Below, one piece after another: positions 1 to 64,000 of a stretch of DNA of 64,000 nt. Both the position numbers and the translations under genes were made by a program. Source of the DNA: Arenicellales bacterium (GTDB taxonomy: Bacteria > Pseudomonadota > Gammaproteobacteria > Arenicellales > CBDCFT01); contig OZ244198.1 of the NCBI GenBank assembly GCA_965216735.1, forward strand, positions 4,725,628 through 4,789,627, read 5' to 3'. How positions within the stretch are numbered: the stretch's first letter is position 1; each line of letters starts with the position of its first letter. The notes under the pieces were generated by a model, which saw only the letters and a list, made by a program, of their open reading frames with translations, was not told the origin of the DNA and did not search any database.

Positions 1-927
1 GAACTTTCCCCTTCCTCCCAGCATTAAACGCCCGGTATCGTCGATACGAAAATAGATAAGCAAACGTTTGGTGTCCGCGACAGCCTGTCCTCTAGGAAGA
101 ATCGTTTCCTGCATCGTTGCGGGCAACGGTTCGGTCGCAACTTGGTAGCTAAATGCTGGAATGACACTGGTTTTTAATCCTGACCAGAGCTGATCGGTAT
201 AGGCGTTAGTGCACAGTAAAACATTATGCGCATTAACGGATCCCGTTTGCGTCAGTACTTGCCAGCGGCGGTTTTTTTTCCGCAATGATTTTGCTGGCGA
301 GTGTGTGTAAATCGCAGCGCCACACCCATGCGCGGCGGCGGCCAAACCACGCGCGTAGGAAAGCGGTTGTAGTTTTCCACCACGTGCATCCAGCAATCCA
401 CCCGCATAGCAATTTGTACCGAGCAACTCAGCGACTTGCGTTTCGTCAATCCATTCCACGTTGGCACCGTAACCTTGCCAATCCTTCGCCAACGCTTCCA
501 GGGCTGGACGCATTTTGCGGTGGTGGGCCGCTTGCATCCAGCCGTGGCGTTCGGCATGACAATCGATATCGTATTTTTCAATAAGATCGAAAACCAAATC
601 GGGTGCGATACCGGCAAAGGTAATCAGCCGGTCAGCGTATTCAAGGGGGATTTTTCGTTTGACTTCCGCCGGTGTGATCTTGAACCCCGGAACGACTTGA
701 CCACCGTTACGACCCGAAGCACCCCAACCGGGTTCAACGGACTCCAGCACGACGACCTTGGTTCCGCTTTCCGCTATATGTAACGCCGCGGACAGACCGG
801 TGAACCCGGCTCCCACGATACATACCTCACAATCGATGTCTTGCTTCAGTGTCGGATAGTCAGTTGCCGGAATAGCCGTGGCGGCCCATAACGAGTCGGG
901 TAACTGGGTCGTATTGTCAGTGTTCAT
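1..927 (-). CDS. FAD-dependent oxidoreductase (DAO family), N-terminal part; gene continues past the window's left edge
   Basis: Absent from the ORF track because it runs off the edge. My translation of the minus strand from the ATG at 927 gives MNTDNTTQLPDSLWAATAIPATDYPTLKQDIDCEVCIVGAGFTGLSAALHIAESGTKVVVLE... This contains a GxGxxG Rossmann motif, and the frame stays open to position 1. Confidence 0.75.
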   Translation of the reverse strand, partial: MNTDNTTQLPDSLWAATAIPATDYPTLKQDIDCEVCIVGAGFTGLSAALHIAESGTKVVVLESVEPGWGASGRNGGQVVPGFKITPAEVKRKIPLEYADRLITFAGIAPDLVFDLIEKYDIDCHAERHGWMQAAHHRKMRPALEALAKDWQGYGANVEWIDETQVAELLGTNCYAGGLLDARGGKLQPLSYARGLAAAAHGCGAAIYTHSPAKSLRKKNRRWQVLTQTGSVNAHNVLLCTNAYTDQLWSGLKTSVIPAFSYQVATEPLPATMQETILPRGQAVADTKRLLIYFRIDDTGRLMLGGRGKF

Positions 928-966
928 AACAGTCGGGTTCTATCCGCGATCATCGGTGGTTTTCCG

Positions 967-1299
967 TTAAGTGGCAGGAATTTGACTGTCAATGCTACCG
1001 GCCGCCGCCGCTTCCTGATTGCCGTTATTGGCACCGACAGTTTCCACCAGCACCCGGCGTGGTGCGAACTGCAGACCTTTTTCGGCAAACGCTTCTTGGA
1101 TACGCCGAAACGATGAGCGGAATTGTTGCAGATTGCCGTGAAAGCCACCGACCATCCCCTCTTGTTCGTTGGTGGTTTCCGTGGTCTGTTTTTCCCAGCT
1201 ATCGAGTATGAGTTGGCGCACCTGAGCGTCGTTCAATTTCGCCAGTAACTCGCGGCGCTCTTCGGGTGTCAAGGTTTCCAGGTCGATGGCAACTAACAT
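967..1299 (-). CDS. hypothetical protein (110 aa), co-directional with and upstream of the oxidoreductase
   Basis: ORF track entry. It sits 40 bp upstream of the next minus-strand gene. No motif recognised. Confidence 0.4.
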   Translation of the reverse strand: MLVAIDLETLTPEERRELLAKLNDAQVRQLILDSWEKQTTETTNEQEGMVGGFHGNLQQFRSSFRRIQEAFAEKGLQFAPRRVLVETVGANNGNQEAAAAGSIDSQIPAT

Positions 1300-1512
1300 C
1301 AGTTCGCTTTCCGGTGAAGCAATATTCAGCGTCGACTACGCCGTGGCGATAGGGCCCGGAAAGATCGCCGTCAAAACGAACAAAAGGCCGGCTACCCGAA
1401 GGATACTTGCAAGACAAGATTGCATAATTTTTCTATTGCTCTGGTAACGATTTACCTGCGGTCATTGTAGACTAACAAGCGCACGTTTGAATCAAAATAC
1501 CGTCATGCCCTA

Positions 1513-2832
1513 GTGAACAAAATGACGCAAGAACAAAAGGTTGATTTGGCACAAAGCACAGAGGTCGTCGTTATTGGTGGTGGTATTGTAGGAAGCACCA
1601 CAGCGTACTTTCTGGCCAAGCAAAATGTTCCGGTCGTGTTATGCGAAAAAGGTGTGATAGCAGGAGAACAGTCGAGCCGCAATTGGGGGTTTGTGCGGCA
1701 ACAGGGCAGAGATCCGGCGGAAGTGCCATTAATGATGGAATGCAATCGTATGTGGCAAAACTTTGAACAAGAACTTGGAGAGGACCTCGATTGGATACAA
1801 GGCGGTAACTTGTATCTGGCAGATAGCGAGGAAAAAATGGCGGCGTTTGAAGCGTGGATCGAAATCGCCAAAGTAAACGATCTCGACACGCATTTGCTTA
1901 GCATGACCGAGGTTAAACAACTTATTCCGGGCATTTCCGGTAAATGGCACGGCGGTGTTTACACGCGCAGTGACGGACAGGCCGAACCTGCGAAGGTCGC
2001 GCCGGCATTTGCCAGGGTCGCGCAAAGTAAAGGTGCGAATGTGTATGAGCAATGCGCCGTGTTTGCAATCGATACTCACAATGGTGCAGTGTGTGGTGTA
2101 GAAACCGAACGGGGTTATATCAAGTGCAATTCCGTCATTTGTGCAACAGGCGCCTGGACCGGACGCATGGCGAAGTCAATGGGTGAAACAGTACCGATGA
2201 TGTGGATGCGTGGTTCAGTGGCGAACACTGAATGTGTCGAACCTATTAGTTCGGCTGGGATCTGGGCCAACATAGGCATACGCCAATGCCGTGACGGAAG
2301 TATCAATATCGCTGACGGCGAACAGTCGGATCACGACGTCAGTTTTCAAACCCTGTTGAGTGGCAGTTGGTTTTATAAAAGTTACTCGAAGTATAAGAAG
2401 GAAATAGAACTACACTTTGGCAAACCAATGTTGGACGAGATTTCCCGTTTCTTATCCGGTAAGGGAAGTCTGCGCAACGATTTGGTTAACCGCAGAACCC
2501 TTGATCCGCAACCGAACGGCAAACGTCTAGGCCACGCCTTGGCGCAATTAAAAGCGTTGTTCCCAGCGGTGGGTAATTCTGGTATCCGGCGTCGCTGGGC
2601 AGGTTATATCGATTTTACGCCGGATATGATTCCTGTCATTGGACTCGCGCTGAACACTGAGAACTTAATTTTTACCGCCGGTCTGAGCGGGCATGGATTT
2701 GGGCTTGGTCCCATGGTGGGACGACTGGCTGCGGAGCTGGTCACTAAGGGCGAGACATCAATGGATATCAGCGAATTTTCCATGCGACGTTTTGTTGATG
2801 GATCAAAGCTGGAACCTCGGAACGTGATTTAA
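1513..2832 (+). CDS. FAD-dependent oxidoreductase (DAO / sarcosine-oxidase-beta-like)
   Basis: N-terminal VVVIGGGIVGSTTAYFLAKQN dinucleotide-binding motif. The 439-aa length is typical of the family. Confidence 0.8.
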   Translation: MNKMTQEQKVDLAQSTEVVVIGGGIVGSTTAYFLAKQNVPVVLCEKGVIAGEQSSRNWGFVRQQGRDPAEVPLMMECNRMWQNFEQELGEDLDWIQGGNLYLADSEEKMAAFEAWIEIAKVNDLDTHLLSMTEVKQLIPGISGKWHGGVYTRSDGQAEPAKVAPAFARVAQSKGANVYEQCAVFAIDTHNGAVCGVETERGYIKCNSVICATGAWTGRMAKSMGETVPMMWMRGSVANTECVEPISSAGIWANIGIRQCRDGSINIADGEQSDHDVSFQTLLSGSWFYKSYSKYKKEIELHFGKPMLDEISRFLSGKGSLRNDLVNRRTLDPQPNGKRLGHALAQLKALFPAVGNSGIRRRWAGYIDFTPDMIPVIGLALNTENLIFTAGLSGHGFGLGPMVGRLAAELVTKGETSMDISEFSMRRFVDGSKLEPRNVI

Positions 2833-2940
2833 GGTTTGCGAATAAGCGCTTTCAATCCCTTTTGCATCTCTCCAAGCGTGGCTTAATATGATGTTAAGCA
2901 CTGAGTTATTAGTGTTCATTTACGCAAACGAAAATAGGGC

Positions 2941-5040
2941 ATGAATACCCGCCATCCACTCGATCCTTTGCTCGCACCACGATCAATTGCCATCGTCGGT
3001 GCATCACGGCGTCCGAAATCGTCCGGTAACGATATGGTTTGTGCTCCCTTACGTGAGGGATTTGAAGGCGCGATTTATCCGGTCAATCCAAAATACGATG
3101 AAATCGAAGGCCTAAAGTGCTACGCGAGCTTGGATGAGATACCGGAAACGGTGGAGCACGTTGTATTAGGTGTCTCTAATGAACGGCTCGAAGCAACGCT
3201 GCAACAGGCGATTGATCACGGGGCCAAGGCAGTTACGATTTTTGCGAGTTGTTATTTACCCGACGATACAACGCCAAATTTAAAACAACGACTCGGCGCG
3301 ATGGCGCGAAACGCGAACATACCGTTGTGTGGCGGGAATGGAATGGGTTTCGCCAATCCCTCCCAACATTTGCAAATTGCCGCATTCCCCACCGCTAACC
3401 GTTGTATGCAGCCAGGTCATATTACCTGGATTGCGCAATCGGGTTCGGTATTCGGGGCGCTCGCATACAACGATCCGCAACTTAAGTTTAATCTCTGTGT
3501 TTCCAGTGGCGCGGAGATGGTGACGACGTGTTCAGACTATATGGATTGGGCGCTCGCGCAATCGTCGACGCGGGTAATTGGCATGTTCATCGAGTCGGTG
3601 CGTGATCCGGATGGTTTTCGAAAAGCGCTGGCAGCAGCGGCTGACAAATCGATTCCGGTGGTCATACTAAAAACCGGTAGAACGCAAGCCAGCGCTGCCA
3701 TGGCCTTGACACACACTGGGGCCATTGCCGGCCGGGACTCTACCTACCAAGCATTATTCGATAGATACGGCGTCATTCGGGTCGACACATTGGATGAAAT
3801 GGCGGGAGTGTTACTGGCATTTTCTCAACCACGCCGCGCCGGTAGTGGGGGACTCGTATCCATTCACGATTCCGGTGGCGAGTGTGAAATGCTGTTGGAC
3901 AACGCCGCTGAATTAGACGTGCCCGTCGCATCCATTAGCGATTCAACGCGCGGTACTTTAGGCCGGCAACTCGATCCGGGTTTGGAACCGGTTAATCCAC
4001 TGGATGCATGGGGCAGTGGGCGCAACGCGGCGGCGATATTCGAAAATTGTTTGAACGCACTGTTACAGGATAACGATGCGGCAGCGGGTCTGATCGTATC
4101 GGACTTGCGCGACGGTCATTGGCATCACGAGGATATGGTGTCCGTTGCGCGTGCCGCCGTTAAAAAAACCTATAAACCGTTGTTATTTGCCACCAATTAC
4201 TCGAATCTTCTGAACAATGAAATCACTTCACCACTGATTGGTGACGGTATTCCCGTTATCAATGGGACGCGCGAAGCTTTGGTTGCAGTAAAGGCTTTGT
4301 TGGCTTACCGGGATTTTTTGGCCCGGCCGCACGCAACATCTACAGTGATCCAGTCGAATTACAATATAGACAAGTGGCGGAAAACCTTATGCAAGACTCC
4401 CCGTCTCGACGAACAACAGTCCTTGGTTTTATTGGATGAATTCGATATTCCAGTGGTTGCGCATCGCGTTGTACAAGACCGTGACACGGCATTAAAGGTT
4501 GCCAAGGAAATGGAATTCCCGCTAGTAGTGAAGACAGCAGCGCCCGGTGTAGGGCATAAGACAGACGTTGGTGGGGTCAAACTGAATATTCAAAATGAAC
4601 AGGAATTGGTGACCGCCTACGATGAGCTGCGAGAAAAATTTGGTAATGAAGTAATGATCATGTCAATGCTGAAAGGGGGTGTTGAATTCGGTTTAGGTGT
4701 ACAAAACGATGCGCAATTCGGCCCCGTCATCATGGTTTGCGCGGGTGGCGTCGCTATTGAGATGATGGACGACCGGAGCTTTGCATTGGCACCGTGTGAC
4801 ACTTGCGCCGCCGAACGCATGTTGGGACGTCTTAAGGTATCCCGTTTTCTAGATGGAATACGCGGCGGCAAACCCTTGGATAGAAATGCGTTGGTAGAGA
4901 TTATCGTCAAAGTTTCGTTAATGGCCGAAGAACTGCGAAATGAAATCGAGGAGATTGATATCAACCCGGTGATCGTGTTGCCGGCGGGCGGTTATGCTGT
5001 CGATGCTTTGGTTGTCGCTAAACCAAACCCTCACGAATGA
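2941..5040 (+). CDS. ADP-forming acyl-CoA synthetase (acetate--CoA ligase family; fused CoA-binding, ligase and ATP-grasp parts)
   Basis: 699 aa. N-terminal CoA-binding pattern PRSIAIVGASRRP. C-terminal ATP-grasp-like region FPLVVKTAAPGVGHKTDVGGVKLNI. Confidence 0.8.
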   Translation: MNTRHPLDPLLAPRSIAIVGASRRPKSSGNDMVCAPLREGFEGAIYPVNPKYDEIEGLKCYASLDEIPETVEHVVLGVSNERLEATLQQAIDHGAKAVTIFASCYLPDDTTPNLKQRLGAMARNANIPLCGGNGMGFANPSQHLQIAAFPTANRCMQPGHITWIAQSGSVFGALAYNDPQLKFNLCVSSGAEMVTTCSDYMDWALAQSSTRVIGMFIESVRDPDGFRKALAAAADKSIPVVILKTGRTQASAAMALTHTGAIAGRDSTYQALFDRYGVIRVDTLDEMAGVLLAFSQPRRAGSGGLVSIHDSGGECEMLLDNAAELDVPVASISDSTRGTLGRQLDPGLEPVNPLDAWGSGRNAAAIFENCLNALLQDNDAAAGLIVSDLRDGHWHHEDMVSVARAAVKKTYKPLLFATNYSNLLNNEITSPLIGDGIPVINGTREALVAVKALLAYRDFLARPHATSTVIQSNYNIDKWRKTLCKTPRLDEQQSLVLLDEFDIPVVAHRVVQDRDTALKVAKEMEFPLVVKTAAPGVGHKTDVGGVKLNIQNEQELVTAYDELREKFGNEVMIMSMLKGGVEFGLGVQNDAQFGPVIMVCAGGVAIEMMDDRSFALAPCDTCAAERMLGRLKVSRFLDGIRGGKPLDRNALVEIIVKVSLMAEELRNEIEEIDINPVIVLPAGGYAVDALVVAKPNPHE

Positions 5041-5049
5041 AATAGGCCG

Positions 5050-6216
5050 GTGGACTTAAAACTCACTCAATCTGAAAGGGATTTACGACAAACAGCACAG
5101 GATTTTTGTGATCAGGTATTACTACCATATGAACTGGTGGTAGAACAAAACCAGGGTTTACCGCCAGCTTCGCGACCCGCGGTCCGCAAGCAAGTCGTCG
5201 AATGGGGATTAGCGGCAATCAATCATGAAAAGCAGCACGGCGGTCAAGGTTTGTCTATGTTTGAACAAACATTAGTGAACGAACAACTGGGCCGGGCAAC
5301 TAACGGTTTGTGGACGGCGGTGTGGCAACCGGCGATTTGTTTGAAACAGGGAACGACGGAGCAAATCGAAGATTATTTAAAACCGTGCTGTCGTGGGGAA
5401 CGACGCGGTTGTTATGCCATTACCGAGCCGCAAGCAGGGTCCGATCCACGCCGGGTGCAAACCAGTGCCGTTTTGAAAAACGGCAGGTACGTTGTTAATG
5501 GCGAGAAGTGGTTTGTGACCTCATTCAACGCCAGCGACTTTATTATTTTGCATGCCCATGTCGACGGTGATCCCGATCAACCGACCTTGTTTTTGGTCGA
5601 TCGCGCTACGCCCGGCATAAGACATATTCGCTCACCGCATTTTATGCATACCTACATTTTCGATCACGCCGAACTCGCGTTTGAGAATGCGAAGGTCGAG
5701 CCGTCTTGCATGTTAGGTGAAATCGGCCAGGGATTTGAGCTAACCAAGGATTGGTTTGTGGAAACACGCTTGCAAATCGCCGCCCATTGTATCGGAGCGG
5801 CGGCCCGCGCAGCGGAAATAGCGAATGATTACGCCAGCGAACGCGTCCAATTCGATCGTGCGATTCGCGAGTTTCAGGCCATCGAGTTCATGTTGGCCGA
5901 TATGGCAACGGAAATCATGGCGGCCAAGTCATTGGTCTACCGAATAGCGGCTGAAATCGACGACGGAATGGATCGCAAACTCGTGCATGCCCGGGCCAGT
6001 GTGGGAAAACTGCACTGCTCGGAAATGGCGGGCCGGGTTGTGGACAAGGCCTTACAAATTCTAGGGGGCCGCGGTTATATGCGTGACAACCCGGTGGAAC
6101 GTTTGTATCGCGATTTACGGGTGGACCGGATTTGGGAAGGGACTTCCGAAATTCAGCGGGCCATTATTGGGGGACAAATCAAAAAGCGAGGATTGGATAT
6201 TTTTACGGGATGGTAA
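5050..6216 (+). CDS. acyl-CoA dehydrogenase
   Basis: 388 aa. ACAD signatures: CYAITEPQAGSDP, QILGGRGY and a C-terminal IWEGTSEIQR. Confidence 0.85.
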   Translation: MDLKLTQSERDLRQTAQDFCDQVLLPYELVVEQNQGLPPASRPAVRKQVVEWGLAAINHEKQHGGQGLSMFEQTLVNEQLGRATNGLWTAVWQPAICLKQGTTEQIEDYLKPCCRGERRGCYAITEPQAGSDPRRVQTSAVLKNGRYVVNGEKWFVTSFNASDFIILHAHVDGDPDQPTLFLVDRATPGIRHIRSPHFMHTYIFDHAELAFENAKVEPSCMLGEIGQGFELTKDWFVETRLQIAAHCIGAAARAAEIANDYASERVQFDRAIREFQAIEFMLADMATEIMAAKSLVYRIAAEIDDGMDRKLVHARASVGKLHCSEMAGRVVDKALQILGGRGYMRDNPVERLYRDLRVDRIWEGTSEIQRAIIGGQIKKRGLDIFTGW

Positions 6217-6254
6217 GTTTCTGACTTAAAAAGCATCTTGTTCCACATCGTTTA

Positions 6255-6270
6255 TGTGAGTTAGTTCACA
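6255..6270. promoter_or_regulatory. CRP/FNR-family-type palindrome TGTGA-GTTAGT-TCACA
   Basis: Both half-sites are perfect. TACGAT at 6292-6297 sits at the spacing expected for the -10 of a class II (-41.5) promoter reading rightward. Confidence 0.55.
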
Positions 6271-6323
6271 GTAATTGAAGTCACTTGTCTGTACGATGAA
6301 GTTTCGAATAAGGAGTACGGGCA

Positions 6324-6521
6324 ATGCAACAACGACACAATATTCAGGAATCCAGGCGTCACTGCGAAGACCCGTACTTTGTATATGGTCTGAATCATCC
6401 CTGTAACGGCATGTACCGGGATGATGTCAGTGTTAGTGAGGATTCATATTTAGATGAAAAACCCACAAACTTGAATGTGTATGATATGAATCGACAAACC
6501 CAATCAACCAAAGGAATCTGA
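6324..6521 (+). CDS. small hypothetical protein (65 aa)
   Basis: AAGGAG at 6310-6315, 8 nt before the ATG. It lies directly downstream of the CRP-like site. No homology recognised. Confidence 0.35.
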   Translation: MQQRHNIQESRRHCEDPYFVYGLNHPCNGMYRDDVSVSEDSYLDEKPTNLNVYDMNRQTQSTKGI

Positions 6522-6876
6522 ACCTCATCCCAGTGATCGTTTGTAAACATACAATCGTTATTAAGGGGAAATTACCATGCAAAGGATGCAATCGTTTACC
6601 CAACAACGAGGTTTTTTAGTGTAGGCATAGGTCTACTATTACTGGCCGTGTTTGGCGGTATCACCGCCGGCACCGACGGCAAAACCCGATACGATAAGCA
6701 AGTCGCCGCAACGGTTGAATCACAATCAGCGATAGATTCTGCGGCTCATTTCACGCAAGTCGACGGAAAATAAACTTTGAAAGTAACCGTAAGGCGGGTT
6801 AGCGCCGCATAATCTTCCTTACAACAAGATCAGCCGTGTGAGCGATATTGTCTCTCATCATAGCGCACAGCGCCTC

Positions 6877-9249
6877 TCACCGCGCACAGCGAAAACCCAC
6901 CATGGATAACGCGAAGTGGGGTGGGTTTGCGTGGCGCAATGTAGTGCGTAATCCCCAGGGGTTGTTACCCCAACCGCCACCACGAATCACTTTTTCTTCA
7001 GCCATTTCACGATTTACCGGATCTTGTTTTGGTGAGCGCGAATAGAATGTTGGGTCAAAACTGTCTTCGACCCATTCCCACACATTTCCGGTCATATCCT
7101 CGGCGTCAAACGCTGACGACCCTGAAGGAAAACTGCCGACAGGTGCTGTGTAAAGATAGCCATCATGGTCATCCGCAGCGCAACAAGCATCACTGCCGTA
7201 GGAAGCACGGAATGTGTTGTCATGGTTGGGAGATTGATTTCCCCAAGCGTATTCACGATCACCAATACCACGGGCTGCACGCTCCCATTCGGCCTCGGTT
7301 GGCAAGTGTTTACCACGCCACTCGCAATATGCATTGGCGTCATGCCAACTCACTTGTACTACGGGGTGATTTTCCAGTCCCTGAATAGAAGAGTCAGGGC
7401 CACGTGGATGTCTCCAAGTCGCTTGTTCGACTTGGTGCCACTTGTTTTCCCAATGCCATGCCTTGCCTGACTTCTCCGCGTCGGTAGTATGGCCGGTAAC
7501 GGCAGCGAAATAGGCAAACTCTTTGTTGGAGACTTCGTGGCGGTCGATGGAAAATTCGGAAACCGTGATCTTGTGCACCGGTTGCTCAGCATCTTCTCCG
7601 TCTTCCGAACCCATCATGAGTTCACCTGTGGTTATTCGAATCATTTCATCACTATGTTTTTGCCACCAAGCCTCCCACGCATCGAAGTCATAGCCAAAGC
7701 GGTTGCCAGTGAGATCAGACAGTGCACCCACAATATCGCCCTTCAACCAGAGCGGATCGTCGTCATTTGTCAATCGTCTAATCAACGCTTGAATCGTTGC
7801 ATCGTCCGATTGTGCAATGTCGCCAACGGTCACAATGGCACCGAGCAAGGGTTCAAAATATTTTTCGGCGTGATTGGATGGTCGTGTCCAATCACCGTTT
7901 AACAAATCAATCGGTACATCCCCATAGCCGTTCAAACTCATAGCCCACAGCAAATACCAACGGTTAATGGCTGGAACGTCGACTTTATGAGCGAATGTTT
8001 CCAATGTCGACGAGGGGGAATCCACTAACAACAATTTTGATAACGCGTTGCCGGCGTCTGCCCTTCGACTCAAAGCCAATGGTTGAAGGAATTTATCCAG
8101 GCTGTTGCGATGCTCTCTAAAGTTTGCAAATGAAGTTTGTAATGCGGTTGCCAATTCCGTGGTTAGAATCGCAATGTCGTTAACCGCTTGTTTTTGCGTC
8201 GTTAGGGACGGTGTTGTGGTGATGTTTTTACTATCGGTTAAGGATGCTTGTCCCCAAAGAGCGCCGCGATCATTGGGTCCCAGGGTGCCGACATAAACAC
8301 GATCATCAAAAACGACTAGATCCACCGGTTGTGTATTGTCAAATACCTGTTCGACAGTCCAGTGTTTGCCGTCAACACTGCGTAGTAGCTTGCCGCCGTT
8401 GTTGGCAGCACTGACAGCCCACATTTCACTTTTGCCCGTAGCAAACGCACGTATATTTTTATCGTCGAGTTCATCGACCCGTTGTACTTTGGCGCCATTG
8501 GTTCGCCACACTGACCGCTCGCCGTTTCGTGAGTTAACGGCATACAACCAACTGTTGAATTCAGTAAGTGCTGTGGTTGCTGTCCCTTCAGGCCATCCGC
8601 TGACTACTTGCATGGAGTTATTGACCCAACGCAACAACTTTGGTCCGGATTGACTGCGACTGGTAAGACCGGCGTAAAGGTTACTATTGAGTATTGTCAA
8701 ACTAGTGATGCGAGACACTTTTCCTTCGGGTGTCTCGTGATCATAAATCACCTCCCAAGCAAGTCCACCGTCAACGGAGCGTTGTAAACCGGCCCGCCAG
8801 GCCGACGTTGCCACATACAATTCATTGTTTGATTGAGCCATCGCGTGTGTATGGAAAACTTGTGCGGGAGCGAGTGTATTTTTAACCCATTCACGACCGT
8901 TGGTGACCGAGTATTCGCCACCACCGGTCGAAAACCGCGAATCTTCGTATGGCCAGTACAAAAGATCGTTGTGTACCACCGGTTCGCCGACATCCTGACT
9001 GAAGAGATGTTTTTCGTAACGTGTTGCGCCGGTTCGAGGGTTATAGCTGTAGAGATCGGCGGAATTGTGGTTTGTGAACTTGACACTATTGACGAACCAA
9101 ACACGATTGTCGTAGGCAACCAAATGGGAAATTGCGGGCCAAGGCCCGGGTTGTGACAAGATGACCAATGGTTCGGCGGTAAACGCATGCCCATTTAACA
9201 GAAACAGAATAGCAAACGGGGTAAACCGCCATGCAGTAAACTTGTGCAT
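6877..9249 (-). CDS. secreted protein with an N-terminal beta-propeller-like region and a C-terminal formylglycine-generating-enzyme (SUMF1/FGE) domain
   Basis: C-terminus reads HKITVSEFSIDRHEVSNKEFAYF ... RGGGWGNNP ... GFRCAR, typical of FGE-sulfatase domains. I chose the start at M24 (ATG 9249) because MHKFTAWRFTPFAILFLLNGHAFTAEP reads as a signal peptide and this start avoids overlap with the LysR gene. Confidence 0.8.
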   Translation of the reverse strand: MHKFTAWRFTPFAILFLLNGHAFTAEPLVILSQPGPWPAISHLVAYDNRVWFVNSVKFTNHNSADLYSYNPRTGATRYEKHLFSQDVGEPVVHNDLLYWPYEDSRFSTGGGEYSVTNGREWVKNTLAPAQVFHTHAMAQSNNELYVATSAWRAGLQRSVDGGLAWEVIYDHETPEGKVSRITSLTILNSNLYAGLTSRSQSGPKLLRWVNNSMQVVSGWPEGTATTALTEFNSWLYAVNSRNGERSVWRTNGAKVQRVDELDDKNIRAFATGKSEMWAVSAANNGGKLLRSVDGKHWTVEQVFDNTQPVDLVVFDDRVYVGTLGPNDRGALWGQASLTDSKNITTTPSLTTQKQAVNDIAILTTELATALQTSFANFREHRNSLDKFLQPLALSRRADAGNALSKLLLVDSPSSTLETFAHKVDVPAINRWYLLWAMSLNGYGDVPIDLLNGDWTRPSNHAEKYFEPLLGAIVTVGDIAQSDDATIQALIRRLTNDDDPLWLKGDIVGALSDLTGNRFGYDFDAWEAWWQKHSDEMIRITTGELMMGSEDGEDAEQPVHKITVSEFSIDRHEVSNKEFAYFAAVTGHTTDAEKSGKAWHWENKWHQVEQATWRHPRGPDSSIQGLENHPVVQVSWHDANAYCEWRGKHLPTEAEWERAARGIGDREYAWGNQSPNHDNTFRASYGSDACCAADDHDGYLYTAPVGSFPSGSSAFDAEDMTGNVWEWVEDSFDPTFYSRSPKQDPVNREMAEEKVIRGGGWGNNPWGLRTTLRHANPPHFALSMVGFRCAR

Positions 9250-9274
9250 AGACGGTTTTAGATAACGCTGGGTT

Positions 9275-10213
9275 TTAGTTGGTTCCCTCAGTCGGTAGTT
9301 GTGGGACAGTTTGGCCACCTTGCAAACGTTCGCCCTCGGTTAATACAAACTCCTTAAATGCTTGGGCGGTGGCAGAAAGTCTCCGGCCGCGGCGATGAGC
9401 GACGTACCAATGACGCATGATGGGGAACGACTCGATATCCAGTTGAACAATATTGTCAACGGATAGTTCAAGTTCAACCGTATGCTTGGAGACGATCGCC
9501 AGACCCAGCCCGGCTTCGACACTTTGTTTTATCGCCTCATTACTGGTCATTTCCACACTGCTGGATGGCTGAATGGCATGATCGACAAAAAAACGCTCGA
9601 TGGCGATGCGGGTGCCGGAGCCGGGTTCACGCATGATGATGGTTTCGTTGTCCAGGGTATGCAGCGGAATATTTTCTTCGCCAGCTAGTGGATGATGCGG
9701 TGCCGCGATAACAATCAGTGGGTTTTCCATGAACGCCTCTGCTGCCACATCGAGGTCGGCGGGAGGACGCCCCATTAGTACGATGTCGGGTTCGTTGTCT
9801 TCCAGTTGCCGCAACAAGGACTCACGATTGGTCACATCCAGGATAACCCGAATGTTGGGATGATCCTGACAAAACTGCGACAACAATTTGGCTGCGAAAT
9901 AATTCACCGTTGACGCAATAGTGACTCTAAGTCTGCCGCTATTAATGCCACGTAAGGCATCGATTTCCTTTTCGGCGGACGACAATTGGCTTATGATTTG
10001 ATGGGTATGGCTCAGTAACACTTCACCGGCTTCTGTTACATGCACCTTTTTACCCAGGATTTCGAATAGCGGAATACCGACGGCCGCCTCTAATTGTTTG
10101 ATTTGCATAGAGACAGCGGGTTGGGTTAGATGTAGTTCCTCCGCTGCACGGGTAAAACTCAGGTTGCGAGCAACCGCATCGAATATCTTGAGCTGGCGGA
10201 TGGTAATGTGCAT
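9275..10213 (-). CDS. LysR-family transcriptional regulator (CbbR-like N-terminus)
   Basis: MHITIRQLKIFDAVARNLSFTRAAEELHLTQPAVSMQIKQLE is a canonical LysR HTH; 312 aa. Confidence 0.85.
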   Translation of the reverse strand: MHITIRQLKIFDAVARNLSFTRAAEELHLTQPAVSMQIKQLEAAVGIPLFEILGKKVHVTEAGEVLLSHTHQIISQLSSAEKEIDALRGINSGRLRVTIASTVNYFAAKLLSQFCQDHPNIRVILDVTNRESLLRQLEDNEPDIVLMGRPPADLDVAAEAFMENPLIVIAAPHHPLAGEENIPLHTLDNETIIMREPGSGTRIAIERFFVDHAIQPSSSVEMTSNEAIKQSVEAGLGLAIVSKHTVELELSVDNIVQLDIESFPIMRHWYVAHRRGRRLSATAQAFKEFVLTEGERLQGGQTVPQLPTEGTN

Positions 10214-10472
10214 TGTCTGATTTTAGCCAAAGCTTTAATAGTGCCAACGCACTAATATCAATAAAAGACTCGTACGTAAACCTTGGCCGGTATGCCGTCA
10301 AACCCGACGGCGATTGTATTCAGCTTGAAACCACCCGGATGGTGACTCTCGATGGCGGGATTATTAGGGAAGAGGCAAGCTTTCACCGCTACTTGCGGCG
10401 GCGTAGGCATGAATATATCTAAAAATGCTCCTAAGCGCGCTGATCGGGGAACATGCGCGGGTTGCTTAGCAA

Positions 10473-10754
10473 TTATGCGAAGGCGAATCGGCCAAACAGG
10501 GGCTCGATTTCTTCGACTTCTTTGGTATCGAGAAAGAATTCGGTTCTAGCTTCCGCACGGATTTGGCCCGCATCGTCTTCCACCAGAGTAAACTCTCTCA
10601 CAGGCAGGCCGCAAATTCCTTGCAATTTCTCATGTAAGGTTTCCGCGCCGGCCAGTGCCGCCGGGCTGGTGTTGAGCATGGACAATTGACCATAGTTGAG
10701 ACCGATAATCTTTGGTCCTTGACCGGTCATGATTTCAAAAAGTTTAGTATTCAT
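10473..10754 (-). CDS. hypothetical protein (~93 aa)
   Basis: ORF track 10473..10763. I prefer the internal ATG (MNTKLF...) because AGGTGA lies 5 nt upstream. No motif recognised. Confidence 0.4.
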   Translation of the reverse strand: MNTKLFEIMTGQGPKIIGLNYGQLSMLNTSPAALAGAETLHEKLQGICGLPVREFTLVEDDAGQIRAEARTEFFLDTKEVEEIEPLFGRFAFA

Positions 10755-10812
10755 TAGAGTCACCTAGTATTTCGCGTCTTATAGCATTTTTTCATAACTA
10801 TGCTTAACAAAC

Positions 10813-10828
10813 TGTGAACTTCGTCACA
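10813..10828. promoter_or_regulatory. CRP-like palindrome TGTGA-ACTTCG-TCACA in a divergent intergenic region
   Basis: Both half-sites are perfect. It lies between the minus gene ending at 10754 and the M23 peptidase gene starting at 10893. Confidence 0.5.
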
Positions 10829-10892
10829 AAAATTTACTTTTAACAATAGATTGCATTCCACTTTGATTTTTGACTAATGTGTTACAAACATC

Positions 10893-11723
10893 ATGACTCG
10901 TTCAAGACCAAAAGTAGTGTTCCTCCTGTCGATAGTTACGTGGTTTATGCCAGTGGCCATGGCGAACACGATAGAGTTGCAGGGGGAGTTGAAGCAAGGC
11001 GCTTTGGTGCGGGGTGTGGTGCCGCCCGGTTCCATCGTACAACACGACGGTGAGAAAGTCAGAGTTTCGCCGGCTGGCGTTTTCCTGCTCGGCTTTCACC
11101 GTGACGCGAAGCTATCGTCGACGTTGATGGTTCGGTTTCCCAATGGAACGGAGCAGAGGCGGTCACTAACTGTTGCAGCACGACAATACAAAATCGAGCG
11201 CATTGACGGACTTGCGCCGGAAAAAGTGACGCCGCCGCCAGAGGTATTGGAGCGCATTGCACGCGAAGTAGCCTTGGTTAAACAAGCACGGCTGCGGAAC
11301 GACCCACGCACTGACTTTTTGACTGGGTTCGAGTGGCCGTTGGTTGGGCGTATCAGTGGTGTCTACGGTAGCCAACGGGTGTTGAATGGCGAACCCAAAC
11401 GCCCGCATTTCGGAATCGATATTGCCGCGCCGGCCGGTTCGCCGGTTACCGCGCCAGCGGACGGTGTGGTCACGCTGGCGCATCCGGACATGTATTATTC
11501 GGGAGCAACCTTAATCATCGATCACGGTCATGGGTTATCATCCGCCTTCCTGCATTTGCAACGCATTACTGTTGAGCCGGGTGAACGTGTGCGTCAGGGG
11601 CAAAAAATCGCCGAGGTGGGGTCAAGCGGTCGTAGCACGGGGCCGCATCTCGACTGGCGAATCAATTTGTTCGAAAAACGCTTAGACCCGGCACTTGTGG
11701 CAGGACCCATGCCTGAGAGCTAG
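10893..11723 (+). CDS. M23-family metallopeptidase (murein endopeptidase-like), secreted
   Basis: HFGIDIAAPAGSPVTAPADGVV ... DHGHGLSSAFLHL ... GSSGRSTGPHLDW are the M23 motifs. The N-terminus is a hydrophobic signal. Confidence 0.85.
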   Translation: MTRSRPKVVFLLSIVTWFMPVAMANTIELQGELKQGALVRGVVPPGSIVQHDGEKVRVSPAGVFLLGFHRDAKLSSTLMVRFPNGTEQRRSLTVAARQYKIERIDGLAPEKVTPPPEVLERIAREVALVKQARLRNDPRTDFLTGFEWPLVGRISGVYGSQRVLNGEPKRPHFGIDIAAPAGSPVTAPADGVVTLAHPDMYYSGATLIIDHGHGLSSAFLHLQRITVEPGERVRQGQKIAEVGSSGRSTGPHLDWRINLFEKRLDPALVAGPMPES

Positions 11724-11768
11724 CGATGATCGCTGGTATTGTTACCTTATTGTGAGATGAACAATTAA

Positions 11769-12314
11769 ATGAGAGAGGCTGAAAATAAAAACGGCTTGGT
11801 TATCGGCATCGTTTCCATGGCAACGGTGGTGACGGTATCCAATGTATTGGTGTCCTACACCATTAACGATTGGTTAACCTGGGCGGCTTTCACCTATCCC
11901 ATCTCGTTTTTAGTGACGGATCTAACCAATCGCAAGCTCGGTGTCGGCCCGGCACGCAAAGTCGTTTATGTTGGTTTTGCCCTGGCCGTGTTGTTATCGA
12001 TTTACTTTGCAGGCTGGCGTATTGCCGCCGCCTCCGGCAGCGCGTTCCTGATCGCGCAACTTTTGGATGTACAAATATTCGACCGTTTGCGTAAGGGTGT
12101 ATGGTGGCGCGCACCACTGGTATCCTCTTCTGTCGCATCGGCGGTGGATACAGTATTATTTTTTGGTATTGCCTTCATGGGCACCGGCGTGCCTTGGGTG
12201 ACGCTGGCCACCGGTGACTACCTGGTGAAACTCGCCATGGCGTTGACCATGTTGATTCCATTTCGAATGTTGTTATCCTGGATAAGACCCGCCGAGCCTT
12301 CGGCTTTCAGTTAA
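11769..12314 (+). CDS. yhhQ: queuosine-precursor transporter / VUT family (YhhQ-like)
   Basis: Polytopic membrane protein. TYPISFLVTDLTNRKLG resembles the conserved YhhQ N-terminal motif. Confidence 0.65.
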   Translation: MREAENKNGLVIGIVSMATVVTVSNVLVSYTINDWLTWAAFTYPISFLVTDLTNRKLGVGPARKVVYVGFALAVLLSIYFAGWRIAAASGSAFLIAQLLDVQIFDRLRKGVWWRAPLVSSSVASAVDTVLFFGIAFMGTGVPWVTLATGDYLVKLAMALTMLIPFRMLLSWIRPAEPSAFS

Positions 12315-12334
12315 TTTTTTGAGAGATAAACAAT

Positions 12335-13354
12335 ATGGCGACTCAAGCTGCGGAAATTGTGAAATCTGCGCCCTTTGGAACAGTATTCACGAAAAAAATG
12401 GTGGTTAGCCATTACGGGAAAGGTGCCTGGAGTTCGTATTCAATCGAGAAAACTAAACCGTTTTCGCTGCACCCGGGGGCGCATGTTTTTCATTATGCCA
12501 GCACCTGTTTCGAGGGGCTCAAAGCGTATCGGCGTGACGACGGTGGCGTGCATATTTTTCGTCTGGATTCTCATGTTGAACGTATGCAACAAAGTGCGCG
12601 ATTGGTAGAGCTGCCGAAACCTGAAGGCGATATGTTGCGCAGCATGATTCTTGATGGTGTGCGAGCTTGTCGTCAGGAAATTCCGGACTATCCGGGTGCC
12701 TTGTATATTCGCCCGACCTTGATTGGCACCCAGGTCAATGTCGGTGCCGCCGCCACCGCCACCACTGACGCGACCTTGTTTGTATTGTTTTCCCCGGTGG
12801 GTGATTACTTTCAGGGTGGTCAACGGCCTCTACGCATCTTGGTGGAAGATCAAGTTTTGCGTTCGACACCGGAGTTCGGCATGGCCAAAACCGGTGGCAA
12901 CTACGCGGCGGCATTACGGCATATCAGCCACGCAAAAAAAGAATACAACGCCGATCAAGTATTATTCTGCCCGGGTGGTGATGTACAGGAAACCGGCGCG
13001 GCCAATTTCTTGCTCATCAATGACCATGAAATTCTAACCAAAAAACTAGATGGTTCGTTTTTACATGGCATCACGCGTGAATCGACACTGACCATCGCGC
13101 CCGAATTGGACTACAAAGTCAGTGAGCGGGATTTTACCGTTGATGAAATGCTGCATTGGATTGAGTCCGGCGAAGCTGCATTATCCGGTACTGCGGCAGT
13201 ATTAGCGGGTATCGGCACCTTGATCTACAAAGACCGCGAGTACCGAGTCGGTGACGGCGGGATTGGCGCCAACACCGAGAAGCTGCGTTCCGTACTGACC
13301 GACTTACAAAGCGGCGTGGTAAAAGACAATCACGGCTGGTTGACCGAGGTGTAA
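12335..13354 (+). CDS. ilvE: branched-chain amino acid aminotransferase (fold type IV)
   Basis: 339 aa. HYASTCFEGLKAYR, YIRP and GMAKTGGNYAA patterns are typical of BCATs. Confidence 0.8.
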   Translation: MATQAAEIVKSAPFGTVFTKKMVVSHYGKGAWSSYSIEKTKPFSLHPGAHVFHYASTCFEGLKAYRRDDGGVHIFRLDSHVERMQQSARLVELPKPEGDMLRSMILDGVRACRQEIPDYPGALYIRPTLIGTQVNVGAAATATTDATLFVLFSPVGDYFQGGQRPLRILVEDQVLRSTPEFGMAKTGGNYAAALRHISHAKKEYNADQVLFCPGGDVQETGAANFLLINDHEILTKKLDGSFLHGITRESTLTIAPELDYKVSERDFTVDEMLHWIESGEAALSGTAAVLAGIGTLIYKDREYRVGDGGIGANTEKLRSVLTDLQSGVVKDNHGWLTEV

Positions 13355-13755
13355 ATCCCACCCGGCTATTTTCTATTACAGAAATCATCGTACCGGGCTA
13401 TTTTCCGCTTTTATAAATTACTGATACGCTCCATCAGGAATGTCAGACAAGTACCTGGATTCAGTATCCCGGTCGAGGTGCGACACGATGAACATCGAAT
13501 GAACAAGGTTTTATATCCACGGTGGTATGAAGACTAAGCGGTAAAGAATAGTGCTCTTTGATGAACGTTGCCGGCAAACGCTAAGGTCAACGGCAGAACT
13601 ATCAAATCACGGTATTGAAACTGATGCCGGTCAGTTCGTGCGATTGATAACAACAAGTCTGTCTCTTCAGTGATGAATTATGATGGTGGAATGGGGTCAA
13701 AAGAACCAGGCACATGTTGAACCTGGATCTGAATTGGTTGAAAAAGCAATATTTG

Positions 13756-14235
13756 ATGCGACGACATGTCTATACAGGTCTTCTGCCATGGTGGTCCGGG
13801 GTTGTTTTGTGTGCTTTGAGTAGCTATTGCAGCGCCGACAATATGGAATCGAAAGTCGAAGCTCATCGTCTGTTGACAGAACGATTTCAAGCATGGGAAA
13901 TGGGGCAGGATTCGGATTACCTCGTCGACGGCTATGCTGAAATCGTTGTTTTACTCACGGATTTCGATTCACCGTTACCGAAGGTGACCCATCAAGTGCA
14001 ATACCGGGAGGAAATACATCGACGTCAGCGAATATTGACTATGGCTATGCCCAGCGACAGTTACCGACGTGTGACTACATTATCTTCATCGCCTCGACTA
14101 ATTATGTATATCAATCATGAAGGATTAGATTATTTGTACGCGGATAGACGTGTCGATCTATGGGTTCCGAGTAAATGGTCTATGCCGCCGGTTAATTGGT
14201 CTGTATCGCATAGCAAAGCGGCGACATACGAATAA
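13756..14235 (+). CDS. hypothetical secreted protein
   Basis: Within ORF 13714..14235. MRRHVYTGLLPWWSGVVLCALSSYCSADN looks like a signal peptide. The start is uncertain. Confidence 0.4.
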   Translation: MRRHVYTGLLPWWSGVVLCALSSYCSADNMESKVEAHRLLTERFQAWEMGQDSDYLVDGYAEIVVLLTDFDSPLPKVTHQVQYREEIHRRQRILTMAMPSDSYRRVTTLSSSPRLIMYINHEGLDYLYADRRVDLWVPSKWSMPPVNWSVSHSKAATYE

Positions 14236-14704
14236 TGCGTAACTTTATGTCAGGAACATTGTTTAAATGAGTACACAAACACCATTTAGTAATGTCGGCT
14301 TGTATCGATGGTGTGTGCAAATGCACCCTGGTGCGCGAGAGTGCCAAGCTCTGAATACAATATTTGCAATACTATGCCCCTTTTTGATGACAATCCATTA
14401 AAGGGCGATATAGAAACGGTTAAGTTCTTTGTGTTAATGTGTTTCCAACCCCTCCGGAGCCTACAGTTTGTTCGCCAGCGGCTACAACCATAATTTCTTC
14501 CTGTGGCCCAACCTTATTAGAGCACACTGAGGTATCGGTTCGAAAAAGTCACGAATCTCGTCGATTAGACAACGCTAACCGCAGCCCTGGCAGGTCGAAC
14601 GCGCCCGCAAAACCACGTCTGAGTCACCGCATTAAGCGAGGTCTGGAAACGACGTGATTTCGTGTGATTGATGCAAAGGTACCGTATCCAACAAAACCAT
14701 AACT

Positions 14705-14743
14705 TGTGAAGTAGATCACAGTTTGTGTGTGAACTAGTTCACA
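14705..14743. promoter_or_regulatory. tandem pair of perfect CRP-like palindromes (TGTGA-AGTAGA-TCACA and TGTGA-ACTAGT-TCACA), 23 bp centre to centre
   Basis: Read directly at 14705-14720 and 14728-14743. TAGACT at 14765-14770 sits at class II spacing from the second site. The pair lies in a ~700-bp gap with no convincing gene. Confidence 0.55.
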
Positions 14744-14946
14744 TATTTAATAATTTCGAACGAGTAGACTGCAAACCTCTCTGGGGTATGTTAGGGGGGG
14801 ATGCGGCTGAGTTCCCAAATACACCCGGCTCGGCGCGCATCTTTTCTAGCACGTCGGTGCCGCGAATTTAGTTCCGACGCCTTATCTTCCCGTCATTTCT
14901 GTTCGCCTTGAAAAACACATTGTTTAAGGCGTGAGACGTGAATTTA

Positions 14947-15285
14947 CTAAAACAACGTCCACTCTGAAGTTGGGGTTTGTTTAGTAAAAAAGAATGTACG
15001 TTTTCGATCACGGTCAATAACGATGCAACTAAGCCGTAGCGGATAGGTAACATTGTTTCTTTGCGAGAATTCAATTTCGTCGCTCGTGAACTCAAGCGAT
15101 TTATCTTCGCCCGCTCCCAGTCCTGGAAGTAACCCGTCTTCTTTTGATTCCATACATTTGTGTAACATGCTTAACAATTCCTTGCCGTAAGGACTTTTCT
15201 CAAATTTTGTTTCCATTATCGAACAGCCGGTTATACTAAACACGAAAGTGACTAGTATAAGATTGAAATTTGATAGCTGTTTCAC
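14947..15285 (-). CDS. hypothetical lipoprotein
   Basis: MKQLSNFNLILVTFVFSITGC contains a lipobox (ITGC). Confidence 0.5.
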   Translation of the reverse strand: MKQLSNFNLILVTFVFSITGCSIMETKFEKSPYGKELLSMLHKCMESKEDGLLPGLGAGEDKSLEFTSDEIEFSQRNNVTYPLRLSCIVIDRDRKRTFFFTKQTPTSEWTLF

Positions 15286-15362
15286 AGTTTATCTCCAACG
15301 CCCAAAATTAGAAAATTCATTAGAGGCGAGGCGTATTTGCCTCTGACGAATTAAGAGAAATA

Positions 15363-15827
15363 TTACAAACACTTGGCATGACCTATCTTGCGTCTCCGTT
15401 CCTCACGAAGATCGCGCAAACTATCCGGCAAATTCTTATCGATGTCCGCATCGCCCGGATAGCCATTGTTAATTAAGTGTGGATACAGAGTCTTTACTAT
15501 CTGATGTTTACCCTGATCTTCTAAGATAACCGCGTGCGTAAAGTAAGCCAGCATACGGGTCAACCGTCGAGAAGATGTTTTCATCGGCGTCAGGTTGGCC
15601 ATGGCCAAATCATGATGACAATTGATGATTTGTTCTGTCATTCTCTTGGATTCTTTCGCGTCTTTCCCTAACATCAGAGAAACACAACCACCAAGCGGTG
15701 CCAATAGAATACTGACTATCAAAACCGTACGAATACAGAGGCGATGTTGTTTTGGTTTCACCGTTGATCTCCCAAATTGTGTGCGCACAACACCTTTTCT
15801 GAAAACTTTCTTCAATTCAACTGACAA
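15363..15827 (-). CDS. hypothetical protein, possible lipoprotein
   Basis: Internal LLAPLGGC lipobox-like signal. The start is uncertain. Confidence 0.4.
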   Translation of the reverse strand: MSVELKKVFRKGVVRTQFGRSTVKPKQHRLCIRTVLIVSILLAPLGGCVSLMLGKDAKESKRMTEQIINCHHDLAMANLTPMKTSSRRLTRMLAYFTHAVILEDQGKHQIVKTLYPHLINNGYPGDADIDKNLPDSLRDLREERRRKIGHAKCL

Positions 15828-15843
15828 TTTCTATCTAAAAAGA

Positions 15844-16224
15844 TCAACCCACCACTTGATGACCACGTTGACGCATGCACTCAACGACGATCTGTTTGCG
15901 CTCATCTCGTGTTTCCCAGGCCCTTGCGCCACTACTTAGAACGCTACCTGCTATTGCCGCACCCACGGCGCCCTCCAAGCCATCGTCGATAGCGCCGAGC
16001 ACGGCTCCCGTAACAGCACCAGCGATCGCTTCGCTTTTTACATCACCATTGGCGAATCGGCGTTCGGTCGCCAGTGACTGACAGGCACCGAGATCAGATG
16101 TGTACTGGTCACCCATTTCACCATCGACGATGGGCTCGTATTTGGCCCCACTGTGCGCGCAACCCAAAGTGAGACTTAAATTGGTGAGAATAATTGCAAG
16201 TTTAAGTTTTGTTGCATGTTTCAT
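15844..16224 (-). CDS. glycine-zipper outer-membrane lipoprotein
   Basis: MKHATKLKLAIILTNLSLTLGC lipobox. AIAGAVTGAVLGAIDDGLEGAVGAAIAGSV is a glycine-zipper repeat. Confidence 0.6.
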   Translation of the reverse strand: MKHATKLKLAIILTNLSLTLGCAHSGAKYEPIVDGEMGDQYTSDLGACQSLATERRFANGDVKSEAIAGAVTGAVLGAIDDGLEGAVGAAIAGSVLSSGARAWETRDERKQIVVECMRQRGHQVVG

Positions 16225-16235
16225 TTAGACAACTC

Positions 16236-16295
16236 CTAAAAGGTCTTGGATAGTGTTAAAGAAAACTAAAAAGTCTTGGATAGTGTTAAAGAAAA
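16236..16295. repeat. 30-bp perfect-but-one tandem duplication (2 copies)
   Basis: ctaaaaGgtcttggatagtgttaaagaaaa followed by ctaaaaAgtcttggatagtgttaaagaaaa, in the intergenic region between the OMP and lipoprotein genes. Confidence 0.9.
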
Positions 16296-16316
16296 GCCCA
16301 GGAATGAATAACACGT

Positions 16317-17063
16317 TCAGAACGAGTAAGCTAAACCGATAAAAATTCGGTGATCGTCCAAATCGTAATCGGTCTTTTCGCCGTCATTTTTGTCGTTGTT
16401 GTATTCGGGTCCAATAAAATAGGTCGTGAAGTTATACTCCGCACGCACTGACCATCGTTCAAAAAGTGGAATGGCGACACCCGCACCAACGACACCACCA
16501 ATCCAGTCGTGCACGGAGCCAGAAAACCCTTCAGTCGGATTGCCGGCCGAATCGATGGCAGTCACAGTGAGCGTGCTTACTTCAATGTCGGTATACGCGA
16601 GGCCAGCTCTTCCATAAACCAGCCAATCATTGGGAAGTTGCTTTCCAAACAAACCAGATACTTGTAACTTCCAGCCATTTGTTACGTGGAAGAACTTGTT
16701 ATCGCCTTCCGGTTTGGCCAGAAACGAATCGTCAATGTCATCTTTGAATTTTTGCGCATCGATCTCGACCCCTAAAAATTGGGACCCACGGTACCAACCA
16801 TGGCCTGCGAATCCCCCCCAAGTGGCTTTACTATAGTCAAGATCGATTCCATCCTTGCGATATCGAAATGGTGCGACGTCCTCGTGATGTCCCTTTAGAT
16901 CCAAATTGATATGTCCGGCTTCGATGCCGGTATACCAACCTTGCATTGGGCGATATGTTGTGCTGTCATCCGCCTGAGTTACGGGATGGATCGCACCTAA
17001 TCCGACGACGAGCGTTAATACAATAGGACTTGTTTTCCGGTACAGCCCAAAAGAGATTGACAT
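16317..17063 (-). CDS. outer-membrane beta-barrel protein (OmpA-like/porin-family barrel)
   Basis: Signal peptide, alternating aromatic/Gly beta-strand pattern, and a C-terminal ...GLAYSF with terminal Phe. Confidence 0.65.
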   Translation of the reverse strand: MSISFGLYRKTSPIVLTLVVGLGAIHPVTQADDSTTYRPMQGWYTGIEAGHINLDLKGHHEDVAPFRYRKDGIDLDYSKATWGGFAGHGWYRGSQFLGVEIDAQKFKDDIDDSFLAKPEGDNKFFHVTNGWKLQVSGLFGKQLPNDWLVYGRAGLAYTDIEVSTLTVTAIDSAGNPTEGFSGSVHDWIGGVVGAGVAIPLFERWSVRAEYNFTTYFIGPEYNNDKNDGEKTDYDLDDHRIFIGLAYSF

Positions 17064-17181
17064 TAATTTAGATACTCCCGTGTTTGTTGAAAACCGGGTG
17101 TATCATCCAACAGTGTCCAATGCGTATTCCATTTAGTTTTTGTAGAGATGTGTAAGCGATTGTCAGTTACCTGAACCAAAA

Positions 17182-17892
17182 GTGAACACATCTTCCGAAA
17201 CACGCTCGACACGGCTCTTGCTGGTCGAAGATGATGCAGAGCTTGCGAAAATGATCTCCGATTTTCTCAGCGATGAAGGATTTGAAGTGGGCTGGGTAGA
17301 TAATGGCAAAACCGCTGTTGAGAAAATCTGTTGCGACGTGCCTGATTTAGTGATTCTAGACGTTATGTTGCCGGAGCTTGACGGAATAGAGGTTTGCCGT
17401 TGTGTTAAAGACGAGTTTTCGAATCCTATTTTGATGTTGACAGCTAAAGATGACGAACTGACCGAAGTAACATCTTTAAATCGTGGAGCAATGGGATACC
17501 TCACAAAACCAGTGAGAGCGCATGTACTACTGGCCCACATTAAGGCGCTGTTAAGACATAAAAATTCCGCAATCCGACCACCGGCAAACGACACAATCAT
17601 TGTCCAAGATCTCATACTGAGTAAAAGAGCTTATGAAGTGACATTGGGTAATGAACGATTGGATCTGACGTCGGCCGAGTTTCAATTATTAGCCTTGTTA
17701 GCAGAAAATGCCGGGCGGATTATTTCCCGAGATACCCTCTATAAAGAGTTGCGGGGAATCGAATATGATGGGATAGACCGTTCCATTGATATGCGTGTGT
17801 CATCATTACGAGAAAAAATGAACGATGAAACACCCCCTTATCGGTACATTAAAACGATAAGAGGGAAAGGATATCTACTCGCGTCAACGTAG
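17182..17892 (+). CDS. OmpR-family response regulator
   Basis: REC domain (LLLVEDD ... LVILDVMLPELDG ... LTAK) followed by a winged-helix C-terminus (...IKTIRGKGYLL). Confidence 0.9.
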   Translation: MNTSSETRSTRLLLVEDDAELAKMISDFLSDEGFEVGWVDNGKTAVEKICCDVPDLVILDVMLPELDGIEVCRCVKDEFSNPILMLTAKDDELTEVTSLNRGAMGYLTKPVRAHVLLAHIKALLRHKNSAIRPPANDTIIVQDLILSKRAYEVTLGNERLDLTSAEFQLLALLAENAGRIISRDTLYKELRGIEYDGIDRSIDMRVSSLREKMNDETPPYRYIKTIRGKGYLLAST

Positions 17893-17986
17893 CGTTTTCC
17901 TGACAATTACTTACATAACCGAACAAATCTTACGTCGTTAAAGGACGACCGATTTGATATAACAGTGGTTGAATGAGCACCACGAC

Positions 17987-19258
17987 ATGAAATCCATATT
18001 TGCAAGAACCTACATTGTCATTGCGGTATTGATCTTTGTTTCCCTATTTGCAACGATCATTATCGTAGACAATTTATTTGAAACAACGGATAGTGAGATA
18101 TTCATTGATGGAGCAACCTTGGAAGCGAAATACATCGAAGCGGAACTCCGCTTTGTGCCGGAATCGACATGGAACACTTGGATAGAGGAATACCAATCTG
18201 ATCTCGGACACATCATTGAGTTGGTAACAGACGTCGGGGAAGACAAGGGTCAGGTCAATACAAAAGCAACTTTTTCCGGCATTCGGGCGGATTACTGGTC
18301 GATACGTTATCCCCTTGATGGTTATCACAAATCTTTAATTGTGAGTGAAAGCGACGGTTCGTTTGCTGATATCCCCACTGATGACTGGCTCGAAATACTA
18401 ATTCCCATAGGAACCATTTTTCTAATATTGGCATTTGGGATTCTATATCTGGCAAGAAGAATTACGAAACCAATAGGTGATTTAGTACAGGCCACTCAAG
18501 CATTTACGGATGGTAATCTCAATATTCGCGTTGCCGAAGATGTTTCCCACCCGGTGGACAATTTAGCGATTGGGTTTAATGAGATGGCGACACGACTTCA
18601 GGAGTTAGTGCGTGACCAACAAGTTCTGATCGGTGCGTTGCCGCACGAACTACGCAGTCCTTTGGGCCGTATTCGGTTTGCACTCGATACGTCACGCAAT
18701 TTGAACACAGTGGATGCATTGCGCGTACGCATCGAGAAAATCGATAGTTATGTGGATGAATTGTATGGCATCACCGAAGATGTCCTGACTTTGATTCAGT
18801 TGCAAAACGAAAAAGTGGTGCAATACCATCCAATTAACTTAAAAGCTCTACTAGAGGAGGTTTGTAGATATGAGGACTTTCGATCCATCGTTGATGTTTC
18901 TTATACAACGAACATCAGCCAACCTATTCATGGCAATACTGCTTTAATACGAAGAGCGTTAGCTAATCTTGTTGACAACGCTTGTCGTTATGCAAAAACC
19001 AAAGTAGAAATTCAAGCAAATCAAACTAATTCGCAAGTTCAGGTTACAGTTAGTGATGATGGTCCTGGAATTGAATCTGAATACCGTGACCAGGTATTTA
19101 CGCCATTCTCAAGAATCGATGAAAGCCGAAGTCGTAAGTCTGGTGGAGTGGGTTTAGGGTTGGCCTTAGTCGATATGATTATGAAAAAACACCAAGGCAG
19201 TACAACGGTAACTACTAGTCCATGGGGTGGTGCCCAATTTACACTGACTTGGAGTTAA
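17987..19258 (+). CDS. sensor histidine kinase (2 TM, HAMP, HisKA, HATPase_c)
   Basis: H-box LPHELRSPL, N-box LVDNACRYA, G-boxes DDGPGI and GGVGLGLA. An alternative TTG start exists at 17969. Confidence 0.85.
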   Translation: MKSIFARTYIVIAVLIFVSLFATIIIVDNLFETTDSEIFIDGATLEAKYIEAELRFVPESTWNTWIEEYQSDLGHIIELVTDVGEDKGQVNTKATFSGIRADYWSIRYPLDGYHKSLIVSESDGSFADIPTDDWLEILIPIGTIFLILAFGILYLARRITKPIGDLVQATQAFTDGNLNIRVAEDVSHPVDNLAIGFNEMATRLQELVRDQQVLIGALPHELRSPLGRIRFALDTSRNLNTVDALRVRIEKIDSYVDELYGITEDVLTLIQLQNEKVVQYHPINLKALLEEVCRYEDFRSIVDVSYTTNISQPIHGNTALIRRALANLVDNACRYAKTKVEIQANQTNSQVQVTVSDDGPGIESEYRDQVFTPFSRIDESRSRKSGGVGLGLALVDMIMKKHQGSTTVTTSPWGGAQFTLTWS

Positions 19259-19422
19259 GATGGTTCATCAAAAACAAGTTTATCAGTCCTATTCGACACT
19301 GTCGGGGGGGAAGTGAATTAAGCCTATAAATCACCCTTTACACCATACGCTGGTGTTTCTTGAACTAAATGATCATCGAAAGGTTGGCCCGGCGGTCGGA
19401 TAAGATACTCACCCGCTATGAT

Positions 19423-20148
19423 CTAAAGCTTGTGTTTTTTAGCAATCGCTTTAGCTCGTTTTGTGGGAGCCGGATGTGATGCCAATATGCTGCTGGAATC
19501 TCCCAGTTCAGCGAGTTTCTTTAATGCGGACACAGCGTTGGACAGGTCATAACCGTGCTTTTTCATAAATGCCACCCCATAGTTATCCGAAGCCGATTCT
19601 TCCTTTCTGGAATAACTGGCATTGACCATGGCTTCGGCGATACCGCCGAGTTCCGATGTCGCAATGGAGCCTAAGTCGCCCCCAGCCGCTGCCACACTCT
19701 TACGTGCAGCACTGGTGGCATAGGCGGTTTTCATTTTCTTCTTACTGTGCTCCAGTTTGACATGACCGATTTCATGGCCGATAACAAACAACAACTCCTG
19801 ATCGTTCATCTTATCCATCAGACCGGAGAAAAAACGAATACTCCCATCTGCGGTGGCGAAGGCATTCATCTCATCGACTAAATATACTTTGAAATTTAGA
19901 TCTAAGCCATCTTCGCCCGTATGCTTGTTGGTGAGATTGGCCAGACGTTTCGCATACTCATTATCCGTCGGCGCCACTTTATTTTGACTATCGTATTGTT
20001 TAATCGCCCTGAAACTCAGTGCTCTGGCATCCTCATTACTCAGAGTGACTGCCTTAAACGCATCTACGGCACCACCGATGGAGATGTTGTTTAAATCGAA
20101 GGCAGTGGCCAGGTTGGTGTAAAATAGAATGAGCCCGGCAATAAACAT
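19423..20148 (-). CDS. M48-family zinc metallopeptidase (periplasmic, YcaL/LoiP-like)
   Basis: HEIGHVKLEH HExxH motif. I chose the start at the internal M (MFIAGLILFYTNLATAFD, signal-like). The ORF extends to 20226. Confidence 0.8.
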   Translation of the reverse strand: MFIAGLILFYTNLATAFDLNNISIGGAVDAFKAVTLSNEDARALSFRAIKQYDSQNKVAPTDNEYAKRLANLTNKHTGEDGLDLNFKVYLVDEMNAFATADGSIRFFSGLMDKMNDQELLFVIGHEIGHVKLEHSKKKMKTAYATSAARKSVAAAGGDLGSIATSELGGIAEAMVNASYSRKEESASDNYGVAFMKKHGYDLSNAVSALKKLAELGDSSSILASHPAPTKRAKAIAKKHKL

Positions 20149-20422
20149 TTTTTTCACTTTTCTATGCGGTCGAAGACAGAGCACCACGGGTTTACCCGTG
20201 GGTGAATGAGCAACGCTGTTGTTCATCGCGGTCTGCAGTTAAAGTGATGAACAGCAGCGGCAGCCCGAAGGGCTGTAACAGTAAGCACCCCGGCTTTAGC
20301 CGGGGGAATCTATTCCTTCTATTGGTTCGATTCATAGAATTCTTTGACACCGTTCGATACGCACCTGATAGCCCTGCAGAAATATTGCATGATGGATTCT
20401 ATATAACTAGCTAGATCGTAGA

Positions 20423-20438
20423 TGTGTGCCAGTTCACA
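20423..20438. promoter_or_regulatory. near-perfect CRP-like site TGTGT-GCCAGT-TCACA
   Basis: One mismatch. It shares the extended right half AGTTCACA with the sites at 6255, 14728 and 31674. Confidence 0.4.
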
Positions 20439-20552
20439 CGAACTGAGTGATAAAATTTACAGTTGGGTGATTGCCATAGGACGCAACCATACGCTCACTC
20501 TCGGGCCGATATGATCAGAAGAAAAAAAGCGAGAGGCAAATTCATAGGACAA

Positions 20553-20583
20553 GTTAGAGGTCTCGTATTCCGAGGCCTCTAAC
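20553..20583. other. 13-bp stem-loop downstream of P1
   Basis: gttagaggtctcg / tattc / cgaggcctctaac. This gives 13 pairs, one of them a G-U wobble on plus-strand RNA. No adjacent U-run, so it is not a classical intrinsic terminator. Confidence 0.4.
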
Positions 20584-20635
20584 GATCAAAAAGATAATTT
20601 TGCGTTGGTATCCGTTTAATCCCAGTGACCAAAAA

Positions 20636-20911
20636 CTAGTTAATAACGCCTCCGGTAGTTGTTGGCGCGGGTGTTGTTGCAGGTGCAGCGGTCGTGGTGG
20701 GTGCGGTCGTAGTTGCTGGGGCCGAGGTGGTCGTTACAACTGTAGTTGTTTGCGCATGCGCTGGAAGAACAACACTATCCACAATAGGTCTTGTCCACTC
20801 GCGGGGTAACGCCTTAGTAACAACAGCGGTTGCCCCGCCGGTCAGTAAAATGGTCTTTAACGTTTTTCGTCGCTGGCTGGATTTATTTGAGTAGTTCTTT
20901 TCTTGTGTCAC
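20636..20911 (-). CDS. P1: minimal member of the Tat-like-leader family (leader plus a 35-aa Thr/Pro/Ala-rich tail)
   Basis: SQRRKTLKTILLTGGATAVVTKALPREWTRPIVDSVVLPAHAQTT matches the leader of P2-P6. The remainder is TVVTTTSAPATTTAPTTTAAPATTPAPTTTGGVIN. Confidence 0.65.
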   Translation of the reverse strand: MTQEKNYSNKSSQRRKTLKTILLTGGATAVVTKALPREWTRPIVDSVVLPAHAQTTTVVTTTSAPATTTAPTTTAAPATTPAPTTTGGVIN

Positions 20912-21581
20912 GTTAATCTCCCGCTGTTCAAATATTTGGCGCGAGTCTCACATAACGCCAATCAAATGTAAATATCACGACAGCAAAGCTAATAATCCCA
21001 GAAAGCTTATTTTTACAATATGAACAGTGTACATGTTGCTACAAAGGATTCCATACCCGGACTGGAATTTATTTCAACATGACCCGTGCTTTTCAAGGTT
21101 TATTAAAGATTAGGTTCTGATTTACCAAGTTACACCATATGAGCAGGGATGACGGTATTTATTGATCATTGAAGCACTCATACTAATGTGATGGTGTTAG
21201 CTCACTGCGCGAGTGTTTGAACAGACTACAATAGCATTGTGAACAATTGTAAAATTATTGACTTATGCATTTATCGATATATACAGTTCAGAATGTCGAA
21301 ATGAGTCAATCGATGCACACTCACTAAGTTGCAATATTTGATCGCTATCGACTAATATAACGCCGTAGTTCTAAGCGGAGAATACGGTACGCCAGGGAGG
21401 GGGAGATGATGGGCCCTGACGCACCGTATGATGTTGACACTTGTTTTTACCCAATCTCCACATTGGGTATTTTTACCGAGGACAATTGGGGGCGTCGTCC
21501 TACAGCGTGCAGCAGTATACGGCTGCAAGAATTCAGGTTACAACACACACCCACGCAGGGTAATCCTGCAAAAACGCTGTA

Positions 21582-22499
21582 ATGAACTGGGACCACTTAC
21601 ACACGTTTTATATTTTGTCAGAACACGGATCGTTGACATCCGCGGCGAAAGAATTGGGAATTGATCCGACCACTGTCTCGCGCCGTATAGCAGCTTTAGA
21701 AAGCTCGCTAAATATACGGTTAATAAGAAAAGAAAAAGGCCAGTTGGTGCCGACGCGGGCAAGCATTGATGTGTTGAACCGTATTAGCCGAATGGCCGGC
21801 GAAGCCCGTCAGCTGACGAATACAAACAATGGGAAAAGGGCAGGGTCGACGACCGGGGAGAAAAATTCTTATCTATCAGGCACCGTTCGGATTACATCTG
21901 TTGAATCGCTTATTGTGGATTGCCTCGTGCCGGAACTGGCCTCGCTGTACAAGACTTACCCGAAAATCCAGTTGGAACTTATCGGTTGTGACGAAAACGT
22001 TAGTTTCCACAGAAAAAATGCTGACATAGCAATACGGCTCGCAAAACCAAAGAACCAACAACACGTTGTGAGCAAGCGCTTAACTCGCATAGGTTTTGCT
22101 TTGTATGGTTCAAAGCGGCATATCAAAATAAACAAGCAGCTCCAGAATCAAAAGGGTTGCTTTCTCGCTTACAGTGATGAGTATAGTCACTTACCCGAAA
22201 TGCGTTGGATCGCCCAGTACGCGAACGGTAAAAGCTCCACAAAAATTATGTCGTCTAATGCGTCGGTCCTTTACGATGCCATTCGACGTGGTGTAGGTAT
22301 CGGGATCTTACCTTGTTATCGAGGAGATTCCGATCGATCACTCATCCGTTTGACGGGAACTGAGCCCATTATTACACGTACGGGTTGGTTGATGGTTCGT
22401 AAGGAAGCATCAACCGGTGTACTGATTCGCGGTTGTGCCGAATGGCTTGAAAGTCTATTTTCCCGAAAGCAGGTAATGATTTCCGGTATTCAAGAATAA
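21582..22499 (+). CDS. LysR-family transcriptional regulator
   Basis: MNWDHLHTFYILSEHGSLTSAAKELGIDPTTVSRRIAALE is a LysR HTH. Confidence 0.85.
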   Translation: MNWDHLHTFYILSEHGSLTSAAKELGIDPTTVSRRIAALESSLNIRLIRKEKGQLVPTRASIDVLNRISRMAGEARQLTNTNNGKRAGSTTGEKNSYLSGTVRITSVESLIVDCLVPELASLYKTYPKIQLELIGCDENVSFHRKNADIAIRLAKPKNQQHVVSKRLTRIGFALYGSKRHIKINKQLQNQKGCFLAYSDEYSHLPEMRWIAQYANGKSSTKIMSSNASVLYDAIRRGVGIGILPCYRGDSDRSLIRLTGTEPIITRTGWLMVRKEASTGVLIRGCAEWLESLFSRKQVMISGIQE

Positions 22500-22543
22500 A
22501 ACCCTCGATACCGAGTTTTGCATAAGATAGATGCCGTAATAAG

Positions 22544-23428
22544 TTATGTGAGAACCCCCGAAAACAATGACTGTTCCTGTTCGAATAATTCGTTGATCCA
22601 CTCAACAATGGTTCGAATAGCAGAGTTAGAATGATAGTTCGCGGGGGCCAGTAGCCACGCCTCGCGGTTAACGACCGGTGTAGGACCGCTAATACGGGTA
22701 AGGGAAGGATCAGGATCGCCGCGATAACACGGTAGCACGCCAATTCCGACTCCGACTTTGATGGCCATTTTTAGTACACCGGCATCGTTTGATTTAAGCG
22801 CCGGTTCCGGTTTTTGCATGTTTTGCCGCATCCATTGAGCTTCCGGCAACTTGCCGTATTCATCTTCGTAGGTAACCCAATCTGTCGCTTGGTTAGTGTA
22901 CTGAGTCCAATCATTATTCAAGTGACTCGCCGCGTATACCGCAAACCCAGCAACGGTGAGTTTTTTTGTAACAATATTTAACAATTCGGGTTTGGCAAAG
23001 CGTATGGCGACATCGGTTTCTCGTTTATTCAAACTCAAATTTAAATCGGTGCTGACAAACTGGACGTTTAGTTTAGGGAAACGCTTTCGCAGCGGCGGTA
23101 ATTTTGGCACTAAGCAGTCCATGACTAACGATTCCACTGCGGTAATACGTACGTTTCCCGATATTTGATCTTGATGCACATTGGACAACTGATCCAGTGA
23201 TTGCGCTAGCTCCGCCATAGCTTTTGCTTTTTCATAAAAGCTGTGGCCGACATCGGTCGGGATATAGCGTCCCTCTTCTCGTGTGAATAGACGGGTGCCG
23301 AGTTCTTTTTCAAGGGAAGCCAGGCGCCGGGATACCGTCGTTGGGTCAATTGATAGTTCTCTGGCGGCCTGGGCCAAAGTGCCTTGCCGAAAAAGAATAT
23401 ACAGAGTTTGAATATGATCCCAGTTCAT
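22544..23428 (-). CDS. LysR-family transcriptional regulator, paralogue of 21582..22499
   Basis: MNWDHIQTLYILFRQGTLAQAARELSIDPTTVSRRLASLE. I chose the start at this M (ATG 23428) by alignment with the paralogue. The ORF extends to 23506. Confidence 0.85.
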   Translation of the reverse strand: MNWDHIQTLYILFRQGTLAQAARELSIDPTTVSRRLASLEKELGTRLFTREEGRYIPTDVGHSFYEKAKAMAELAQSLDQLSNVHQDQISGNVRITAVESLVMDCLVPKLPPLRKRFPKLNVQFVSTDLNLSLNKRETDVAIRFAKPELLNIVTKKLTVAGFAVYAASHLNNDWTQYTNQATDWVTYEDEYGKLPEAQWMRQNMQKPEPALKSNDAGVLKMAIKVGVGIGVLPCYRGDPDPSLTRISGPTPVVNREAWLLAPANYHSNSAIRTIVEWINELFEQEQSLFSGVLT

Positions 23429-23801
23429 TACTGCAATTACGCAGATACTAAATGCAATATTATGGTTATATTTGTATTTCTGCAGCATATATAATTTTTC
23501 CTGCATTTTAAAGTGTTGACATAAGTCGTTCTGGCAACGCTACCGCTTTCGGGAAAAGTCAAGTAGTAAAAGTGGCGCGTTGTTAGGTTTTTGTAAACAG
23601 AACTGACGCGGGGGTGTCATGACGAAGGGCGTTTTTATCACTTGGTGGGGCGGTTATTGTCTGCCAAACGTAAGACCAAACACGATTCGTTTCTGAGTCA
23701 AACATCAGTGAGACATCACCATCCATGTAAACAAAATGTTACAGGTTGCATTAGTTTATGTGGATGTCAACTAGCTCATAGACCAATTTTAAGGGGACTA
23801 A

Positions 23802-24341
23802 ATGATGACAGGCATTAGGAAGTGGCTCATAAGCCAGACATCCGTCAGTCGAATAGGACTGTACGTATTGTGTTATCTGTTGGTATCGCCGCTGAAGGCA
23901 GAGGGACTAGCGCCCCCCAAAGGTGAAATAGTTTTGTTGGTAAGTGGAAACATCGGCCGTACGACCAATGGTCAGTCTGCATTGTTCGATCGTGCACAAT
24001 TGGAAAATATTGGGATGCACGACCTTCGTACCACAACACCTTGGACAGATGGTGAAACAACTTTTGAAGGAGTCTTGCTTAGCGATCTCTTGGATGAAGT
24101 AGCATCGCATGGCGAGCTTCTACATGCCGCCGCTTTAAACGACTACAGTGTTACTATTCCGGTTGGTGATGCGAAACACTGTAACGTACTCATCGCCCTT
24201 AAAGCAGACGGAGAATACTTGAGTTTGCGTAATCGGGGACCGTTATGGATTATCTATCCTTGGGAGGAAAAATCACAATTAGATCAAACCACATTGCGCG
24301 AGCGGTCCATTTGGCACTTAAATTCACTTATCGTTGAATAA
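23802..24341 (+). CDS. periplasmic protein resembling the molybdopterin-oxidoreductase substrate/Moco-binding fold (Oxidored_molyb-like, short form)
   Basis: Signal peptide, then TTTPWTDGETTFEGVLLSDLL ... NDYSVTIP ... LRNRGPLWIIYP. This is the pattern of small YedY-like domains often found next to sensor kinases. Confidence 0.5.
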   Translation: MMTGIRKWLISQTSVSRIGLYVLCYLLVSPLKAEGLAPPKGEIVLLVSGNIGRTTNGQSALFDRAQLENIGMHDLRTTTPWTDGETTFEGVLLSDLLDEVASHGELLHAAALNDYSVTIPVGDAKHCNVLIALKADGEYLSLRNRGPLWIIYPWEEKSQLDQTTLRERSIWHLNSLIVE

Positions 24342-24349
24342 CTTGATCA

Positions 24350-26761
24350 ATGCGTTTTACGTTAGTCGGACTATGGATACTGCTGATTGCACTGATTGCC
24401 GCTAGCGTGATGGGGTTAATAGCGCTCAATAATACGAGTAGATCTGCTAGTGCCGAATTGCCAATGGATGCTTCCTGGCATGCGGGTTCCCTGGTCGGTG
24501 AGACAACAAAGCTGCATGGGGAAGTGAAAAATAACGTGCACAATCTTGAACACGGGCATCGGGGAATGCAAGACAGCATGGCGTTTCGATTCGCGCTAGT
24601 TAACAGCCGTGTCTTGACGTTGTCCCATGGACAGATTTACGGGTTTATAAGCGCGGATGCCAATATTACGTCTCAGATTACAGCGGTTAACGAACAAGTA
24701 GAAAAAATTGAGAAACTCATCGATTCGGGCGATTTATCACTCGGCGAGTATGAAAAATTACTACAGTTAGTAGACGTTCTCCACGTACAAAGCAAGCAGT
24801 TGTATTTGGCAATAGCCCGATTCAGCCAACATGCCAGCAATGCGGTTGGTCAACAAATCAGGCAACAAAGTCAAGTCTCACTCATTTCGTTTCTCGGAAC
24901 CATAGTGGTGGGCTCAGCCTTGTTTTCACTGTCTCTTCTCGAATACCGCCGACGTAACAAAGTGACACAGGAGCTATCCAAATTGGAGACCAATTACAGG
25001 ACCTTGTTCGAAACAAGCGACTTGTTCATTTGCACGCTTGGCGCGGATGGCTATATCACAGATGCGAATGGAGCGTGCCGCCGTATTACAGGTTATAGCA
25101 AGGAAAAAATTTTAGCTACGCATATTCGAGAGATAGGCGTACCCAGGGATGTCGATCGCTACAAAACACTGATGAAAAAAATCATGGCTGGCGAACTTCA
25201 CAGCGCGAACTTCGAATGGAAATACACTACCAAAGACGGCCAAATAAGATATGGTGATGTCTCCACGACAGGTATTTACAATACAGATGGTTCTTACCAA
25301 GGCAGTATCTCGGTGATTAAGGACATCACGGACAAATTCAAAGCGGAACGGGCTCTGCAACAAAGGGAACTCCAAAACCGAAAATTTAATTCTGCCTACT
25401 ATTCGTTAATAACTCATCACTATATATTCCAGACGTCACCGGACAAGTCATTTCAGTCGATAATCTCGGCAATAATGGAGGCTTTGGATTTGACACTTTG
25501 TTCAATTTGGCTTCGTGATAAAGACAGTGAATGCCTTAGGTGTCAAGCATCTAATTTAAATGTAGGAAATCCGCCAACCGTTGATCGATCAATGAGCAAA
25601 AAATTAATCGGGCAACTTGAGAAGGAAAAAACGATAATCCTTGACGTTGCGAGCCGTGCCCGCACGATAATGCCGGTATTATTTGGAGTTGCAACGGGAA
25701 AGGCGTTGCTCGTGAGTATTCACGCCGAAGATCGACTTACCGGTTTTATCATTGCAATAAAAAAAGGCGACGACAACGAATGGGGGTTCGATGAGCAAAA
25801 CCTTATGAATGTCATGACCACGCTGGCTGGTACGGTTGTTGAAACGGATACTCGGCGTTCTAGTCAAGCGGAACTAAAACTGCATAAGGACAAACTGGAA
25901 GAAATAGTGGAAACGAGAACCAGCGAACTAGTTAAAACAAACGCACAGCTTAATGAAACGCTGTCTACCCTGGAGAAAACGAATTCACAACTTATTCAAT
26001 CGGAAAAACTCGCTTCTCTTGGAGCCCTAGTTGCGGGGGTTGCACATGAGATCAACACACCTTTAGGTAATAGCATCACTGTGGCCACCACGTTAGAAGA
26101 CAAAACCAAGGAATTTAAAGATGAATTAAGAACCGATGCTGTGAGGCGTAACACGCTGGAAGACTATATCGACGATGTCGGTACTGCATCCAACCTGCTT
26201 TCACGTAATTTATTTCAGGCCGCCCGTATGGTGGCTAGTTTTAAGCGTATAGCCGTTGACCAAACGAGTTCAGTGCGTCGTCAATTTAATTGTAAAGAGC
26301 TAACTGAAGAGGTGTTGATGACGCTGAGCCCGACTATCAGCAAGACAAAAATCCGCTGTGAAATCGATATTCCTGAATCTATAGAGCTTGATAGTTATCC
26401 TGGTGACTATGGTCAAGTGGTTTCAAATATTGTGCTCAACGCGGTTACACATGCCTTCGAACAAGAGGACGAGCCCGGGTTAATACGTATAGAAGTCAAC
26501 ATGGAGAGCGACTATGCGATTTTCAGAATATCCGACAACGGTAAAGGAATCCCAGAGCACCATCTAAAAAAAATATTCGATCCGTTTTTCACGACCAAAA
26601 TGGGATCGGGCGGGAGCGGACTGGGACTCAATATCGCCCACGGCATTGTGAATGGGGTGTTGGGTGGAAGCATTACTGTGAAGAGTGAAATAGGAAAAGG
26701 TACTGTATTTACCATCGTCCTGCCCCAAAGTGCACCCGCGAAAAAACAAACGAGCCAATAA
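24350..26761 (+). CDS. membrane sensor histidine kinase with PAS and GAF-like domains
   Basis: N-terminal TM segments; PAS-like region (YRTLFETSDLFICTLGADGYITDANGA); H-box GVAHEINTPLGN; HATPase motifs DNGKGIP and GSGLGLNIA. Confidence 0.85.
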   Translation: MRFTLVGLWILLIALIAASVMGLIALNNTSRSASAELPMDASWHAGSLVGETTKLHGEVKNNVHNLEHGHRGMQDSMAFRFALVNSRVLTLSHGQIYGFISADANITSQITAVNEQVEKIEKLIDSGDLSLGEYEKLLQLVDVLHVQSKQLYLAIARFSQHASNAVGQQIRQQSQVSLISFLGTIVVGSALFSLSLLEYRRRNKVTQELSKLETNYRTLFETSDLFICTLGADGYITDANGACRRITGYSKEKILATHIREIGVPRDVDRYKTLMKKIMAGELHSANFEWKYTTKDGQIRYGDVSTTGIYNTDGSYQGSISVIKDITDKFKAERALQQRELQNRKFNSAYYSLITHHYIFQTSPDKSFQSIISAIMEALDLTLCSIWLRDKDSECLRCQASNLNVGNPPTVDRSMSKKLIGQLEKEKTIILDVASRARTIMPVLFGVATGKALLVSIHAEDRLTGFIIAIKKGDDNEWGFDEQNLMNVMTTLAGTVVETDTRRSSQAELKLHKDKLEEIVETRTSELVKTNAQLNETLSTLEKTNSQLIQSEKLASLGALVAGVAHEINTPLGNSITVATTLEDKTKEFKDELRTDAVRRNTLEDYIDDVGTASNLLSRNLFQAARMVASFKRIAVDQTSSVRRQFNCKELTEEVLMTLSPTISKTKIRCEIDIPESIELDSYPGDYGQVVSNIVLNAVTHAFEQEDEPGLIRIEVNMESDYAIFRISDNGKGIPEHHLKKIFDPFFTTKMGSGGSGLGLNIAHGIVNGVLGGSITVKSEIGKGTVFTIVLPQSAPAKKQTSQ

Positions 26762-26765
26762 CGCT

Positions 26766-27989
26766 ATGGTTACAACGGACTCTATTCGAATTATCGATAC
26801 GCCAGATTTCCCTTCCACAAGCCACAAAGAATATGCTTGGAAACTGTTAGTAGTTGACGATGAAGAAGAAGTGCATTTGTCCACACGGTTTGCGCTTCGG
26901 AATGTGAAAATCCTGGGTTCGCCGGTTGAGATTATCGGGGTATATTCAAAAAAAGAAGCGAGAAAACTACTCAGTTCTACACCGGACATAGCCGTCATAT
27001 TGCTCGATGTTGTGATGGAAAATGAGAGTGCCGGTTTAGAACTGGTGAGTGTTATACGTGAAGAGTTGGGGCTTAACGATGTAAGAATAATTCTGCGTAC
27101 CGGTCAACCGGGGTACGCACCCGAACTTAAAGTCCTGCAAGAATACGATATTAATGATTACCGTACAAAAGAAGAATTATCCAGGACACGGCTGATCAGC
27201 ATAATAACGTCTGCAGTGCGTGCTTATCAAAATTTGAAACGTGTCCAGCAAATGGAACGATTGACCAGTGTGGCTAGACTAGCAGCAGGCATTACCCACG
27301 AAATCAAGAATCCACTTGCTATTATTTTAATGGGCACCGACTATCTGGAAGAAAGGCTCAACAGGGGCGATCCAATCGATGCAGGCGTGATTAGGGAGAT
27401 TCGCAATGCCGTATCTCGCGCCAGTTCTATTGTGTCGAATGTATTGGACTTATCGAATATTACAGAAATTAGACGAGAGCCCAGTGACATACAGCAGCTG
27501 ATCGACGTCGCAATAAATCAAGTCACCTATCTAATCGAAGCTAACGAGGTGGTCGTTGAGAGTAGTTGCGGCAGCGATGTTCCTAAGATTCTCATTGATA
27601 GGGAAAAAATGGAGCAAGTATTCGTCAATGTCATCAAGAACGCATGTCAGGCTATGATGGAAGGCGGCAAACTTGTCATTACAGTACGGGTTGACGTGCC
27701 CGATGAAAACCATCGAATTAGAAAGCAGTCTCCCGGTTCGGAATCGTTTTACCCACCTGGCGAAAAAGTAGTGCTTATTATTTTTAAAGACTCCGGTCCT
27801 GGTATTCCAAACGATATACGTTCGAATGTCTTCGAGCCGTTTGTTACCACGAACAGACGCATCGGTGGGACCGGCTTGGGTTTGTCCATCGTCAGAAATA
27901 TTGTGGAACTGCATGAGGGTAAAGTAGAAATTGTTAACCCCCCTGAGGGAGGCACTGAGGTATTGATCGCACTAAGTATTGATGACTAA
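26766..27989 (+). CDS. hybrid response-regulator receiver / histidine kinase
   Basis: REC (LLVVDDEEEV ... ILLDVVME) followed by H-box AAGITHEIKNPLA and HATPase (DSGPGIP, GTGLGLSIV). I chose ATG 26766 so the gene does not overlap the upstream kinase. Confidence 0.85.
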   Translation: MVTTDSIRIIDTPDFPSTSHKEYAWKLLVVDDEEEVHLSTRFALRNVKILGSPVEIIGVYSKKEARKLLSSTPDIAVILLDVVMENESAGLELVSVIREELGLNDVRIILRTGQPGYAPELKVLQEYDINDYRTKEELSRTRLISIITSAVRAYQNLKRVQQMERLTSVARLAAGITHEIKNPLAIILMGTDYLEERLNRGDPIDAGVIREIRNAVSRASSIVSNVLDLSNITEIRREPSDIQQLIDVAINQVTYLIEANEVVVESSCGSDVPKILIDREKMEQVFVNVIKNACQAMMEGGKLVITVRVDVPDENHRIRKQSPGSESFYPPGEKVVLIIFKDSGPGIPNDIRSNVFEPFVTTNRRIGGTGLGLSIVRNIVELHEGKVEIVNPPEGGTEVLIALSIDD

Positions 27990-28004
27990 ACAAAGGACAC
28001 TCTG

Positions 28005-28412
28005 ATGACAAAGACGAAAGTATTAATTGTGGACGACGAAGAGGGATTTTGCTGGATGATTAAAAAACGATTGGAAGACACGGGCAAATACGATGTATAC
28101 ACCGAATCTTTCAGTTCACGGACCGTGAGCATGGCAAAGGAAGTCAATCCGGACGCAATTATTTTGGATTTTATGATGCCTGATATGGACGGCGACGAAG
28201 TAGTCGAGAGACTAAGGGAAGATCAAAGTACGGAATCAATTCCAGTCATTTTCTTAACCGCGATTGCAATGAAAGAAGGTAAAGAGGATTCACGGGTAAT
28301 CACTACTGGCAGTAACGTTGTACTGGGGAAACCTGTGTCGTCGGCACTGCTAATGGATACAATCGACGAGGTGATAGCAAGAGGTAGGCAAATAGACTGT
28401 CCCCACCGATGA
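28005..28412 (+). CDS. single-domain response regulator (CheY-like)
   Basis: KVLIVDDEE ... IILDFMMPDMDG ... FLTA, 135 aa. Confidence 0.85.
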   Translation: MTKTKVLIVDDEEGFCWMIKKRLEDTGKYDVYTESFSSRTVSMAKEVNPDAIILDFMMPDMDGDEVVERLREDQSTESIPVIFLTAIAMKEGKEDSRVITTGSNVVLGKPVSSALLMDTIDEVIARGRQIDCPHR

Positions 28413-28482
28413 TGGGTTTGCTATATAATGAAGGTTTTACTCCGTCCTGAGAAGGCGGGGAATTCAAACCTTAGAGATTAAT

Positions 28483-29013
28483 ATGACCCAACTCACCCCG
28501 GGCAACGCTGTGCCCGAATTAAAAGTGAAAACTTTAGATGGATCCGTTTGGAATCTATCAGAGCAAACACCTGAGCATTTTACGATTGTTGTCTTTTACA
28601 GAGGACTACATTGCCCGATATGCGCTAGCTATTTACCTGACATAGAAAGCCGCGTTCGCGCATTTCGGGGGCTCGGTGTTGAAATCATCGCTGTCAGCAG
28701 TGACGGTGAAGCACGCGCTAGAAGTATTAAAGAGGAACTTGGCCTCGATGAATTGACGATAGGCTACGACTTGAGTATAGAAACGGCTAGAGACTGGGGG
28801 CTATACGTTTCTCAGGGAATTGGTAAAAGTTCAAAAGGAATTGAAGAACCCAATCTTTTTATTGAGCCGGGCATTTTCATTATACGACCCGATCAGACAC
28901 TTTATTCCTGTGTTGTTCAAAGCATGCCATTTGCAAGACCGCAGTTTTCGGAAACCCTCGATGCAGTTCAGTTTATTATTACCAACCGCTATCCGGCACG
29001 TGGTGAAGCATAA
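28483..29013 (+). CDS. peroxiredoxin-like (AhpC/TSA-redoxin family) protein
   Basis: FTIVVFYRGLHCPICASYL is a thioredoxin-fold CxxC region typical of peroxiredoxin-like proteins. Confidence 0.7.
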   Translation: MTQLTPGNAVPELKVKTLDGSVWNLSEQTPEHFTIVVFYRGLHCPICASYLPDIESRVRAFRGLGVEIIAVSSDGEARARSIKEELGLDELTIGYDLSIETARDWGLYVSQGIGKSSKGIEEPNLFIEPGIFIIRPDQTLYSCVVQSMPFARPQFSETLDAVQFIITNRYPARGEA

Positions 29014-29513
29014 TAGCGAGCCGATGAATCTTGATAATGGTGCGGCGAACGGGGGCTACAATAAAACCAAACACTCATTGAATTCCACGCCCTGCGGGGA
29101 GAAAGGTCATGCTCTTACTCCTTAAGAACCCTGCTCGGAGGGTCCAATTAACAATTGTTTACATTCCGAATCGCTTGTTGGATTGTGACAAACTGTTTGT
29201 CTAGTGTATAACTAGTCGTGTCCCCGTTTGGGGGGGACAACTTACACAAAGTGTATTGATCGTGTTTTGATCATCGCTTTTTTGGGGGTCTAAATAGCTG
29301 TTGTCTTATTTGGGGTAGGCCAACACTATTTGATTTCGGAAACACGGGGTAAGTTGCGTAGTAGAGCTGCGCAACGGAACTGATTCAATTCCGTATGACA
29401 CGCGGAACTGAATTGGTATTGGGGTAACTCGAATAGTTTAGCCTTCACGTTGCGCGTAACTGGTTTTGATTTGTCAAAGCGGCAAATCTATTTTGGCATT
29501 TGTGGGGGTACAT

Positions 29514-31193
29514 ATGTGTACATGTAATTCTAGAGTTGGAAGGGGGCTATTTTCTTCTCTTTTCCTTACGTTTTTGATGTTTGTGGGAACGATCCAAGCG
29601 CAAGAAGTCGCAAATCCTGATTTGGTTCAATCTTGTGGATTGGATATCGCCCTTGTTCTTGACGAGTCAGGTTCTATTCAGGACCAAAACGCGATTAACG
29701 CCGTTAGGCAAGCCTCGAAATCTTTCGTTGGAGCGCTGAGTGGCACTGGTTCCAGTGTGTCTATTGTTGAATTTAATACCCGTGCAAGAACGGTACTTCC
29801 GTTAACAGAAGTCACGGACAGCTCCATGCAATCTTTTTACGATTACATTGATGCGACTTCGGGTAATCCAGACACTGGATACGATCCCTCGGTTTATACC
29901 AACATGGAACGTGGTACAAACTGGGAAGACGCATTTCGTACAACAGCGAGTAACCAATCCACTCCGTTACTGGTTTTTGTAACTGACGGTGATCCAACAT
30001 TCTGGCTGGTGGATCCGGACAATACGGCAATAGGTGGCGTTGGCTATGACACAGGGAATAACAATGCGGACTCTGCAAACCAGGCGACACCGGTAGCAAA
30101 CGCTATTAAACAAAACGGAACCCATATCTTGATGATAGGTGTGGGCCCGGGTCTTTCTGGTGCCGTACAACAAGGTCGGTTGATGCAAGTATCGGGACCG
30201 GATCTGGTTACGGATTTAACCAGTTTTGATCTAGCTACCACGGATGTTATGGTTGTTTCGGATTTTGCGTCTTCGTTATCGGCCGTTCTCCGGCAAATCG
30301 TTGTATCGCTTTGCGCACCATCCATCACTTTTCAGAAGTTGGCCAAAGATATTGGTGAAAGCGCTTATTCGGTAGAAAGTGGTTGGACCTTTTCGGGTAC
30401 TGTCCAAACGAATGACGGTACTCCCGTTGAATGGATTACGCCGAATGCAGGCAGCACAGCCGCCGAACAATCCGGCCAAACCGATGAAAACGGAGAAATC
30501 ACTTTTCATTGGGTAGCGGACAGCGACGTTGCCTTTACCTGGGACGAAGATTTACAAGACTTTTCCTTTGTGGATGGCCAATGTTCGAAACGGACATTCG
30601 AAAGCGACGGTCATGTGGATTCAACATTCGCCACCATCCCACTGGAAACTTTCGTCGTATCCGACAGTGACTATATCTCTTGTGTGGTGAGGAACGAACG
30701 ACACATTGTGGTCAACACTTGTGACGACGGAAAACCCGCTGGACTCGTGTTTCGTTACGACGGCTCAGGTGCTGAAGATGACACCAATTCGCAACTCACC
30801 AACGAATTAATCGTGGAGGGTGATCCGATGTCAATGGACCCGGTGTTTATTGAAGTCTTCGATCACAAAGGTGTTGTACTATTCGCCGGCACGGTGGGTT
30901 TAAATGACACTTTTCAAGTCTCGGGCACCAAACGGCTCATTCCACCCCGTATGCGCTTCTTAGTGTATGACGCGGAAGGTGGCAGCGTGTTGCAAACGGT
31001 GCAGTTCCATACCTCGTGTTCGCAACCCTTGAATACGGGCGATTCCTTTGGTTCTATCGTACTAGTGGGTGAGACCCAGGTTTCTTCCGGTGGCAATCCA
31101 GGCAAGCCAAATAATGGCGATGGTGACAAGCCGGAAAACCCCGGTAAATCAAAAGGCAAGAAACTCGGTAAGGACAAAGGAAAAAAATCCTAG
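29514..31193 (+). CDS. secreted von Willebrand factor A (vWA) domain protein with a Lys/Gly-rich C-terminal tail
   Basis: Signal MCTCNSRVGRGLFSSLFLTFLMFVGTIQAQE. MIDAS DIALVLDESGSI. The C-terminus is GGNPGKPNNGDGDKPENPGKSKGKKLGKDKGKKS. The ORF track start at 29466 is less likely. Confidence 0.75.
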   Translation: MCTCNSRVGRGLFSSLFLTFLMFVGTIQAQEVANPDLVQSCGLDIALVLDESGSIQDQNAINAVRQASKSFVGALSGTGSSVSIVEFNTRARTVLPLTEVTDSSMQSFYDYIDATSGNPDTGYDPSVYTNMERGTNWEDAFRTTASNQSTPLLVFVTDGDPTFWLVDPDNTAIGGVGYDTGNNNADSANQATPVANAIKQNGTHILMIGVGPGLSGAVQQGRLMQVSGPDLVTDLTSFDLATTDVMVVSDFASSLSAVLRQIVVSLCAPSITFQKLAKDIGESAYSVESGWTFSGTVQTNDGTPVEWITPNAGSTAAEQSGQTDENGEITFHWVADSDVAFTWDEDLQDFSFVDGQCSKRTFESDGHVDSTFATIPLETFVVSDSDYISCVVRNERHIVVNTCDDGKPAGLVFRYDGSGAEDDTNSQLTNELIVEGDPMSMDPVFIEVFDHKGVVLFAGTVGLNDTFQVSGTKRLIPPRMRFLVYDAEGGSVLQTVQFHTSCSQPLNTGDSFGSIVLVGETQVSSGGNPGKPNNGDGDKPENPGKSKGKKLGKDKGKKS

Positions 31194-31650
31194 CGCGAGT
31201 AACTTTACACGGAATACTTGCCAGCTAATTACTGTGTAGGGGAACTGTTCCAAAGGACTGGATCGCAAACGGGTGGGAATCGGGCAGTGGATGCCCGGTT
31301 CCCACTTTTTTTGCAACCAGGGTCCTAAGATAAGACAGGGGAGCATGTATCCAAGGGATCCAAATAATCGGTGTTGAAAATGACGTTTTGGTCTACGACG
31401 CACCAAGTTGAAGGTGGCGATGACAACTTACAAGGATTATTTGAGTCAAATTTTTCAATGATAAGACAGCATTTTCATACTTGCTCCTGCCACCAACCAA
31501 GAAAATGCGAAGCGACTCAAAGCGTTCGGTAATGAGACAATGCAACGCACAAATCGCCAAAACCACTAAGTACGAAGCTTGTATAACAGATCTGCCACCG
31601 TGTTTTAACGTGCGGTTCATTTCCCTAAATTCACCCATGGTGACGTGTCT

Positions 31651-31689
31651 TGTGAACTATCACACAATGATTGTGTGATGCAGTTCACA
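31651..31689. promoter_or_regulatory. tandem CRP-like sites (TGTGA-ACTATC-ACACA and perfect TGTGA-TGCAGT-TCACA), 23 bp centre to centre
   Basis: Read directly. The architecture and flanks match the pair at 14705-14743. TAAATT at 31711-31716 sits at class II spacing. Confidence 0.55.
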
Positions 31690-31722
31690 GTTTCCCCCTT
31701 TGTATCTTGTTAAATTGAAACA

Positions 31723-31851
31723 ATGTTTTGGCAAGAGCAACGATAGGGGCGTTGTTAAGGAAACAGAGTTTAGGACTATGGGGAGTTTCTAAACTCGAGT
31801 TTTTACAAGGAGATATTGAAAACCCCCATCTAGGGACAGGTGGGGGTTTTT
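31723..31851 (+). ncRNA. candidate small RNA (about 130 nt), from the predicted CRP-dependent start to an intrinsic terminator
   Basis: No ORF longer than 8 codons with an RBS. It is bounded by a promoter-like element and the hairpin plus T-run at 31819-31851. The 5' end is predicted only from spacing. Confidence 0.35.
31819..31851 (+). terminator. rho-independent terminator (A-tract / stem / T-tract, potentially bidirectional)
   Basis: aaaACCCCCAtctagggacaggTGGGGGTtttt: a 7-bp GC-rich stem flanked by a 3-nt A-run and a 4-nt T-run. Confidence 0.75.
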
Positions 31852-32230
31852 ATCTATCTCGAGGTTACTGAACCTCGGACATGCTTTCAGAAGCATGCCA
31901 TGATCAAAAACACGTTGTCACGCGATGGCCGCGGTCGATGAGGCCATTGATGTAAAAATACGGCTCGTCAATTTCCGTACGAGTGTTCAAGAACAGACGG
32001 TGGTGGTGAACAACCTTTACGCTGTTGTTGGAATGGCGGAGCGATTTACTCACCGGCAACACACATAAACGCAAGCCTTGGATGTCCACGTTACACTGCT
32101 TGGACTATGTTCATCGTCCAAGCCCGATTGTGTGAATTCGTGATTGCCATCAAGCACCAGTGGATGGCACACTGTACGGTGACGTCGTTGCGTTGATCTT
32201 TTTATTATCAACTTAAGGGAGACACAAAGG

Positions 32231-32779
32231 GTGAGAAAACAAAAAAAATCGAGTAATGCACGTAGAAAATTACTTAAACTAGCTTCGTACGGTACATTGG
32301 GTGCCACTACAGTCCCGGCAACATGGGTAAAGCCGATCATTGACGTGGTGGTTCTACCGGCGCACGCACAAACCACGGGACCCGTTGATCCAACTAACCC
32401 GACTAATCCAACTAATCCGACTAATCCAACGACCCCACCACCGACGACACCGGCACCGAATCAGTGCACTGTCTCGACCATACCGGCCGCATCAATTGGT
32501 GCATGCCCGACGTCGCCCAACATTCAGGCAGCGTGTACAGTCGATTTAAATATTTCCGGTTGCGAGCCATTTGCATCGGTCGACGGACAATGGATTTGCA
32601 ATGGATCCAACGTAGGTGCCTATGGAAGTTTCACGCTCGATGCGAATGGTGGGTTATCGGTGACACGGCCGTATCCGGGTGTGCATGGTGGACGCTGTTG
32701 CGAACTGGTGATTGATATCAATGGTCAGGTTTTTCGCGACCTGTTTTTTGTGGCAGACGGGGGTAGTTGCCAAATATAG
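32231..32779 (+). CDS. P2: Tat-like-leader family protein with (PTN)n linker and a 9-Cys C-terminal domain
   Basis: GTG start preceded by taAGGGAGac. NARRKLLKLASYGTLGATTVPATWVKPIIDVVVLPAHAQTT leader, then PTNPTNPTNPTNPTTPPPTTPAP, then a Cys-rich domain. Confidence 0.7.
   Translation: MRKQKKSSNARRKLLKLASYGTLGATTVPATWVKPIIDVVVLPAHAQTTGPVDPTNPTNPTNPTNPTTPPPTTPAPNQCTVSTIPAASIGACPTSPNIQAACTVDLNISGCEPFASVDGQWICNGSNVGAYGSFTLDANGGLSVTRPYPGVHGGRCCELVIDINGQVFRDLFFVADGGSCQI
32390..32434 (+). repeat. in-frame 9-bp tandem repeat (ccRacWaaY, about 4.5 copies) encoding (PTN)n in P2
   Basis: ccaactaac ccgactaat ccaactaat ccgactaat ccaacgacc, read directly. Confidence 0.9.
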
Positions 32780-32929
32780 CATCGGTGTGCGCTTCGAACG
32801 TGCAGTTTGCACTATTCGTTGGCGTTGTTTGACGCAATAATCTGCAAGCCGTCAATTGAACGGAGCGCATACCCCAACACTATCTCCAAAAATACTTGGA
32901 TTAGAGAACCGATGCGTGACGGTAGCGTC

Positions 32930-33583
32930 TCACCGAACAGGTAGCTGATTTTCGGCATTCTTCGAGTATCCGTAACAATCGAAGTCCGCTTCGAAAAGCT
33001 GGCGTACGATTTCAGTTGTCGTTTCGTCGTAGTATTCCGCTATCTCACGGTCATCCCTCATCGGATGCCGGTAAGTATTGAATTGGGGGAAGCGACGGTT
33101 TATGTGTAATGCCGACGCGACAGGTCGAATTGCATATGGAAGCCGTTCGAAGTGGGCCACATAATCGCAGATATCTACTCCATCGAGTTGGGTGTAGCAC
33201 ACTTGTGGTAGGTAATGCGATCCCTTCTGGTGGGCGGCGGCGGTAGCTAGCTCGGGTAGCGACAGGACGAAATTTCTGAAATTTCCAAACCGCTGCACGT
33301 GATGATCGTATAAGTAGTAATAAACTGAAACTAGACGCGAAAAAGGATTTCGCACGACGGTAAACTTGTAGTAACTATCAAATATATCACTGCCCAATTT
33401 ACGTTGAATAACTTTTGCTGTAGCGTGTTGTAAATAGATACCCTCTTCAGGGTCCCAGCCAAATAAGGAATCGTGATCGGCCACTCTATGGTCGCGTTTT
33501 TCATCCCGTAACCAGCGCTCCACCGAAACACCGGCTGTCTTTCCAATATGAAAGTAGATACATTTATGTTCGTGAAAAACCAT
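32930..33583 (-). CDS. sulfotransferase-family protein (PAPS-dependent type)
   Basis: FHIGKTAGVSVERWL resembles the 5'-PSB loop (hIPKTGGTS). FTVVRNPFSRLVSVYYY resembles the RNPxxRxxS 3'-PB motif. Confidence 0.7.
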   Translation of the reverse strand: MVFHEHKCIYFHIGKTAGVSVERWLRDEKRDHRVADHDSLFGWDPEEGIYLQHATAKVIQRKLGSDIFDSYYKFTVVRNPFSRLVSVYYYLYDHHVQRFGNFRNFVLSLPELATAAAHQKGSHYLPQVCYTQLDGVDICDYVAHFERLPYAIRPVASALHINRRFPQFNTYRHPMRDDREIAEYYDETTTEIVRQLFEADFDCYGYSKNAENQLPVR

Positions 33584-33668
33584 ATTTCCATACCAAGTTG
33601 TCGTGTCGGCGTATTAGGCTCTACTATAGCGGCGCTACCATAGACTTGTTAAACACACATATTAACCG

Positions 33669-33941
33669 ATGAATAAAAGCGATATTCCCGTGATTGCCGG
33701 CGACTACCGTCTGGAGGAATTCGATGGCGAACTCTTGTTGTATCACCCGGCGACGACGAGAACCTTACATATGAACGACTCGGCGTCGCTCATCTGGAAC
33801 CTGTGTGATGGAAAGCGAACAATTCAAGATATTGTGACTACTCTCGCCGAAGCGTATCCCGAATCCGCTGAAAGCATTGAGAACGATGTAACGCAGACAA
33901 TTAAAAATCTTTTTGACAATGGCGTTTTATCCCTCGACTAA
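33669..33941 (+). CDS. PqqD-family protein (RiPP recognition element, RRE)
   Basis: 90 aa. ...EFDGELLLYHPATTRTLHMNDSASLIWNLCDGKRTIQDIVTTLAEAYPESAESIENDVTQTIKNLFDNGVL matches the PqqD pattern throughout. Confidence 0.8.
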   Translation: MNKSDIPVIAGDYRLEEFDGELLLYHPATTRTLHMNDSASLIWNLCDGKRTIQDIVTTLAEAYPESAESIENDVTQTIKNLFDNGVLSLD

Positions 33942-33950
33942 AAATTAAAG

Positions 33951-35795
33951 ATGAAGACGTGGTACGTTGAGTTCGGGGGTCATTCGGCCGCCATTCAATA
34001 CGAAGACAATTCCGTCGCCGATCTTCTTGAATTTCTGTTCGTAGACCTTCCTGCAACTTCTGCAATTACTCCGGTAGAAACCTTTCGAATCATGGCGGAC
34101 CCGTCATGGAAACACTGTGAATTGCGTTGGAGTGATGGCCATAGCACCCGTGTGAATTCTCGTTGTGAATTGGCGCTCCAAGTCGTATCCGAAGTTCTTT
34201 TTACATTGATCAATAAATGTAGGGGAGGTCACATAATTCATGCCGCGGCCGTGCACAAAGATAACATGGGTATCTTGATGCCGGGCAAAAGCGGTGCTGG
34301 AAAATCGACTCTATGTGCATGGTTCGTAAAAAACGGCTATACATATCTGACAGACGAAGCGATTTGTTTTCCAACGGGGCAGTCGCGATTTCATTCTTTT
34401 ACACGTCCAATTCATTTTAAGCCGGGTTCTACCTCCGCTCTGAATACATTGTTGAGCGGTGAGAATATCAATGATTTATCTGAAACAGATGGTCATACGA
34501 AGATTGTTCCGCACCGTAGCTTAAATGAAAATTGGAAAAGCGCGGTTCCAGATGTGTGTTTACTGTTATTTCCGGAGTATGCAACCGACCATGACTTCAG
34601 CTTGGAACCTCTTAAACCCGCGCAAGCGAGCATGGCGCTCATGGGTGTGCATGCCAATGCCCGTAATTTAGAACACCATGGGTTTCATGAGATTACTAAC
34701 ATCGCGCGATCAACACCCGCCTTTCGATTATGCTACAGCGATTACACCCAACTCGAAAATAGACTTGATTTATTGGTAGAGCTTGTCTTGGAACGATCCG
34801 CCGATGCCACGCATTTGGTGGAATTATTCCGTTCGATGCAAACCCATCGTGTCATAGATATTCCTTCGAAACAGGAGACAACCGAAAAAGCCACCCACCC
34901 CATACCGGAGCCAACGAAATCCGGTTCCAAGAAAAAACTATGTCTAGGCATGGCTACGTATGACGACTACGACGGTGTTTACTTTTCCGTTCAAGCCATT
35001 CGTATGTTTCATCCCGAAATAACCCAAGACACCGAGATTTTGGTAATCGATAATAATCCGACAGGGGCTTGCAGTCTGGCATTGAAGAAGCTCGACGGTT
35101 CAATAAAGGGTTACCGCTATATGCCCAATGCGAATGTTCAAGGTACCGCAATCAGGGATTTGGTTTTCCAATATGCCAATGCCGACTATGTTTTGTGCAT
35201 GGACTCCCATGTGTTTCTAGAGCCCGGTGCTATCTGCAAATTCATCGATTACTTGGATCAACATCCTGACTGCATGGATTTACTACAAGGCCCCATGTTG
35301 TATGACGACCAATCTACGGTGATGACGCATTTTGAACCGCAATGGCGCCAGGGTATGTACGGTACTTGGGCGCACGACGAACGCGGACAAGACAAAGACA
35401 ACCCACCGTTTGACATTCCCATGCAAGGATTGGGTTTGTTTGGTTGTCGAAAACAGGCGTGGTTAGGATTCAACAAACACTTTCGTGGATTTGGTGGTGA
35501 AGAGGGATATATTCACGAAAAGTTTCGTCAAGCAGGGCGTCAAACCTTGTGTCTACCTTTTCTACGTTGGCTGCATCGTTTCGAACGCCCTAATGGTGTT
35601 CCCTACCGACTTAAATGGGAAGACCGCATATATAACTACTGGGTGGGATTTAGCGAATTGAGTATGGACCCGGCGCCGATGATCGAACATTTTCGTGGTC
35701 ACCTGGGCAAACAAGTGACGGATAATATCTTGGCTGATATCCAGGCGGTCTTTAAAGAAAAAGCAATATTAAAACAAAACATTCCATCAAAATGA
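33951..35795 (+). CDS. fusion protein: N-terminal HPr-kinase-like P-loop domain plus C-terminal family-2-type glycosyltransferase domain
   Basis: IIHAAAVHKDNMGILMPGKSGAGKSTLCAWFVKNGYTYLTDE is the HprK-like Walker A region (nt 34284-34310). From about aa 328, KKLCLGMATYDDYDGVYFSVQAIRM ... ILVIDNNP ... YVLCMDSHVF is a GT-A fold with a D-S-H metal motif at nt 35202-35210. Confidence 0.75.
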   Translation: MKTWYVEFGGHSAAIQYEDNSVADLLEFLFVDLPATSAITPVETFRIMADPSWKHCELRWSDGHSTRVNSRCELALQVVSEVLFTLINKCRGGHIIHAAAVHKDNMGILMPGKSGAGKSTLCAWFVKNGYTYLTDEAICFPTGQSRFHSFTRPIHFKPGSTSALNTLLSGENINDLSETDGHTKIVPHRSLNENWKSAVPDVCLLLFPEYATDHDFSLEPLKPAQASMALMGVHANARNLEHHGFHEITNIARSTPAFRLCYSDYTQLENRLDLLVELVLERSADATHLVELFRSMQTHRVIDIPSKQETTEKATHPIPEPTKSGSKKKLCLGMATYDDYDGVYFSVQAIRMFHPEITQDTEILVIDNNPTGACSLALKKLDGSIKGYRYMPNANVQGTAIRDLVFQYANADYVLCMDSHVFLEPGAICKFIDYLDQHPDCMDLLQGPMLYDDQSTVMTHFEPQWRQGMYGTWAHDERGQDKDNPPFDIPMQGLGLFGCRKQAWLGFNKHFRGFGGEEGYIHEKFRQAGRQTLCLPFLRWLHRFERPNGVPYRLKWEDRIYNYWVGFSELSMDPAPMIEHFRGHLGKQVTDNILADIQAVFKEKAILKQNIPSK

Positions 35796-36310
35796 GTATT
35801 AGACGTCTTTTCATTACCCGACTCATCGGAATGCTCAGCGCCATTCCGATCTTGGGTAACGCCTCACTGCGCGCAAATACCGCTATTGCGGATTCCCCCA
35901 GCTCGGTACAAGATCAATTCCGAATTCTCGTCGACACCTGTGTGCCTCGGGACGACTATCCGGGCGCTGTCGACGAGGGAATCGATAGAAAACTATTGAG
36001 CGAAATTTCGGCGAACCCGATTCATTTGAAACGCGTACACGATTTGCTAATTGATATTGATAAACTGTCGCGTAGTCAATTCAAACAGGTTTTTGTCGAT
36101 CTCGAGTTGTCTAATCGTACCCGTCTACTAGATAGACTATTGAATGATAAAACACTGGTTCCTGACCAACGTGCAGAATTAAGTTACCTACGTGCACGTG
36201 TACTGCAACTGTTTTATACCTCCGAATCCGGATTTGCCATGCTGGATTACCATCCACCCAGTCATGGCGGTTACCCGGACTACGCAAAACCCTTAGATCA
36301 ACTAAGCTAA
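35792..36310 (+). CDS. Tat-signal small subunit (gluconate 2-dehydrogenase subunit-3-like) partnering the GMC flavoprotein
   Basis: MSIRRLFITRLIGMLSAIPILGNASLRANTAIA is a twin-arginine signal. 172 aa. The ATGA overlap with the upstream gene implies translational coupling. It lies directly upstream of the GMC oxidoreductase. Confidence 0.6.
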   Translation: MSIRRLFITRLIGMLSAIPILGNASLRANTAIADSPSSVQDQFRILVDTCVPRDDYPGAVDEGIDRKLLSEISANPIHLKRVHDLLIDIDKLSRSQFKQVFVDLELSNRTRLLDRLLNDKTLVPDQRAELSYLRARVLQLFYTSESGFAMLDYHPPSHGGYPDYAKPLDQLS

Positions 36311-36315
36311 AGCGA

Positions 36316-37956
36316 ATGCCGCAACCTGATTACGATGCCATCGTCATCGGTGCGGGCGCGGGCGGTGGATTCGCGGCGATGGCCCTGGCCGAACGTGGTG
36401 CGAAAGTATTGTCAATCGAACGCGGCAAACGTTTCAATTACAAAACCGACTATCCCATGAACTATCCTGACTGGGAATCGCGTTTGCATCCGTTGTCCAG
36501 TGTTGTGGAAACGTTTCAGCCTGTCGCTACACCGGAAATAGCCAAAACCGATAGCGACATTTGTTCCCGAATCACCGGGTCCCCATCACCACACGCACCT
36601 GGACGACGCGGACAGTTTCAGTATTTACGTTCTATCGGCGTGGGCGGATCCACCTTGCACTATCAAGGGGAAGCACACCGCTTTCCAAGCCACGCTTTTA
36701 GGTCGAAAACCCTATTTGGTTGGGGTGAAGACTGGCCCTTGTTCTATACCGAGTTGGAACCGTACTACGACCAGGTGGAAAAAATCCTGGGCGTCGCCGG
36801 GAATCCGGGTAATCCTTTTAAGGATAAACGTGGAGCATTTCCAACCCCTACCCACTCGTTATCCACCAAAAGCCAGCTCGTCGAGTTTGGCACAAAAAAA
36901 TTGGGTTGGTCGTTACTGCCGAATACGTTGGCGTTGCCCAGCCGCTCTATCGACAACCGTATGCCGTGTCAACATTCCGGCGGTTGTGTTCAAGGTTGTA
37001 TTTTCGGTGCCAAATCCAGTGTCGATCAAACCGCCATCGTGCATGGCGAAAAAACCGGAAACCTGACCGTGTTACCCGAAGCGCGGGTGGTGCAACTGGA
37101 GACGAATAAGAAAGGGGGTGTGACCGGTGTTGTGCTGGTACACAATAAAAAACGTCGACGCATTAGTGCACACAAGTACTTCCTTGCCTTGGGTGCGATT
37201 GAAACGCCTCGTTTGTTGTTGGCCAGTGCATCGAGCTCCCATCCGAATGGTATTGGCAATGCGCACGATCAGGTAGGTCGTTATCTTATGGAAACCATCA
37301 TAGCCAGCATGGAAATATTGGTCGAACAACCGGTGCATGCATACAAAGGCCCGCCCATCGACGCACGTATCTGGGATTTCAATTACCCATCAAAAGATTC
37401 CCGTGTGCGTTCGGGCTATGTATTGGGAGTGTCTGGCACATCGGCAGGCCCCCACGGACCGGTGTCTTACGCGAATAGTGTCCAGGGATTGGGTTTAGAA
37501 CACAAACGGAAGGTGCGTGACATCTTTGGCCGCAATGTCCAACTGTTCGGCATCGCGGAACACATGCCCCACTACGATAATCGATTAAGGCTAGGTGACA
37601 AGAAAGACGCCGATGGCGTGCCACTGGTAACCGTATTCAGCGACTACTCATTCGATGATCGCGAAACACTACGCGAAATGATCAATAAAATCGATACCTT
37701 GGCAGATGCTTGTGGTTTTTTAAACAAAGTGCGTTTGCATTCGAGCTACGACTCTCCATCTTCCACCCATGTCGCCGGCACCTGCCGTATGGGCAGTGAT
37801 CCGGAAAAAGCAGTAACCGATGAGTTGGGCAAAGTGTTTGGCGTCGGCAATCTTTACATTACCGACGCCAGCGTCTTACCGAGTCAGGGAGCGGGCGATT
37901 CCCCGTCCCTGACTATTCAAGCCTTGGCGTTACGAACAGTTCGAATGTTGTCGTGA
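36316..37956 (+). CDS. GMC-family FAD oxidoreductase (no signal peptide of its own)
   Basis: YDAIVIGAGAGGGFAAMALAERGAKV FAD motif. C-terminal GTCRMGSDPEKAVTDELGKVFGVGNLYITDASVLP GMC signature. Confidence 0.85.
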   Translation: MPQPDYDAIVIGAGAGGGFAAMALAERGAKVLSIERGKRFNYKTDYPMNYPDWESRLHPLSSVVETFQPVATPEIAKTDSDICSRITGSPSPHAPGRRGQFQYLRSIGVGGSTLHYQGEAHRFPSHAFRSKTLFGWGEDWPLFYTELEPYYDQVEKILGVAGNPGNPFKDKRGAFPTPTHSLSTKSQLVEFGTKKLGWSLLPNTLALPSRSIDNRMPCQHSGGCVQGCIFGAKSSVDQTAIVHGEKTGNLTVLPEARVVQLETNKKGGVTGVVLVHNKKRRRISAHKYFLALGAIETPRLLLASASSSHPNGIGNAHDQVGRYLMETIIASMEILVEQPVHAYKGPPIDARIWDFNYPSKDSRVRSGYVLGVSGTSAGPHGPVSYANSVQGLGLEHKRKVRDIFGRNVQLFGIAEHMPHYDNRLRLGDKKDADGVPLVTVFSDYSFDDRETLREMINKIDTLADACGFLNKVRLHSSYDSPSSTHVAGTCRMGSDPEKAVTDELGKVFGVGNLYITDASVLPSQGAGDSPSLTIQALALRTVRMLS

Positions 37957-37990
37957 CGTGTAACGCTTTGCTGATAGCCAGATCAACGGA

Positions 37991-38614
37991 TTAAAGGGAG
38001 CAAAATGGCTCACTTGGGCACCCGCTCCCTACCGATAGTGTTCCAGAACTAGCGTAAGTCCCGGACAACGTGAAATCCGCGCCACTCGCTGAAACGCTAT
38101 TAACGGCGATGGATTCCATGCCAAGAATGCAGTTATTGACGTCGACCATGTCCACGGCGCCACCACCCACCACGCCACTTGCGGTGAGGAACGAACCATT
38201 GCCCAGCACTGCCAACGTTGCCGTGAAGTTCGTGCCGTTTACCTCAATACACATGTCAGCAGAATCCTGCGGCAATCCACCGGCATACGCATTTGGAATG
38301 ACTGTATCCAGGATGGTGGCGTATAAACCTTCTTGCGGTTGATCGATACTATTAATAGGAGTTATGGTGACGGAGAACTGACCTCTGAAATTGATGATTG
38401 GCAATGTCGTAGTTGGCGCGGGTGTGGTAGGCACCACGGTGGTTTGCGCATGAGCAGGCAGTATCACACTGTCCACCACCGGTTTGGTCCATTTGGTCGG
38501 TAGTGTTTGGCTGGCCGCAACAGCGGCACCGCTACCGACTAAGAGTCTCTTTAACGCTTTGCGTCGTGCTGTCGGTTGCTCCGGTGGTTGTGATGAATCA
38601 AACGCTTGTTTCAT
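37991..38614 (-). CDS. P3: Tat-like-leader family secreted protein, 4-Cys beta-rich domain
   Basis: I chose the start at MKQAFDSS (ATG 38614) because AAGGAGAA lies upstream and it aligns with P4. Leader TARRKALKRLLVGSGAAVAASQTLPTKWTKPVVDSVILPAHAQTTVVPTTPAPTTT. Confidence 0.75.
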   Translation of the reverse strand: MKQAFDSSQPPEQPTARRKALKRLLVGSGAAVAASQTLPTKWTKPVVDSVILPAHAQTTVVPTTPAPTTTLPIINFRGQFSVTITPINSIDQPQEGLYATILDTVIPNAYAGGLPQDSADMCIEVNGTNFTATLAVLGNGSFLTASGVVGGGAVDMVDVNNCILGMESIAVNSVSASGADFTLSGTYASSGTLSVGSGCPSEPFCSL

Positions 38615-38822
38615 AAGATTTCTCCTTTTCTTCAGTGCGGTTTTAATCAAACCTCGGTGATATCGTAGCTTCATTCATTGCTAAATTTACCGATTTAGGG
38701 TGCCGATGATTCCGATTCTCCGTCTGTCTATCCAATCGCCAACGTTAGCGATAGTGAGCAAAATGTAGAGCATGAACCATGGCTAAAATTGTTGTTTCGT
38801 GTCATAAGGTCAATACTCGTTC

Positions 38823-39452
38823 TTAAGTAAAGATTGGGATACAGTTTCCCGGATCACTGGGGCAACCGTTACCGGTTGGCAGCATTCCGCTAGCGGTAAA
38901 GAAACCGGACATCGTGAAATCCGCTCCACCGGGTGACACGCTATTCACCGAAAGAAATGTGTCGGATACTTCACAAGCGTTCGGGTTGTCCATAATCACT
39001 GGACCTCCACCTACAGTGCCACTGGCGGTCAAGAAAATGGGATCAGTAGCAGTAGGACGAGTAAAGTCAAATCTCACAGCCGCGGTGAAACTGGTACCGT
39101 CCACTGCAATACACATGTCACCGGATTGTGTCGAAGTACCAGCGTGTGCTTTTGGAACGATTGAATCCAGTATGGCAAACAGGCTTTCTGGCTCGTTATT
39201 AATTGTTACTATAGCGTTTGCTGAAACAGGACCCCTGAAATTGATTACTGGTGCCGCCGTCGTAGTGGGCACCACGGTGGTTTGCGCATGCGCCGGTAGT
39301 ATCACACTGTCCACCACTGGTTTGGTCCACTTGGTCGGTAGTGTTTGGCTGGCCGCGACAGCAGCACCGCTACCGACTAAGAGTTTCTTTAACGCTTTTC
39401 GCCGCGCCGTCGGTTGCTCCGGCGGTTGTGATAAATCAAACGTTTGTTTCAT
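38823..39452 (-). CDS. P4: Tat-like-leader family secreted protein
   Basis: The leader differs from P3 at 3 residues out of about 62. The mature part is diverged but keeps 4 Cys (DMCIAV, NACEVS, GNGCPSDPGNC). Confidence 0.75.
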   Translation of the reverse strand: MKQTFDLSQPPEQPTARRKALKKLLVGSGAAVAASQTLPTKWTKPVVDSVILPAHAQTTVVPTTTAAPVINFRGPVSANAIVTINNEPESLFAILDSIVPKAHAGTSTQSGDMCIAVDGTSFTAAVRFDFTRPTATDPIFLTASGTVGGGPVIMDNPNACEVSDTFLSVNSVSPGGADFTMSGFFTASGMLPTGNGCPSDPGNCIPIFT

Positions 39453-39625
39453 AAGGTTTCCCCTTCTCGTCGATAATATTCTTAATCAAAACTTGGTTAC
39501 GTCATGATTTTATGGACTACGCTTTAGTGATTCCCGAAAAATATATGATAGCTTTGTTTGTTCCATACCGCTCAAGTCCTCAGATAGGTAGGGGTATTTG
39601 TAGGAACTAGGTGCTAAGCTGATGT

Positions 39626-40240
39626 TTATTCGCAACCAACGAAAGGATCAGTGGGACAACCGCTACCGACCGGTAATACACCACTCGCGTTGAAGAGACC
39701 CGATAGCGTGTAGTCGGCACCAGCGGTTGATGCACTATTGACCGACAGATCTGTTGGGGTAGAGCGACACCCATCGACATCGGTCATGGTGACTGAACCA
39801 CCCCCTACTATGCCACTCGCTGTAAAAATATCAGTATCAACTACTAGTGTTGCGGTGAAGCTGGTGCCATTGACTTCAATGCACATGTCTGCGGGTCTCT
39901 GAGTGAATCCACCGGCGTGCGCATTGGGAATGACCGTATCCAGGATGGTGGCGTACAAACCTTCTTGCGGTTGGTCGATACTATTAATAATAGGATTGTT
40001 TTGTTGGCCAGCAGTAAATTGACCTCTGAAATTTTGCATAAACACCGTTGTGGTAGGCACCACGGTGGTTTGTGCATGAGCCGGTAATATCACACTGTCC
40101 ACTACCGGTTTGGTCCATTTTGTGGGTAAGGCGTGACTGGCGGCTACTGCGGCGCCGCCACCGACTAACAACTTTTTTAAAGCCTTTCGCCGAGTAGGTG
40201 TGTGGTCTTTGGATACGACTTGGTTTTCTGATGAACTCAT
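39626..40240 (-). CDS. P5: Tat-like-leader family secreted protein
   Basis: I chose the start at MSSSENQ (GGGAGG upstream). Leader TRRKALKKLLVGGGAAVAASHALPTKWTKPVVDSVILPAHAQTT. The mature domain is close to P6. Confidence 0.75.
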   Translation of the reverse strand: MSSSENQVVSKDHTPTRRKALKKLLVGGGAAVAASHALPTKWTKPVVDSVILPAHAQTTVVPTTTVFMQNFRGQFTAGQQNNPIINSIDQPQEGLYATILDTVIPNAHAGGFTQRPADMCIEVNGTSFTATLVVDTDIFTASGIVGGGSVTMTDVDGCRSTPTDLSVNSASTAGADYTLSGLFNASGVLPVGSGCPTDPFVGCE

Positions 40241-40508
40241 CAACGGCCTCCCATTCATGAAATTTTGATGTTTCTACTCAACCACTTATGAGATATGTAT
40301 CATAAATATTATCAAATAGCCACAAAACAACATTGTTCGTACTAAGGTTTATTAATATTAGATATTATTAATAAAACACAAATCTATATACCGGCCGATA
40401 CCGTTAGATGACATGAATGACTGTTACAGGAAACTTTTTTTGGTGGACGTCATAGTACGCTGACAAATGTCAGAGGCGGAAACCGAATTCCCAAATCGAG
40501 CCCCACTG

Positions 40509-40586
40509 CGTTTGGGACATGATCCAGAAAAAGCGATGGTGACTGAATTCGGCAAGGTGTTCGGCGTCGGTAACCTTTTTATTTCT
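40509..40586 (+). pseudogene. remnant of the 3' end of a second GMC oxidoreductase gene
   Basis: It translates to RLGHDPEKAMVTEFGKVFGVGNLFIS, versus CRMGSDPEKAVTDELGKVFGVGNLYIT at the C-terminus of 36316..37956. There is no upstream ORF. The position relative to P6 mirrors that of the intact GMC gene relative to P3. Confidence 0.65.
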
Positions 40587-40621
40587 CAATTTAGGTATGG
40601 GTGACGGGGCTAAGCTATTGT

Positions 40622-41197
40622 TTAATCACAACCAACAATAGGATCAGTCGGACAACCGCTACCTGCCGGCAACATACCACTCGTGCTGTAAAAACCCGAT
40701 AACGTGTAGTCGGCACCAGCGGATGATGCACTATTGACAGTCAACTCTGTTGGCACAGAAGTACACCCATCGACATCGGTCAAGGTAACCGGACCTCCGC
40801 CGACCGTACCACTCGCCGTGAATAAAATATCATTGTTTACTAACAGTGTTGCGGTGAAACTGGTGCCATTGACTTCAATACACATGTCGGCCGGTGACAT
40901 ACGAAATCCGGCATGCGCTTTTGGAATTACCGTATCCAGGATGGTGGCGTATAAACCTTCTTGCGGTTGGTCGATGCTACCAAAGTTTATGTCAACGGAG
41001 AACTGGCCCCTGAAATTTTGCATAAACACCGTTGTGGTAGGCACCACGGTGGTTTGTGCATGAGCCGGCAGTAGGACACTGTCCACCACCGGTTTGGTCC
41101 ATGTGGCCGGTAGCTGGGTTGCACCGACCACACCCCCCGCCAAGCCCAACAACGCCCTACGACGTGCCGTCGGAATACGCTGTTTATCTTCTTGCAT
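40622..41197 (-). CDS. P6: Tat-like-leader family secreted protein
   Basis: I chose the start at MQEDKQRIP (GGAGACGGAGAG upstream). Leader TARRRALLGLAGGVVGATQLPATWTKPVVDSVLLPAHAQTT. The ORF extends to 41260. Confidence 0.75.
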   Translation of the reverse strand: MQEDKQRIPTARRRALLGLAGGVVGATQLPATWTKPVVDSVLLPAHAQTTVVPTTTVFMQNFRGQFSVDINFGSIDQPQEGLYATILDTVIPKAHAGFRMSPADMCIEVNGTSFTATLLVNNDILFTASGTVGGGPVTLTDVDGCTSVPTELTVNSASSAGADYTLSGFYSTSGMLPAGSGCPTDPIVGCD

Positions 41198-41376
41198 CTC
41201 TCCGTCTCCCCATAAAGTGTCGAATTTTCTAAAACCCGGCTTTACAACGACAGGTTTCATTTAAAACGGGCACAACGAAGGAGCCCGCTCTCTGCTTGGT
41301 GTCCAATGAATTATCAGACATTCCTTCGTGATAGTTGCTACTGGAAAGCAGTTAAACCAATGACAGCGACGAGCGC

Positions 41377-42534
41377 ATGACCCATTTGGGCTATAATTTA
41401 AGTGTAAAACTGCGGGGACTAAGCCATATGGTGGAACGATCACAGGAGGACAAAGTATCGGCCGAGATTGTCGAGAGGATTTACCGCGACATTTCTACCC
41501 TCGATCTGCCTGATTTACTTAAACAAATAGCGAGTCTCATCGGCGTCGCTGAAGTCGCCATCTACACCGCGCCGCCCGGTTCAGAACAATTCCAGTCTGT
41601 CATTGGCGGATGTATTGAAGACAGCGTTCATCAACAATATGTCGATACGTATCAGCACGGTGACGTCCAAATACAACGACTGTTGCGTACTAAACATATC
41701 GATTTTCTAACTGGGGAAGATCTAACGACTTTTGAAGAACTCAAACATTGTTGTGTCCACAATGATTACCTAAGACCGAACGGTATTGATTCACAACTGG
41801 TCTACGCAATGCATGGGGAGCATGGTCATAGGCGGACGTTCGTCGCTATGAGGGAGTGCGAGGCCGGACCTTATCAGGATTGGCAAATCGCTCTATTCAA
41901 GGCGATCGCAGGAAAAATCAAAGACAGTCTTAACCTGCGCGATACGATACACCAACTTCACTTCGATAATACTATATCTAACCTAGTACTGGAGAGCGCA
42001 AGCGTCGGACTTGCTGTGTTGAATGATGAGTTTGTTCCTGTTTATGTAAACGAGGTGTTTCGTAATATCGTAAAACAAACGAAATGTCTCGATCTACAAA
42101 ACGGTCGCATCCGCTGCAACAATGAATACGACAAAACGCTGACACAGTTACTTCAAAATGCAATGATTGGTCAATCTGGCAGTATGTGTCTACAAAGAAA
42201 CGGCACAATGACTAGATTAGAAGTCACTCGGTTTATCGATTCATTTGACGAAGATTTATTGTTTTCATCTGATGCTCGAATTCTCTTGTTACTGCGGCAA
42301 GAACGAGCGATAAAAAAGTTTGATCTTGTTGCGATTAAACATCACTTGGGTATTTCACATGCCGAATCACGGCTTGTTTTTCACCTCGTAAATGGAGGCA
42401 CGATCAATAGCTACGCCACTCAGTGGCGCGTCAGTACGCACACAGCCAGAAACCAACTGAAATCGGTTTTTAACAAGACAGGACTTCATTCACAAAAAGA
42501 GTTGGTAGCCAAGATATATCTTGATCTTGGTTGA
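41377..42534 (+). CDS. LuxR-family (C-terminal HTH) transcriptional regulator with an uncharacterised N-terminal sensory region
   Basis: C-terminal HLGISHAESRLVFHLVNGGTINSYATQWRVSTHTARNQLKSVFNKTGLHSQKELV is a GerE/LuxR-type HTH. An alternative start exists at 41428. Divergent from P6. Confidence 0.7.
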   Translation: MTHLGYNLSVKLRGLSHMVERSQEDKVSAEIVERIYRDISTLDLPDLLKQIASLIGVAEVAIYTAPPGSEQFQSVIGGCIEDSVHQQYVDTYQHGDVQIQRLLRTKHIDFLTGEDLTTFEELKHCCVHNDYLRPNGIDSQLVYAMHGEHGHRRTFVAMRECEAGPYQDWQIALFKAIAGKIKDSLNLRDTIHQLHFDNTISNLVLESASVGLAVLNDEFVPVYVNEVFRNIVKQTKCLDLQNGRIRCNNEYDKTLTQLLQNAMIGQSGSMCLQRNGTMTRLEVTRFIDSFDEDLLFSSDARILLLLRQERAIKKFDLVAIKHHLGISHAESRLVFHLVNGGTINSYATQWRVSTHTARNQLKSVFNKTGLHSQKELVAKIYLDLG

Positions 42535-42671
42535 AACGGTCGTTAAGAAAGCTTGGTTTAGTTCGTGTATGAACGATGACCTGCCTTCGAACGGCTAAAT
42601 CGTTTGCGTCGTTTTGGATGTTGTTGCGAACGCCGCACAATACGGTGAACACGTTTCGGAAAAGAGTATAA

Positions 42672-43841
42672 CTAGTTATCAACAGGGGCTTGGTTGCGAA
42701 TACGATACAGGGTATACCGTAGCGTGGAACGTATACGTTGAATCATCCAAAATCCAATACGCGTCCAATGCCGTATACACCGGATCGGTCCGGAGACGTC
42801 CTGCTCCGGTGGTACGCCGTAGTACAAGTGCCACCACCAGGCCGGTGGCCAAACGATGCTTCTTAGATACTTTAAACTGCGTCGATAGTTGCGGATTGAC
42901 CACGGCACACTGGACAGTGTGGGAATACCCCGACCCGCGCCCGATGGAGCGGGCACAGTGGGCGGCGATATTCTGCGCTGTAATATCGGCGGCATCGGGG
43001 AAACGTAGTGTAAACAACGTATGGTGTTTTCGATGATCGGATGGTTCTGTTTAAGCGAAAGCCAATCGATGTCCTCATCAAAATGCGCACAGTAAGCATA
43101 AACGTCTACAATGGATATAAGCTTTGTTTCCATCACAGGCTCTGCTAAATGACGGCACAAGTGCTTCAACATATCCGCATGGCCGAGATGCTGGGCAGAT
43201 ACTTCGCTGACCGAGTAATTTTGAACTTCACTCATGAGGTTTTTCATTGAGATAGAGGCGCGGGCGTCCGGAGCAATCGCGTCGCGGTGGACCTCGACGC
43301 TGATAGCGAGTCCGTCAAACTCTTTCTTGGCGATGGCCATGTGATGATGATCGAACTTTACGCCGGGTCTAACTAAAGACGCACCACTGTAACCGAGTGA
43401 GCCCAACAGTTGCTGGGCCCGGTTGCATTTATCTTCGTCCACCAAGAGATCGATATCCGACATCGGTCTCAATTCCGGTGCGGGATAAACGGTGTAAGCC
43501 AGTGCTGCACCTTTCAAAACAATAACGGAAATATTCTGACTCTCTAGCTTTTGTAATATCTCGATGAGCGCGTGTGTGCGAACTTTTGTCGCATGCCGAT
43601 GACGTAGCGCCAACGATTTCAGCTGTAGTTCAGTGTCATTAGGAATTACGATGCCGAGTTGTTTGAGGTGCCGGTGCAGCAGCGGTGCCATACCATGTTG
43701 TTCGGCACGTTGGGCCAGTCCCTGCCAAACACTTTTGTCCTTAGCGAGTTGGTTTATAGATGTGACACGTTGATCATCCAGCTCCAGACAGGAGCAAGCG
43801 CGCAACAGGCGAGTAGATGAAGGCAAATCTTGACGTTGCAC
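42672..43841 (-). CDS. nucleotidyltransferase-family protein (NTP_transf_5 / PF14907-like)
   Basis: VIVLKGAALAYTVYPAPELRPMSDIDLLVDEDKCNRAQQLLGSLGY matches the LKG ... R.m.DIDLLV signature of this family. Confidence 0.7.
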   Translation of the reverse strand: MQRQDLPSSTRLLRACSCLELDDQRVTSINQLAKDKSVWQGLAQRAEQHGMAPLLHRHLKQLGIVIPNDTELQLKSLALRHRHATKVRTHALIEILQKLESQNISVIVLKGAALAYTVYPAPELRPMSDIDLLVDEDKCNRAQQLLGSLGYSGASLVRPGVKFDHHHMAIAKKEFDGLAISVEVHRDAIAPDARASISMKNLMSEVQNYSVSEVSAQHLGHADMLKHLCRHLAEPVMETKLISIVDVYAYCAHFDEDIDWLSLKQNHPIIENTIRCLHYVSPMPPILQRRISPPTVPAPSGAGRGIPTLSSVPWSIRNYRRSLKYLRSIVWPPAWWWHLYYGVPPEQDVSGPIRCIRHWTRIGFWMIQRIRSTLRYTLYRIRNQAPVDN

Positions 43842-43900
43842 GCGACGGTTAATCTATTGACCAAAACAATCGTAGTGTTTTCTCATCTCATGCAAGCACG

Positions 43901-46900
43901 TTAACCGATAATCTTAGATAGTTTTATCGTCCAGTATTCATTGCCCAATTTACGTTCGACCGCAAACTGTGCATCGAGAAAATCACCCTCGATCCATTCT
44001 GTCGCGAGTGTCTCCGACATAATAAACTCGCGGTATGTAGCAATGGCTTGTTCGACTTTAGAACTACCCGTGACTTGCAATCGAATTCGATCTGATACGA
44101 TTAAATCAGCCTGCTTTCTCGCATCTTGTACAGTGCGCACCACCTCTCGAGCGAGACCTTCAAGCAATAATTCTTCGTTGAGAGTGATATCCAAACCAAC
44201 AAGAAAACCTTGCTCTTCGGCGCAAGCGAAACCTTCCGCAGATTCGGTTTCCACCAGCACATCCTCGGCTTCGAATTCAATCGATTGTTCATCCACGTGT
44301 AATGTAAATGACTCACCTTTCGCGCACGCATTGGCAATAACACCGCCATCGGCATCGATTAGCGCTTGTTTAATCTTGGGAACCAGTTTTCCGTATTGTT
44401 TGCCGATACGTGGTAAATTGGGCTTAAGCCGGTAAGTCACCAGCTCCGCATCCCGTGCGGCAAACTCGATTTCCTTTACGTTTAATTCCTCGAGAATTTG
44501 CTGATCGTGATTCTTTACAGCTTTCCCAGCCTCTTCATTCGGTACACGAATCAAGAGTTTGGATAAGGGCTGGCGGATACGAACTTTGCTGGCTTCACGT
44601 GCAGAGCGACCCAAACCCACAACACGTTGCACAACGTCCACTTCGTATAGCAGTGCATCGTCGATGTACTGGTCGTTAACAGTTGGCCATTCGGTCATGT
44701 GTACACTCGATAATGCCTCGGCAGTGCTTGAACGCACCAGATTTTGGTACACCGCTTCGCTCAGGAACGGCATGAACGGCGCCATCAGCCGATGCACGAC
44801 GTCGATACATTCATGCAATGTCAGATACGCTGATTGCTTGTCGTCCCCCGCCTCAGCTTTCCAGAAACGGCGCCGGTTGCGTCGAATGTACCAATTGCTG
44901 AGTTGATCGACAAAAGATTCAATTGCTTCGCCGGCGCCTTTGGCGTCATAGTTGTCTATAGCTTTTGTCACGTCGCGAACAGTTCTACTCAGCAAGGCCA
45001 ACGCCCACCGATCGATCTCTGGACGTTGCTCGAACGGAATCGTTTTGTTTAGATCTACATCGTCTAGCCGCGCGTACAAAACAAAAAACGCGTAGGTGTT
45101 CCAGAATGTGTTGACAAATGAGCTGGCAACCTCGGCAATAATGTCCACCGAGATACGTTTTTGCGCTTCCGGTGCAAGCCGCGCTAGAAAATACCAACGC
45201 AGCGCATCGGCGCCGATGGTGTCAAATACGTCGTACGGGTTGACGATATTACCAATGGATTTGGACATTTTCTTACCGTCTTTGTCCACGATGTGTGACA
45301 GGCAAACACAGTTGCGATAGGCCACGCTATCGGATACCAGCGTGGCAATCGCGTGCAAGGTGTAAAACCAGCCACGGGTTTGATCGATGGCTTCGCAGAT
45401 GTAGTCCGCAGGAAAATGCCTTTCGAAGGTTTCGGCGTTCTCAAAAGGGTAATGCCATTGGGCATACGACATGGCGCCGGAATCGAACCAGCAATCGATT
45501 ACTTCGGGAACGCGACGGTATTCCTTACCGTCTTTGTTAAATGTAATCTCATCAATGGCCGGGCGATGTAAATCGATGTCACTCAGACTCCGACCGCTCA
45601 ATTCTTCAAGTTCGGCCAAAGAGCCGATACAAATAAAATCGCCTTCACCATCCGTCCAAACGGGCAACGGCGTGCCCCAAAATCGCTCCCGTGAAAGTGC
45701 CCAGTCGATATTGTTTTCTAACCAGTTACCAAACCGTCCGTCGCGTATGGTTTCCGGTACCCAATTAATGGTCTTATTCAACTCAACCATGCGCCGGGCC
45801 ACTTGGGTGGTGCGGATATACCAGGCGTTCTTGGCGTAGTAGATTAATGGATCACCAGTGCGCCATCCATGTGGGTAGTTGTGCAAATAACTCTCCTCGC
45901 GGAACAATAAACCACGTTCTTTAAGTGAAGCGATGAGTGCCGGATCTGCCTCCTTGAAAAACTTGCCCGCTACCGGCTCGACTTCAGGCAAAAAATATCC
46001 ATCCAGTCCGACGCCGTGTACCACCGGCAAATGGTATTTCTGCCCAAGTGCCAAATCGTCTACACCGTAGGCGGGTGCGATGTGGACAATGCCGGTGCCG
46101 TCTTCAGTGCTGACAAAATCACCGCTCACAACTTGGAATGCATTTTCTTTATTGTCCACGGTCAGATAATCAAACAAGCGTTGATAGCGTTTGCCAAGTA
46201 AGTCACGTCCCTTGACCGTTTTAACAACGGATTGCTCTTGTTCGCCAAAAATGGCTTCGCGCCGTGCTTCGGCGACAATCAACGTTTCGCCATCGCATTG
46301 CACATACGCATACTCTATATCGTCGCCAACCGCAGCCAACAGGTTCGACGGTAATGTCCAGGGTGTGGTAGTCCAGACCAATAACGACACATTCGGTTCG
46401 TCGCACAAACGAAAGCGTACCAAAACCGATGGATCACTTACCTCTTTATAGCCCTGGGCCACTTCGTGTGAGGACAATGTTGCACCGATACGTGGATCGT
46501 AGGGTACAACTTTGTAACCCTGATAGATTAGATCCTTGTCCCAGATATTCTTTAACAGATTCCACACCGACTCGATGTAGTCGTTATTCAGGGTGTAATA
46601 AGCTTCGTCCATGTTCACCCAGAAACCCATGCGTTCGGTCATTTTTTCCCAATCACCGATATAACGCATGACCGATTCACGGCATCGCTTGGTGAATTCC
46701 GCTATGCCGATTTTCGCTTCAATTTCTTTTTTATCGAAGATGCCGAGTTCTTTTTCGATTTCGTGTTCCACCGGCAAACCGTGTGTATCCCAACCCGCTT
46801 TTCGCGGACAATGAAATCCGCGCATGGTTTTGTAGCGTGGGTAAATATCCTTAAACGTTCGCGCTAGCACGTGATGAATGCCGGGTTTACCGTTGGCCGT

Positions 46901-47062
46901 CGGCGGACCTTCATTAAAGGTAAATAGAGGGCGGCCCTCGGATTGCTCAAGACTTTTTTTAAACAATTTATGCTCGCGCCAGAACTCGAGAATCTCTTGT
47001 TCCAGCTTTGGACCATTGTAGCGGCTGGGTACTTCTTTAAAAGTCTTGTCGTTAGAAACCAT
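43901..47062 (-). CDS. ileS: isoleucine--tRNA ligase, type 2 (eukaryote/Bacteroidetes/Thermus-like)
   Basis: FNEGPPTANGKPGIHHVLARTFKDIYPRYKTMRGF (the type-2 form of the HIGH region) and KMSKSIGN. About 1053 aa from ATG 47062. The in-frame upstream extension to 47191 runs through the leader RNA and is rejected. Confidence 0.9.
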   Translation of the reverse strand: MVSNDKTFKEVPSRYNGPKLEQEILEFWREHKLFKKSLEQSEGRPLFTFNEGPPTANGKPGIHHVLARTFKDIYPRYKTMRGFHCPRKAGWDTHGLPVEHEIEKELGIFDKKEIEAKIGIAEFTKRCRESVMRYIGDWEKMTERMGFWVNMDEAYYTLNNDYIESVWNLLKNIWDKDLIYQGYKVVPYDPRIGATLSSHEVAQGYKEVSDPSVLVRFRLCDEPNVSLLVWTTTPWTLPSNLLAAVGDDIEYAYVQCDGETLIVAEARREAIFGEQEQSVVKTVKGRDLLGKRYQRLFDYLTVDNKENAFQVVSGDFVSTEDGTGIVHIAPAYGVDDLALGQKYHLPVVHGVGLDGYFLPEVEPVAGKFFKEADPALIASLKERGLLFREESYLHNYPHGWRTGDPLIYYAKNAWYIRTTQVARRMVELNKTINWVPETIRDGRFGNWLENNIDWALSRERFWGTPLPVWTDGEGDFICIGSLAELEELSGRSLSDIDLHRPAIDEITFNKDGKEYRRVPEVIDCWFDSGAMSYAQWHYPFENAETFERHFPADYICEAIDQTRGWFYTLHAIATLVSDSVAYRNCVCLSHIVDKDGKKMSKSIGNIVNPYDVFDTIGADALRWYFLARLAPEAQKRISVDIIAEVASSFVNTFWNTYAFFVLYARLDDVDLNKTIPFEQRPEIDRWALALLSRTVRDVTKAIDNYDAKGAGEAIESFVDQLSNWYIRRNRRRFWKAEAGDDKQSAYLTLHECIDVVHRLMAPFMPFLSEAVYQNLVRSSTAEALSSVHMTEWPTVNDQYIDDALLYEVDVVQRVVGLGRSAREASKVRIRQPLSKLLIRVPNEEAGKAVKNHDQQILEELNVKEIEFAARDAELVTYRLKPNLPRIGKQYGKLVPKIKQALIDADGGVIANACAKGESFTLHVDEQSIEFEAEDVLVETESAEGFACAEEQGFLVGLDITLNEELLLEGLAREVVRTVQDARKQADLIVSDRIRLQVTGSSKVEQAIATYREFIMSETLATEWIEGDFLDAQFAVERKLGNEYWTIKLSKIIG

Positions 47063-47350
47063 ATGTTGTTCTCCAAAACAAAAACGCCCCGGGGCTTGCA
47101 TTGCTGCAATGCCCCGGGGCGATGGGTATTCTGTCGCTGTACCACCCGGTTTCGCTACGCCCTCGCGGGCGATAGCCTCAACAAGTAACAACCGTTACTC
47201 AAGCCCTGTCTCGGGGGCCAGTCGTCTGAGTCTACTCGGTTCGCTGGCATCCTAACGAGAAAACCAGCGGCATACCTTTCGGTCAGCGGCTCCAGGGTGA
47301 TTTTCGGCGGGGTCCGGGTCGGGGCTCTCACTCTCTCCCGATCGCTGATT
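47063..47350 (-). promoter_or_regulatory. T-box riboswitch leader (Ile specifier) controlling ileS
   Basis: Read on the minus strand: AGCGAUCGGGAGAGAGU (Stem I 5' side), GAAAAUCA (AUC at 47299-47301 followed by A), a GNRA-capped Stem III CGCCC-GCGA-GGGCG, the T-box core GGGUGGUACAGCG (47135-47147, 12/13 to GGGUGGUACCGCG), then the terminator. Confidence 0.7.
47075..47121 (-). terminator. intrinsic terminator of the T-box leader, ending 13 nt before the ileS start region
   Basis: Minus strand CGCCCCGGGGCAUUGCA-GCAA-UGCAAGCCCCGGGGCG followed by UUUUUGUUUUGG, then GAGAACAACAUAUG. Confidence 0.8.
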
Positions 47351-47538
47351 CCGGCTTGGTCCGGCTACTCGTCCCTTTCAAAGCCTTGGTGTTAGCGATT
47401 AGAAATCTAACCCGCTCCCCGTTAAAACGCAAGTCAACTTCCCACGGATATTCACATTTGTCTAACAGCCTTAAACAAGGAGTTGACACCAGCTCATTAT
47501 CGCGCGAAAACACATACCGTTTATTCTGGTGTGGACGT

Positions 47539-48294
47539 ATGAAAATGAAAAAATCTTATTCCGTTGTTTCGCAAAGCATGCTTGGTTCGTTTTTGCTATT
47601 GGCTATGCCGGGGTTAGTAGCCGCAGGTGAAAGAACTTCAGTGGTTGAATTGTTTACCTCTCAAGGTTGCTACTCTTGTCCCGCCGCGGATGATTATCTG
47701 GCCCATCTCATCGACAATCGCAAAGACGTGATTGCTTTGGAGTACCATGTCGATTACTGGGACACGCTGGTCTGGGGGTCGGACGGCAGTTGGAAGGATC
47801 CATTTTCCAGTCCCGAATACACCCAACGTCAGCGTGGTTACCACGCCGCTGACCTAAAGGGTCGGCGTGGTGTTTATACACCACAGATGGTGGTGGATGG
47901 GCGTTTCGCTGCGGTGGGTTCGGATCGAAGAGCCGTACAAAAGGCGCTGTCTGATAGAAACGAATCTTTTTTAGAAGTTGACATTGAAGCGATAGCAAGC
48001 GGATATTCTATTGCAGTGGATGGCCAGGCACAGAATTCGGCGGACGTATGGCTGGTGACTTTTGATCGCAAAAAAACCACCGCCATACCGCGTGGAGAAA
48101 ACGCGGGCAAAACCTTAGACAATTATCACATTGTGAAACGTCTTGAACGCATAGGCGATTGGAGTGGCGTTGCCACGACTATTAAAGCGGAGGTTTCTTT
48201 GGCAGAAGGCGAAGGTTGTGCAGTGTTGATTCAATCCGTGAGTTACGATACGCCGGGGCCGGTCCTTGGCGCATCGTATTGTCCGGATACCTGA
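47539..48294 (+). CDS. DUF1223 family secreted thioredoxin-like protein
   Basis: MKMKKSYSVVSQSMLGSFLLLAMPGLVAA signal. VVELFTSQGCYSCPAADDYL ... ALEYHVDYWD is the DUF1223 signature. The ORF-track N-terminal extension to 47356 overlaps the T-box region and is rejected. Confidence 0.75.
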   Translation: MKMKKSYSVVSQSMLGSFLLLAMPGLVAAGERTSVVELFTSQGCYSCPAADDYLAHLIDNRKDVIALEYHVDYWDTLVWGSDGSWKDPFSSPEYTQRQRGYHAADLKGRRGVYTPQMVVDGRFAAVGSDRRAVQKALSDRNESFLEVDIEAIASGYSIAVDGQAQNSADVWLVTFDRKKTTAIPRGENAGKTLDNYHIVKRLERIGDWSGVATTIKAEVSLAEGEGCAVLIQSVSYDTPGPVLGASYCPDT

Positions 48295-48426
48295 TACTGA
48301 ACAGAAAGTGCGAGTGCCGCCGCCCCCATAGATATTTGGCAAAGTGAGTCGTAAAACTCTCAGAATGAATTTCCACTAAAGTTTGCGTTAGCAGTCTATT
48401 TACCGGTAACTTGGCGGTATGAATAT

Positions 48427-49932
48427 TTGCCAAGAACCAGTAATCCTAACGTGACCGGTCGCTTTGCAAGGAGTTTTATAAAAAGAATATTGTCGCGTTT
48501 GGGTGTGAGTGTAAAGCGATCGCCTGGCCAATTCGAACTGTTAATTGAAAGTAACTCTGCCAGGCAGTTGTCGATCGTTGAGTCAGAAAAATTCGCGCCC
48601 TGTTCCGGGGTTTCAACGCTCTCGCGAATCAACCTGGACAAACAAGGTGGATCCCTTGCCACGCTGGGAACAAAAAAAGCGATCGACATAACATTATCCG
48701 GCGAATCAATCGCAGTTGTTGAAACGGGTAGCTGGTGCTGGCCTGCCCACTTGCAGAACGGCGTGCGTACTGCGCGTGTTTCACACCCAACGGAAGGACG
48801 GGAACGGCGGGTGATAGTTGATTTTCGCAGTAGGGCAGAAAAACACTTTGCCAATCTATTCGTCGATTCAATCGGTCAGGCAATAATGGCAATTTTTTTG
48901 ATGGGAAAGGAAAATGGCAAGGCGTTTGCAAAGGGCTGGGTTTACGATCCACATCGGCAACCCGGCGCAGACGGATTTCGATTGAATAATCAAACAGCCG
49001 ACATTGTGTTGACCACATCACAACCCGGTTGGGAAACACATCTCGGACCCGTGTTTTCGTATTTCAGTATGAAGGGAGAAGAACATTTTACTTTTTTCGA
49101 TGCTAAGGTTACGGCAAAAGGGTCGGCTATTGAACCGGTAGTAGTCGAATACAATAGCACGCCGGAAGGCCTGTTTGACCGTTGCCGTTTCGGCTATGTC
49201 GAGGATAACCTGCCAATGCCCCGGGGTGAAACGTTTAAACGCGTATCGGGAAACCCTAATCCGTTTACCTTTCGACTGTCAGGCTATTCCGCTTCTTTGG
49301 TCTTACGCGATATCGTTCGACATTATCTCGACAAATCTGTAGCGGAGTTAAGTCGTGTACTCGATTGGGGTTGCGGGTGCGGGCGGGTGTCCCGTCATTT
49401 CCGTGACGATGCTGGGAGAACTCATTGGTGTGGTGCGGACATCGATGAGATAGGCGTTCAATGGGCACAGGAAAATCTGCCTTTTGGTCATTTCCATCAT
49501 ATAAAGCCGTTGGAAAAAACGCCTTATCCGGATAATCACTTCGAACTTATTTTTGGAATTTCGGTATTTACCCATTTACGCGAAGCAGATCATTTATTCT
49601 GGTTGCAGGAACTCGCCCGTATTTTGGCTCCCGCTGGAATTGTGGCGGTGAGTATCGCTGGAAAGACGTTGCGAGCGCGGTTGTTTACAACAGACATCAA
49701 CGAACTCACCAACGACCTCATCGCGGGATACACCGATCATGGCCGCAGCGACGCCATCGATGGAAGCACGAGCGATATTGAGTATTACCGCAGCACGTTT
49801 ATATCAGAAGACTATGTTAGGACAGTGTGGAGCCGCTACTTCGATGTCCTGGATATTCATCCGGGGCTAATCGGATGCCGACAGGATTTGGTCGTCATGG
49901 GCAAGAAACCTGCGCACCAAGATTGCGATTAA
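48427..49932 (+). CDS. class I SAM-dependent methyltransferase with a long uncharacterised N-terminal region
   Basis: VLDWGCGCGRVSRHF (motif I) and ELIFGISVFTHL in the C-terminal third. The start is uncertain. Confidence 0.6.
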   Translation: MPRTSNPNVTGRFARSFIKRILSRLGVSVKRSPGQFELLIESNSARQLSIVESEKFAPCSGVSTLSRINLDKQGGSLATLGTKKAIDITLSGESIAVVETGSWCWPAHLQNGVRTARVSHPTEGRERRVIVDFRSRAEKHFANLFVDSIGQAIMAIFLMGKENGKAFAKGWVYDPHRQPGADGFRLNNQTADIVLTTSQPGWETHLGPVFSYFSMKGEEHFTFFDAKVTAKGSAIEPVVVEYNSTPEGLFDRCRFGYVEDNLPMPRGETFKRVSGNPNPFTFRLSGYSASLVLRDIVRHYLDKSVAELSRVLDWGCGCGRVSRHFRDDAGRTHWCGADIDEIGVQWAQENLPFGHFHHIKPLEKTPYPDNHFELIFGISVFTHLREADHLFWLQELARILAPAGIVAVSIAGKTLRARLFTTDINELTNDLIAGYTDHGRSDAIDGSTSDIEYYRSTFISEDYVRTVWSRYFDVLDIHPGLIGCRQDLVVMGKKPAHQDCD

Positions 49933-51641
49933 CGAATAAAACCCAAACTTTCCAGCTTGATAATAATACGGTGCGCAGCCAGATCAGGGGTTAAATCTTT
50001 TGTGTCGATCACCATTTCAGCGTTCTCCGGAACTTCGTATGGATCGCTGATACCGGTGAATTCTGGAATGATACCTGCGCGCGCACGGGCATACAGACCT
50101 TTGCGGTCACGGGCCTCACATTCTTCCAATGATGTCGACACATATACTTCTATAAATCCACCGGCGGCTTCCACCATGGCGCGGACTTTGCGGCGGGTGG
50201 ACTTATACGGCGCAATAGGGGCGCAGATCGCGATACCACCGTTTTTGGTAATTTCGCTGGCAACAAAGCCTATACGTTGAATATTCAAATCACGATGCTC
50301 ACGGGAAAAACCCAATTCACTGGACAAATTCTTTCGGACAATATCACCATCCAATAGCGTCACCCGGCGTCCGCCTTGCTCCATGAGTTTTACCATCAAG
50401 GCATTAGCGATTGTTGATTTACCCGCACCGGACAGACCAGTAAAAAATACAGTGAGGCCTTGCCGATGGCGTGGTGGAATGGTCTTGCGCAATTCTTCCA
50501 CCACCGCTGGATAGGAAAACCAATCGTCAATCTTGAGTCCCTCGCGCAAGCGGCGGCGAAACTCGGCACTGGTAATCTCAAGGGTGCGTTCGTTTCCCCT
50601 GACTTCATCTTCGGGTAAATATTGCGCTCGATTGACGACGTAAACCATGTGTTTGAACGCGACGGGTGTTACATCGAGCTCTTCTTGGTGTTCTTGGAGC
50701 AATTTCTGTGCTGCGTAGGGAGAATAAAACGCTTCTCCGCTCCCATCTTTACCCGACCCCGCGTGGTCATGCCCGACGATAAAATGTGTACAACCGTAAT
50801 TTTTGCGAATAATGGCATGCCATAAAGCTTCACGTGGCCCCGCCATACGCATCGCCAACGGTAGCAGACTCAGTGCGGTGGTTTGTTCGGGGTACTCACG
50901 CAGCAAACGCTCGTAGCAGCGCACTCTGGCAAAACGGTCTATATCACCCGGTATGGTGGATCCCACCACCGGATGTATCAGTAGGTTGGCTTCGCTTTCA
51001 CGCACCGCTCTTATAGTTAGTTCTTGGTGAGCGCGATGCATGGGGTTACGGGTCTGGAATGCCACTACGCGCCGCCACCCTAGCTTTTCAAAATAATCGC
51101 GTAGTTCTTGGGGTGAATAACGCAAATGACGAAAGTCATAGTGATGAGGCGCTTCGACACCGTGCAACTTCCCTGCGAGATAAACCGGATGAGTGTTGTT
51201 AAACAAATAATCGACACCGGGGTGATCACTGTCAGTTGAATCGTAGACCTGGCTGGCTTCGCGTTGTTTGTCTGCTTGCCATTGCTCCTCCACATCCATG
51301 ACAGCGATCAGTACGCCTTCACTGTCGCGCAGCGCGATACGGCTAGCTGTCTCCAGTGATTGTGCAAAATCTTCGCTGACATCGAGGTTAATGGGCACAG
51401 GCCACAACATGCCATTACTTAACCGCATATCCTGTAATACGGATTCGTAATCGGTTTTGCCGAGAAAACCCTCTAGGGGAGAAAAGGCCCCGTTTAGTAA
51501 CAGTTCAAGATCGCACAATTGCCGTTCGTTTAAATCCCACGACGGATAATCACGCGCTTTTTGTTTCTCCTGCTCGGCTTCAGTGGGGCCCAAATACAGG
51601 TTTTTGAGTACACCACCGTGGGGTTGTTTAAATGCGCCCAT
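49929..51641 (-). CDS. sat/cysC: bifunctional sulfate adenylyltransferase (ATP sulfurylase) / adenylylsulfate kinase
   Basis: QTRNPMHRAHQEL and HFIVGHDHAG are sulfurylase motifs. C-terminal FFTGLSGAGKSTIANAL ... DGDIVR is the APS-kinase P-loop. 570 aa. Confidence 0.9.
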   Translation of the reverse strand: MGAFKQPHGGVLKNLYLGPTEAEQEKQKARDYPSWDLNERQLCDLELLLNGAFSPLEGFLGKTDYESVLQDMRLSNGMLWPVPINLDVSEDFAQSLETASRIALRDSEGVLIAVMDVEEQWQADKQREASQVYDSTDSDHPGVDYLFNNTHPVYLAGKLHGVEAPHHYDFRHLRYSPQELRDYFEKLGWRRVVAFQTRNPMHRAHQELTIRAVRESEANLLIHPVVGSTIPGDIDRFARVRCYERLLREYPEQTTALSLLPLAMRMAGPREALWHAIIRKNYGCTHFIVGHDHAGSGKDGSGEAFYSPYAAQKLLQEHQEELDVTPVAFKHMVYVVNRAQYLPEDEVRGNERTLEITSAEFRRRLREGLKIDDWFSYPAVVEELRKTIPPRHRQGLTVFFTGLSGAGKSTIANALMVKLMEQGGRRVTLLDGDIVRKNLSSELGFSREHRDLNIQRIGFVASEITKNGGIAICAPIAPYKSTRRKVRAMVEAAGGFIEVYVSTSLEECEARDRKGLYARARAGIIPEFTGISDPYEVPENAEMVIDTKDLTPDLAAHRIIIKLESLGFIR

Positions 51642-51865
51642 TACTTTACATGCCTCGAATGATTGTGTTCCTATGTAATTGTTAAAGTATGTCTGTACAC
51701 ACGTCGATTGTTCGTTTCATCACCTAGTTGATTTCATGCCAGACCCGGCCATAGTGAATCGAATCGCATTGCTTTTGGCGCGCCGAATTATAGGCGTAGA
51801 CATAAAATTACGAAAGACCGACTTGTTCAATTCCCAGATTCAATAATTCGGATGTTTCCTTCGAC

Positions 51866-53230
51866 ATGAGCCAAGCTACGATGACTCAGGGGTCAGTGCG
51901 TGCACATCTGGTAGCACTCACTATTCCCATGATCTGGGGATTGTTGGCAATGATGACATTCAACATCGCGGACACCTGGTTTGTATCCAAACTGGGCGAA
52001 TTACAATTAGCGGCCATGAGTTTTACCTTTCCGGTGGTCATGGTTCTCATCAGTCTTGGAATTGGGTTAATGGCAGGAACCGCCTCGGTATTGGCGAGGG
52101 TGATAGGCCAGGGAGATTCCGAAAAAGTAAGGCAATTGACAACGGATGCTGCGTTGCTGGGTTTGGCGTTGTCGGTCGTGTTTACCGTCGCAGGCTTATT
52201 CACCATCGATCCGTTGTTCCGCCTGCTGGGAGCGGATGAAAAAGTTTTACCGTTTATTCGAGATTATATGATTGTCTGGTACGGCGGATTTGTCGTCTTT
52301 CTGGTTCCCATGGTAGGTTTTGGCGCGATACGCGCGACCGGCGACAGCAAGTTGCAGGGCCGGATCATGGTGGCTTCCGCCGTCATGAATCTGATACTTG
52401 ACCCGTTGCTGATTTTTGGCTGGCTTGGTTTTCCGCGACTGGAAATTCAGGGTGCCGCCATCGCATCGGTTATCGCCAGGGCTTTGAGTTTTTGCATTGG
52501 GTTTTGGGCGCTGCATTATCAAAAGCGCATGTTGACTTACAAGTGGCCCACCTTATCGCGAATCTACTTTTCATGGAAACAAGTTTTACACGTCGGTCTT
52601 CCTGCCGCCGGAACAAACATGATTATTCCATTTGCCATTGGTGTTATCACAGCCATGATTGCGCGTCATGGCGCCGATGCAGTAGCGGGTTTTGGCGCGG
52701 CGTCACGTATCGAGCAAGTAACCCTGGTCGTTTTCTTCGCCATGTCCGCAACCATCGGTCCATTCATGGGGCAAAACCTGGGCGCGGGTCATCATGATCG
52801 AATCGTTGAAGCTTACCGGTTAACCGTTAAGTTTTGTCTGTGGTTTGGGCTTTTGATTGCAATCGCCCTAGCTTTGAGTGCACAGATATTGATGCGGCAG
52901 TTTAGCGATGATGAACAAGTCATCGCCGCGGGAGTCGCGTTTCTTTGGATAGTACCTGTCAGCTTCGGCGCGGAAGGCGTTATTATGAACACCAACGCGG
53001 CGTTCAATGGGCTGGGCCGTCCACTACCGGCGGTGGTGATTTCGGTCACTAGAATGATAGTTCTTTACTTGCCCGTCGCCTATATCGCAGATCACTGGCT
53101 GAACATCGAAGGCATCTTCGCCGCAGCCTGTATGGCCAATTTCGGCGCAGCGGTATTGGCCTACGTTTGGTATCGGCGAATATGTTATGGATTAAATGAC
53201 GCGAGGGAAAAACAAACCGCTTATTCGTAA
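51866..53230 (+). CDS. MATE-family efflux transporter
   Basis: 454 aa with about 12 TM segments. The N-terminal LVALTIPMIWGLLAMMTFNIADTWFVSKLG pattern is typical of MATE/NorM. Confidence 0.8.
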   Translation: MSQATMTQGSVRAHLVALTIPMIWGLLAMMTFNIADTWFVSKLGELQLAAMSFTFPVVMVLISLGIGLMAGTASVLARVIGQGDSEKVRQLTTDAALLGLALSVVFTVAGLFTIDPLFRLLGADEKVLPFIRDYMIVWYGGFVVFLVPMVGFGAIRATGDSKLQGRIMVASAVMNLILDPLLIFGWLGFPRLEIQGAAIASVIARALSFCIGFWALHYQKRMLTYKWPTLSRIYFSWKQVLHVGLPAAGTNMIIPFAIGVITAMIARHGADAVAGFGAASRIEQVTLVVFFAMSATIGPFMGQNLGAGHHDRIVEAYRLTVKFCLWFGLLIAIALALSAQILMRQFSDDEQVIAAGVAFLWIVPVSFGAEGVIMNTNAAFNGLGRPLPAVVISVTRMIVLYLPVAYIADHWLNIEGIFAAACMANFGAAVLAYVWYRRICYGLNDAREKQTAYS

Positions 53231-53634
53231 GGCACCGTGGGGTTGCCTTGTTTTAACCAACCGACAATACCATCGGTCATGTCATAGACTTGTTTGTAAC
53301 CGAGTTGATTGAACAATGCATCGGATATCACCCGGGTACGATTACCGGTCCGGCAAATCAACATAACGGGCTGATCCGGTGTGGCGATCTCTTTTAGGCG
53401 CGCCATCCACGCGTTCAGATCGTAACGACCGTTTTCGTCGAAAAAGGTCAATAGATGCGAACCTTCAATAACACCGGTTTCCTTCCACTCCGATTCGGTG
53501 CGTACATCGATAACCGGAACGCCTTGTATTATCAATTGTTTAGCTTGTTCTAAATCCGATCGTTGTAAGTCAGCATACGCCGTACTCATAAGAACCAAGC
53601 AAGTAATAAAACCAATAAAAAATTTACCTAGCAT
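53221..53634 (-). CDS. rhodanese-domain protein, secreted
   Basis: Signal peptide. VIDVRTESEW ... MLICRTGNRT is a rhodanese active-site loop with Cys. Confidence 0.75.
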   Translation of the reverse strand: MLGKFFIGFITCLVLMSTAYADLQRSDLEQAKQLIIQGVPVIDVRTESEWKETGVIEGSHLLTFFDENGRYDLNAWMARLKEIATPDQPVMLICRTGNRTRVISDALFNQLGYKQVYDMTDGIVGWLKQGNPTVPYE

Positions 53635-53911
53635 AAGTGTGGTTTAAATATTTAATAATGTCACCGGACTCCGGCATCCATGTGGATTTTCCATTTTTGT
53701 CGACTATACAAAGTACCGGTACCGTGCTACTACCGCAGGCCTCGATCAATTCCCGTTCATATTGTGTATCTTCCCAGATATTGCGAGTTTCCACGTCGAT
53801 ACCGAGCTTACTGATCGCGTGTTGTACCCGCCAGCAAAACAGGCATAAGTCGCGGTGATATAGAATAAGACTGCTCGGTTTCAGGTTAGTTTCCGCAGAG
53901 TTATTTTGCAT
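53624..53911 (-). CDS. glutaredoxin-like protein
   Basis: LILYHRDLCLFCWRVQHAISKLGI ... STVPVL is a CxxC thioredoxin-fold pattern. Confidence 0.6.
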   Translation of the reverse strand: MQNNSAETNLKPSSLILYHRDLCLFCWRVQHAISKLGIDVETRNIWEDTQYERELIEACGSSTVPVLCIVDKNGKSTWMPESGDIIKYLNHTYAR

Positions 53912-53923
53912 TGGTTTGCTTAA

Positions 53924-55720
53924 TTACTGGTGTAACGGCCAAAAAACGAGAAGTAAGGGAACGGCGACAGCGACAATCAGAATTTCCAACGGTAAACCCA
54001 TACGCCAGTAATCCGAAAAATGATAACCACCCGGTCCCATCACTAAGGTATTGGATTGATGGCCGATGGGTGTGAGAAAAGCGCAGGAAGCACCTACCGC
54101 GACAGCCATTAGAAAGGCTTCGGGATTAACGCCCAGTTGTTGGGCGATGCCCAAAGCAATGGGGGCCATTACTAATGCCGTGGCGGCGTTGTTGATAATG
54201 TCCGACAAAAACATGGTAACTACCAATACGAGCGTCAAGATAAGCACAATGGGTAAGCCCGATGTCAAGCCGATAATACTGTTGGCAATTAAGTCGGTAG
54301 CGCCGGTGGTTTCCAGTGCGCGACCCACCGGAATCATCGCGCCCAACAAGACAATCACAGGCCAATCGATTTCGCGATAAAGATTACGCACCGGCAAAAT
54401 ACCGAACAGAATATAAGCAACGATGGCCATGACGAAGGTGACAGTCAAAGGCAACACGCCGAAGACACCGAGTGCGATAGCAATACCGAAAATACTTACC
54501 GCCAAACCGACCCGGCGTTCACGGCTAATGGCGAGATCGCGTTGCGCCAACGGTAACAAACCAAGGTCGGTCATGGTTTCGCCCATAGTTTCTGTAGGCC
54601 CTTCCAACAATAATATATCGCCGGCGCGGAATAGTTGCCGTCGCAAACGCCGCCGCACGGTTTCGCCTTGACGGGCCAATGCCACCAAAGAGACGGTGCG
54701 GTTGGTGTGTCTGCGCAAGAACGCGACCGTGCGACCCTCCAATGGAGAACCGGGTGTGACCACACCTTCGGTCAAAGTGAGATCGGCAGAAGCCAGCTTT
54801 TTAAAGCTTTTGTCTTCCGTGGTGACTAATTCCAGTCCTAATTCATCAATAATCGGTTTTAAACCACCGGGATCAGAACGCAACAGGTAAACATCGTCTT
54901 GTTCGATGATGTGATAAGCAGACACAGGTTGTGCCAAACCGTTTCCACGGGCGAGCCCCATGACATCAATATCGCCGGTATGTAGTTGGTCGACGAATGC
55001 CAAATTCTGCCCAACCAGTGAATTTCCTTCCGGTACTTTGACCTCGGTTAAATATTCTTCGACCTGAAATAATTGTTGCGGTGGGTTTTGTGACAAGCGT
55101 GCTTTGGGTATAAGACGCCAACCGATAATGGTGACAAAAAGGACACCGAGCAAGGCAACCGGCACCCCCACTGGTGAAAATTGAAACATGCCAAAACCGG
55201 TACCGGTTTGTTCCGACTGATAAGTTGCAATAATGATGTTCGGCGGTGTGCCTATCATGGTCGTCATGCCGCCGAGTATGCTGCCGAATGCCAGCGGCAT
55301 TAGCAGCATGGCAGGGGAGCGTTTATGTTCGCTAGCGGTCGCTAAAGCGACCGGTAACATTAATGCTAATGCACCTACATTATTCATGAATGCGGACATG
55401 ACGGTGACCACGCCGGTCAACGCAACCAAATGCACAAACGCGTTAGCAGTAAATGGCAATAGTCTGCGAGCTACTAAATCTACAACACCGGAATTTTTTA
55501 ATGCGTGACTGATGACCAACACCGCGGCTACGGTAACTACCGCGGGGTGGCCAAATCCCGCGAAAGCATCTTGCCCTGGGACCAAACCGAAAGCAACAAC
55601 TGCTAACAAAGCGATAACGGCCACCATGTCGTGACGCAACTTTCCCCATCCGAACAACCCTAGGGTTATCAATAAAACGCTGAATACCGCAATTTGGTCG
55701 GAAGTAAGTTGTTCCAACAT
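53924..55720 (-). CDS. SLC13/DASS-family anion permease with central TrkA-C domains (possible sulfate/dicarboxylate symporter)
   Basis: 598 aa, polytopic. The central soluble region (LTEVKVPEGNSLVGQNL ... ; LTEGVVTPGSPLEGRTV) resembles a TrkA-C pair. The repeated-hairpin ends carry SNTLVMGPGGY. Confidence 0.75.
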   Translation of the reverse strand: MLEQLTSDQIAVFSVLLITLGLFGWGKLRHDMVAVIALLAVVAFGLVPGQDAFAGFGHPAVVTVAAVLVISHALKNSGVVDLVARRLLPFTANAFVHLVALTGVVTVMSAFMNNVGALALMLPVALATASEHKRSPAMLLMPLAFGSILGGMTTMIGTPPNIIIATYQSEQTGTGFGMFQFSPVGVPVALLGVLFVTIIGWRLIPKARLSQNPPQQLFQVEEYLTEVKVPEGNSLVGQNLAFVDQLHTGDIDVMGLARGNGLAQPVSAYHIIEQDDVYLLRSDPGGLKPIIDELGLELVTTEDKSFKKLASADLTLTEGVVTPGSPLEGRTVAFLRRHTNRTVSLVALARQGETVRRRLRRQLFRAGDILLLEGPTETMGETMTDLGLLPLAQRDLAISRERRVGLAVSIFGIAIALGVFGVLPLTVTFVMAIVAYILFGILPVRNLYREIDWPVIVLLGAMIPVGRALETTGATDLIANSIIGLTSGLPIVLILTLVLVVTMFLSDIINNAATALVMAPIALGIAQQLGVNPEAFLMAVAVGASCAFLTPIGHQSNTLVMGPGGYHFSDYWRMGLPLEILIVAVAVPLLLVFWPLHQ

Positions 55721-55881
55721 TGATGGACTAGCAGCTTATTGAAAATGTCTGAGGTGAGTACAATACAAGGCAAAGCTGGGGGAGAAAGCGCAGTTTACAC
55801 GGAGTTTGCGCCTTCGATGCTCCGTATTTTGAGTCTGGTTTTAACGAAGTATTATGCCACATCGGGCTTCTCAAAAAGCTG

Positions 55882-56655
55882 CTAGCTGCGAATGCCGTAA
55901 CCGCGATTTAACAAGTGCAAATTAAATGCGAATAAGGCGGCAATAAACAAACATATAATGAAATAAGATACCCAAAGATTAATATCGGAAATACCCAGAA
56001 AACCGAAGCGGAAGGCGTTAATCATGTAAAGAATGGGATTAGCCAGGGACAGGTTTTGCCAGAACTCTGGAAGTAAATTAATGGAATAAAAAATCCCACC
56101 CAGATAAGTCAATGGTGTGAGCACAAATGTTGGGACAATGGACACGTCGTCAAAGCTTTTAGCAAAAACACCATTTATAAATCCGCCCAGTGCAAACAAG
56201 ACTGAAGTTAGCAAGACCGTGCTGGAAAGAATCCAGATACTATGAATGCGCAGATCGCTAAATATCAACGACACGACGGTCACTACAATGCCAACAGCAA
56301 TACCACGCGACATTCCGCCAATGACATAACCAATCAAGATGATGTAGTTTGGTGTCGGCGAAACCAACAATTCTTCAATCGAGTGTTGAAATTTGGCACT
56401 AAAAAAAGAGGATACCGTGTTGGCATAAGAATTGGTAATCACCGCCATCAAGATTAGTCCGGGCACGATAAAGTCCATATAACGGTAACCTTCCATTTCA
56501 CCAATTCGCGGCCCTATCAAATTTCCAAAAATAACAAAGTACAGCGAAGTGGTGATAACTGGTGGCAAAATGGTCTGTTGCCAAATACGCGTAAAGCGCG
56601 TGATTTCCTTGATCACGATGGTGGACAAGGCAATTAGAATTTGATTGACGCTCAT
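55882..56655 (-). CDS. yadH: ABC-2 type transporter permease
   Basis: KEITRFTRIWQQTILPPVITTSLYFVIFGNLIGPRIGEMEGYRYMDFIVPGLILMAVITNSYANTVSSFFSAKFQHSIEELLVSP closely parallels E. coli YadH. Confidence 0.85.
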   Translation of the reverse strand: MSVNQILIALSTIVIKEITRFTRIWQQTILPPVITTSLYFVIFGNLIGPRIGEMEGYRYMDFIVPGLILMAVITNSYANTVSSFFSAKFQHSIEELLVSPTPNYIILIGYVIGGMSRGIAVGIVVTVVSLIFSDLRIHSIWILSSTVLLTSVLFALGGFINGVFAKSFDDVSIVPTFVLTPLTYLGGIFYSINLLPEFWQNLSLANPILYMINAFRFGFLGISDINLWVSYFIICLFIAALFAFNLHLLNRGYGIRS

Positions 56656-57584
56656 TGACTTTGTTGAGAACGGCGATCGCCCACGAGACCCATAAATAGC
56701 TGTTCCAATCGATTCGATTTGTTGCGCATGCTAGAAACTTCAATCCCATGACGAGAGAGTTCGGCAAACACCGGATTAATCCCAGCATCTTTTGCAACAT
56801 CGACTTCGATTGTGGAGTCGTCTACTAGACGCATGCAAAAACCGTTGTGATCGGGTAGTCGATCTAATGGGTCACTAATATCCAGCACAAACGTTTCCAC
56901 GTTGAGTTGTCTAAGCAGCGCTTTCATGCTGGTGTTTTCTACCAACCGTCCATGATCAATAATCGCAATATTGCGGCAAAGACTTTCCGCTTCTTCCAAG
57001 TAGTGCGTCGTTAGAATAATTGTTGTTCCTTCCGCGTTTATTTTTTTTAAGAACTCCCACATGGATCGACGAATTTCGATATCTACGCCTGCAGTCGGCT
57101 CATCCAGAATGAGCAGTTTCGGTTGATGAATCAATGCGCGTGCGATCATCAAACGCCGCTTCATACCACCAGACAATGCCCGTGCCTGGCCATTGCGTTT
57201 GTCCCATAATCCGAGTTGATTTAAGTATTGCTGTGCTCGTTCATGCGCCAAACGCCGTTCGATGCCGTAGTATCCTGCCTGATTGACTACAATTTGTAAC
57301 GGCGTTTCAAACATATTGAAATTGAACTCTTGTGGAACGACGCCAAGATAGGATTTCGCTGTCGGGAAATCACGATCAATATCGACGCCAAAAATTTCGA
57401 CCTTCCCTGCTGTTTTATTCACCAACGAGCAAATGATACCGATAGCGGTCGATTTGCCGGCGCCATTTGGCCCCAGCAGGGCAAAGAAATCGCCTTGGGC
57501 TACTTCAAGATCGATACCGTGCAAGGCGGTCAAGCCGTTGGCATAGGTTTTTTTCAATCCTCGGATGGACAGGGCGGTGATCAT
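56652..57584 (-). CDS. yadG: ABC transporter ATP-binding protein
   Basis: Walker A GPNGAGKST, signature LSGGMKRR, Walker B LLILDEPT. There is a 4-bp overlap with yadH. Confidence 0.9.
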   Translation of the reverse strand: MITALSIRGLKKTYANGLTALHGIDLEVAQGDFFALLGPNGAGKSTAIGIICSLVNKTAGKVEIFGVDIDRDFPTAKSYLGVVPQEFNFNMFETPLQIVVNQAGYYGIERRLAHERAQQYLNQLGLWDKRNGQARALSGGMKRRLMIARALIHQPKLLILDEPTAGVDIEIRRSMWEFLKKINAEGTTIILTTHYLEEAESLCRNIAIIDHGRLVENTSMKALLRQLNVETFVLDISDPLDRLPDHNGFCMRLVDDSTIEVDVAKDAGINPVFAELSRHGIEVSSMRNKSNRLEQLFMGLVGDRRSQQSQ

Positions 57585-57685
57585 AGAATCGGTTATGGGT
57601 AAAGCGCTACAGATAAGATCGGATCGTTAGTTATGGTGCTAAAGGGTTTAAATTTCAACTATAGCCCCGAGATACGAGTCCATGA

Positions 57686-59020
57686 TTACTGTTTTAGCAC
57701 GACTTTTTGGTAAAGGTTTTTTAACTTAGATTGAGGGTCGTAACGTGCTTTTAGATTTTCGTAACGTTCTCGGTTGTACTTCGACCAAAATTCTTGTTCG
57801 GAAAAATAACAATCCGAGTACAGTGATTTAATTCCACCGAGTGCCGCGACTTTTTTCTCGATCAGACGATTGTAGTGTCCGGGCGGGTGATTTTGCCGGT
57901 TACGCACCACATCCCAAAATCCGAAATTGATGTACAGTTTCTCTGGATCCATCGGATAAAGATCAAATGCTACGGACTTGTCGAAAGTCCCAATAGGACA
58001 TATCCAAATGGGCTTGATTCCAATTTCACGTTGAAAAAATGCTAAAAACTCGGCGGCGTTTTCAATGGGGATATCCACATCTTGGATAACGGATTCCGGT
58101 TGATTGCCTACCAGCCGATTTAATCTGCGTGTCACACCCCAGTGCGTGTTCCAACGCATGACTTTGGTATAAGTGCGCGAGTTCAGGCGTTGTTTGCCGA
58201 GCAGACGGCGCATGAATTGATTTTGCACATACAAATTCTTTGAGCACCAAAACCAATCTGTGTCCCAGCGCCAAATGTAATCGTGTACAGATAGATAATC
58301 TTTTTCTTTTCTGCGGATGGATTGGTAGTAGATATCGAGATAGGTGTAGTCGTTGGTAAATGGTGCTTCATCAACAAAGCAACCGGTAGTGACATACAAT
58401 TCATTTTTGTTAAATACACTGCCGTCAACAAAATCCACACCGCTGTTGCAAGCGTGTTCGATTTGCTCAAATAATTCTGGAGCGTTGCTGCAGCGCCTGT
58501 GTCGAATTTCGACATAAGGTTTGACCGGAACAGTCGATGCCTTGAGTTTTAAAATATACCCCAGTGTTCCATAGGAATTAGGGAAACCGTAAAACAAGTC
58601 TTTATGTTCGTTGTCTGGTGTGCAAGTAACGACTTCGCCATGACCGAGTAATACATCCATTTCCAAAACGGTTTCATGCGGCAAACCGTATTTGAACGAT
58701 GATGATTCGATGCCAATTCCAGAAATCGCGCCGCCTATGGTGATGGTCTTTAACTGGGGCACTACGGCAGGCATAACGCCATGCGGCAAGGTGCCATCAA
58801 CCAAACGTTGGTAGGTCGTCATGCCTTCCACTTCAACCCAGGCCTGCTCTGCATCAACTGCAAGAACATTGTTAAAGTCCTTAACGTTAAGCGTCTGGTT
58901 AGGTGTTTGTTCGCGGTCACGGAACAGATTCGAGGTCTGTTTTCCGAGGCGAACATTACCAGCAGGCGCGGATGCGATTTCAGCAATGAGTCGTTGTTTC
59001 TTATCTGTATAGTCCAACAT
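57686..59020 (-). CDS. FAD-binding (PCMH-type) oxidoreductase, DHCR24/Diminuto-like
   Basis: LKTITIGGAISGIGIESSSFKYGLPHETV is the FAD_binding_4 region. The C-terminal part carries YIWRWDTDWFW. Confidence 0.65.
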   Translation of the reverse strand: MLDYTDKKQRLIAEIASAPAGNVRLGKQTSNLFRDREQTPNQTLNVKDFNNVLAVDAEQAWVEVEGMTTYQRLVDGTLPHGVMPAVVPQLKTITIGGAISGIGIESSSFKYGLPHETVLEMDVLLGHGEVVTCTPDNEHKDLFYGFPNSYGTLGYILKLKASTVPVKPYVEIRHRRCSNAPELFEQIEHACNSGVDFVDGSVFNKNELYVTTGCFVDEAPFTNDYTYLDIYYQSIRRKEKDYLSVHDYIWRWDTDWFWCSKNLYVQNQFMRRLLGKQRLNSRTYTKVMRWNTHWGVTRRLNRLVGNQPESVIQDVDIPIENAAEFLAFFQREIGIKPIWICPIGTFDKSVAFDLYPMDPEKLYINFGFWDVVRNRQNHPPGHYNRLIEKKVAALGGIKSLYSDCYFSEQEFWSKYNRERYENLKARYDPQSKLKNLYQKVVLKQ

Positions 59021-59598
59021 TAAACAATCATTTTCGCTGACACATTGACCAAACGATGCACGATCAATTTCACGGCATCACATGTTGTTTTATCTTTCAG
59101 CTTCCCCTGTTCATCGAAAGCCTGATGCGCCTGTGGTATGGCCTTTTGCTCCGGTATGACAAGCATATTGAGATTACCCAAAATCATGCGTACCGTGACC
59201 AGCGTGCACAAACCACCCAGTGCTCCCGGCGAGGCGGCAAGCAAAGCGGCTACTTTACCGCTAAATGCAATCAATGATGCTTCATCCGGTTCCGGCCGCG
59301 ATGTCCAGTCGATGGCATTTTTTAACACACCGGTGATGGAACTGTTGTATTCGGGTGCGGCAATCAGAAATCCGTGGTGTTCGCACATGAGCCGTTTTAG
59401 CTTTTTAGCATTCTCCGGCAGACCTTGTTCGTTTTCCAAATCGCCGTCGTACAAGGGCATGGGATAGTCGCGCAGATCAATTTGTGTCACTTCGGCCCCA
59501 GCATCGCGAGCCATTTGCGCAGCGACGCGAACAAGTTTTTTGTTGTATGACCCGCTTCGGGTGCTACCGGCGAAAGCAAGTATTTTTGGTTGTTTCAT
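59020..59598 (-). CDS. NADPH-dependent FMN reductase
   Basis: KILAFAGSTRSGSYNKKL ... EYNSSITGVLKNAIDW are flavodoxin-like reductase motifs. Confidence 0.75.
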   Translation of the reverse strand: MKQPKILAFAGSTRSGSYNKKLVRVAAQMARDAGAEVTQIDLRDYPMPLYDGDLENEQGLPENAKKLKRLMCEHHGFLIAAPEYNSSITGVLKNAIDWTSRPEPDEASLIAFSGKVAALLAASPGALGGLCTLVTVRMILGNLNMLVIPEQKAIPQAHQAFDEQGKLKDKTTCDAVKLIVHRLVNVSAKMIV

Positions 59599-59751
59599 TG
59601 TAAGTCTGTTAATTCATTCAAATCATTAAATATAGGGGAACACACCACTAAAACCTTAGAAAAAACACCTTTGCGTACGGGAATGACACGCATAAAATTG
59701 GACCTAAGTTTAACCAATAAAACATTTCATTTTACTGAATGAGGATGTTGT

Positions 59752-61059
59752 ATGCCGGATTTTAAGACGCTTGACGTATCTGAGCTGGAAGCGCTGGAAC
59801 AAACGCTGACCACGCGCTATGAGAATTTTCGCGAGCAAGGACTGGTACTGGACATGACCCGTGGCAAACCTTCGGTGCGCCAATTGAATCTATCGAATGC
59901 CATGTTGGAGTATCCCGGGGTTAATGATTTTACCGCCGATGATGGCACGGATTGCCGTAACTATGGGGGATTGAGCGGTATCCCCCGGATGAAAAAATTG
60001 TTTGCCGATATGTTGCAGGTGACGTCCGAGCAAATCATCGTAGGTGGCAATTCGAGTCTGAACATGATGTACGACGCTTTGGTGCGTGCCTATTTATTTG
60101 GTGTTCCCGGCGGTGACGGATCCTGGATGCAGCAAGGCCCATTAAAATTTTTATGCCCCAGCCCCGGTTATGACCGGCATTTCGCTGTTACCGAACATCT
60201 GGGTTTTAAACTCGTCACCATCGATATGACAGACGCGGGACCCGACCTGGAACAGGTAGCCGCGGCGGTCGCGGAAGATTCGTCGGTTAAGGGAATTTGG
60301 TGCGTACCCAAATACAGCAACCCGACCGGAATCACTTACAGCGAGGAGGTGGTACGTGATTTGGCGAGTATGCCGACCGCAGCGCCGGACTTTCGTATCA
60401 TGTGGGACAATGCTTACGCCGAGCACTATTTTGTTGACCGTCCCGATGCACTGGCCAGTATCTATGAGGCGTGTGTTGAAGCCGGTCATGAGGATCGCGT
60501 ACTCATGTTTGCATCGACTTCAAAGGTGAGTCTGGCGGGGGCGGGGGTGGCGGCCATGGCAGCGAGTCCCGTAAATATCGACGACACCTTGAAACATCTA
60601 GCCATCCAGACCATCGGCCCGGACAAGATAAACCAACTACGCCATGCCCGGCTTTTTGGCGACATCGAAGGTTTACGCGCACACATGCGTCAACATGCGG
60701 AATTAATCAAACCGAAATTCGATATCGTGCAAGAAGTATTACATAACGAATTGGATGGTACCGGTACGGCGAGTTGGACAAATCCCAACGGTGGCTATTT
60801 TGTCAGTCTGGATGTATGGGAGGGTTGTGCCCAGAAAGTCGTTCAAGTAGCTGATGACATCGGTGTGAAATTAACGCAAGCCGGCGCCACCTTTCCCTAC
60901 GGAAAAGACCCGCGCGACCGGAATATCCGCATCGCACCTACATTCCCACGACGGGAAGAAGTAAAGCAATCCATGGAAGTGTTAGCGGTTTGTATTCAAT
61001 TGGTCGCGGTAAAACACTTGTTAGGTAAGGTAGACAATTCCGAGGTGGATAAGCAGTAA
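59752..61059 (+). CDS. PLP-dependent aminotransferase (class I/II fold; aspartate-aminotransferase-like)
   Basis: 435 aa. LDMTRGKPS ... YSNPTG ... FASTSKVSLAGAG contains the SxSK Schiff-base lysine context. Confidence 0.7.
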   Translation: MPDFKTLDVSELEALEQTLTTRYENFREQGLVLDMTRGKPSVRQLNLSNAMLEYPGVNDFTADDGTDCRNYGGLSGIPRMKKLFADMLQVTSEQIIVGGNSSLNMMYDALVRAYLFGVPGGDGSWMQQGPLKFLCPSPGYDRHFAVTEHLGFKLVTIDMTDAGPDLEQVAAAVAEDSSVKGIWCVPKYSNPTGITYSEEVVRDLASMPTAAPDFRIMWDNAYAEHYFVDRPDALASIYEACVEAGHEDRVLMFASTSKVSLAGAGVAAMAASPVNIDDTLKHLAIQTIGPDKINQLRHARLFGDIEGLRAHMRQHAELIKPKFDIVQEVLHNELDGTGTASWTNPNGGYFVSLDVWEGCAQKVVQVADDIGVKLTQAGATFPYGKDPRDRNIRIAPTFPRREEVKQSMEVLAVCIQLVAVKHLLGKVDNSEVDKQ

Positions 61060-61106
61060 ATCTAGCTTGCCACGCGCGGGCAAGCTCGCTCCTGCAATAC
61101 CGACAA

Positions 61107-62246
61107 CTAATCACTCAACAAATTACCCGTTCGGTGAGGTAGAGGGGTTTTACCTGCGATGCGGCACAAGGTCTGTCCTGGCCGGGTGAATCGATCACCG
61201 CGCCGGGCATACATTACACCAGAGGTGCATGATTTTAATTCCGTCCGCGCTGTGACTGCGTCCGGTTTCAATGGGTCGACAATAGTGGCTACAACTTCGC
61301 CTTTTTCGATGTAGTCACCGGGTTGCTTGTGATAGACAACAACGCCCGCCTTGATGGATTTGACCGTATCGACACCAGTCAATGGTGTGGCCTCACATTT
61401 TTCTCCCGGTAACGGACCAGGGTCGCCCGCGATGATTTTCCGCCGTTGCATAAACCGGAACAAGTTGTCGGCATCCTGTCTGGCTCGTGCGTCACTGATA
61501 TCCTTTTCGCCCCTCAATTCCACGGTTGCAGAAAGACAAGCGGGTGGGATTGCCTGCTTGGGAAATTTTTTTGCTAGTTCCCACCACATGCCACCCACTG
61601 CTTCATCGAATGGATGACCACCCGAGACTTCCGCCAGTAAGTTCGCTTCACTGCCTAATTGAGCACACAAGTCCCCAGCGTTCGGCCACAAAGCGGGAGA
61701 GGTGTAAATATGCAAAACCGCTTCCCAGTCGCAATGCAAGTCCAAGCAAATATCGGCATCGAATGCTAAGCGTAACAAGGCGAGACGCAAAGCGGTAAGC
61801 TCATCCGTGGTTGCGACTTCTGCGAGTACTTCGCCCACGGCTGCCCTAATTTCGGCCACATTGGCGTCCGCACTATCGCCCAACCGATCCCTAACTTTAT
61901 CTACAACGCGATTAGTGATATCGGGGTAAAGGCGGTTGAAGTTTTGACCCGAGCTGGATTCAAAGCGCCCTTGCAGGTTACCCAGGTAATGTTGTGACAA
62001 GCCGATTGGGTTTGCCACCGGCACCAGCACCACTTCGCCTGTAATATTTCTATCTTTATCGGCGTCCTTGAGCATGGTTGTGAGATGATGCATCACCAAC
62101 ATGCCAGGGTTTTCGTCCGCATGTAGGGCAGTTTGAATATAAGCTTTAGGTCGTTCGCCTTCGTTACCGAATCGAAATACGGTGAGTGACCGCTGCGTGC
62201 CGCAACTCATCATTGGCAGGGCGATATCCGTCTTTTGAAAGCTCAT
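61107..62246 (-). CDS. succinylglutamate desuccinylase / aspartoacylase family zinc hydrolase
   Basis: AYIQTALHADENPG (HxxE Zn ligands) and a later LDLHCD motif. Confidence 0.7.
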   Translation of the reverse strand: MSFQKTDIALPMMSCGTQRSLTVFRFGNEGERPKAYIQTALHADENPGMLVMHHLTTMLKDADKDRNITGEVVLVPVANPIGLSQHYLGNLQGRFESSSGQNFNRLYPDITNRVVDKVRDRLGDSADANVAEIRAAVGEVLAEVATTDELTALRLALLRLAFDADICLDLHCDWEAVLHIYTSPALWPNAGDLCAQLGSEANLLAEVSGGHPFDEAVGGMWWELAKKFPKQAIPPACLSATVELRGEKDISDARARQDADNLFRFMQRRKIIAGDPGPLPGEKCEATPLTGVDTVKSIKAGVVVYHKQPGDYIEKGEVVATIVDPLKPDAVTARTELKSCTSGVMYARRGDRFTRPGQTLCRIAGKTPLPHRTGNLLSD

Positions 62247-62250
62247 AGGC

Positions 62251-62931
62251 TCAGATCAATAATTCGACCAGTTCAGCCAGGTCTTGCACTTGCGCATGGG
62301 GTTCGTGCTCGTGTTCCCATTCTTGTTGCTTGCGGTTAATCCAAACTGTGCGCATGCCGTAGTCGGCGGCACCCTTTATGTCCTCCACGGGGTGGTCGCC
62401 GATATGTAATACCTCCTCTGCATTCAAGCCAAGTCGATCACAAGCAACATCGAATATCTTGGGATGTGGTTTGAGCACGCCAACCTCCCTCGCATTCACC
62501 GAATGACTGAAGAATTGATTCAACTGTAAACGGACAACATCCGCATTGCCATTGGATAATGCAATGAGAGGGTACTTTTCACTCAAAGCCTGCAATGCAG
62601 GTAACACATCAGGGAAAAGTTCGACATCGTGACGGGCATCGAGAAAAATCTGCAAAACTTGTTCCGCGCCGGATTCATCGTATTCACATTGACGCAATAC
62701 ATAGGCATAAGTTTGCCGCCGCATCTCGGTAAAATCGTGCCCGATACCGGGTTGTTGTTGTAACACTTCGTTGCGTACCGCCCTGATGGCGACAATATCA
62801 AAGTTCTTGACAATGCGAGGGTAATTGTCGGCGAGGAAAGCATGCACTCTCTTTTCCGCTCGGACAATAATGGGCATGATTTCCCACAGTGTATCGTCGA
62901 GATCAATAGAGATGGCTTTTACATCGTCCAT
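62251..62931 (-). CDS. HAD-superfamily hydrolase (subfamily IA)
   Basis: AISIDLDDTLW (DxDxT), LSNGN, and GDHPVEDIKGA motifs. Confidence 0.8.
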   Translation of the reverse strand: MDDVKAISIDLDDTLWEIMPIIVRAEKRVHAFLADNYPRIVKNFDIVAIRAVRNEVLQQQPGIGHDFTEMRRQTYAYVLRQCEYDESGAEQVLQIFLDARHDVELFPDVLPALQALSEKYPLIALSNGNADVVRLQLNQFFSHSVNAREVGVLKPHPKIFDVACDRLGLNAEEVLHIGDHPVEDIKGAADYGMRTVWINRKQQEWEHEHEPHAQVQDLAELVELLI

Positions 62932-63007
62932 AATGTCATATTAAAACATTGTGCGTTGATACAAAATGCACGTTTATTAAACCATTGCCCATAGTCAGTG
63001 CCTGCCC

Positions 63008-64000
63008 GTGAAATTACTACGGTTAAACATCGTAATCTTAGTATTGCTCATAGTGAGCGGGGTTCTGTTTTGGCTATCGATGCCACAGATTCTGGAAAGT
63101 CTGGTGCAGAGGCAATTGCAAAACCGGGGTTTTCTCGATGTCGACGTTAACATTGACTCAGTTTCAACGGACGAAATTGCGGTCGATTCCATTCGATTTG
63201 GTGCAACGGACAATACATGGCGCGTAAATGGAAAAAATATCGTCACGTCGTTTGACTGGCGCGACTTGTTACGTGGAAATGTTCAGACTATTTCTGTCAA
63301 GCAATTGGCACTCAACCACACGCCACTTAATACCGGACAACGAAATGACTTCGCCTTGCAACCGTTGTTATTGGCGTTGAGTCAATCGTGGCAGCAACAA
63401 ATTCCATTCGATTCGTTGCTGGTCGATCGAGTCGATTTGTATTCGAGTCAAACAACGCCACCCATCGATGCCAGTGCACGCCTGGAAGTAAATAAGCGGG
63501 CAGAGGATTTACACGGTGAGATTGAGTTTGTATCGGACAATGGCGAATCTCGTTCATTGCAACTGAATTGGAATGAGGGCAAGGATTTAAGTCTCGACTT
63601 TATACCTCCATTTACTGCAGGTAGCAGGCCCGCCTATGTAGAGATAAAGCCGGTATCAAGCAATCAACTTGCCGGTGAAGTGAAAGTTGATTTGGATGCG
63701 TTGCGAGAATGGGCATCACCGCTAATTACGGTGACCAAGGGGCTTGAAGCGCATGGAGTTTTAGAGGTCGGTTTTACTATTGAAGAAATCGCCAAAGGGG
63801 TATCCAACTTAACATTGCTCGGTACCGGGCAGAACATACAAAGCTTTGATGTCGGCTTGGAATATTTGCAAACATCCACGAATGGAATACTTAAACAAAC
63901 TGACCAGGGTTTTGAGTTTACCTTTACCGACGACAACCATTTACAACTTCAAGAGTTGTCGGCTGGTGGCGCTAAACTAAAACGGGTGCGATTGCAACCC
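63008..64000 (+). CDS. N-terminal part of a large membrane-anchored protein (possibly YdbH/AsmA-like); continues past the right edge
   Basis: Absent from the ORF track because it runs off the edge. My translation from GTG 63008 gives VKLLRLNIVILVLLIVSGVLFWLSMPQILESLVQRQLQNRGFLDVDVNIDSVSTDEI... with no stop up to 64000. The family assignment is tentative. Confidence 0.5.
   Translation, partial: MKLLRLNIVILVLLIVSGVLFWLSMPQILESLVQRQLQNRGFLDVDVNIDSVSTDEIAVDSIRFGATDNTWRVNGKNIVTSFDWRDLLRGNVQTISVKQLALNHTPLNTGQRNDFALQPLLLALSQSWQQQIPFDSLLVDRVDLYSSQTTPPIDASARLEVNKRAEDLHGEIEFVSDNGESRSLQLNWNEGKDLSLDFIPPFTAGSRPAYVEIKPVSSNQLAGEVKVDLDALREWASPLITVTKGLEAHGVLEVGFTIEEIAKGVSNLTLLGTGQNIQSFDVGLEYLQTSTNGILKQTDQGFEFTFTDDNHLQLQELSAGGAKLKRVRLQP

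Follow-up and report, generated by a model that had tools for sequence, protein, structure and literature searches.

P1 of an Arenicellales bacterium, a probable precursor peptide with a threonine-rich core from a large unnamed family

The closest described system to the one treated here is that of the Linear Polyphosphorylated Peptides (LPP; Popov et al., Nat Commun 2026; PMC13381572), reported to be restricted to the Bacillota. LPP precursors have 35-200 aa, conserved N-termini with a YxxPxV... leader motif and hypervariable C-termini; an HprK-like kinase polyphosphorylates Ser3 of the core, and the leader is cleaved off by an SpI-like enzyme upon presentation of the precursor by the RRE (PMC13381572). 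In a window of 64,000 nucleotides from an Arenicellales bacterium, by which we mean the whole stretch of DNA that was analysed, the small protein P1 and a cluster of enzyme genes (Table 1) resemble LPP in a discrete PqqD-type RRE protein, an HprK-like kinase and an NTP transferase, in a [Y/W]xxPxV leader motif and a conserved hydroxyl at core position +3, in a leader end suited to a cut of the signal-peptidase-I type (predicted in P1), and in an expected linear product with no cyclase. Differences are equally clear. LPP loci encode LppS, an SpI of the archaeal type, as well as an exporter resembling MsbA, neither of which belongs to the P1 cassette. The LPP leader reads YxxPxVLxHQxIxFETxxS, with T-1 and F-3 and no Tat-like signal, whereas the leader of the P1 family combines LPxxWxKPVVxSVxLPAHA with an RR pair, an h-region and an AXA motif. 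The LPP kinase stands alone, whereas the kinase of the P1 system is fused to a GalNAc-T-like glycosyltransferase (GT); LPP cores are not poly-Thr, whereas those of the P1 family are; and the hosts are Bacillota in one case, Pseudomonadota and soil or peat bacteria in the other.

A second relative is the tailoring of the lasso peptides paeninodin and pseudomycoidin, in which the C-terminal Ser of the linear precursor is phosphorylated by an HprK homolog, the phosphate receives a hexose through an NTP transferase, and some clusters carry a sulfotransferase gene, as the P1 cluster does (PMC8498205). W(-15)xxP leaders and a PqqD-type B1 protein are likewise common to both (PMC8498205). Lasso systems differ in having a cyclase and a B2 protease; an Asn-synthetase-like cyclase and a B2 transglutaminase-like protease are absent from the inventory of the P1 cluster and from the conserved neighbours, and the P1 core is not a lasso sequence.

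A third point of comparison is the mucin-type O-glycosylation of animals and protists (GT27). Its polypeptide GalNAc-transferases (ppGalNAc-Ts) are the closest solved folds to the GT of the window, with which they have an invariant DxH in common, and their substrates, like the antifreeze glycoproteins with Ala/Pro/Thr repeats, are Thr/Pro/Ala-rich and unstructured. The P1-system enzyme differs from them by an identity of only 13-16% with no match found at the sequence level, by having no lectin domain and, in the model proposed below, by a cytoplasmic, leader- and RRE-guided action. Serine-rich repeat glycoproteins, giant adhesins of Gram-positive bacteria, have Ser/Thr-rich repeats that are O-glycosylated in the cytoplasm before export, for which they carry a specialised signal peptide of unusual length; unlike the P1 system, they depend on GtfA/B and on a SecA2/Y2 translocon of their own, and use no RRE. 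Tat proofreading chaperones (TorD, DmsD, NapD) are cytoplasmic proteins that bind their cognate Tat signal until maturation is complete; they serve cofactor insertion into redox enzymes, and their folds are unrelated to PqqD. Glycocins are defined by a SunS-type GT and a Cys-stapled helical core, features that do not fit P1, which has no Cys. The bufferins (DUF2282 precursors) are RiPP precursors that begin with a signal peptide for general secretion (PMC12710340); they differ from the P1 family in a Sec rather than Tat-like signal, in MNIO chemistry on Cys and in that no defined RRE motif lies inside the signal. RRE-glycosyltransferase fusions have been noted as uncharacterised (PMC7470986, PMC12710340). 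In the literature, no description of poly-Thr precursors or of RiPP leaders with Tat signals was found.

Table 1. Features of the P1 locus and of the enzyme cluster, with positions counted in the window
Feature	Position	Strand	Basis or remark
M48 (LoiP-like) metalloprotease, downstream of P1	19423..20226	minus	PF01435, NF052399
Hairpin, 13-bp stem, no U-tract, ~55 nt after the P1 stop	20553..20583	minus	centroid -18.9 kcal/mol; kept in L001 and L005
P1 CDS, 91 aa plus stop	20636..20911	minus	ORF list
P1 core, 38 aa: QTTTVVTTTSAPATTTAPTTTAAPATTPAPTTTGGVIN	20639..20752	minus	17 Thr, 1 Ser, 7 Ala, 5 Pro
P1 P50-A-H-A53, AXA-type signal-peptidase-I-like motif	20753..20764	minus	predicted cut A53/Q54, putative cleavage
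P1 putative RRE (PqqD) recognition sequence, L35-P-R-E-W39-T-R-P42-I-V-D-S-V-V48	20768..20809	minus	conservation and register
P1 twin-arginine-type signal, R14-R15-K-T-L-K and h-region TILLTGGATAVVT (aa 14-32)	20816..20872	minus	family anatomy
Shine-Dalgarno GGGAG	20918..20922	minus	6 nt 5' of the P1 GTG; kept in L001 and L005
LysR-type regulator, divergent from P1	21582..22499	plus	Pfam HTH_1, LysR_substrate; synteny kept in L005
Paralog P2: leader, T/P/N-rich linker, Cys-rich domain	32231..32779	plus	
Sulfotransferase (PF03567), accessory	32930..33583	minus	Pfam
PqqD-family RRE protein, 90 aa	33669..33941	plus	PF05402 E 9e-17; weak matches to lasso and HPr-rel-A PqqD models
HprK-like kinase (Walker A G115/G117/K118) fused to GT-A glycosyltransferase (D418-S-H420)	33951..35795	plus	TIGR04352 92 bits, below cutoff; PF00535
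Paralogs P3-P6: leader, short QTTVVPTTT segment, ~150-aa domain	37991-38674, 38823-39452, 39626-40258, 40622-41260	minus	
NTP_transf_5 (PF14907) nucleotidyltransferase-family protein	42672..43841	minus	E 5e-45

Leader and core of the P1 family

When the window was searched with an HMM of the leader, exactly six members were obtained, P1 and five paralogs (P2-P6), which have an N-terminal region of about 53 aa in common, with the invariant positions RR..L and P..W..P..D.V.LPAHAQTT. Inspection of P1 confirmed an earlier description of the 91-aa frame as the family leader followed by a T-rich tail alone; the figures attached to that tail needed correction, as the quoted sequence has 36 and not 35 aa and only 16 of the last 35 residues are Thr or Ser, the number of 18 being reached over the 38 residues that follow AHA. 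The five clustered paralogs are an Arenicellales-style elaboration of the leader plus core architecture. The P1 leader is about 60% identical to those of its genomic paralogs versus 36-50% to those of distant short members, so that the suggestion of P1 as the ancestral precursor of the family can be kept for its architecture only, the leader itself being nearer to the paralogs. A search for an upstream motif common to P1 and P2-P6 gave nothing convincing, only a weak TTTGATT.

Leader statistics were obtained from 374 family sequences tabulated relative to P-A-H-A. The pattern used for their selection fixed W-15, P-4 and A-1 and restricted positions -12 (P/T/A), -3 (A/S) and -2 (H/D/Y/R), and the frequencies of P-12 (99%), A-3 (99%) and H-2 (98%) are therefore to be read within these allowed residues. 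At positions free of any such constraint, L-19 was found in 81%, P-18 in 93%, K/R-13 in 92% and S-8 in 74% of the sequences, with V or I at -11 and -10 in about 90-96%. P1 has L-19, P-18, W-15 (W39), R-13 and P-12 (P42). The W(-15)xxP(-12) register of the leader is that of mapped PqqD-type recognition sequences, namely W-15/K-13/P-12 in StsA (PMC12710340) and W-15 in the paeninodin-type PbaA (PMC13381572). Further upstream in the same 374 sequences, RRxxLK precedes a moderately hydrophobic h-region of about 13 aa (family mean KD 1.4), and the RR pair keeps a constant distance of 38 aa (range 32-41) to the cleavage motif. The TIGR01409 TAT_signal model matched 17 of 98 members at E<=0.05, with paralog P5 at 17.1 against a cutoff of 16.7, and gave no match to P1 at E<=0.1; one family member carries the name Tat-signal protein at NCBI. 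ORFs that are linked to the GT and have no canonical leader show RRxFVK-type Tat signals ahead of poly-Thr stretches. The 21 residues from the h-region to AXA are unusually long for the c-region of a signal peptide. Because these 21 residues are so conserved across phyla, the leader appears to be more than a plain signal peptide, and its motifs point to a hybrid of a Tat-type export signal and an RRE docking site. The earlier reading of the leader as RiPP-style thus stands with regard to the RRE-type recognition motif, and had missed the twin-arginine-type signal and the AXA motif that the leader also contains.

Ser or Thr occupies position +3 of the core, T56 in P1, in 99% of the 374 sequences (S 75%, T 24%), and over the whole family the leader is conserved while the cores are hypervariable. 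In LPP, Ser3 is the polyphosphorylation site and an S3T variant was not phosphorylated by LppK (PMC13381572). The Thr of P1 at +3, set beside this S3T result, counts against the model put forward below.

With its RR pair, h-region, AXA motif and TAT_signal matches, the leader could also be explained as a lineage-specific export or sorting signal and nothing else, P1 being a small Tat- or Sec-secreted low-complexity Thr/Pro/Ala peptide on which the cassette does not act. Such an explanation would account for the many uses of the leader in Arenicellales, where it heads dozens of unrelated extracytoplasmic cargoes scattered over the genome (long members carry the mutually unrelated domains CHRD, fasciclin, Gly_rich_2 and Peptidase_S74), and for the 11 kb between P1 and the enzymes. 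We consider it unlikely, although it is the best of the alternatives, as a plain signal peptide would not be expected to keep L-19, P-18, W-15, K/R-13, P-12 and S/T+3 across phyla, nor to show the register of mapped RRE recognition sequences, and as short poly-Thr members are found immediately upstream of the kinase-GT gene in distant lineages (see below).

Cassette enzymes and their linkage to short precursors

The cassette that recurs with the family consists of one or more precursors, a PqqD protein (~95 aa), a ScmC/HprK-like-GT2 fusion (~600 aa) and NTP_transf_5. All of these components are present in the window, together with the sulfotransferase, homologs of which lie near family members at other loci (L018, L039, L058 and L072). 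The enzyme genes are 11-13 kb from P1, and the distance of about 11 kb to the main cluster noted earlier was reproduced, with 11.3 kb to the nearest paralog, P2. A signal peptidase of the archaeal-type or SipW-like SpI kind and an MsbA-like exporter were absent among the Pfam-scanned or inspected ORFs near P1 and the cluster, and no transporter or protease was found among the gene families conserved across 86 loci.

An AF2 model of the 614-aa kinase-GT of the window, built from 43 sequences, had a mean pLDDT of 85.5. Comparison of this model with the PDB by Foldseek gave polypeptide GalNAc-transferases for all of the top 50 matches (E 1e-12 to 2e-9, probability 1.0, ~250-350 aligned columns at 13-16% identity). 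In its predicted structure the GT domain is therefore closest to the enzymes that initiate mucin-type O-glycosylation, and because all of the top 50 matches are ppGalNAc-Ts, the earlier idea of a mucin-like, O-modified product gains support from the model. A search of PDB sequences with the GT did not recover ppGalNAc-Ts and led to generic GT2 enzymes (TarP, chondroitin synthase); PF00535 was the sole family match at the sequence level, and no ricin-type lectin domain was found in the kinase-GT. A link of the GT to ppGalNAc-Ts at the sequence level was accordingly not found, and the one that holds is of fold, at 13-16% identity. At the sequence level the N-terminal half matches HPr kinase (1ko7, E 2.5e-5). 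Full-length homologs of the kinase-GT number more than 1,100; the GT domain has 52-63% identity among relatives, and Walker A residues G115, G117 and K118 as well as D418-S-H420 are invariant. We take D418-S-H420 to be consistent with the DxH metal motif of the ppGalNAc-T family. An alignment by hhalign with a catalytic sequence of GalNAc-T2 placed DSH/DSH, GLGLF/AGGLF, FGGEEGY/WGGENLE and LHRF/GHVF in the same order, which at its low probability may serve as a lead only. The kinase reached 92 bits with TIGR04352 (cutoff 200) and the PqqD protein 25.4 with the HPr-rel-A model (cutoff 35). By these scores both form a sister group of Haft's HPr-rel-A system (TIGR04352/TIGR04353) and are not members of it. 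In other loci the kinase-GT is sometimes extended by GT25 or LicD domains, and the SunS model was weakly matched (39.9 bits versus 350) by a different GT in L002.

A word-indexed homolog search with a single sequence yielded only 10 proteins, and motif and profile searches reached further. When 185,579 species genomes were scanned with the motif, 187 loci were confirmed, mostly from Arenicellales, which have several leader loci per genome with post-leader regions of 7 to ~300 aa. A leader profile run against 1.84 billion cluster representatives (50% identity) gave 4,696 matches at E<=1e-3, of which 1,790 reached E<=1e-10, and the best 120 matches of a word-indexed search were all 51-86 aa long and composed of the leader and a short S/T/P-rich core. 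This short form is the commonest architecture family-wide, and outside Arenicellales the P1-like cores are poly-Thr and 10-80 aa long. P1 is an ordinary member of the short class, and it is the class that is large, unnamed and mechanistically unusual.

In the reverse direction, the GT domain of the window was searched against metagenomes, by which 508 stretches were confirmed. Among the best 80 GT loci of these, many on contigs of only 2-6 kb, 22 contained a canonical leader gene, mostly with a poly-Thr core (typical cores are PGPTTTTTTTTTTTTTTTTTTAAPGPL and ASAPATTTTTTTTTTTTTTTEIIR), and in 16/22 the kinase-GT gene directly followed the leader gene on the same strand, with PqqD adjacent. Of three long contigs examined, two showed the precursor together with PqqD, ScmC/HprK-GT and NTP_transf_5. 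No canonical leader gene was found at 12 GT loci flanked by 3 kb or more on each side, and the short member P0097 had no obvious cassette nearby. P1-like short members beside PqqD/HprK-like genes, to be looked for in other genomes according to the earlier note, were hence found in many lineages and usually directly upstream of the kinase-GT. As short precursors are linked to the cassette in other lineages, P1 has the architecture that accompanies these enzymes.

The P1 gene and its flanks

P1 starts with GTG at 20911-20909, as read from the sequence. Its orthologs in the two close relatives, L005 (the Arenicellales MAG contig CBDCFT010000061.1) and L001 (an ENA metagenome contig), lie between the same LysR and M48 neighbours and are both intact, with 91 and 97 aa, respectively. 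Compared with L005, P1 shows 23 synonymous and 7 non-synonymous differences, equal to a pN/pS of 0.038/0.313 (ratio ~0.12). The core of the L001 ortholog has an in-frame insertion of 6 aa, and all three proteins end in TTTGGVIN at the same stop codon. By tblastn no remnant of a C-terminal domain was detected 3' of P1, and TRF found no tandem repeat in the DNA of its core; an origin of the core from a repeat born by slippage was rejected on the latter result. Intact orthologs, the low pN/pS, the missing domain remnant and a core that is not a tandem repeat therefore demonstrate that P1 is a real coding gene under purifying selection and not a decaying fragment. Loss or disruption of P1 in relatives that keep the cluster, which had been named earlier as a point that would weigh against P1, was not observed: the ortholog of L005, intact and under the same selection, is located on one contig with L008, the ortholog of the main cluster.

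Around P1 only chance-level matches to Rfam were obtained, and a consensus scan revealed neither a minus-strand sigma-70 promoter upstream nor a terminator-like site downstream. The M48 gene follows on the same strand, as had been described; the spacing of 487 bp given for it requires a start of M48 at its second Met (20148) and becomes 409 bp from the first ATG (20226). This neighbour allows another explanation, in which P1 is a cytoplasmic RiPP precursor, its leader is no export signal but is cut by a dedicated protease such as M48, and the peptide leaves the cell by some other route. The leaders of RiPPs are as a rule removed by proteases of their pathway, and L001 and L005 both keep P1 next to M48. 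We nevertheless regard this as quite improbable: M48 is absent from all other family loci, it is LoiP-like with its own signal or a lipoprotein-like N-terminus, a conserved hairpin separates it from P1, and the RR pair, h-region and AXA motif together with the extracytoplasmic cargoes argue for export driven by the leader. As M48 does not co-occur with the family beyond near relatives, it was rejected as pathway protease, and its membership of the P1 system is not supported.

That P1 is a decaying, functionless paralog truncated by loss of its C-terminal domain, as might be suspected from its being the only one of the six window members without such a domain and from the resemblance of its first core residues, QTTTVVTTT, to QTTVVPTTT of P3-P6, is very improbable and was rejected as a pseudogene, in view of the purifying selection, of a stop and C-terminus that stayed the same in two relatives despite the in-frame indel, of the lack of any domain remnant downstream and of the short form being the commonest in the family.

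Proposed route and wider meaning

From the leader anatomy, the family-wide linkage and the predicted fold of the enzyme, P1 is probably a functional precursor from the short class within a large unnamed family, and represents a Gram-negative variant of the LPP-type RiPP logic which bears a Tat signal; we put the probability of this reading at roughly 60%. The earlier interpretation of P1 as a RiPP-type substrate of these enzymes is largely right and is incomplete because the leader is apparently also an export signal.

The following steps are those that we infer for such a precursor, including the acceptance of P1 by enzymes encoded at a distance. The PqqD-type RRE protein of the cluster would bind the WxxP segment of the leader (L-19, P-18, W-15, R-13, P-12) in the cytoplasm and present the core to the kinase/GalNAc-T-like GT, to the NTP_transf_5 enzyme and to the sulfotransferase. 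Phosphorylation of the conserved hydroxyl at core +3 (T56 in P1) by the kinase domain may follow, and the Thr-rich core would be O-glycosylated by the GT domain, perhaps together with NTP_transf_5 and the sulfotransferase. The RR pair and h-region would direct export, by Tat or possibly by Sec, and a type-I signal peptidase could cut after P-A-H-A to give a mucin-like glycopeptide of 38 aa, QTTTVV...GGVIN. Since PqqD would occupy a part of the signal, it could delay export until modification is done, and in this it might play a role like that of TorD, DmsD or NapD in Tat proofreading.

Several observations count against this model. P1 lies apart from the enzymes and has no upstream motif in common with the clustered paralogs; it has no TIGR01409 match and a long c-region, and the likeness of the GT to GalNAc-Ts is at fold level only. 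The same applies to the 12 leaderless GT loci and to P0097. For Tat export of a peptide glycosylated beforehand, we know of no precedent.

If the reading of P1 as a functional precursor is true, P1 stands for a very large class of ribosomal peptides whose thousands of sequence clusters all go unnamed in Pfam and NCBIfam, and the LPP-type pathway would extend beyond the Bacillota. Three features would be newly combined, an RRE sequence inside a Tat-type signal, housekeeping export and peptidase, and a bacterial enzyme of the GalNAc-T fold acting on poly-Thr. Members could then be annotated by the rule RR...LPxxWxKPVVxSVxLPAHA|Q-T-S/T, and the system would offer a tractable bacterial model for dense O-glycosylation as well as a portable leader for defined glycopeptides. 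In a wider and rather tentative view, which we think somewhat less likely to be right than wrong, bacteria of several phyla make ribosomal mini-mucins: the hybrid leader would retain a poly-Thr peptide for phosphorylation and dense O-glycosylation by the kinase-GT, PqqD would double as a Tat-proofreading chaperone, and general Tat and signal peptidase would replace a dedicated exporter and protease. Arenicellales would have recruited the leader onto dozens of ordinary secreted proteins, with P1 as the minimal substrate of this genome, and its Ala/Pro/Thr glycopeptide could be a hydration or lubrication agent of the antifreeze or mucin type.

Leader architecture in long and short members

An internal second copy of the leader end, some 33 aa past the first PAHA, was found in 23 of the 187 long members and follows the pattern hydrophobic-hydrophobic-D-x-x-x-x-P-x-A-H-A, as for example in ILDTVIPNAHAGG. 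It is present in the P1 paralogs P3 and P5 and in the family loci L008, L009, L015, L028, L032, L037, L041, L045, L072-L075 and L081. This PAHA-type copy may act as a further site of recognition or cleavage, which would free the T-rich segment between the two copies.

At locus L051 (5313-6190), a seemingly short 90-aa member overlaps the next ORF, which begins with the second-motif region. A frameshift in the MAG has probably divided a single gene into these two, and 'short' members should therefore be tallied with caution. A second type of short member, differing from P1, is represented by a conserved sub-group in Arenicella genomes (L031, L060, L061, L065, L068 and L069), in which the leader is followed by an acidic 6-Cys mini-domain of 59-65 aa (…CVTDSTVGGPL…CQAACEAEA…LC…C.CDLDLP).

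The GT loci L102, L143, L146, L158 and L159 carry poly-Thr ORFs preceded by canonical Tat motifs (DRRQFVKRILGMAGFAVPAV…TTTTTTTT is an example) but no canonical W..P..PAHA leader, which suggests that alternative leader families serve the same kinase-GT enzyme.

Surroundings of P1 and of the main cluster

About 6 kb separate the M48 metalloprotease gene 3' of P1 from a class-IV aminotransferase gene; in the close relatives L001 and L005 this segment is absent and the two genes adjoin. A hairpin with a 13-bp stem 3' of P1 is kept in both relatives and has no U-tract; its role may lie in processing or stability and not in termination. P1, P3 and P4 each have TTTGATT 45-58 nt before the start codon; the motif is too short for evaluation. 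The secreted VWA + DUF7467 protein at the cluster flank shares 94-96% identity with its counterpart in the relative (L005/L008).

Features in the window
Feature	Position	Remark
Segment between M48 and aminotransferase genes	13400-19400	response regulator, histidine kinase, OmpA-like barrel, small lipoprotein-like ORFs
Hairpin	20553-20583	3' of P1
TTTGATT, P1	20950-20970	
VWA + DUF7467 secreted protein	29466-31193	flanks cluster
Gluconate_2-dh3-family subunit	35792-36310	own RR signal; after kinase-GT gene
GMC oxidoreductase	36316-37956	after Gluconate_2-dh3-family gene
P3	37991-38674 (-)	second leader-end copy
TTTGATT, P3	38660-38675	
TTTGATT, P4	39495-39510	
P5	39626-40258 (-)	second leader-end copy

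Oxidoreductases and added domains

The Gluconate_2-dh3-family gene starts in a 4-nt overlap with the stop codon of the kinase-GT gene. As Gluconate_2-dh3/GMC homologs are found again close to family members in L008, L013, L022 and L074, the attached sugars might conceivably be oxidised in the periplasm. Many kinase-GT homologs (including P0273, P0283, P0351, P0355 and P0359) bear extra C-terminal GT25 or LicD domains, and one fusion protein of 1,057 aa combines PqqD, ScmC, GT2 and GT25. These added domains and the fusion point to a variable, multi-step decoration by glycan or phospho-alcohol.

What the first reader, a model, noticed from the sequence alone, without database searches (positions are those of the whole stretch)
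31651..31897. Second 23-bp-spaced CRP-site tandem, an sRNA-like unit and three consecutive hairpins in the 1-kb gap upstream of P2
Seen:
- The sites are TGTGA-ACTATC-ACACA (31651-31666) and the perfect TGTGA-TGCAGT-TCACA (31674-31689).
- Their flanks align with the 14.7-kb pair: cTTGTGA...CACA...TGTGA...AGTTCACA.
- TAAATT at 31711-31716 sits at class II spacing.
- No credible ORF follows. An intrinsic terminator (31819-31851) does, bounding a unit of about 130 nt.
- Two 7-bp tetraloop hairpins come immediately after: CGAGGTT-ACTG-AACCTCG at 31860-31877 and CATGCTT-TCAG-AAGCATG at 31880-31897.
- The surrounding non-coding stretch (31194-32230) is unusually long for this dense genome. It separates the vWA gene from P2.

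Inference: a CRP-controlled small RNA or leader that may regulate the P/vWA cluster.
Basis: partly seen in the sequence, partly recalled or inferred. Interest (0 to 1): 0.6.

Follow-up and report, generated by a model that had tools for sequence, protein, structure and literature searches.

The report
Candidate CRP-driven orphan small RNA
In the longest gene-free gap of this marine gammaproteobacterial (Arenicellales-like) sequence, two touching binding sites for a CRP-type regulator sit in front of a promoter that most likely makes a short, tightly folded, non-coding RNA of about 130 bases; this is a new but unvalidated example of a familiar kind of regulator, with no sign yet of what it controls.

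Summary
The proximal, perfect CRP-type site is followed after exactly 21 nt by a -10-like TAAATT. The same site-21 nt-TAnnnT geometry occurs at four of the five CRP-site loci in the window. It is conserved in two related genomes and peaks at the same offset in unrelated metagenome tandems. So a plus-strand class II promoter with a start near 31723 is well supported in silico.

What follows is non-coding: no gap ORF shows codon-like divergence. It is strongly structured (z -5.7) and ends at a strong intrinsic terminator, giving a unit of about 130 nt. The unit differs from a 90%-identical relative at 3.1% of positions, against 10.2% for the other non-coding stretches of the gap from 31641 onward (p 0.012). 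It matches no Rfam family.

My best reading is an independently terminated, CRP-family-activated small RNA (confidence 0.55). The main rival is a terminator-containing leader of P2 (0.2). Nothing supports regulation of the P/vWA cluster.

The two trailing hairpins diverge at the local neutral rate and look accessory. The 23-bp tandem is a recurring promoter design that also drives a peptidase gene.

Verdict: new member of a known kind, moderate interest.

The parts
31651..31666 (.). Distal CRP-type site TGTGAACTATCACACA (one mismatch); centre at about -64.5
   Evidence: In L001 it reads TGTGAACTATCGCACA, so the only change falls at the position that already departs from consensus.
31674..31689 (.). 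Proximal, perfect CRP-type site TGTGATGCAGTTCACA; centre at about -41.5
   Evidence: Identical in L001.
31711..31716 (+). -10-like hexamer TAAATT, exactly 21 nt after the proximal site
   Evidence: The hexamer and the 21-nt spacer length are conserved in L001 although the spacer carries 5 substitutions. The same geometry occurs at 6255(+), 14728(+) and 20423(-), against a background TAnnnT frequency of 0.0114 per position.
31723..31851 (+). Predicted non-coding RNA unit of about 130 nt: SL1 31728-31758, SL2 31759-31804, single-stranded ACAAGGAGAUAUUG linker, terminator
   Evidence: MFE -47.1 kcal/mol, z -5.67 on the plus strand, against -33.2 on the minus strand. It has 4 differences in 129 nt from L001 against 47 in 461 for the other non-coding stretches of the gap from 31641 onward, p 0.012. 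ORFs are not conserved. No Rfam match. Single copy. The start and end points are inferred, not mapped.
31819..31850 (+). Intrinsic terminator: 13-15 bp stem with five G-C pairs, loop AGGGAC, then UUUUUAUCU
   Evidence: -22.7 kcal/mol. Identical in L001. The T.G pair favours the plus strand.
31860..31877 (+). 7-bp tetraloop hairpin or 18-bp palindrome, beyond the terminator U-tract
   Evidence: -10.2 kcal/mol. In L001 T31866C opens the top pair (-9.2 kcal/mol).
31880..31897 (+). Second 7-bp tetraloop hairpin or palindrome; its core resembles the first (GSTTWCWGAASC)
   Evidence: -7.4 kcal/mol; -6.5 in L001 after a deletion and a substitution. The motif is not enriched elsewhere.
31333..31640 (.). 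Conserved, unstructured non-coding block upstream of the sites; function unknown
   Evidence: 4.2% diverged against 10.2% for the other non-coding stretches (p 0.002). Fold z is +1.0 and +0.6 on the two strands. No coding signal.
31258..31320 (+). Terminator of the upstream vWA gene, which isolates the gap from vWA transcription
14705..14743 (.). Sister tandem: two perfect sites 23 bp apart
14765..14852 (+). -10-like TAGACT at 14765-14770 (21 nt after the site), then a unit of about 75 nt with a GC-rich hairpin (about 14800-14846) followed by UUUUCU; no downstream co-oriented gene
   Evidence: fold z only -1.7. It lies in the second-longest gap. No ortholog was available for comparison.
20423..20461 (-). 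Third tandem: proximal TGTGAACTGGCACACA and degenerate distal TGTAAATTTTATCACT (read on the minus strand), 23 bp apart, driving the M48 peptidase gene
   Evidence: The tandem and the -10 (TAGAAT or TAGCAT) at +21 are conserved in L001 and in the more distant L243 (sites at 8882 and 8905).

Best explanation
A CRP/Vfr-family regulator binds two abutting 16-bp sites, the perfect one centred near -41.5 and the weaker one near -64.5. It activates a class II-type sigma-70 promoter (-10 TAAATT, start near A31723). Transcription stops at the strong intrinsic terminator (31819-31850 plus U-tract), releasing a free-standing, three-hairpin, non-coding RNA of about 130 nt. The RNA most likely acts in trans, either by base pairing or by binding a protein. 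Its single-stranded ACAAGGAGAU linker and G-rich tracts are the obvious candidate contact surfaces.

Shown here: the sites, the geometry, the absence of coding signal, the structure, the terminator and the conservation.

Inferred: regulator binding and activation, the transcription start, termination efficiency and any downstream function.

The distal site probably tunes the response to regulator level, by cooperative occupancy or by displacing the polymerase alpha C-terminal domain. It is unlikely to act as a classical class I activator site.
For: Sites:
- 5 perfect CRP-type palindromes against 0.08 expected.
- Three tandems at exactly 23 bp in 64 kb.

Promoter orientation and position:
- TAnnnT lies exactly 21 nt after the site at 6255(+), 14728(+), 20423(-) and 31674(+), against a background of 0.0114 per position.
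- The spacing and hexamer are conserved in L001 despite 5 substitutions in the spacer.
- The same geometry is conserved at orthologous promoters in the distant relative L243.
- Among 199 metagenome tandem instances, TAnnnT peaks at offset 21 (18 against about 3 at other offsets).

Product:
- No gap ORF behaves like a gene, whereas P2 and the peroxiredoxin gene show clear third-position bias. No gap ORF hits Pfam.
- Fold z is -5.67, and the plus strand is 14 kcal/mol more stable than the minus strand.
- The terminator hairpin is -22.7 kcal/mol.
- The unit is 3.1% diverged against 10.2% for the other non-coding stretches of the gap from 31641 onward (p 0.012) and 8-16% at third codon positions.

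Independence from P2:
- From the sequences, I estimate that the other CRP promoters here have leaders of about 20-160 nt, against 508 nt to P2.
- The sister tandem at 14.7 kb faces a convergent gene, so it can only yield a short or antisense RNA.
Against: - There are no expression data; the start site, the 3' end and CRP dependence are all predictions.
- Only one comparative genome carries the locus, at about 97% identity over the unit. There is therefore no covariation, only one-sided compatible changes.
- No convincing independent promoter for P2 was found. The one sigma-70-like match (32179-32208) is degraded in L001, so read-through into P2 cannot be excluded.
- No target was identified.
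- A CRP gene was not seen among the window proteins scanned against Pfam. The regulator's identity rests on the motif alone.
- A site at -64.5 is a poor class I position in E. coli (cooperativity factor 5.8 against 763 at -61.5; PMC6301791).
Confidence: 0.55

Rival explanations
1. The same CRP-dependent promoter is the promoter of P2. The 130-nt unit is then the 5' part of a 508-nt leader, and its terminator is a conditional attenuator (protein-, ligand- or RNA-controlled read-through). The short RNA would be a by-product or a dual-use product.
For: - P2 is the next co-oriented gene, and no conserved sigma-70 promoter was found close to it.
- Upstream G-tracts could compete for the terminator's C-tract. 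AUGGGGAGUUUC (31779-31790) matches the 5' arm in 10 of 12 positions, with a duplex energy of -13.1 kcal/mol. The nascent-RNA fold pairs UAGGGGCG with the C-tract.
- The two hairpins after the terminator would be transcribed only in read-through RNA, and both persist in L001.
Against: - The terminator is much more stable than any alternative pairing (-22.7 against -13.1 kcal/mol).
- There is no conserved leader peptide. The AUG at 31723 is AUA in L001, and the other ORFs are broken there.
- No Rfam riboswitch or leader match was found.
- 31900-32230 evolves at the neutral rate (9.4%) and is unstructured (z -0.8).
- The sister tandem at 14.7 kb has no gene to lead.
Confidence: 0.2
2. The promoter is real but the product has no function. 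On this view the unit is a relic: a left-over terminator and flanks of a gene arrangement lost in this lineage-specific island, or pervasive transcription. The low divergence would reflect local history rather than selection.
For: - The whole 20.5-32.9 kb segment is absent from the syntenic relative L243, and the locus is known from only two genomes.
- P2 next door is also only 3.8% diverged.
- No target was found and the unit belongs to no known family.
Against: - Within the same gap the unit (3.1%) and the sites and -10 hexamer (1 change in 38 positions) are conserved, while the spacers and the 31900-32230 region diverge at 9-15%.
- The very strong plus-strand-specific structure is hard to get from a relic.
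- The site-to-hexamer spacing is kept exactly despite 5 substitutions in the spacer.
Confidence: 0.12
3. The unit is a protein-titrating RNA of the CsrB/RsmZ type that sequesters CsrA/RsmA through GGA motifs. This is a sub-case of the small-RNA reading.
For: - There are five GGA motifs in 129 nt, 2.8 times the window density.
- UACAAGGA lies in the single-stranded linker and AGGGAC in the terminator loop.
- The linker matches the core of the CsrA SELEX consensus RUACARGGAUGU (my own knowledge).
- All five motifs are kept in L001.
Against: - The GGA count is not above dinucleotide-preserving shuffles (p 0.61), and A(N)GGA is only marginal (p 0.09).
- Two or three of the motifs are buried in stems.
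- The upstream boxes are CRP-type, not the GacA/UvrY box TGTAAG-N6-CTTACA.
- No Rfam Csr/Rsm model matches, even at E up to 10.
Confidence: 0.08
4. The hairpins and palindromes are DNA-level operators or repeat (REP-like) elements, and the CRP sites regulate a neighbouring protein gene from a distance. No small RNA would be involved.
For: - The two 18-bp palindromes share a core (GSTTWCWGAASC) and sit 20 bp apart.
- A relative of the vWA gene lies near Y1 transposase (REP-associated-type) genes in L002.
Against: - Neither the gap sequence nor the palindrome motif recurs in the window.
- In L001 a 1-nt deletion changes the half-site spacing of one palindrome, yet an RNA hairpin still forms.
- The minus strand has no -10 at class II distance.
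- The vWA gene is upstream and has its own terminator.
Confidence: 0.05

Closest known systems
CyaR and other CRP-activated Hfq-dependent small RNAs of Enterobacterales and Vibrionaceae (my own knowledge: De Lay & Gottesman 2009; Papenfort 2008). Crp as a master regulator of small RNAs in Yersinia: PMC4376681, listed.
   Same: Intergenic location, own CRP-dependent promoter, length of about 90-130 nt, several stem-loops and an intrinsic terminator with a U-tail. Expression would be tied to the cAMP/carbon state.
   Different: There is no sequence or covariance-model similarity. The promoter has two abutting sites rather than one. The RNA is G-rich, whereas typical anti-Shine-Dalgarno seeds are C/U-rich. 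No targets were found, and Hfq dependence is unknown.
Mycobacterium tuberculosis whiB1 promoter, with tandem, immediately adjacent CRP sites at -58.5 and -37.5 (PMC2844151)
   Same: Two CRP-family dimers on adjacent sites, too close to leave room for the alpha C-terminal domain between them. Occupancy of one site aids the other, so the output depends on regulator level.
   Different: The spacing is 21 bp there and 23 bp here. There the distal site is strong and activating, and the proximal one is weak and repressing. Here the proximal site is the perfect one and sits at the canonical activating position (-41.5). The product there is a protein gene.
Class III CRP-dependent promoters of E. coli (tandem class I plus class II sites; my own knowledge, summarised in PMC2844151)
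   Same: One dimer at -41.5 plus a second dimer upstream.
   Different: The classical upstream positions are -61.5 or about -71.5, -82.5 and -92.5, in helical phase. Here the second site is at -64.5, a position giving only about 6-fold cooperativity in E. coli (PMC6301791).
FnrS, an FNR-activated small RNA with a class II site at -41.5 (my own knowledge)
   Same: A CRP/FNR-family class II promoter driving an orphan small RNA that ends at an intrinsic terminator.
   Different: The recognition motif differs (TTGAT-N4-ATCAA), there is a single site, and there is no homology.

Membership tests
CRP/Vfr-type class II promoter | TGTGA-N6-TCACA palindrome | tested here: met
   The proximal site is a perfect match and the distal site has one mismatch. 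There are 5 perfect sites against 0.08 expected.
CRP/Vfr-type class II promoter | Site overlaps the -35 region, with its centre near -41.5 and a -10 hexamer about 21-22 nt after the site | tested here: met
   TAAATT lies 21 nt after the site. The same offset occurs at 3 other loci in the window and in L001, L243 and metagenome tandems. The start site itself is inferred.
CRP/Vfr-type class II promoter | Transcription depends on the regulator and cAMP; the organism encodes the regulator | not testable with these tools
   No cNMP-binding regulator was seen among the window proteins scanned.
Class III (tandem) CRP promoter | Second site at a class I position in helical phase (-61.5, -71.5, -82.5 or -92.5) | tested here: not met
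   The distal centre is at -64.5, abutting the proximal site. That position is weak in E. coli.
Intrinsic (Rho-independent) terminator | G+C-rich stem-loop immediately followed by a U-tract | tested here: met
   The stem has 13-15 bp including five G-C pairs, an energy of -22.7 kcal/mol, and is followed by UUUUUAUCU. It is identical in L001.
Trans-acting base-pairing small RNA | Intergenic and non-coding, with its own promoter and terminator | tested here: met
Trans-acting base-pairing small RNA | Conserved accessible seed complementary to target mRNAs | tested here: inconclusive
   Duplex and cofold screens against 50 start regions gave only loop-rich artefacts. The P genes, vWA and PqqD were not enriched.
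Trans-acting base-pairing small RNA | A detectable stable transcript; chaperone (Hfq or ProQ) binding | not testable with these tools
   No expression data are available.
Any described RNA family (Rfam 15) | Covariance-model score at or above the gathering threshold | tested here: not met
   No match at gathering threshold in the window. The best permissive hits are generic terminator-like leaders with E of 2.5-9.
Csr/Rsm protein-sponge RNA | Many A(N)GGA motifs, mostly in loops or single strands, above background | tested here: inconclusive
   There are 5 GGA motifs, 2-3 of them exposed. The count is not above shuffles (p 0.61), and A(N)GGA gives p 0.09.
Csr/Rsm protein-sponge RNA | GacA/UvrY-type upstream box (TGTAAG-N6-CTTACA) | tested here: not met
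   The upstream boxes are TGTGA-N6-TCACA.
Transcription attenuator or leader | Terminator between a promoter and a co-oriented gene | tested here: met
   P2 starts 380 nt after the terminator.
Transcription attenuator or leader | Mutually exclusive antiterminator of comparable stability, or a conserved leader peptide or ligand-binding fold | tested here: inconclusive
   The alternative pairing is weaker (-13.1 against -22.7 kcal/mol). There is no conserved leader ORF and no riboswitch match.
REP/BIME-type repeated palindromes | Many copies in intergenic regions | tested here: not met
   The hairpins and the gap sequence are unique within the 64 kb. The whole genome was not searchable.

The most novel reading that the evidence does not exclude
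Abutting CRP-family dimers centred at about -41.5 and -64.5 (23 bp apart) may be a distinct, evolutionarily maintained promoter class, separate from classes I to III. It would set a non-linear (ultrasensitive or band-pass) response to cAMP. In this lineage it controls two unrelated orphan small RNAs and a conserved M48 peptidase gene, and it recurs across very diverse bacteria.
Probability: 0.3. Interest if true: 0.65.

Novelty: new member of a known kind. Interest (0 to 1): 0.42.

Why it matters
If confirmed, this would be the first regulatory RNA described for Arenicellales-type marine gammaproteobacteria. It would also be a clean example of a global carbon or second-messenger regulator reaching targets through an RNA encoded in a lineage-specific island of secreted proteins.

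The more general point concerns the promoter design: a perfect site at -41.5 with a second dimer touching it at -64.5. This design is conserved at an orthologous peptidase promoter in three genomes. It also appears, with the same -10 offset, in many unrelated metagenome contigs. That makes a specific and cheap question testable: what does the second, out-of-phase dimer do?

The practical value is otherwise modest. The RNA is known from two genomes only and has no predicted target.

Tried and rejected
- **Hidden small protein gene.** Rejected. No gap ORF shows third-position bias against L001, most are interrupted there, and none hits Pfam. The AUG at the predicted start is AUA in L001, and the AAGGAG-UUG mini-ORF has only a 3-nt spacer.
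- **Minus-strand promoter or transcript.** Rejected. There is no -10 at class II distance on the minus strand, and the plus-strand fold is 14 kcal/mol better, with G.U pairs.
- **Known RNA family.** None found.
- **Repeat or mobile-element remnant.**
  - Nothing similar occurs elsewhere in the window or in L002.
  - Nothing similar occurs in plasmids.
  - The covariance model R1 finds no paralogue.
- **Homology between the 14.7-kb and 31.7-kb units.** None.
- **Target prediction against P1-P6, vWA and PqqD.** No enrichment, and the top hits are loop-rich artefacts. A 15-nt complementarity between 31693-31707 and the P2 start region lies upstream of the predicted start and decays to 10 of 15 in L001, so it was rejected.
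- **Csr/Rsm sponge.** Not supported statistically.
- **More comparative genomes.**
  - Exact-protein look-ups of window genes failed.
  - The genome scan gave one relative.
  - The vWA family's next member is 50% identical and sits in another context.
  - The neighbour of the 14.7-kb site is an orphan.
  - The 62%-identical relative L243 lacks the island.
  - The metagenome scan returned no relatives of the window.
- **Shared promoter motif upstream of the six P genes.** None seen by eye.
- **Literature search for a described -41.5/-64.5 tandem.** None found. The nearest case is whiB1.

Full report
**1. Observation**

- TGTGA-ACTATC-ACACA at 31651-31666.
- The perfect TGTGA-TGCAGT-TCACA at 31674-31689, with centres 23 bp apart.
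- TAAATT at 31711-31716.
- A long G+C-rich inverted repeat, AAAACCCCCATCT/AGGTGGGGGTTTT, at 31819-31850, followed by a T-run.
- Two perfect 7-bp tetraloop hairpins at 31860-31877 and 31880-31897.

These features are not chance.
- The window holds 5 perfect TGTGA-N6-TCACA palindromes against 0.08 expected. All five lie between genes.
- It holds 7 sites with up to one mismatch against 2.39 expected.
- A second pair at 14705/14728 has exactly the same 23-bp spacing.

The gap 31194-32230 (1037 bp) is the longest of 49 gaps in the window (median 101 bp). The 14.7-kb pair lies in the second longest. The vWA gene upstream has its own terminator at 31258-31320, so the gap is transcriptionally separated from it.

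**2. Source and comparative material**

- The closest public relative is an Arenicellales MAG (L001). It is collinear with window 19.6-41.5 kb at about 90% identity.
- The vWA protein family has only these two close members. The next is 50% identical and sits in another context.
- A more distant syntenic relative, L243, carries an HPr-kinase-like/glycosyltransferase 62% identical to the window's. It lacks window 13.4-19.4 kb and 20.5-32.9 kb.
- The vWA gene, the gap, P2 and both orphan tandems therefore sit in lineage-specific insertions.
- As a result the unit can be compared with one genome only.

**3. The promoter**

The strongest new evidence is geometric. In the window a TAnnnT hexamer lies exactly 21 nt beyond the CRP-type site at four of five loci. 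The background frequency of TAnnnT is 0.0114 per position, and 14 site-and-orientation combinations were examined.

| Site | Strand | Hexamer | What follows |
|---|---|---|---|
| 6255 | + | TACGAT | a Shine-Dalgarno sequence and a 65-aa ORF |
| 14728 | + | TAGACT | a unit of about 75 nt; no co-oriented gene |
| 20423 | - | TAGAAT | the M48 peptidase gene |
| 31674 | + | TAAATT | the 130-nt unit |

- In L001 the 31.7-kb spacer carries 5 substitutions, yet it keeps its length and the TAAATT hexamer, and the sites carry 1 change in 32 positions.
- In L243 the orthologous small-ORF promoter keeps the site plus TACCAT at +21.
- The M48 promoter keeps both a proximal and a distal site 23 bp apart, plus TAGCAT at +21.
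- The window's M48 promoter also has a degenerate distal site at 20446-20461, which makes a third tandem.
Among 199 non-redundant instances, TAnnnT peaks sharply at offset 21 (18 against about 3 at other offsets).
- In viral contigs the pair spacings peak at 23, 25, 32 and 40-41 bp, with almost none at 22 or 24.

Together this fixes a plus-strand class II-type promoter with a start near A31723. The proximal site is then at -41.5 and the distal site at -64.5.

The minus strand offers no -10 at the corresponding distance.

The position -64.5 is not a classical class I position. In E. coli it gives about 6-fold cooperativity, against about 760-fold at -61.5 (PMC6301791). The nearest precedent for abutting CRP dimers is M. 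tuberculosis whiB1, with sites at -58.5 and -37.5, 21 bp apart. There, occupancy of the second site changes the output with regulator level (PMC2844151).

**4. The product**

From 31723 the RNA folds into three stem-loops:
- SL1 at 31728-31758.
- SL2 at 31759-31804.
- The terminator at 31819-31850.
- An exposed ACAAGGAGAUAUUG linker lies between SL2 and the terminator.

Supporting numbers:
- The MFE is -47.1 kcal/mol with z -5.67. The reverse strand is 14 kcal/mol weaker.
- The terminator hairpin alone is -22.7 kcal/mol.
- None of 17 ORFs in the gap has a coding-type substitution pattern. The controls do: P2 gives [4,2,15] and the peroxiredoxin gene gives [7,5,26] substitutions by codon position. 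Most gap ORFs are broken in L001, and none hits Pfam.

| Region | Divergence from L001 |
|---|---|
| Unit 31723-31851 | 3.1% |
| Sites-and-spacer stretch 31641-31722 | 14.6% (almost all outside the sites and the hexamer) |
| 31852-31899 | 8.3% |
| 31900-32230 | 9.4% |
| Third codon positions | 8-16% |

The unit against the other non-coding stretches of the gap from 31641 onward (pooled 10.2%) gives p 0.012.

The few changes in the unit are structure-compatible but one-sided, so there is no true covariation. No Rfam family matches. The unit is single-copy in everything I hold.

**5. Small RNA or leader?**

Four points favour a free-standing RNA.
- The terminator is strong and canonical.
- No conserved leader peptide exists, and no antiterminator of comparable stability (best alternative -13.1 kcal/mol).
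- The 380 nt between the terminator and P2 are unstructured (z -0.8) and evolve neutrally.
- From the sequences, I estimate that the other CRP promoters in this lineage have leaders of 20-160 nt.

The 14.7-kb tandem adds a parallel case. It has the same geometry and a terminator-like hairpin followed by UUUUCU. It faces a convergent gene, so it cannot be a leader.

Against this, I could not find a conserved promoter for P2. The one sigma-70-like match is degraded in L001. I therefore keep the leader/attenuator reading at 0.2.

**6. Function**

- Screens for pairing with the start regions of 50 window genes gave nothing credible. They did not favour P1-P6, vWA or PqqD, and P2 ranks near the bottom.
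- The GGA-motif (Csr/Rsm sponge) idea is not statistically supported.
- The claim that the RNA regulates the P/vWA cluster therefore rests only on adjacency.

**7. The two trailing hairpins**

- They lie beyond the U-tract and lack U-tracts of their own.
- They diverge at the local neutral rate and are each weakened, though not lost, in L001.
- Their cores resemble each other (GSTTWCWGAASC), but the motif is not enriched elsewhere.
- I regard them as accessory or incidental, not as part of one three-hairpin device.

**8. Verdict**

- The locus is best described as a predicted CRP-family-dependent orphan small RNA gene with an unusual but recurrent two-dimer promoter. It is a new member of a known kind.
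- Everything downstream of the DNA sequence remains inferred: binding, transcription start, termination and targets.

Noticed in passing
window 20423-20461 (minus strand); L001 about 717-755; L243 8882-8920: The M48 peptidase gene has a tandem of CRP-type sites 23 bp apart, followed by TAGAAT or TAGCAT exactly 21 nt after the proximal site. The arrangement is conserved in three genomes, including one whose proteins are only about 62% identical. The tandem design is therefore not specific to small RNAs.
   Followed up: yes
Many are near-exact 23-bp direct repeats, and some contigs have three or more copies (L029, L087, L108). About 15% have a -10 hexamer at +21. Several of these (L055, L120) are followed by short terminator-ended units. 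In viral contigs the pair spacings peak at 23, 25, 32 and 40-41 bp.
   Followed up: partly
window 31333-31640: A 308-bp non-coding, unstructured block just upstream of the CRP sites is only 4.2% diverged from L001, against 10.2% for the other non-coding stretches of the gap from 31641 onward (p 0.002). No ORF, promoter or structure explains it.
   Followed up: partly
window 14705-14852: The second tandem (two perfect sites) is followed by TAGACT at +21. A unit of about 75 nt follows, with a GC-rich hairpin and UUUUCU, facing a convergent lipoprotein-like gene (14947-15285). It is probably a second orphan RNA, unrelated in sequence to the first. It lies in a 13.4-19.4 kb insertion relative to L243.
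   Followed up: partly
window 6255-6521; L243 546-833: A single perfect CRP-type site with a -10 at +21 drives a conserved 65-71 aa ORF (MQQRHNIQESRRHCEDPYFVYGLNHPCNG...) that has a good Shine-Dalgarno sequence. It sits between convergent genes.
   Followed up: partly
window 20636-20911(-), 32231-32779(+), 37991-41260(-): Six paralogous 'P' proteins share a strikingly conserved Tat-like leader (RRKxLK...WTKPVVDSV(I/V)LPAHA|QTT) followed by Thr/Pro-rich linkers. None hits Pfam. They flank genes for a sulfotransferase, a PqqD protein, an HPr-kinase-like/GT2 fusion (precomputed Pfam label PF27840 'ScmC'), a gluconate-2-dehydrogenase subunit-3-like protein and a GMC oxidoreductase. This looks like an uncharacterised secreted-protein modification cluster.
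   Followed up: partly
window about 13.4-19.4 kb and 20.5-32.9 kb, against L243: Both segments are absent from the otherwise syntenic relative L243. These island-like insertions carry two-component systems, LysR regulators, the vWA/DUF7467 protein, P1, P2 and both orphan tandem promoters.
   Followed up: partly
L002 6925-7353 and 13139-13828: The 50%-identical vWA/CLIPPER-domain homologue in another metagenome contig is flanked by two Y1 (IS200/RAYT-type) transposase genes and a DDE transposase gene.
   Followed up: no

Follow-up and report, generated by a model that had tools for sequence, protein, structure and literature searches.

We analyzed a 64-kb stretch of Arenicellales DNA (the window) and favor, with some reserve, the reading that it encodes a leader-guided, cyclase-less system that modifies exported peptides and proteins and resembles the linear polyphosphorylated peptide (LPP) family. 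In this reading, a kinase-glycosyltransferase fusion is probably brought to Thr-rich secreted substrates by a small peptide-binding protein, via a box in their export signal; if this is true, the system would supply the envelope or matrix with mucin-like phospho/glyco(sulfo)peptides and proteins. The system is widespread, unnamed and Gram-negative, and not peculiar to the Arenicellales window: more than 1100 homologues of the fusion were found and 1969 cluster representatives match the leader-family protein P4, so that the local recruitment of a tailoring set envisaged in the original prediction gives way to a large conserved family.

An ORF check of the window recovered every gene of that prediction, and the spacings bear out a tight operon. 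The gene for a PqqD-family RRE of 90 aa (33669-33941, plus strand; Pfam PqqD, E 9e-17) is separated by 9 nt from the 614-aa ORF of an HprK-like kinase::GT-A glycosyltransferase fusion (33951-35795, plus), which shares a 4-nt overlap (ATGA) with the gene for a Gluconate_2-dh3-type small subunit (35792-36310, plus; Pfam E 1e-7), itself 5 nt from the gene for a GMC-family FAD oxidoreductase without signal peptide (36316-37956, plus; Pfam GMC_oxred_N/C). A Sulfotransfer_2-family sulfotransferase gene (32930-33583, minus; Pfam E 7e-12) diverges from the pqqD-like gene across 85 nt, and an NTP_transf_5 (PF14907) nucleotidyltransferase-fold protein is encoded at 42672-43841 (minus; Pfam E 5e-45). The PqqD, GT2, sulfotransferase, NTP_transf_5 and GMC domain calls all hold in profile-HMM searches. 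The predicted LuxR-type regulator (41377-42534, plus) stands as an ORF, but its family call is weak: no Pfam or PDB match was found, a single NCBIfam match (BagY/FevT, E 0.002) is confined to a putative HTH in the last 48 residues (aa 335-382), and the gene is conserved only in a 90%-identical relative (L001). A bifunctional ATP-sulfurylase/APS-kinase (49929-51641, minus; Pfam E 2e-83 and 2e-60) is a possible source of PAPS for the sulfotransferase, linked to it by proximity only.

The kinase part of the fusion spans approximately residues 90-280. The HPr-kinase-like call scores below profile cut-offs (Hpr_kinase_C on residues 96-140, E 4.7e-4; TIGR04352 HprK_rel_A, E 3e-26 and 92 bits against a 200-bit cut-off), but a kinase is supported by matches of the fusion profile to solved HprK/P structures (1ko7, E 2.7e-5) and by an invariant P-loop (residues 112-120) and D135-E136 pair, the latter aligning with the DD pair of HprK. 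The glycosyltransferase part (approximately residues 325-560; Glycos_transf_2 on 337-440, E 8e-10) carries a VIDN motif (365-368) and a DxH motif (D418/H420) that is invariant among fusion homologues. In an AF2 model of moderate quality (pLDDT 77.5), this domain is closest to mucin-type polypeptide GalNAc-transferases, which make up all of the top 49 Foldseek matches in the PDB (best E 1.5e-11), with GlfT2, a non-peptide GT2, only ~300-fold worse than the best match. The PqqD-like protein, the proposed binder of the leader box, matches PqqD (5sxy, E 3e-4) and the lasso RREs TbiB1 and TfuB1 among PDB sequences, and the NTP_transf_5 protein, a proposed partner of the kinase, has an invariant D129-x-D131 motif. 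Fusions in other genomes (NTP_transf_5::PqqD in L047, GT2::NTP_transf_5 in L034, Sulfotransfer_2::NTP_transf_5 in L082, kinase::GT2::GT25::Sulfotransfer_2 in L037 and kinase::GT2::LicD elsewhere) tie sulfotransferase, NTP_transf_5, PqqD, GT25 and LicD, by their domain composition, into one pathway.

The five predicted paralogues of the secreted family were confirmed and a sixth, short member was added: a 91-aa precursor (20636-20911, minus; phmmer E 1e-14 against the P4 leader) with a Tat-type leader, a WTRPIVDSVVLPAHA box and a Thr/Ala/Pro-rich core. ORF and sequence comparison place in the same family a 182-aa protein (32231-32779, plus) consisting of leader, (PTN)n/Thr-Pro linker and Cys-rich domain. 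Four long-form genes on the minus strand (37991-38674, 38823-39452, 39626-40258, encoding P4, and 40622-41260) form a tandem array with DNA repeats over 37991-41260; in the second, the leader occupies 39285-39452 and the W42-A56 box 39285-39329. Judging by the homologues P0210, P0360 and P0361, the longest-ORF starts of three of these family genes probably lie 6-21 codons too far upstream, the true start of 37991-38674 probably being M21, as in P0210, and that of 40622-41260 M22, as in P0361. The AF2 model of P4 (mean pLDDT 67.7) shows a disordered leader and linker and a confident beta-sandwich (residues ~120-200, above 90) for which the PDB holds no significant fold match.

The composite leader reads RR-x-Φ-L-K, about 15 uncharged, weakly hydrophobic residues, and a W-x-x-P-x-V-x-x-V-x-x-P-A-H-A box, followed by [Q/A]-[T/A]-[S/T] and Thr-rich sequence. 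In an alignment of 311 leaders, W and P are each present in 100% and V/I/L at position 6 in 99%, and P-A-H-A is conserved at 100, 91, 98 and 100%; Leu occupies RR+3 in 82% and Lys RR+4 in 74%, and the median length of the uncharged stretch is 15 residues. The Tat assignment was made by motif inspection and is putative (Pfam TAT_signal matches one member only, E 0.15), and A-H-A resembles a signal-peptidase-I type site, after which cleavage is predicted. Across three phyla or classes this box is far better conserved than the cores, in which Thr accounts for 30% of residues against a background of 4.4%. Ser or Thr is found three residues after A-H-A in 97% of 301 sequences, and at +1 and +4 in only 4-5%. 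Full-length folded cargo, predicted to be the substrate, is one of two size classes; in other genomes the majority of substrates belong to the other class, short peptides rich in Thr and 50-130 aa long.

Using the presence of a fusion homologue as the sole sampling criterion (n=81 loci; 79 other genomes), we found the anticipated co-occurrence with the leader family. Among the other genomes, 41 loci have one to four leader-family genes just upstream of the fusion, in Alpha- and Gammaproteobacteria and Desulfobacterota, which supports these proteins as likely substrates. Leader-family ORFs are present in 48 of the 81 loci (71 of 86 such ORFs lie upstream on the same strand, the nearest at a median gap of 113 nt), PqqD in 55 and NTP_transf_5 in 45; no further family recurs in more than six, and the sulfotransferase, whose family is found in only 5/81, is an accessory tailoring enzyme. 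PqqD and leader presence are associated (32/6/4/11, Fisher p = 1e-4, kinship of loci ignored). No leader gene lies nearby in 31 of the 79 loci, some of them on truncated contigs; in three Arenicellales loci (L004, L009 and L010), PqqD occurs without a leader gene. Conversely, four of five independently examined leader-family genes have no fusion within 7 kb, and none lies near the long-form genes of L087 and L088. Because many leader-family genes thus lack a nearby fusion, the enzymes are assumed to act in trans.

The GMC genes, placed by the original prediction in the operon, track the long-form cargo and not the modification enzymes, and are lineage-specific. Orthologues of the flavoprotein (59% identical) lie divergently beside long-form genes in L087 and L088, and a 39%-identical small-subunit orthologue adjoins one in L087, with no kinase, PqqD or NTase within 9 kb of either locus. 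The small subunit has its own Tat-type signal (MSIRRLFITRL) and is a probable export partner of the flavoprotein.

In the proposed mechanism, modification would have to take place in the cytoplasm, as predicted, because the enzymes lack signal peptides and need ATP, UDP-sugar and PAPS. The PqqD RRE would bind the W-x-x-P-x-V box, with the WTKPVVDSVILPAHA peptide as its candidate ligand, and present the substrate to the 614-aa fusion. That the conserved N-terminal module is the RRE ligand is likely, since its motif equals the one published for lasso and LPP RREs, which bind [Y/W]xxPx[LVIFA] (PMC13381572). The HprK-like domain would then phosphorylate a hydroxyl, as LppK does at Ser3 (PMC13381572) and PsmK/PadeK do at the terminal Ser (PMC6993621). 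The Thr/Pro linker, previously taken as the acceptor, is one candidate, but the most conserved, and the most likely phosphorylation site, is the Ser/Thr at +3. The NTP_transf_5 protein and the GT-A domain would add sugar, on the phosphate and/or straight onto the Thr-rich tract. In favor, psmN is required for the hexose on the PsmK-installed phosphate of pseudomycoidin (PMC6993621); against, PsmN may only supply substrate, and LppN is inactive in the published heterologous system. In the Arenicellales lineage the sulfotransferase would sulfate the product from PAPS. The bulky or folded product would leave via Tat and be cut after A-H-A by housekeeping signal peptidase I, and the Tat-exported GMC/small-subunit oxidoreductase would be a periplasmic, lineage-specific partner of long-form cargo that possibly oxidizes its sugar.

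Three other explanations were weighed. A lasso-peptide cluster that is split or incomplete, so that its cyclase, B2 protease and short precursor lie elsewhere, would suit the HPr-kinase homologues, nucleotidyltransferases and GT2s, all common lasso accessory genes (PMC7533575, PMC6993621), but is largely refuted and most improbable. A Pfam scan of most window ORFs of at least 150 aa (those skipped being out-of-frame ORFs inside scanned genes) found no lasso cyclase (Asn-synthetase-like), leader protease (transglutaminase-like), radical SAM, YcaO or lanthipeptide enzyme anywhere in the 64 kb, as originally noted, and neither lasso cyclase nor B2 protease recurs in 80 related loci. Nor does a cyclase/protease pair just outside the window fit, for more than 20 kb separate the cluster from either end and the syntenic relative L001 has the same content; the cores, moreover, are 6-267 aa long and Thr-rich, without lasso ring logic.

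It is likewise improbable, if less so, that the enzymes serve the synthesis or decoration of a non-protein polymer (exopolysaccharide or teichoic-acid-like), a role suspected for the related HPr-rel-A genes, with the leader proteins only as co-regulated secreted partners. The kinase is indeed closest to HprK_rel_A, GT25, LicD, FkbM and sulfotransferase domains belong to the usual repertoire of glycan pathways, and LPP clusters are located in capsule loci (PMC13381572). However, the PqqD RRE has no known role beyond peptide binding, in the 41 loci precursor genes directly precede the fusion on its strand, the fusion loci share no recurrent polymerase, flippase or exporter, and the Ser/Thr at +3 is conserved. 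We also consider unlikely, though deserving of more weight, a leader-independent O-glycosylation of secreted mucin-like proteins, in which the box would be an inherited signal-peptide c-region and PqqD would serve elsewhere, for example in stabilizing an enzyme. The modeled resemblance to ppGalNAc-Ts, which need no leader, the Thr-rich cores, the many orphan leader-family genes and the four loci with leader genes and no PqqD are all compatible with it; against it stand a box that is conserved far beyond the cores and coincides with an experimentally defined RRE motif (PMC13381572), the co-variation of PqqD and leader, and the existence of NTP_transf_5::PqqD fusions.

A leader-guided system of this kind can be set beside several known ones. 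In TorD/DmsD-type REMPs, a cytoplasmic protein holds the Tat signal peptide until maturation is done, but there is no homology to the Arenicellales-type proteins. In glycocins (SunS/ThuS), a GT2 modifies a leader-bearing ribosomal precursor, but their clusters rely on C39-peptidase ABC exporters and thiol-disulfide proteins, without RRE or kinase. GT27 ppGalNAc-Ts of animals and Toxoplasma, the best structural match of the predicted GT model, share the D-x-H metal motif and Thr/Pro-rich acceptor-like sequences, whereas the GT here lacks a lectin domain, is only 13-17% identical and would be cytoplasmic rather than in the Golgi. As in the uncharacterized HPr-rel-A system (TIGR04352 HprK_rel_A and TIGR04353 PqqD_rel_X), the kinase pairs with a PqqD protein, and several loci have a stand-alone kinase with NTP_transf_5; by profile score, kinase and PqqD here form a separate subfamily, because the kinase, at 83-95 bits, falls well short of the 200-bit equivalog cut-off, and PqqD scores 25 bits against 35. 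Paeninodin and pseudomycoidin share a PqqD-type B1 RRE and an HprK homologue (PadeK/PsmK) that phosphorylates the precursor Ser hydroxyl, including that of the linear form, and pseudomycoidin an NTase-fold D-x-D protein (PsmN), comparable in fold and motif (PMC6993621); unlike them, the system here has no cyclase or B2 protease, a non-lasso substrate and an added canonical GT-A.

The closest known system is the LPP family (Popov et al. 2026, PMC13381572), which combines an RRE, an HprK-like kinase and an NTP transferase with signal-peptidase-type cleavage; the original remark that no described system of such architecture was known no longer holds, as LPPs (May 2026) share its logic. Both have a discrete PqqD-type RRE, an HprK-like kinase and an uncharacterized NTP transferase, and no macrolactam cyclase; 1-3 precursor genes per cluster, for products of 35-200 aa with conserved N-terminus and variable C-terminus; a leader [Y/W]xxPxV ~10 residues ahead of a signal-peptidase-type site; and a Ser conserved at the third core position, the residue that is phosphorylated in LPP (Ser3). 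In contrast to LPP, the Arenicellales-type system has neither a dedicated SipW-like peptidase nor an MsbA-like exporter. Its box follows a Tat-type RR signal and has W in place of Y, its cleavage motif is A-H-A and not F-E-T, its kinase shares a polypeptide with a GT-A glycosyltransferase, and its cores are rich in Thr or contain folded domains. LPPs are reported only from Bacillota (PMC13381572), and the Arenicellales-type system, with its hosts in Pseudomonadota and Desulfobacterota, looks like their cousin.

ORF calling bore out the genes and the operon predicted from sequence: a pqqD-like gene (33669-33941; Pfam PqqD, E 9e-17) lies 9 nt before the ORF of a 614-aa fusion of an HprK-like kinase with a GT2 glycosyltransferase (33951-35795; Glycos_transf_2 on residues 337-440), which shares an ATGA overlap with the gene for a Gluconate_2-dh3 small subunit (35792-36310(+); domain confirmed by Pfam/NCBIfam), itself followed after 5 nt by a GMC flavoprotein gene (36316-37956(+); GMC_oxred_N/C confirmed). 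A sulfotransferase gene (32930-33583; Sulfotransfer_2, E 7e-12) diverges 85 nt from pqqD, and an NTP_transf_5 (PF14907) nucleotidyltransferase is encoded at 42672-43841(-) (Pfam E 5e-45). The HPr-kinase assignment proved sound despite a weak Pfam score (E 4.7e-4, under the cut-off), because the domain matches TIGR04352 (HprK_rel_A, E 3e-26), a profile of 22 homologues matches solved HprK/P structures (1ko7, E 2.7e-5), and the P-loop and the D135-E136 pair, which aligns to the catalytic DD of HprK, are invariant among homologues. The gene at 41377-42534, labeled LuxR in the original prediction, is present, although the LuxR label comes down to one weak C-terminal match. The five paralogues of a secreted-protein family with a Tat-type leader (the P family) were all recovered, four of them as a tandem array, together with a sixth, short one of 91 aa at 20636-20911(-). 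Pfam scans covered most window ORFs of at least 150 aa, those left out being out-of-frame ORFs nested in scanned genes, and confirmed that the scanned ORFs include no lasso cyclase, B2 protease, radical SAM, YcaO or lanthipeptide enzyme. Sequence searches of the PDB found no relatives of the NTP_transf_5 protein, the sulfotransferase or the regulator.

The surroundings of the cluster include several further genes. An upstream block (24350-31193), encoding a PAS/GAF histidine kinase, a second histidine kinase, a peroxiredoxin and a VWA + DUF7467 protein, is syntenic with positions 1-6520 of locus L001, which with L002 represents a syntenic relative at 90% identity. Sulfur-related genes nearby encode a PAPS synthase (49929-51641(-), 6 kb away), a CitMHS/Na-sulfate-symporter-like transporter (53924-55720(-)) and an 813-aa protein with an FGE-sulfatase domain (6877-9318(-)). 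A Peptidase_M48 gene (19423-20226(-)) sits downstream of the short precursor, 410 nt away and in the same orientation, and another (14736-15863) about 5 kb from a P gene on the metagenomic contig L087; this proximity to leader-family genes may be coincidence. A 45-aa ORF between two P genes (40467-40604(+)) matches GMC residues 489-516 (phmmer E 7e-7) and is probably a remnant of duplication or rearrangement.

More than 1100 proteins are homologous to the fusion, and many of them carry additional GT25 or LicD domains. We fetched 80 genome loci with the fusion as the sole query (81 including the window), from Hyphomicrobiales and other Alphaproteobacteria, Desulfobulbales including a cable bacterium, and Arenicellales, and then searched them with the window proteins. 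PqqD was matched in 55 of the 81 loci, NTP_transf_5 in 45, the P-family leader in 41-47 and the sulfotransferase in five; the GMC pair and the regulator were matched in three, namely the window and one close relative fetched twice (L001/L002). A leader HMM detected 90 ORFs, distributed over 48 loci. Of 86 leader ORFs, 71 share the strand of the fusion and lie upstream of it, and the median gap between the nearest leader ORF and the fusion is 113 nt (41 loci). PqqD presence tracks leader presence (32/6/4/11, Fisher p = 1e-4, uncorrected for phylogeny). When all neighboring ORFs were clustered, no other family occurred in more than six loci, and no conserved protease, exporter or cyclase emerged. 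Co-occurrence of fusion homologues with leader-family genes, as the original prediction anticipated, was thus found, but its notion of a tailoring set recruited locally did not hold, since the association of enzymes and leader is general rather than local.

Some fusion loci are devoid of leader genes, among them those of Labrys and Yoonia, which also lack PqqD; a search for alternative precursors in three Arenicellales loci with PqqD and no leader gene (L004, L009, L010) found none. In the reciprocal test, one of five independently chosen leader genes adjoins a fusion and the other four are orphans, indicating that adjacency is common from the enzyme side but not universal from the precursor side; for these orphans we assume action in trans, as with the scattered precursors of other RiPP systems. 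The orphan short genes (L083, L084, L085, L086) lie far from any fusion, and one adjoins a transposase. Precursor copy number appears to turn over quickly, as in L001/L002 one more leader-family gene (8172-8765(-)) separates the first P gene from that of the sulfotransferase, and the tandem array has only three genes. Seven loci of Desulfobulbales and other deltaproteobacteria (L003, L018, L023, L025, L026, L032, L062) encode, besides the fusion, a second, stand-alone HprK-like protein (~290 aa), whose gene adjoins PqqD and NTP_transf_5; in L003, L025, L026 and L062 the leader-family cores comprise an Ig-like Cys-pair domain and then poly-Thr, and no leader-family gene was found in L018, L023 or L032.

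Domain fusions in other genomes place the sulfotransferase, PqqD, fusion and NTP_transf_5 proteins of the window in one pathway: these include Kinase::GT2::GT25::Sulfotransfer_2 (L037), GT2::NTP_transf_5 (L034), NTP_transf_5::PqqD (L047) and, in Mesorhizobium (L082), a Sulfotransfer_2::NTP_transf_5 protein encoded next to a leader gene, a fusion and PqqD. Other members are a Kinase::GT2::LicD protein (L019) and one with a weak FkbM-type methyltransferase match (L035; Methyltransf_21/22, E 1e-4 to 4e-4, under Pfam cut-offs). One homologue (L021, 8996-11599) carries an N-terminal DUF6065 (E 1.5e-86) ahead of kinase::GT2. All four window proteins lack a signal peptide, and the cosubstrates involved are those of the cytoplasm. 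The modeled glycosyltransferase domain (pLDDT 77.5) appears to adopt a GT-A fold with a D-x-H motif (D418/H420, invariant) and is nearest to ppGalNAc-T structures, which occupy Foldseek ranks 1-49 (E 1.5e-11 to 5e-9); Pfam detected no ricin-type lectin domain in the fusion.

In 311 distinct sequences the leader has an invariant R-R, followed by x-[L/A/V/I]-L(82%)-K(74%) and a stretch rich in Gly and Ala that bears no charge (median length 15 residues, mean Kyte-Doolittle hydropathy 1.47). After L-P-x-x comes a box, W(100)-T-K-P(100)-V-V/I/L(99)-D-S-V-V-L-P(100)-A(91)-H(98)-A(100), in which the W, both Pro and the final Ala were set by the search pattern and the A and H were limited to small residue sets; A-H-A is followed by [Q/A]-[T/A]-[S/T](97%)-P. 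By sequence, the first half of the leader is a textbook Tat motif and A-H-A a predicted signal-peptidase-I type site; the leaders show the features of Tat substrates (RR-x-Φ-L-K, a moderately hydrophobic h-region and an A-x-A site); Pfam TAT_signal scored only E 0.15. The box peptide WTKPVVDSVILPAHA is a candidate PqqD ligand. All 89 database relatives recovered with the leader profile are annotated as hypothetical, none being named or placed in a Pfam family, and neither leader nor cargo matched Pfam/NCBIfam.

The cores after the box contain 30% Thr against a background of 4.4% and are bimodal in length, with short forms of 10-40 aa consisting of poly-Thr or TTTAAP repeats and long forms of 100-200 aa; one of the orphans has a core of only nine residues (P0175, QASPPTV…). 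In the long forms of the window, a short TTVVPTTT linker leads into a domain modeled as a confident beta-sandwich (pLDDT >90 for residues 120-200), for which a Foldseek search of the PDB gave no significant match (best E 0.07). With P4, one of the window paralogues, as query, an exhaustive search retrieved 1969 cluster representatives. All four tandem P genes (37991-41260) and the relatives P0211-P0351 contain a second leader-like box ~55-60 residues downstream inside the cargo, LDTVIPNAHAGG, which echoes VDSVILPAHAQT, is kept in remote homologues (VPKVHAD, IPEAHAAP, VPSAHAAP) and falls in a low-confidence loop after helix 102-109 of the P4 model; this box may serve as a further site of cleavage or recognition. 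Some long forms carry a C-terminal Peptidase_S74 domain (PF13884, motif SDRNIKENF…), an intramolecular chaperone of phage tail spikes, and this ending hints that the cargo may form trimeric fibers. Such endings were seen in P0252, P0285, P0306, P0344, P0351, P0366 and the P gene at 9001-9915 of L087.

The GMC pair follows the long-form cargo rather than the modification enzymes, as judged from two metagenomic contigs on which its orthologues (59% identity for the GMC protein, 39% for the small subunit) lie divergent next to long-form P genes (L087, 6708-9915; L088, 6705-9585), with no kinase, PqqD or nucleotidyltransferase within 9 kb of these genes. Because a signal peptide is missing from the flavoprotein but the small subunit carries one of Tat type, the two are presumably co-exported, and with low confidence we propose a periplasmic partner or substrate relation between the pair and the long-form cargo.

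In the mechanism that we consider most likely, PqqD would bind the W-x-x-P-x-V box in the cytoplasm, whereupon the kinase domain would phosphorylate the +3 Ser/Thr and possibly residues of the Thr tract. NTP_transf_5 and the GT-A domain would then attach sugar to the phosphate, directly to Thr, or to both, and accessory domains would elaborate the glycan, in the window lineage by sulfation. The product, bulky or folded, would finally leave through Tat, with cleavage after A-H-A by the housekeeping signal peptidase I. More speculatively, binding to a Tat signal would make PqqD akin to the chaperones that proofread Tat export. It is possible, though on balance we doubt it, that the system amounts to a Gram-negative bacterial "mucin" pathway, in which PqqD would act both as RRE and as export-proofreading chaperone on a RiPP-type box inside the Tat signal. 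Peptides or whole folded proteins would then be held in the cytoplasm until the fusion of kinase and ppGalNAc-T-like domain, its NTase-fold partner and the sulfotransferase had installed phospho-, glyco- and sulfo-groups, and the use of Tat would reflect a product that is too bulky or has already folded. If true, RiPP logic would reach full-length proteins and bacteria would have a mucin-type O-glycosylation route, the GT domain being, from its model, a candidate relative of mucin-type GalNAc-transferases. The W-x-x-P-x-V…A-H-A-x-x-S/T box and PqqD offer a directly testable RRE–leader pair. The proposed system as a whole supplies a working hypothesis for small Thr-rich proteins, thousands of which are annotated as "hypothetical", and the leader could serve as a tag steering phospho-/glyco-modification to exported proteins.

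Among known systems, lasso clusters are accompanied by HPr-kinase homologues, nucleotidyltransferases and GT2s (PMC7533575), and a PqqD-type RRE (B1) together with the [Y/W]xxP leader motif is present here as well (W-x-x-P-x-V in 311 leaders); a lasso cluster with missing parts was rejected, as no cyclase or B2 protease was found in the scanned window ORFs or recurrently in the 80 loci. The HPr-rel-A system (TIGR04352/TIGR04353) was likewise discarded on scores of 92 bits against a cut-off of 200 for the kinase and 25 against 35 for PqqD, the stand-alone kinases of related loci scoring 83-95 bits to TIGR04352, and the SynChlorMet (SCM) cassette on weak similarity to ScmC and ScmD only, with no radical SAM enzyme in the window. 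In pseudomycoidin biosynthesis, PsmK phosphorylates a Ser of the precursor, and the phosphate receives one or two hexoses in a step that requires PsmN, an uncharacterised member of the NTP-transferase family whose D134/D136 are essential (PMC6993621). The window nucleotidyltransferase, a putative counterpart of PsmN and of LppN from the LPP clusters described below, has D129-x-D131.

The linear polyphosphorylated peptides (LPPs) of Bacillota (Popov et al., May 2026, PMC13381572) follow the same logic; the original prediction named no described system of such architecture. Its interpretation was largely correct in spirit. LPP clusters have no cyclase, and their precursors (35-200 aa) share a conserved N-terminus, YxxPxVLxHQxIxFETxxS, from which the RRE binds [Y/W]xxPx[L/V/I/F/A]; cleavage follows T-1, and core Ser3 is polyphosphorylated (PMC13381572). 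An RRE, an HprK-like kinase (here a domain of the fusion) and an NTP transferase without a cyclase recur in the present system, as does the motif, in the form W-x-x-P-x-V. It lies 15 residues from the signal-peptidase-type site compared with 16 in LPPs, and core position 3 is Ser/Thr in 97%, so that the layout W-x-x-P-x-V…A-H-A-x-x-S/T is analogous while the sequence differs. In LPP clusters a SipW-type signal peptidase removes the leader and the exporter is MsbA-like (PMC13381572), whereas here no S26/S24 peptidase occurs in the scanned window ORFs or recurs in related loci, and an MsbA-like ABC exporter is neither adjacent nor recurrent, the ABC-2 pair at 55882-57584 being 12 kb away and of another type; Tat and the housekeeping peptidase would replace both. 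LPPs are restricted to Bacillota according to their authors (PMC13381572), and our literature searches, which covered HprK-related kinase/PqqD/GT2 as well as RiPPs that are Thr-rich or linked to Tat, turned up no publication describing a Gram-negative counterpart. The cyclase-less RRE/kinase/NTase pathway of Firmicutes would gain a large, unnamed counterpart in marine and soil Gram-negatives, including sponge-associated Arenicellales, Hyphomicrobiales and relatives of cable bacteria, in which a general export signal would incorporate RiPP-style leader recognition and bring it to bear on folded proteins. The description that fits the system best is a Gram-negative variant of the LPP-type pathway with a Tat leader and a fused GT.
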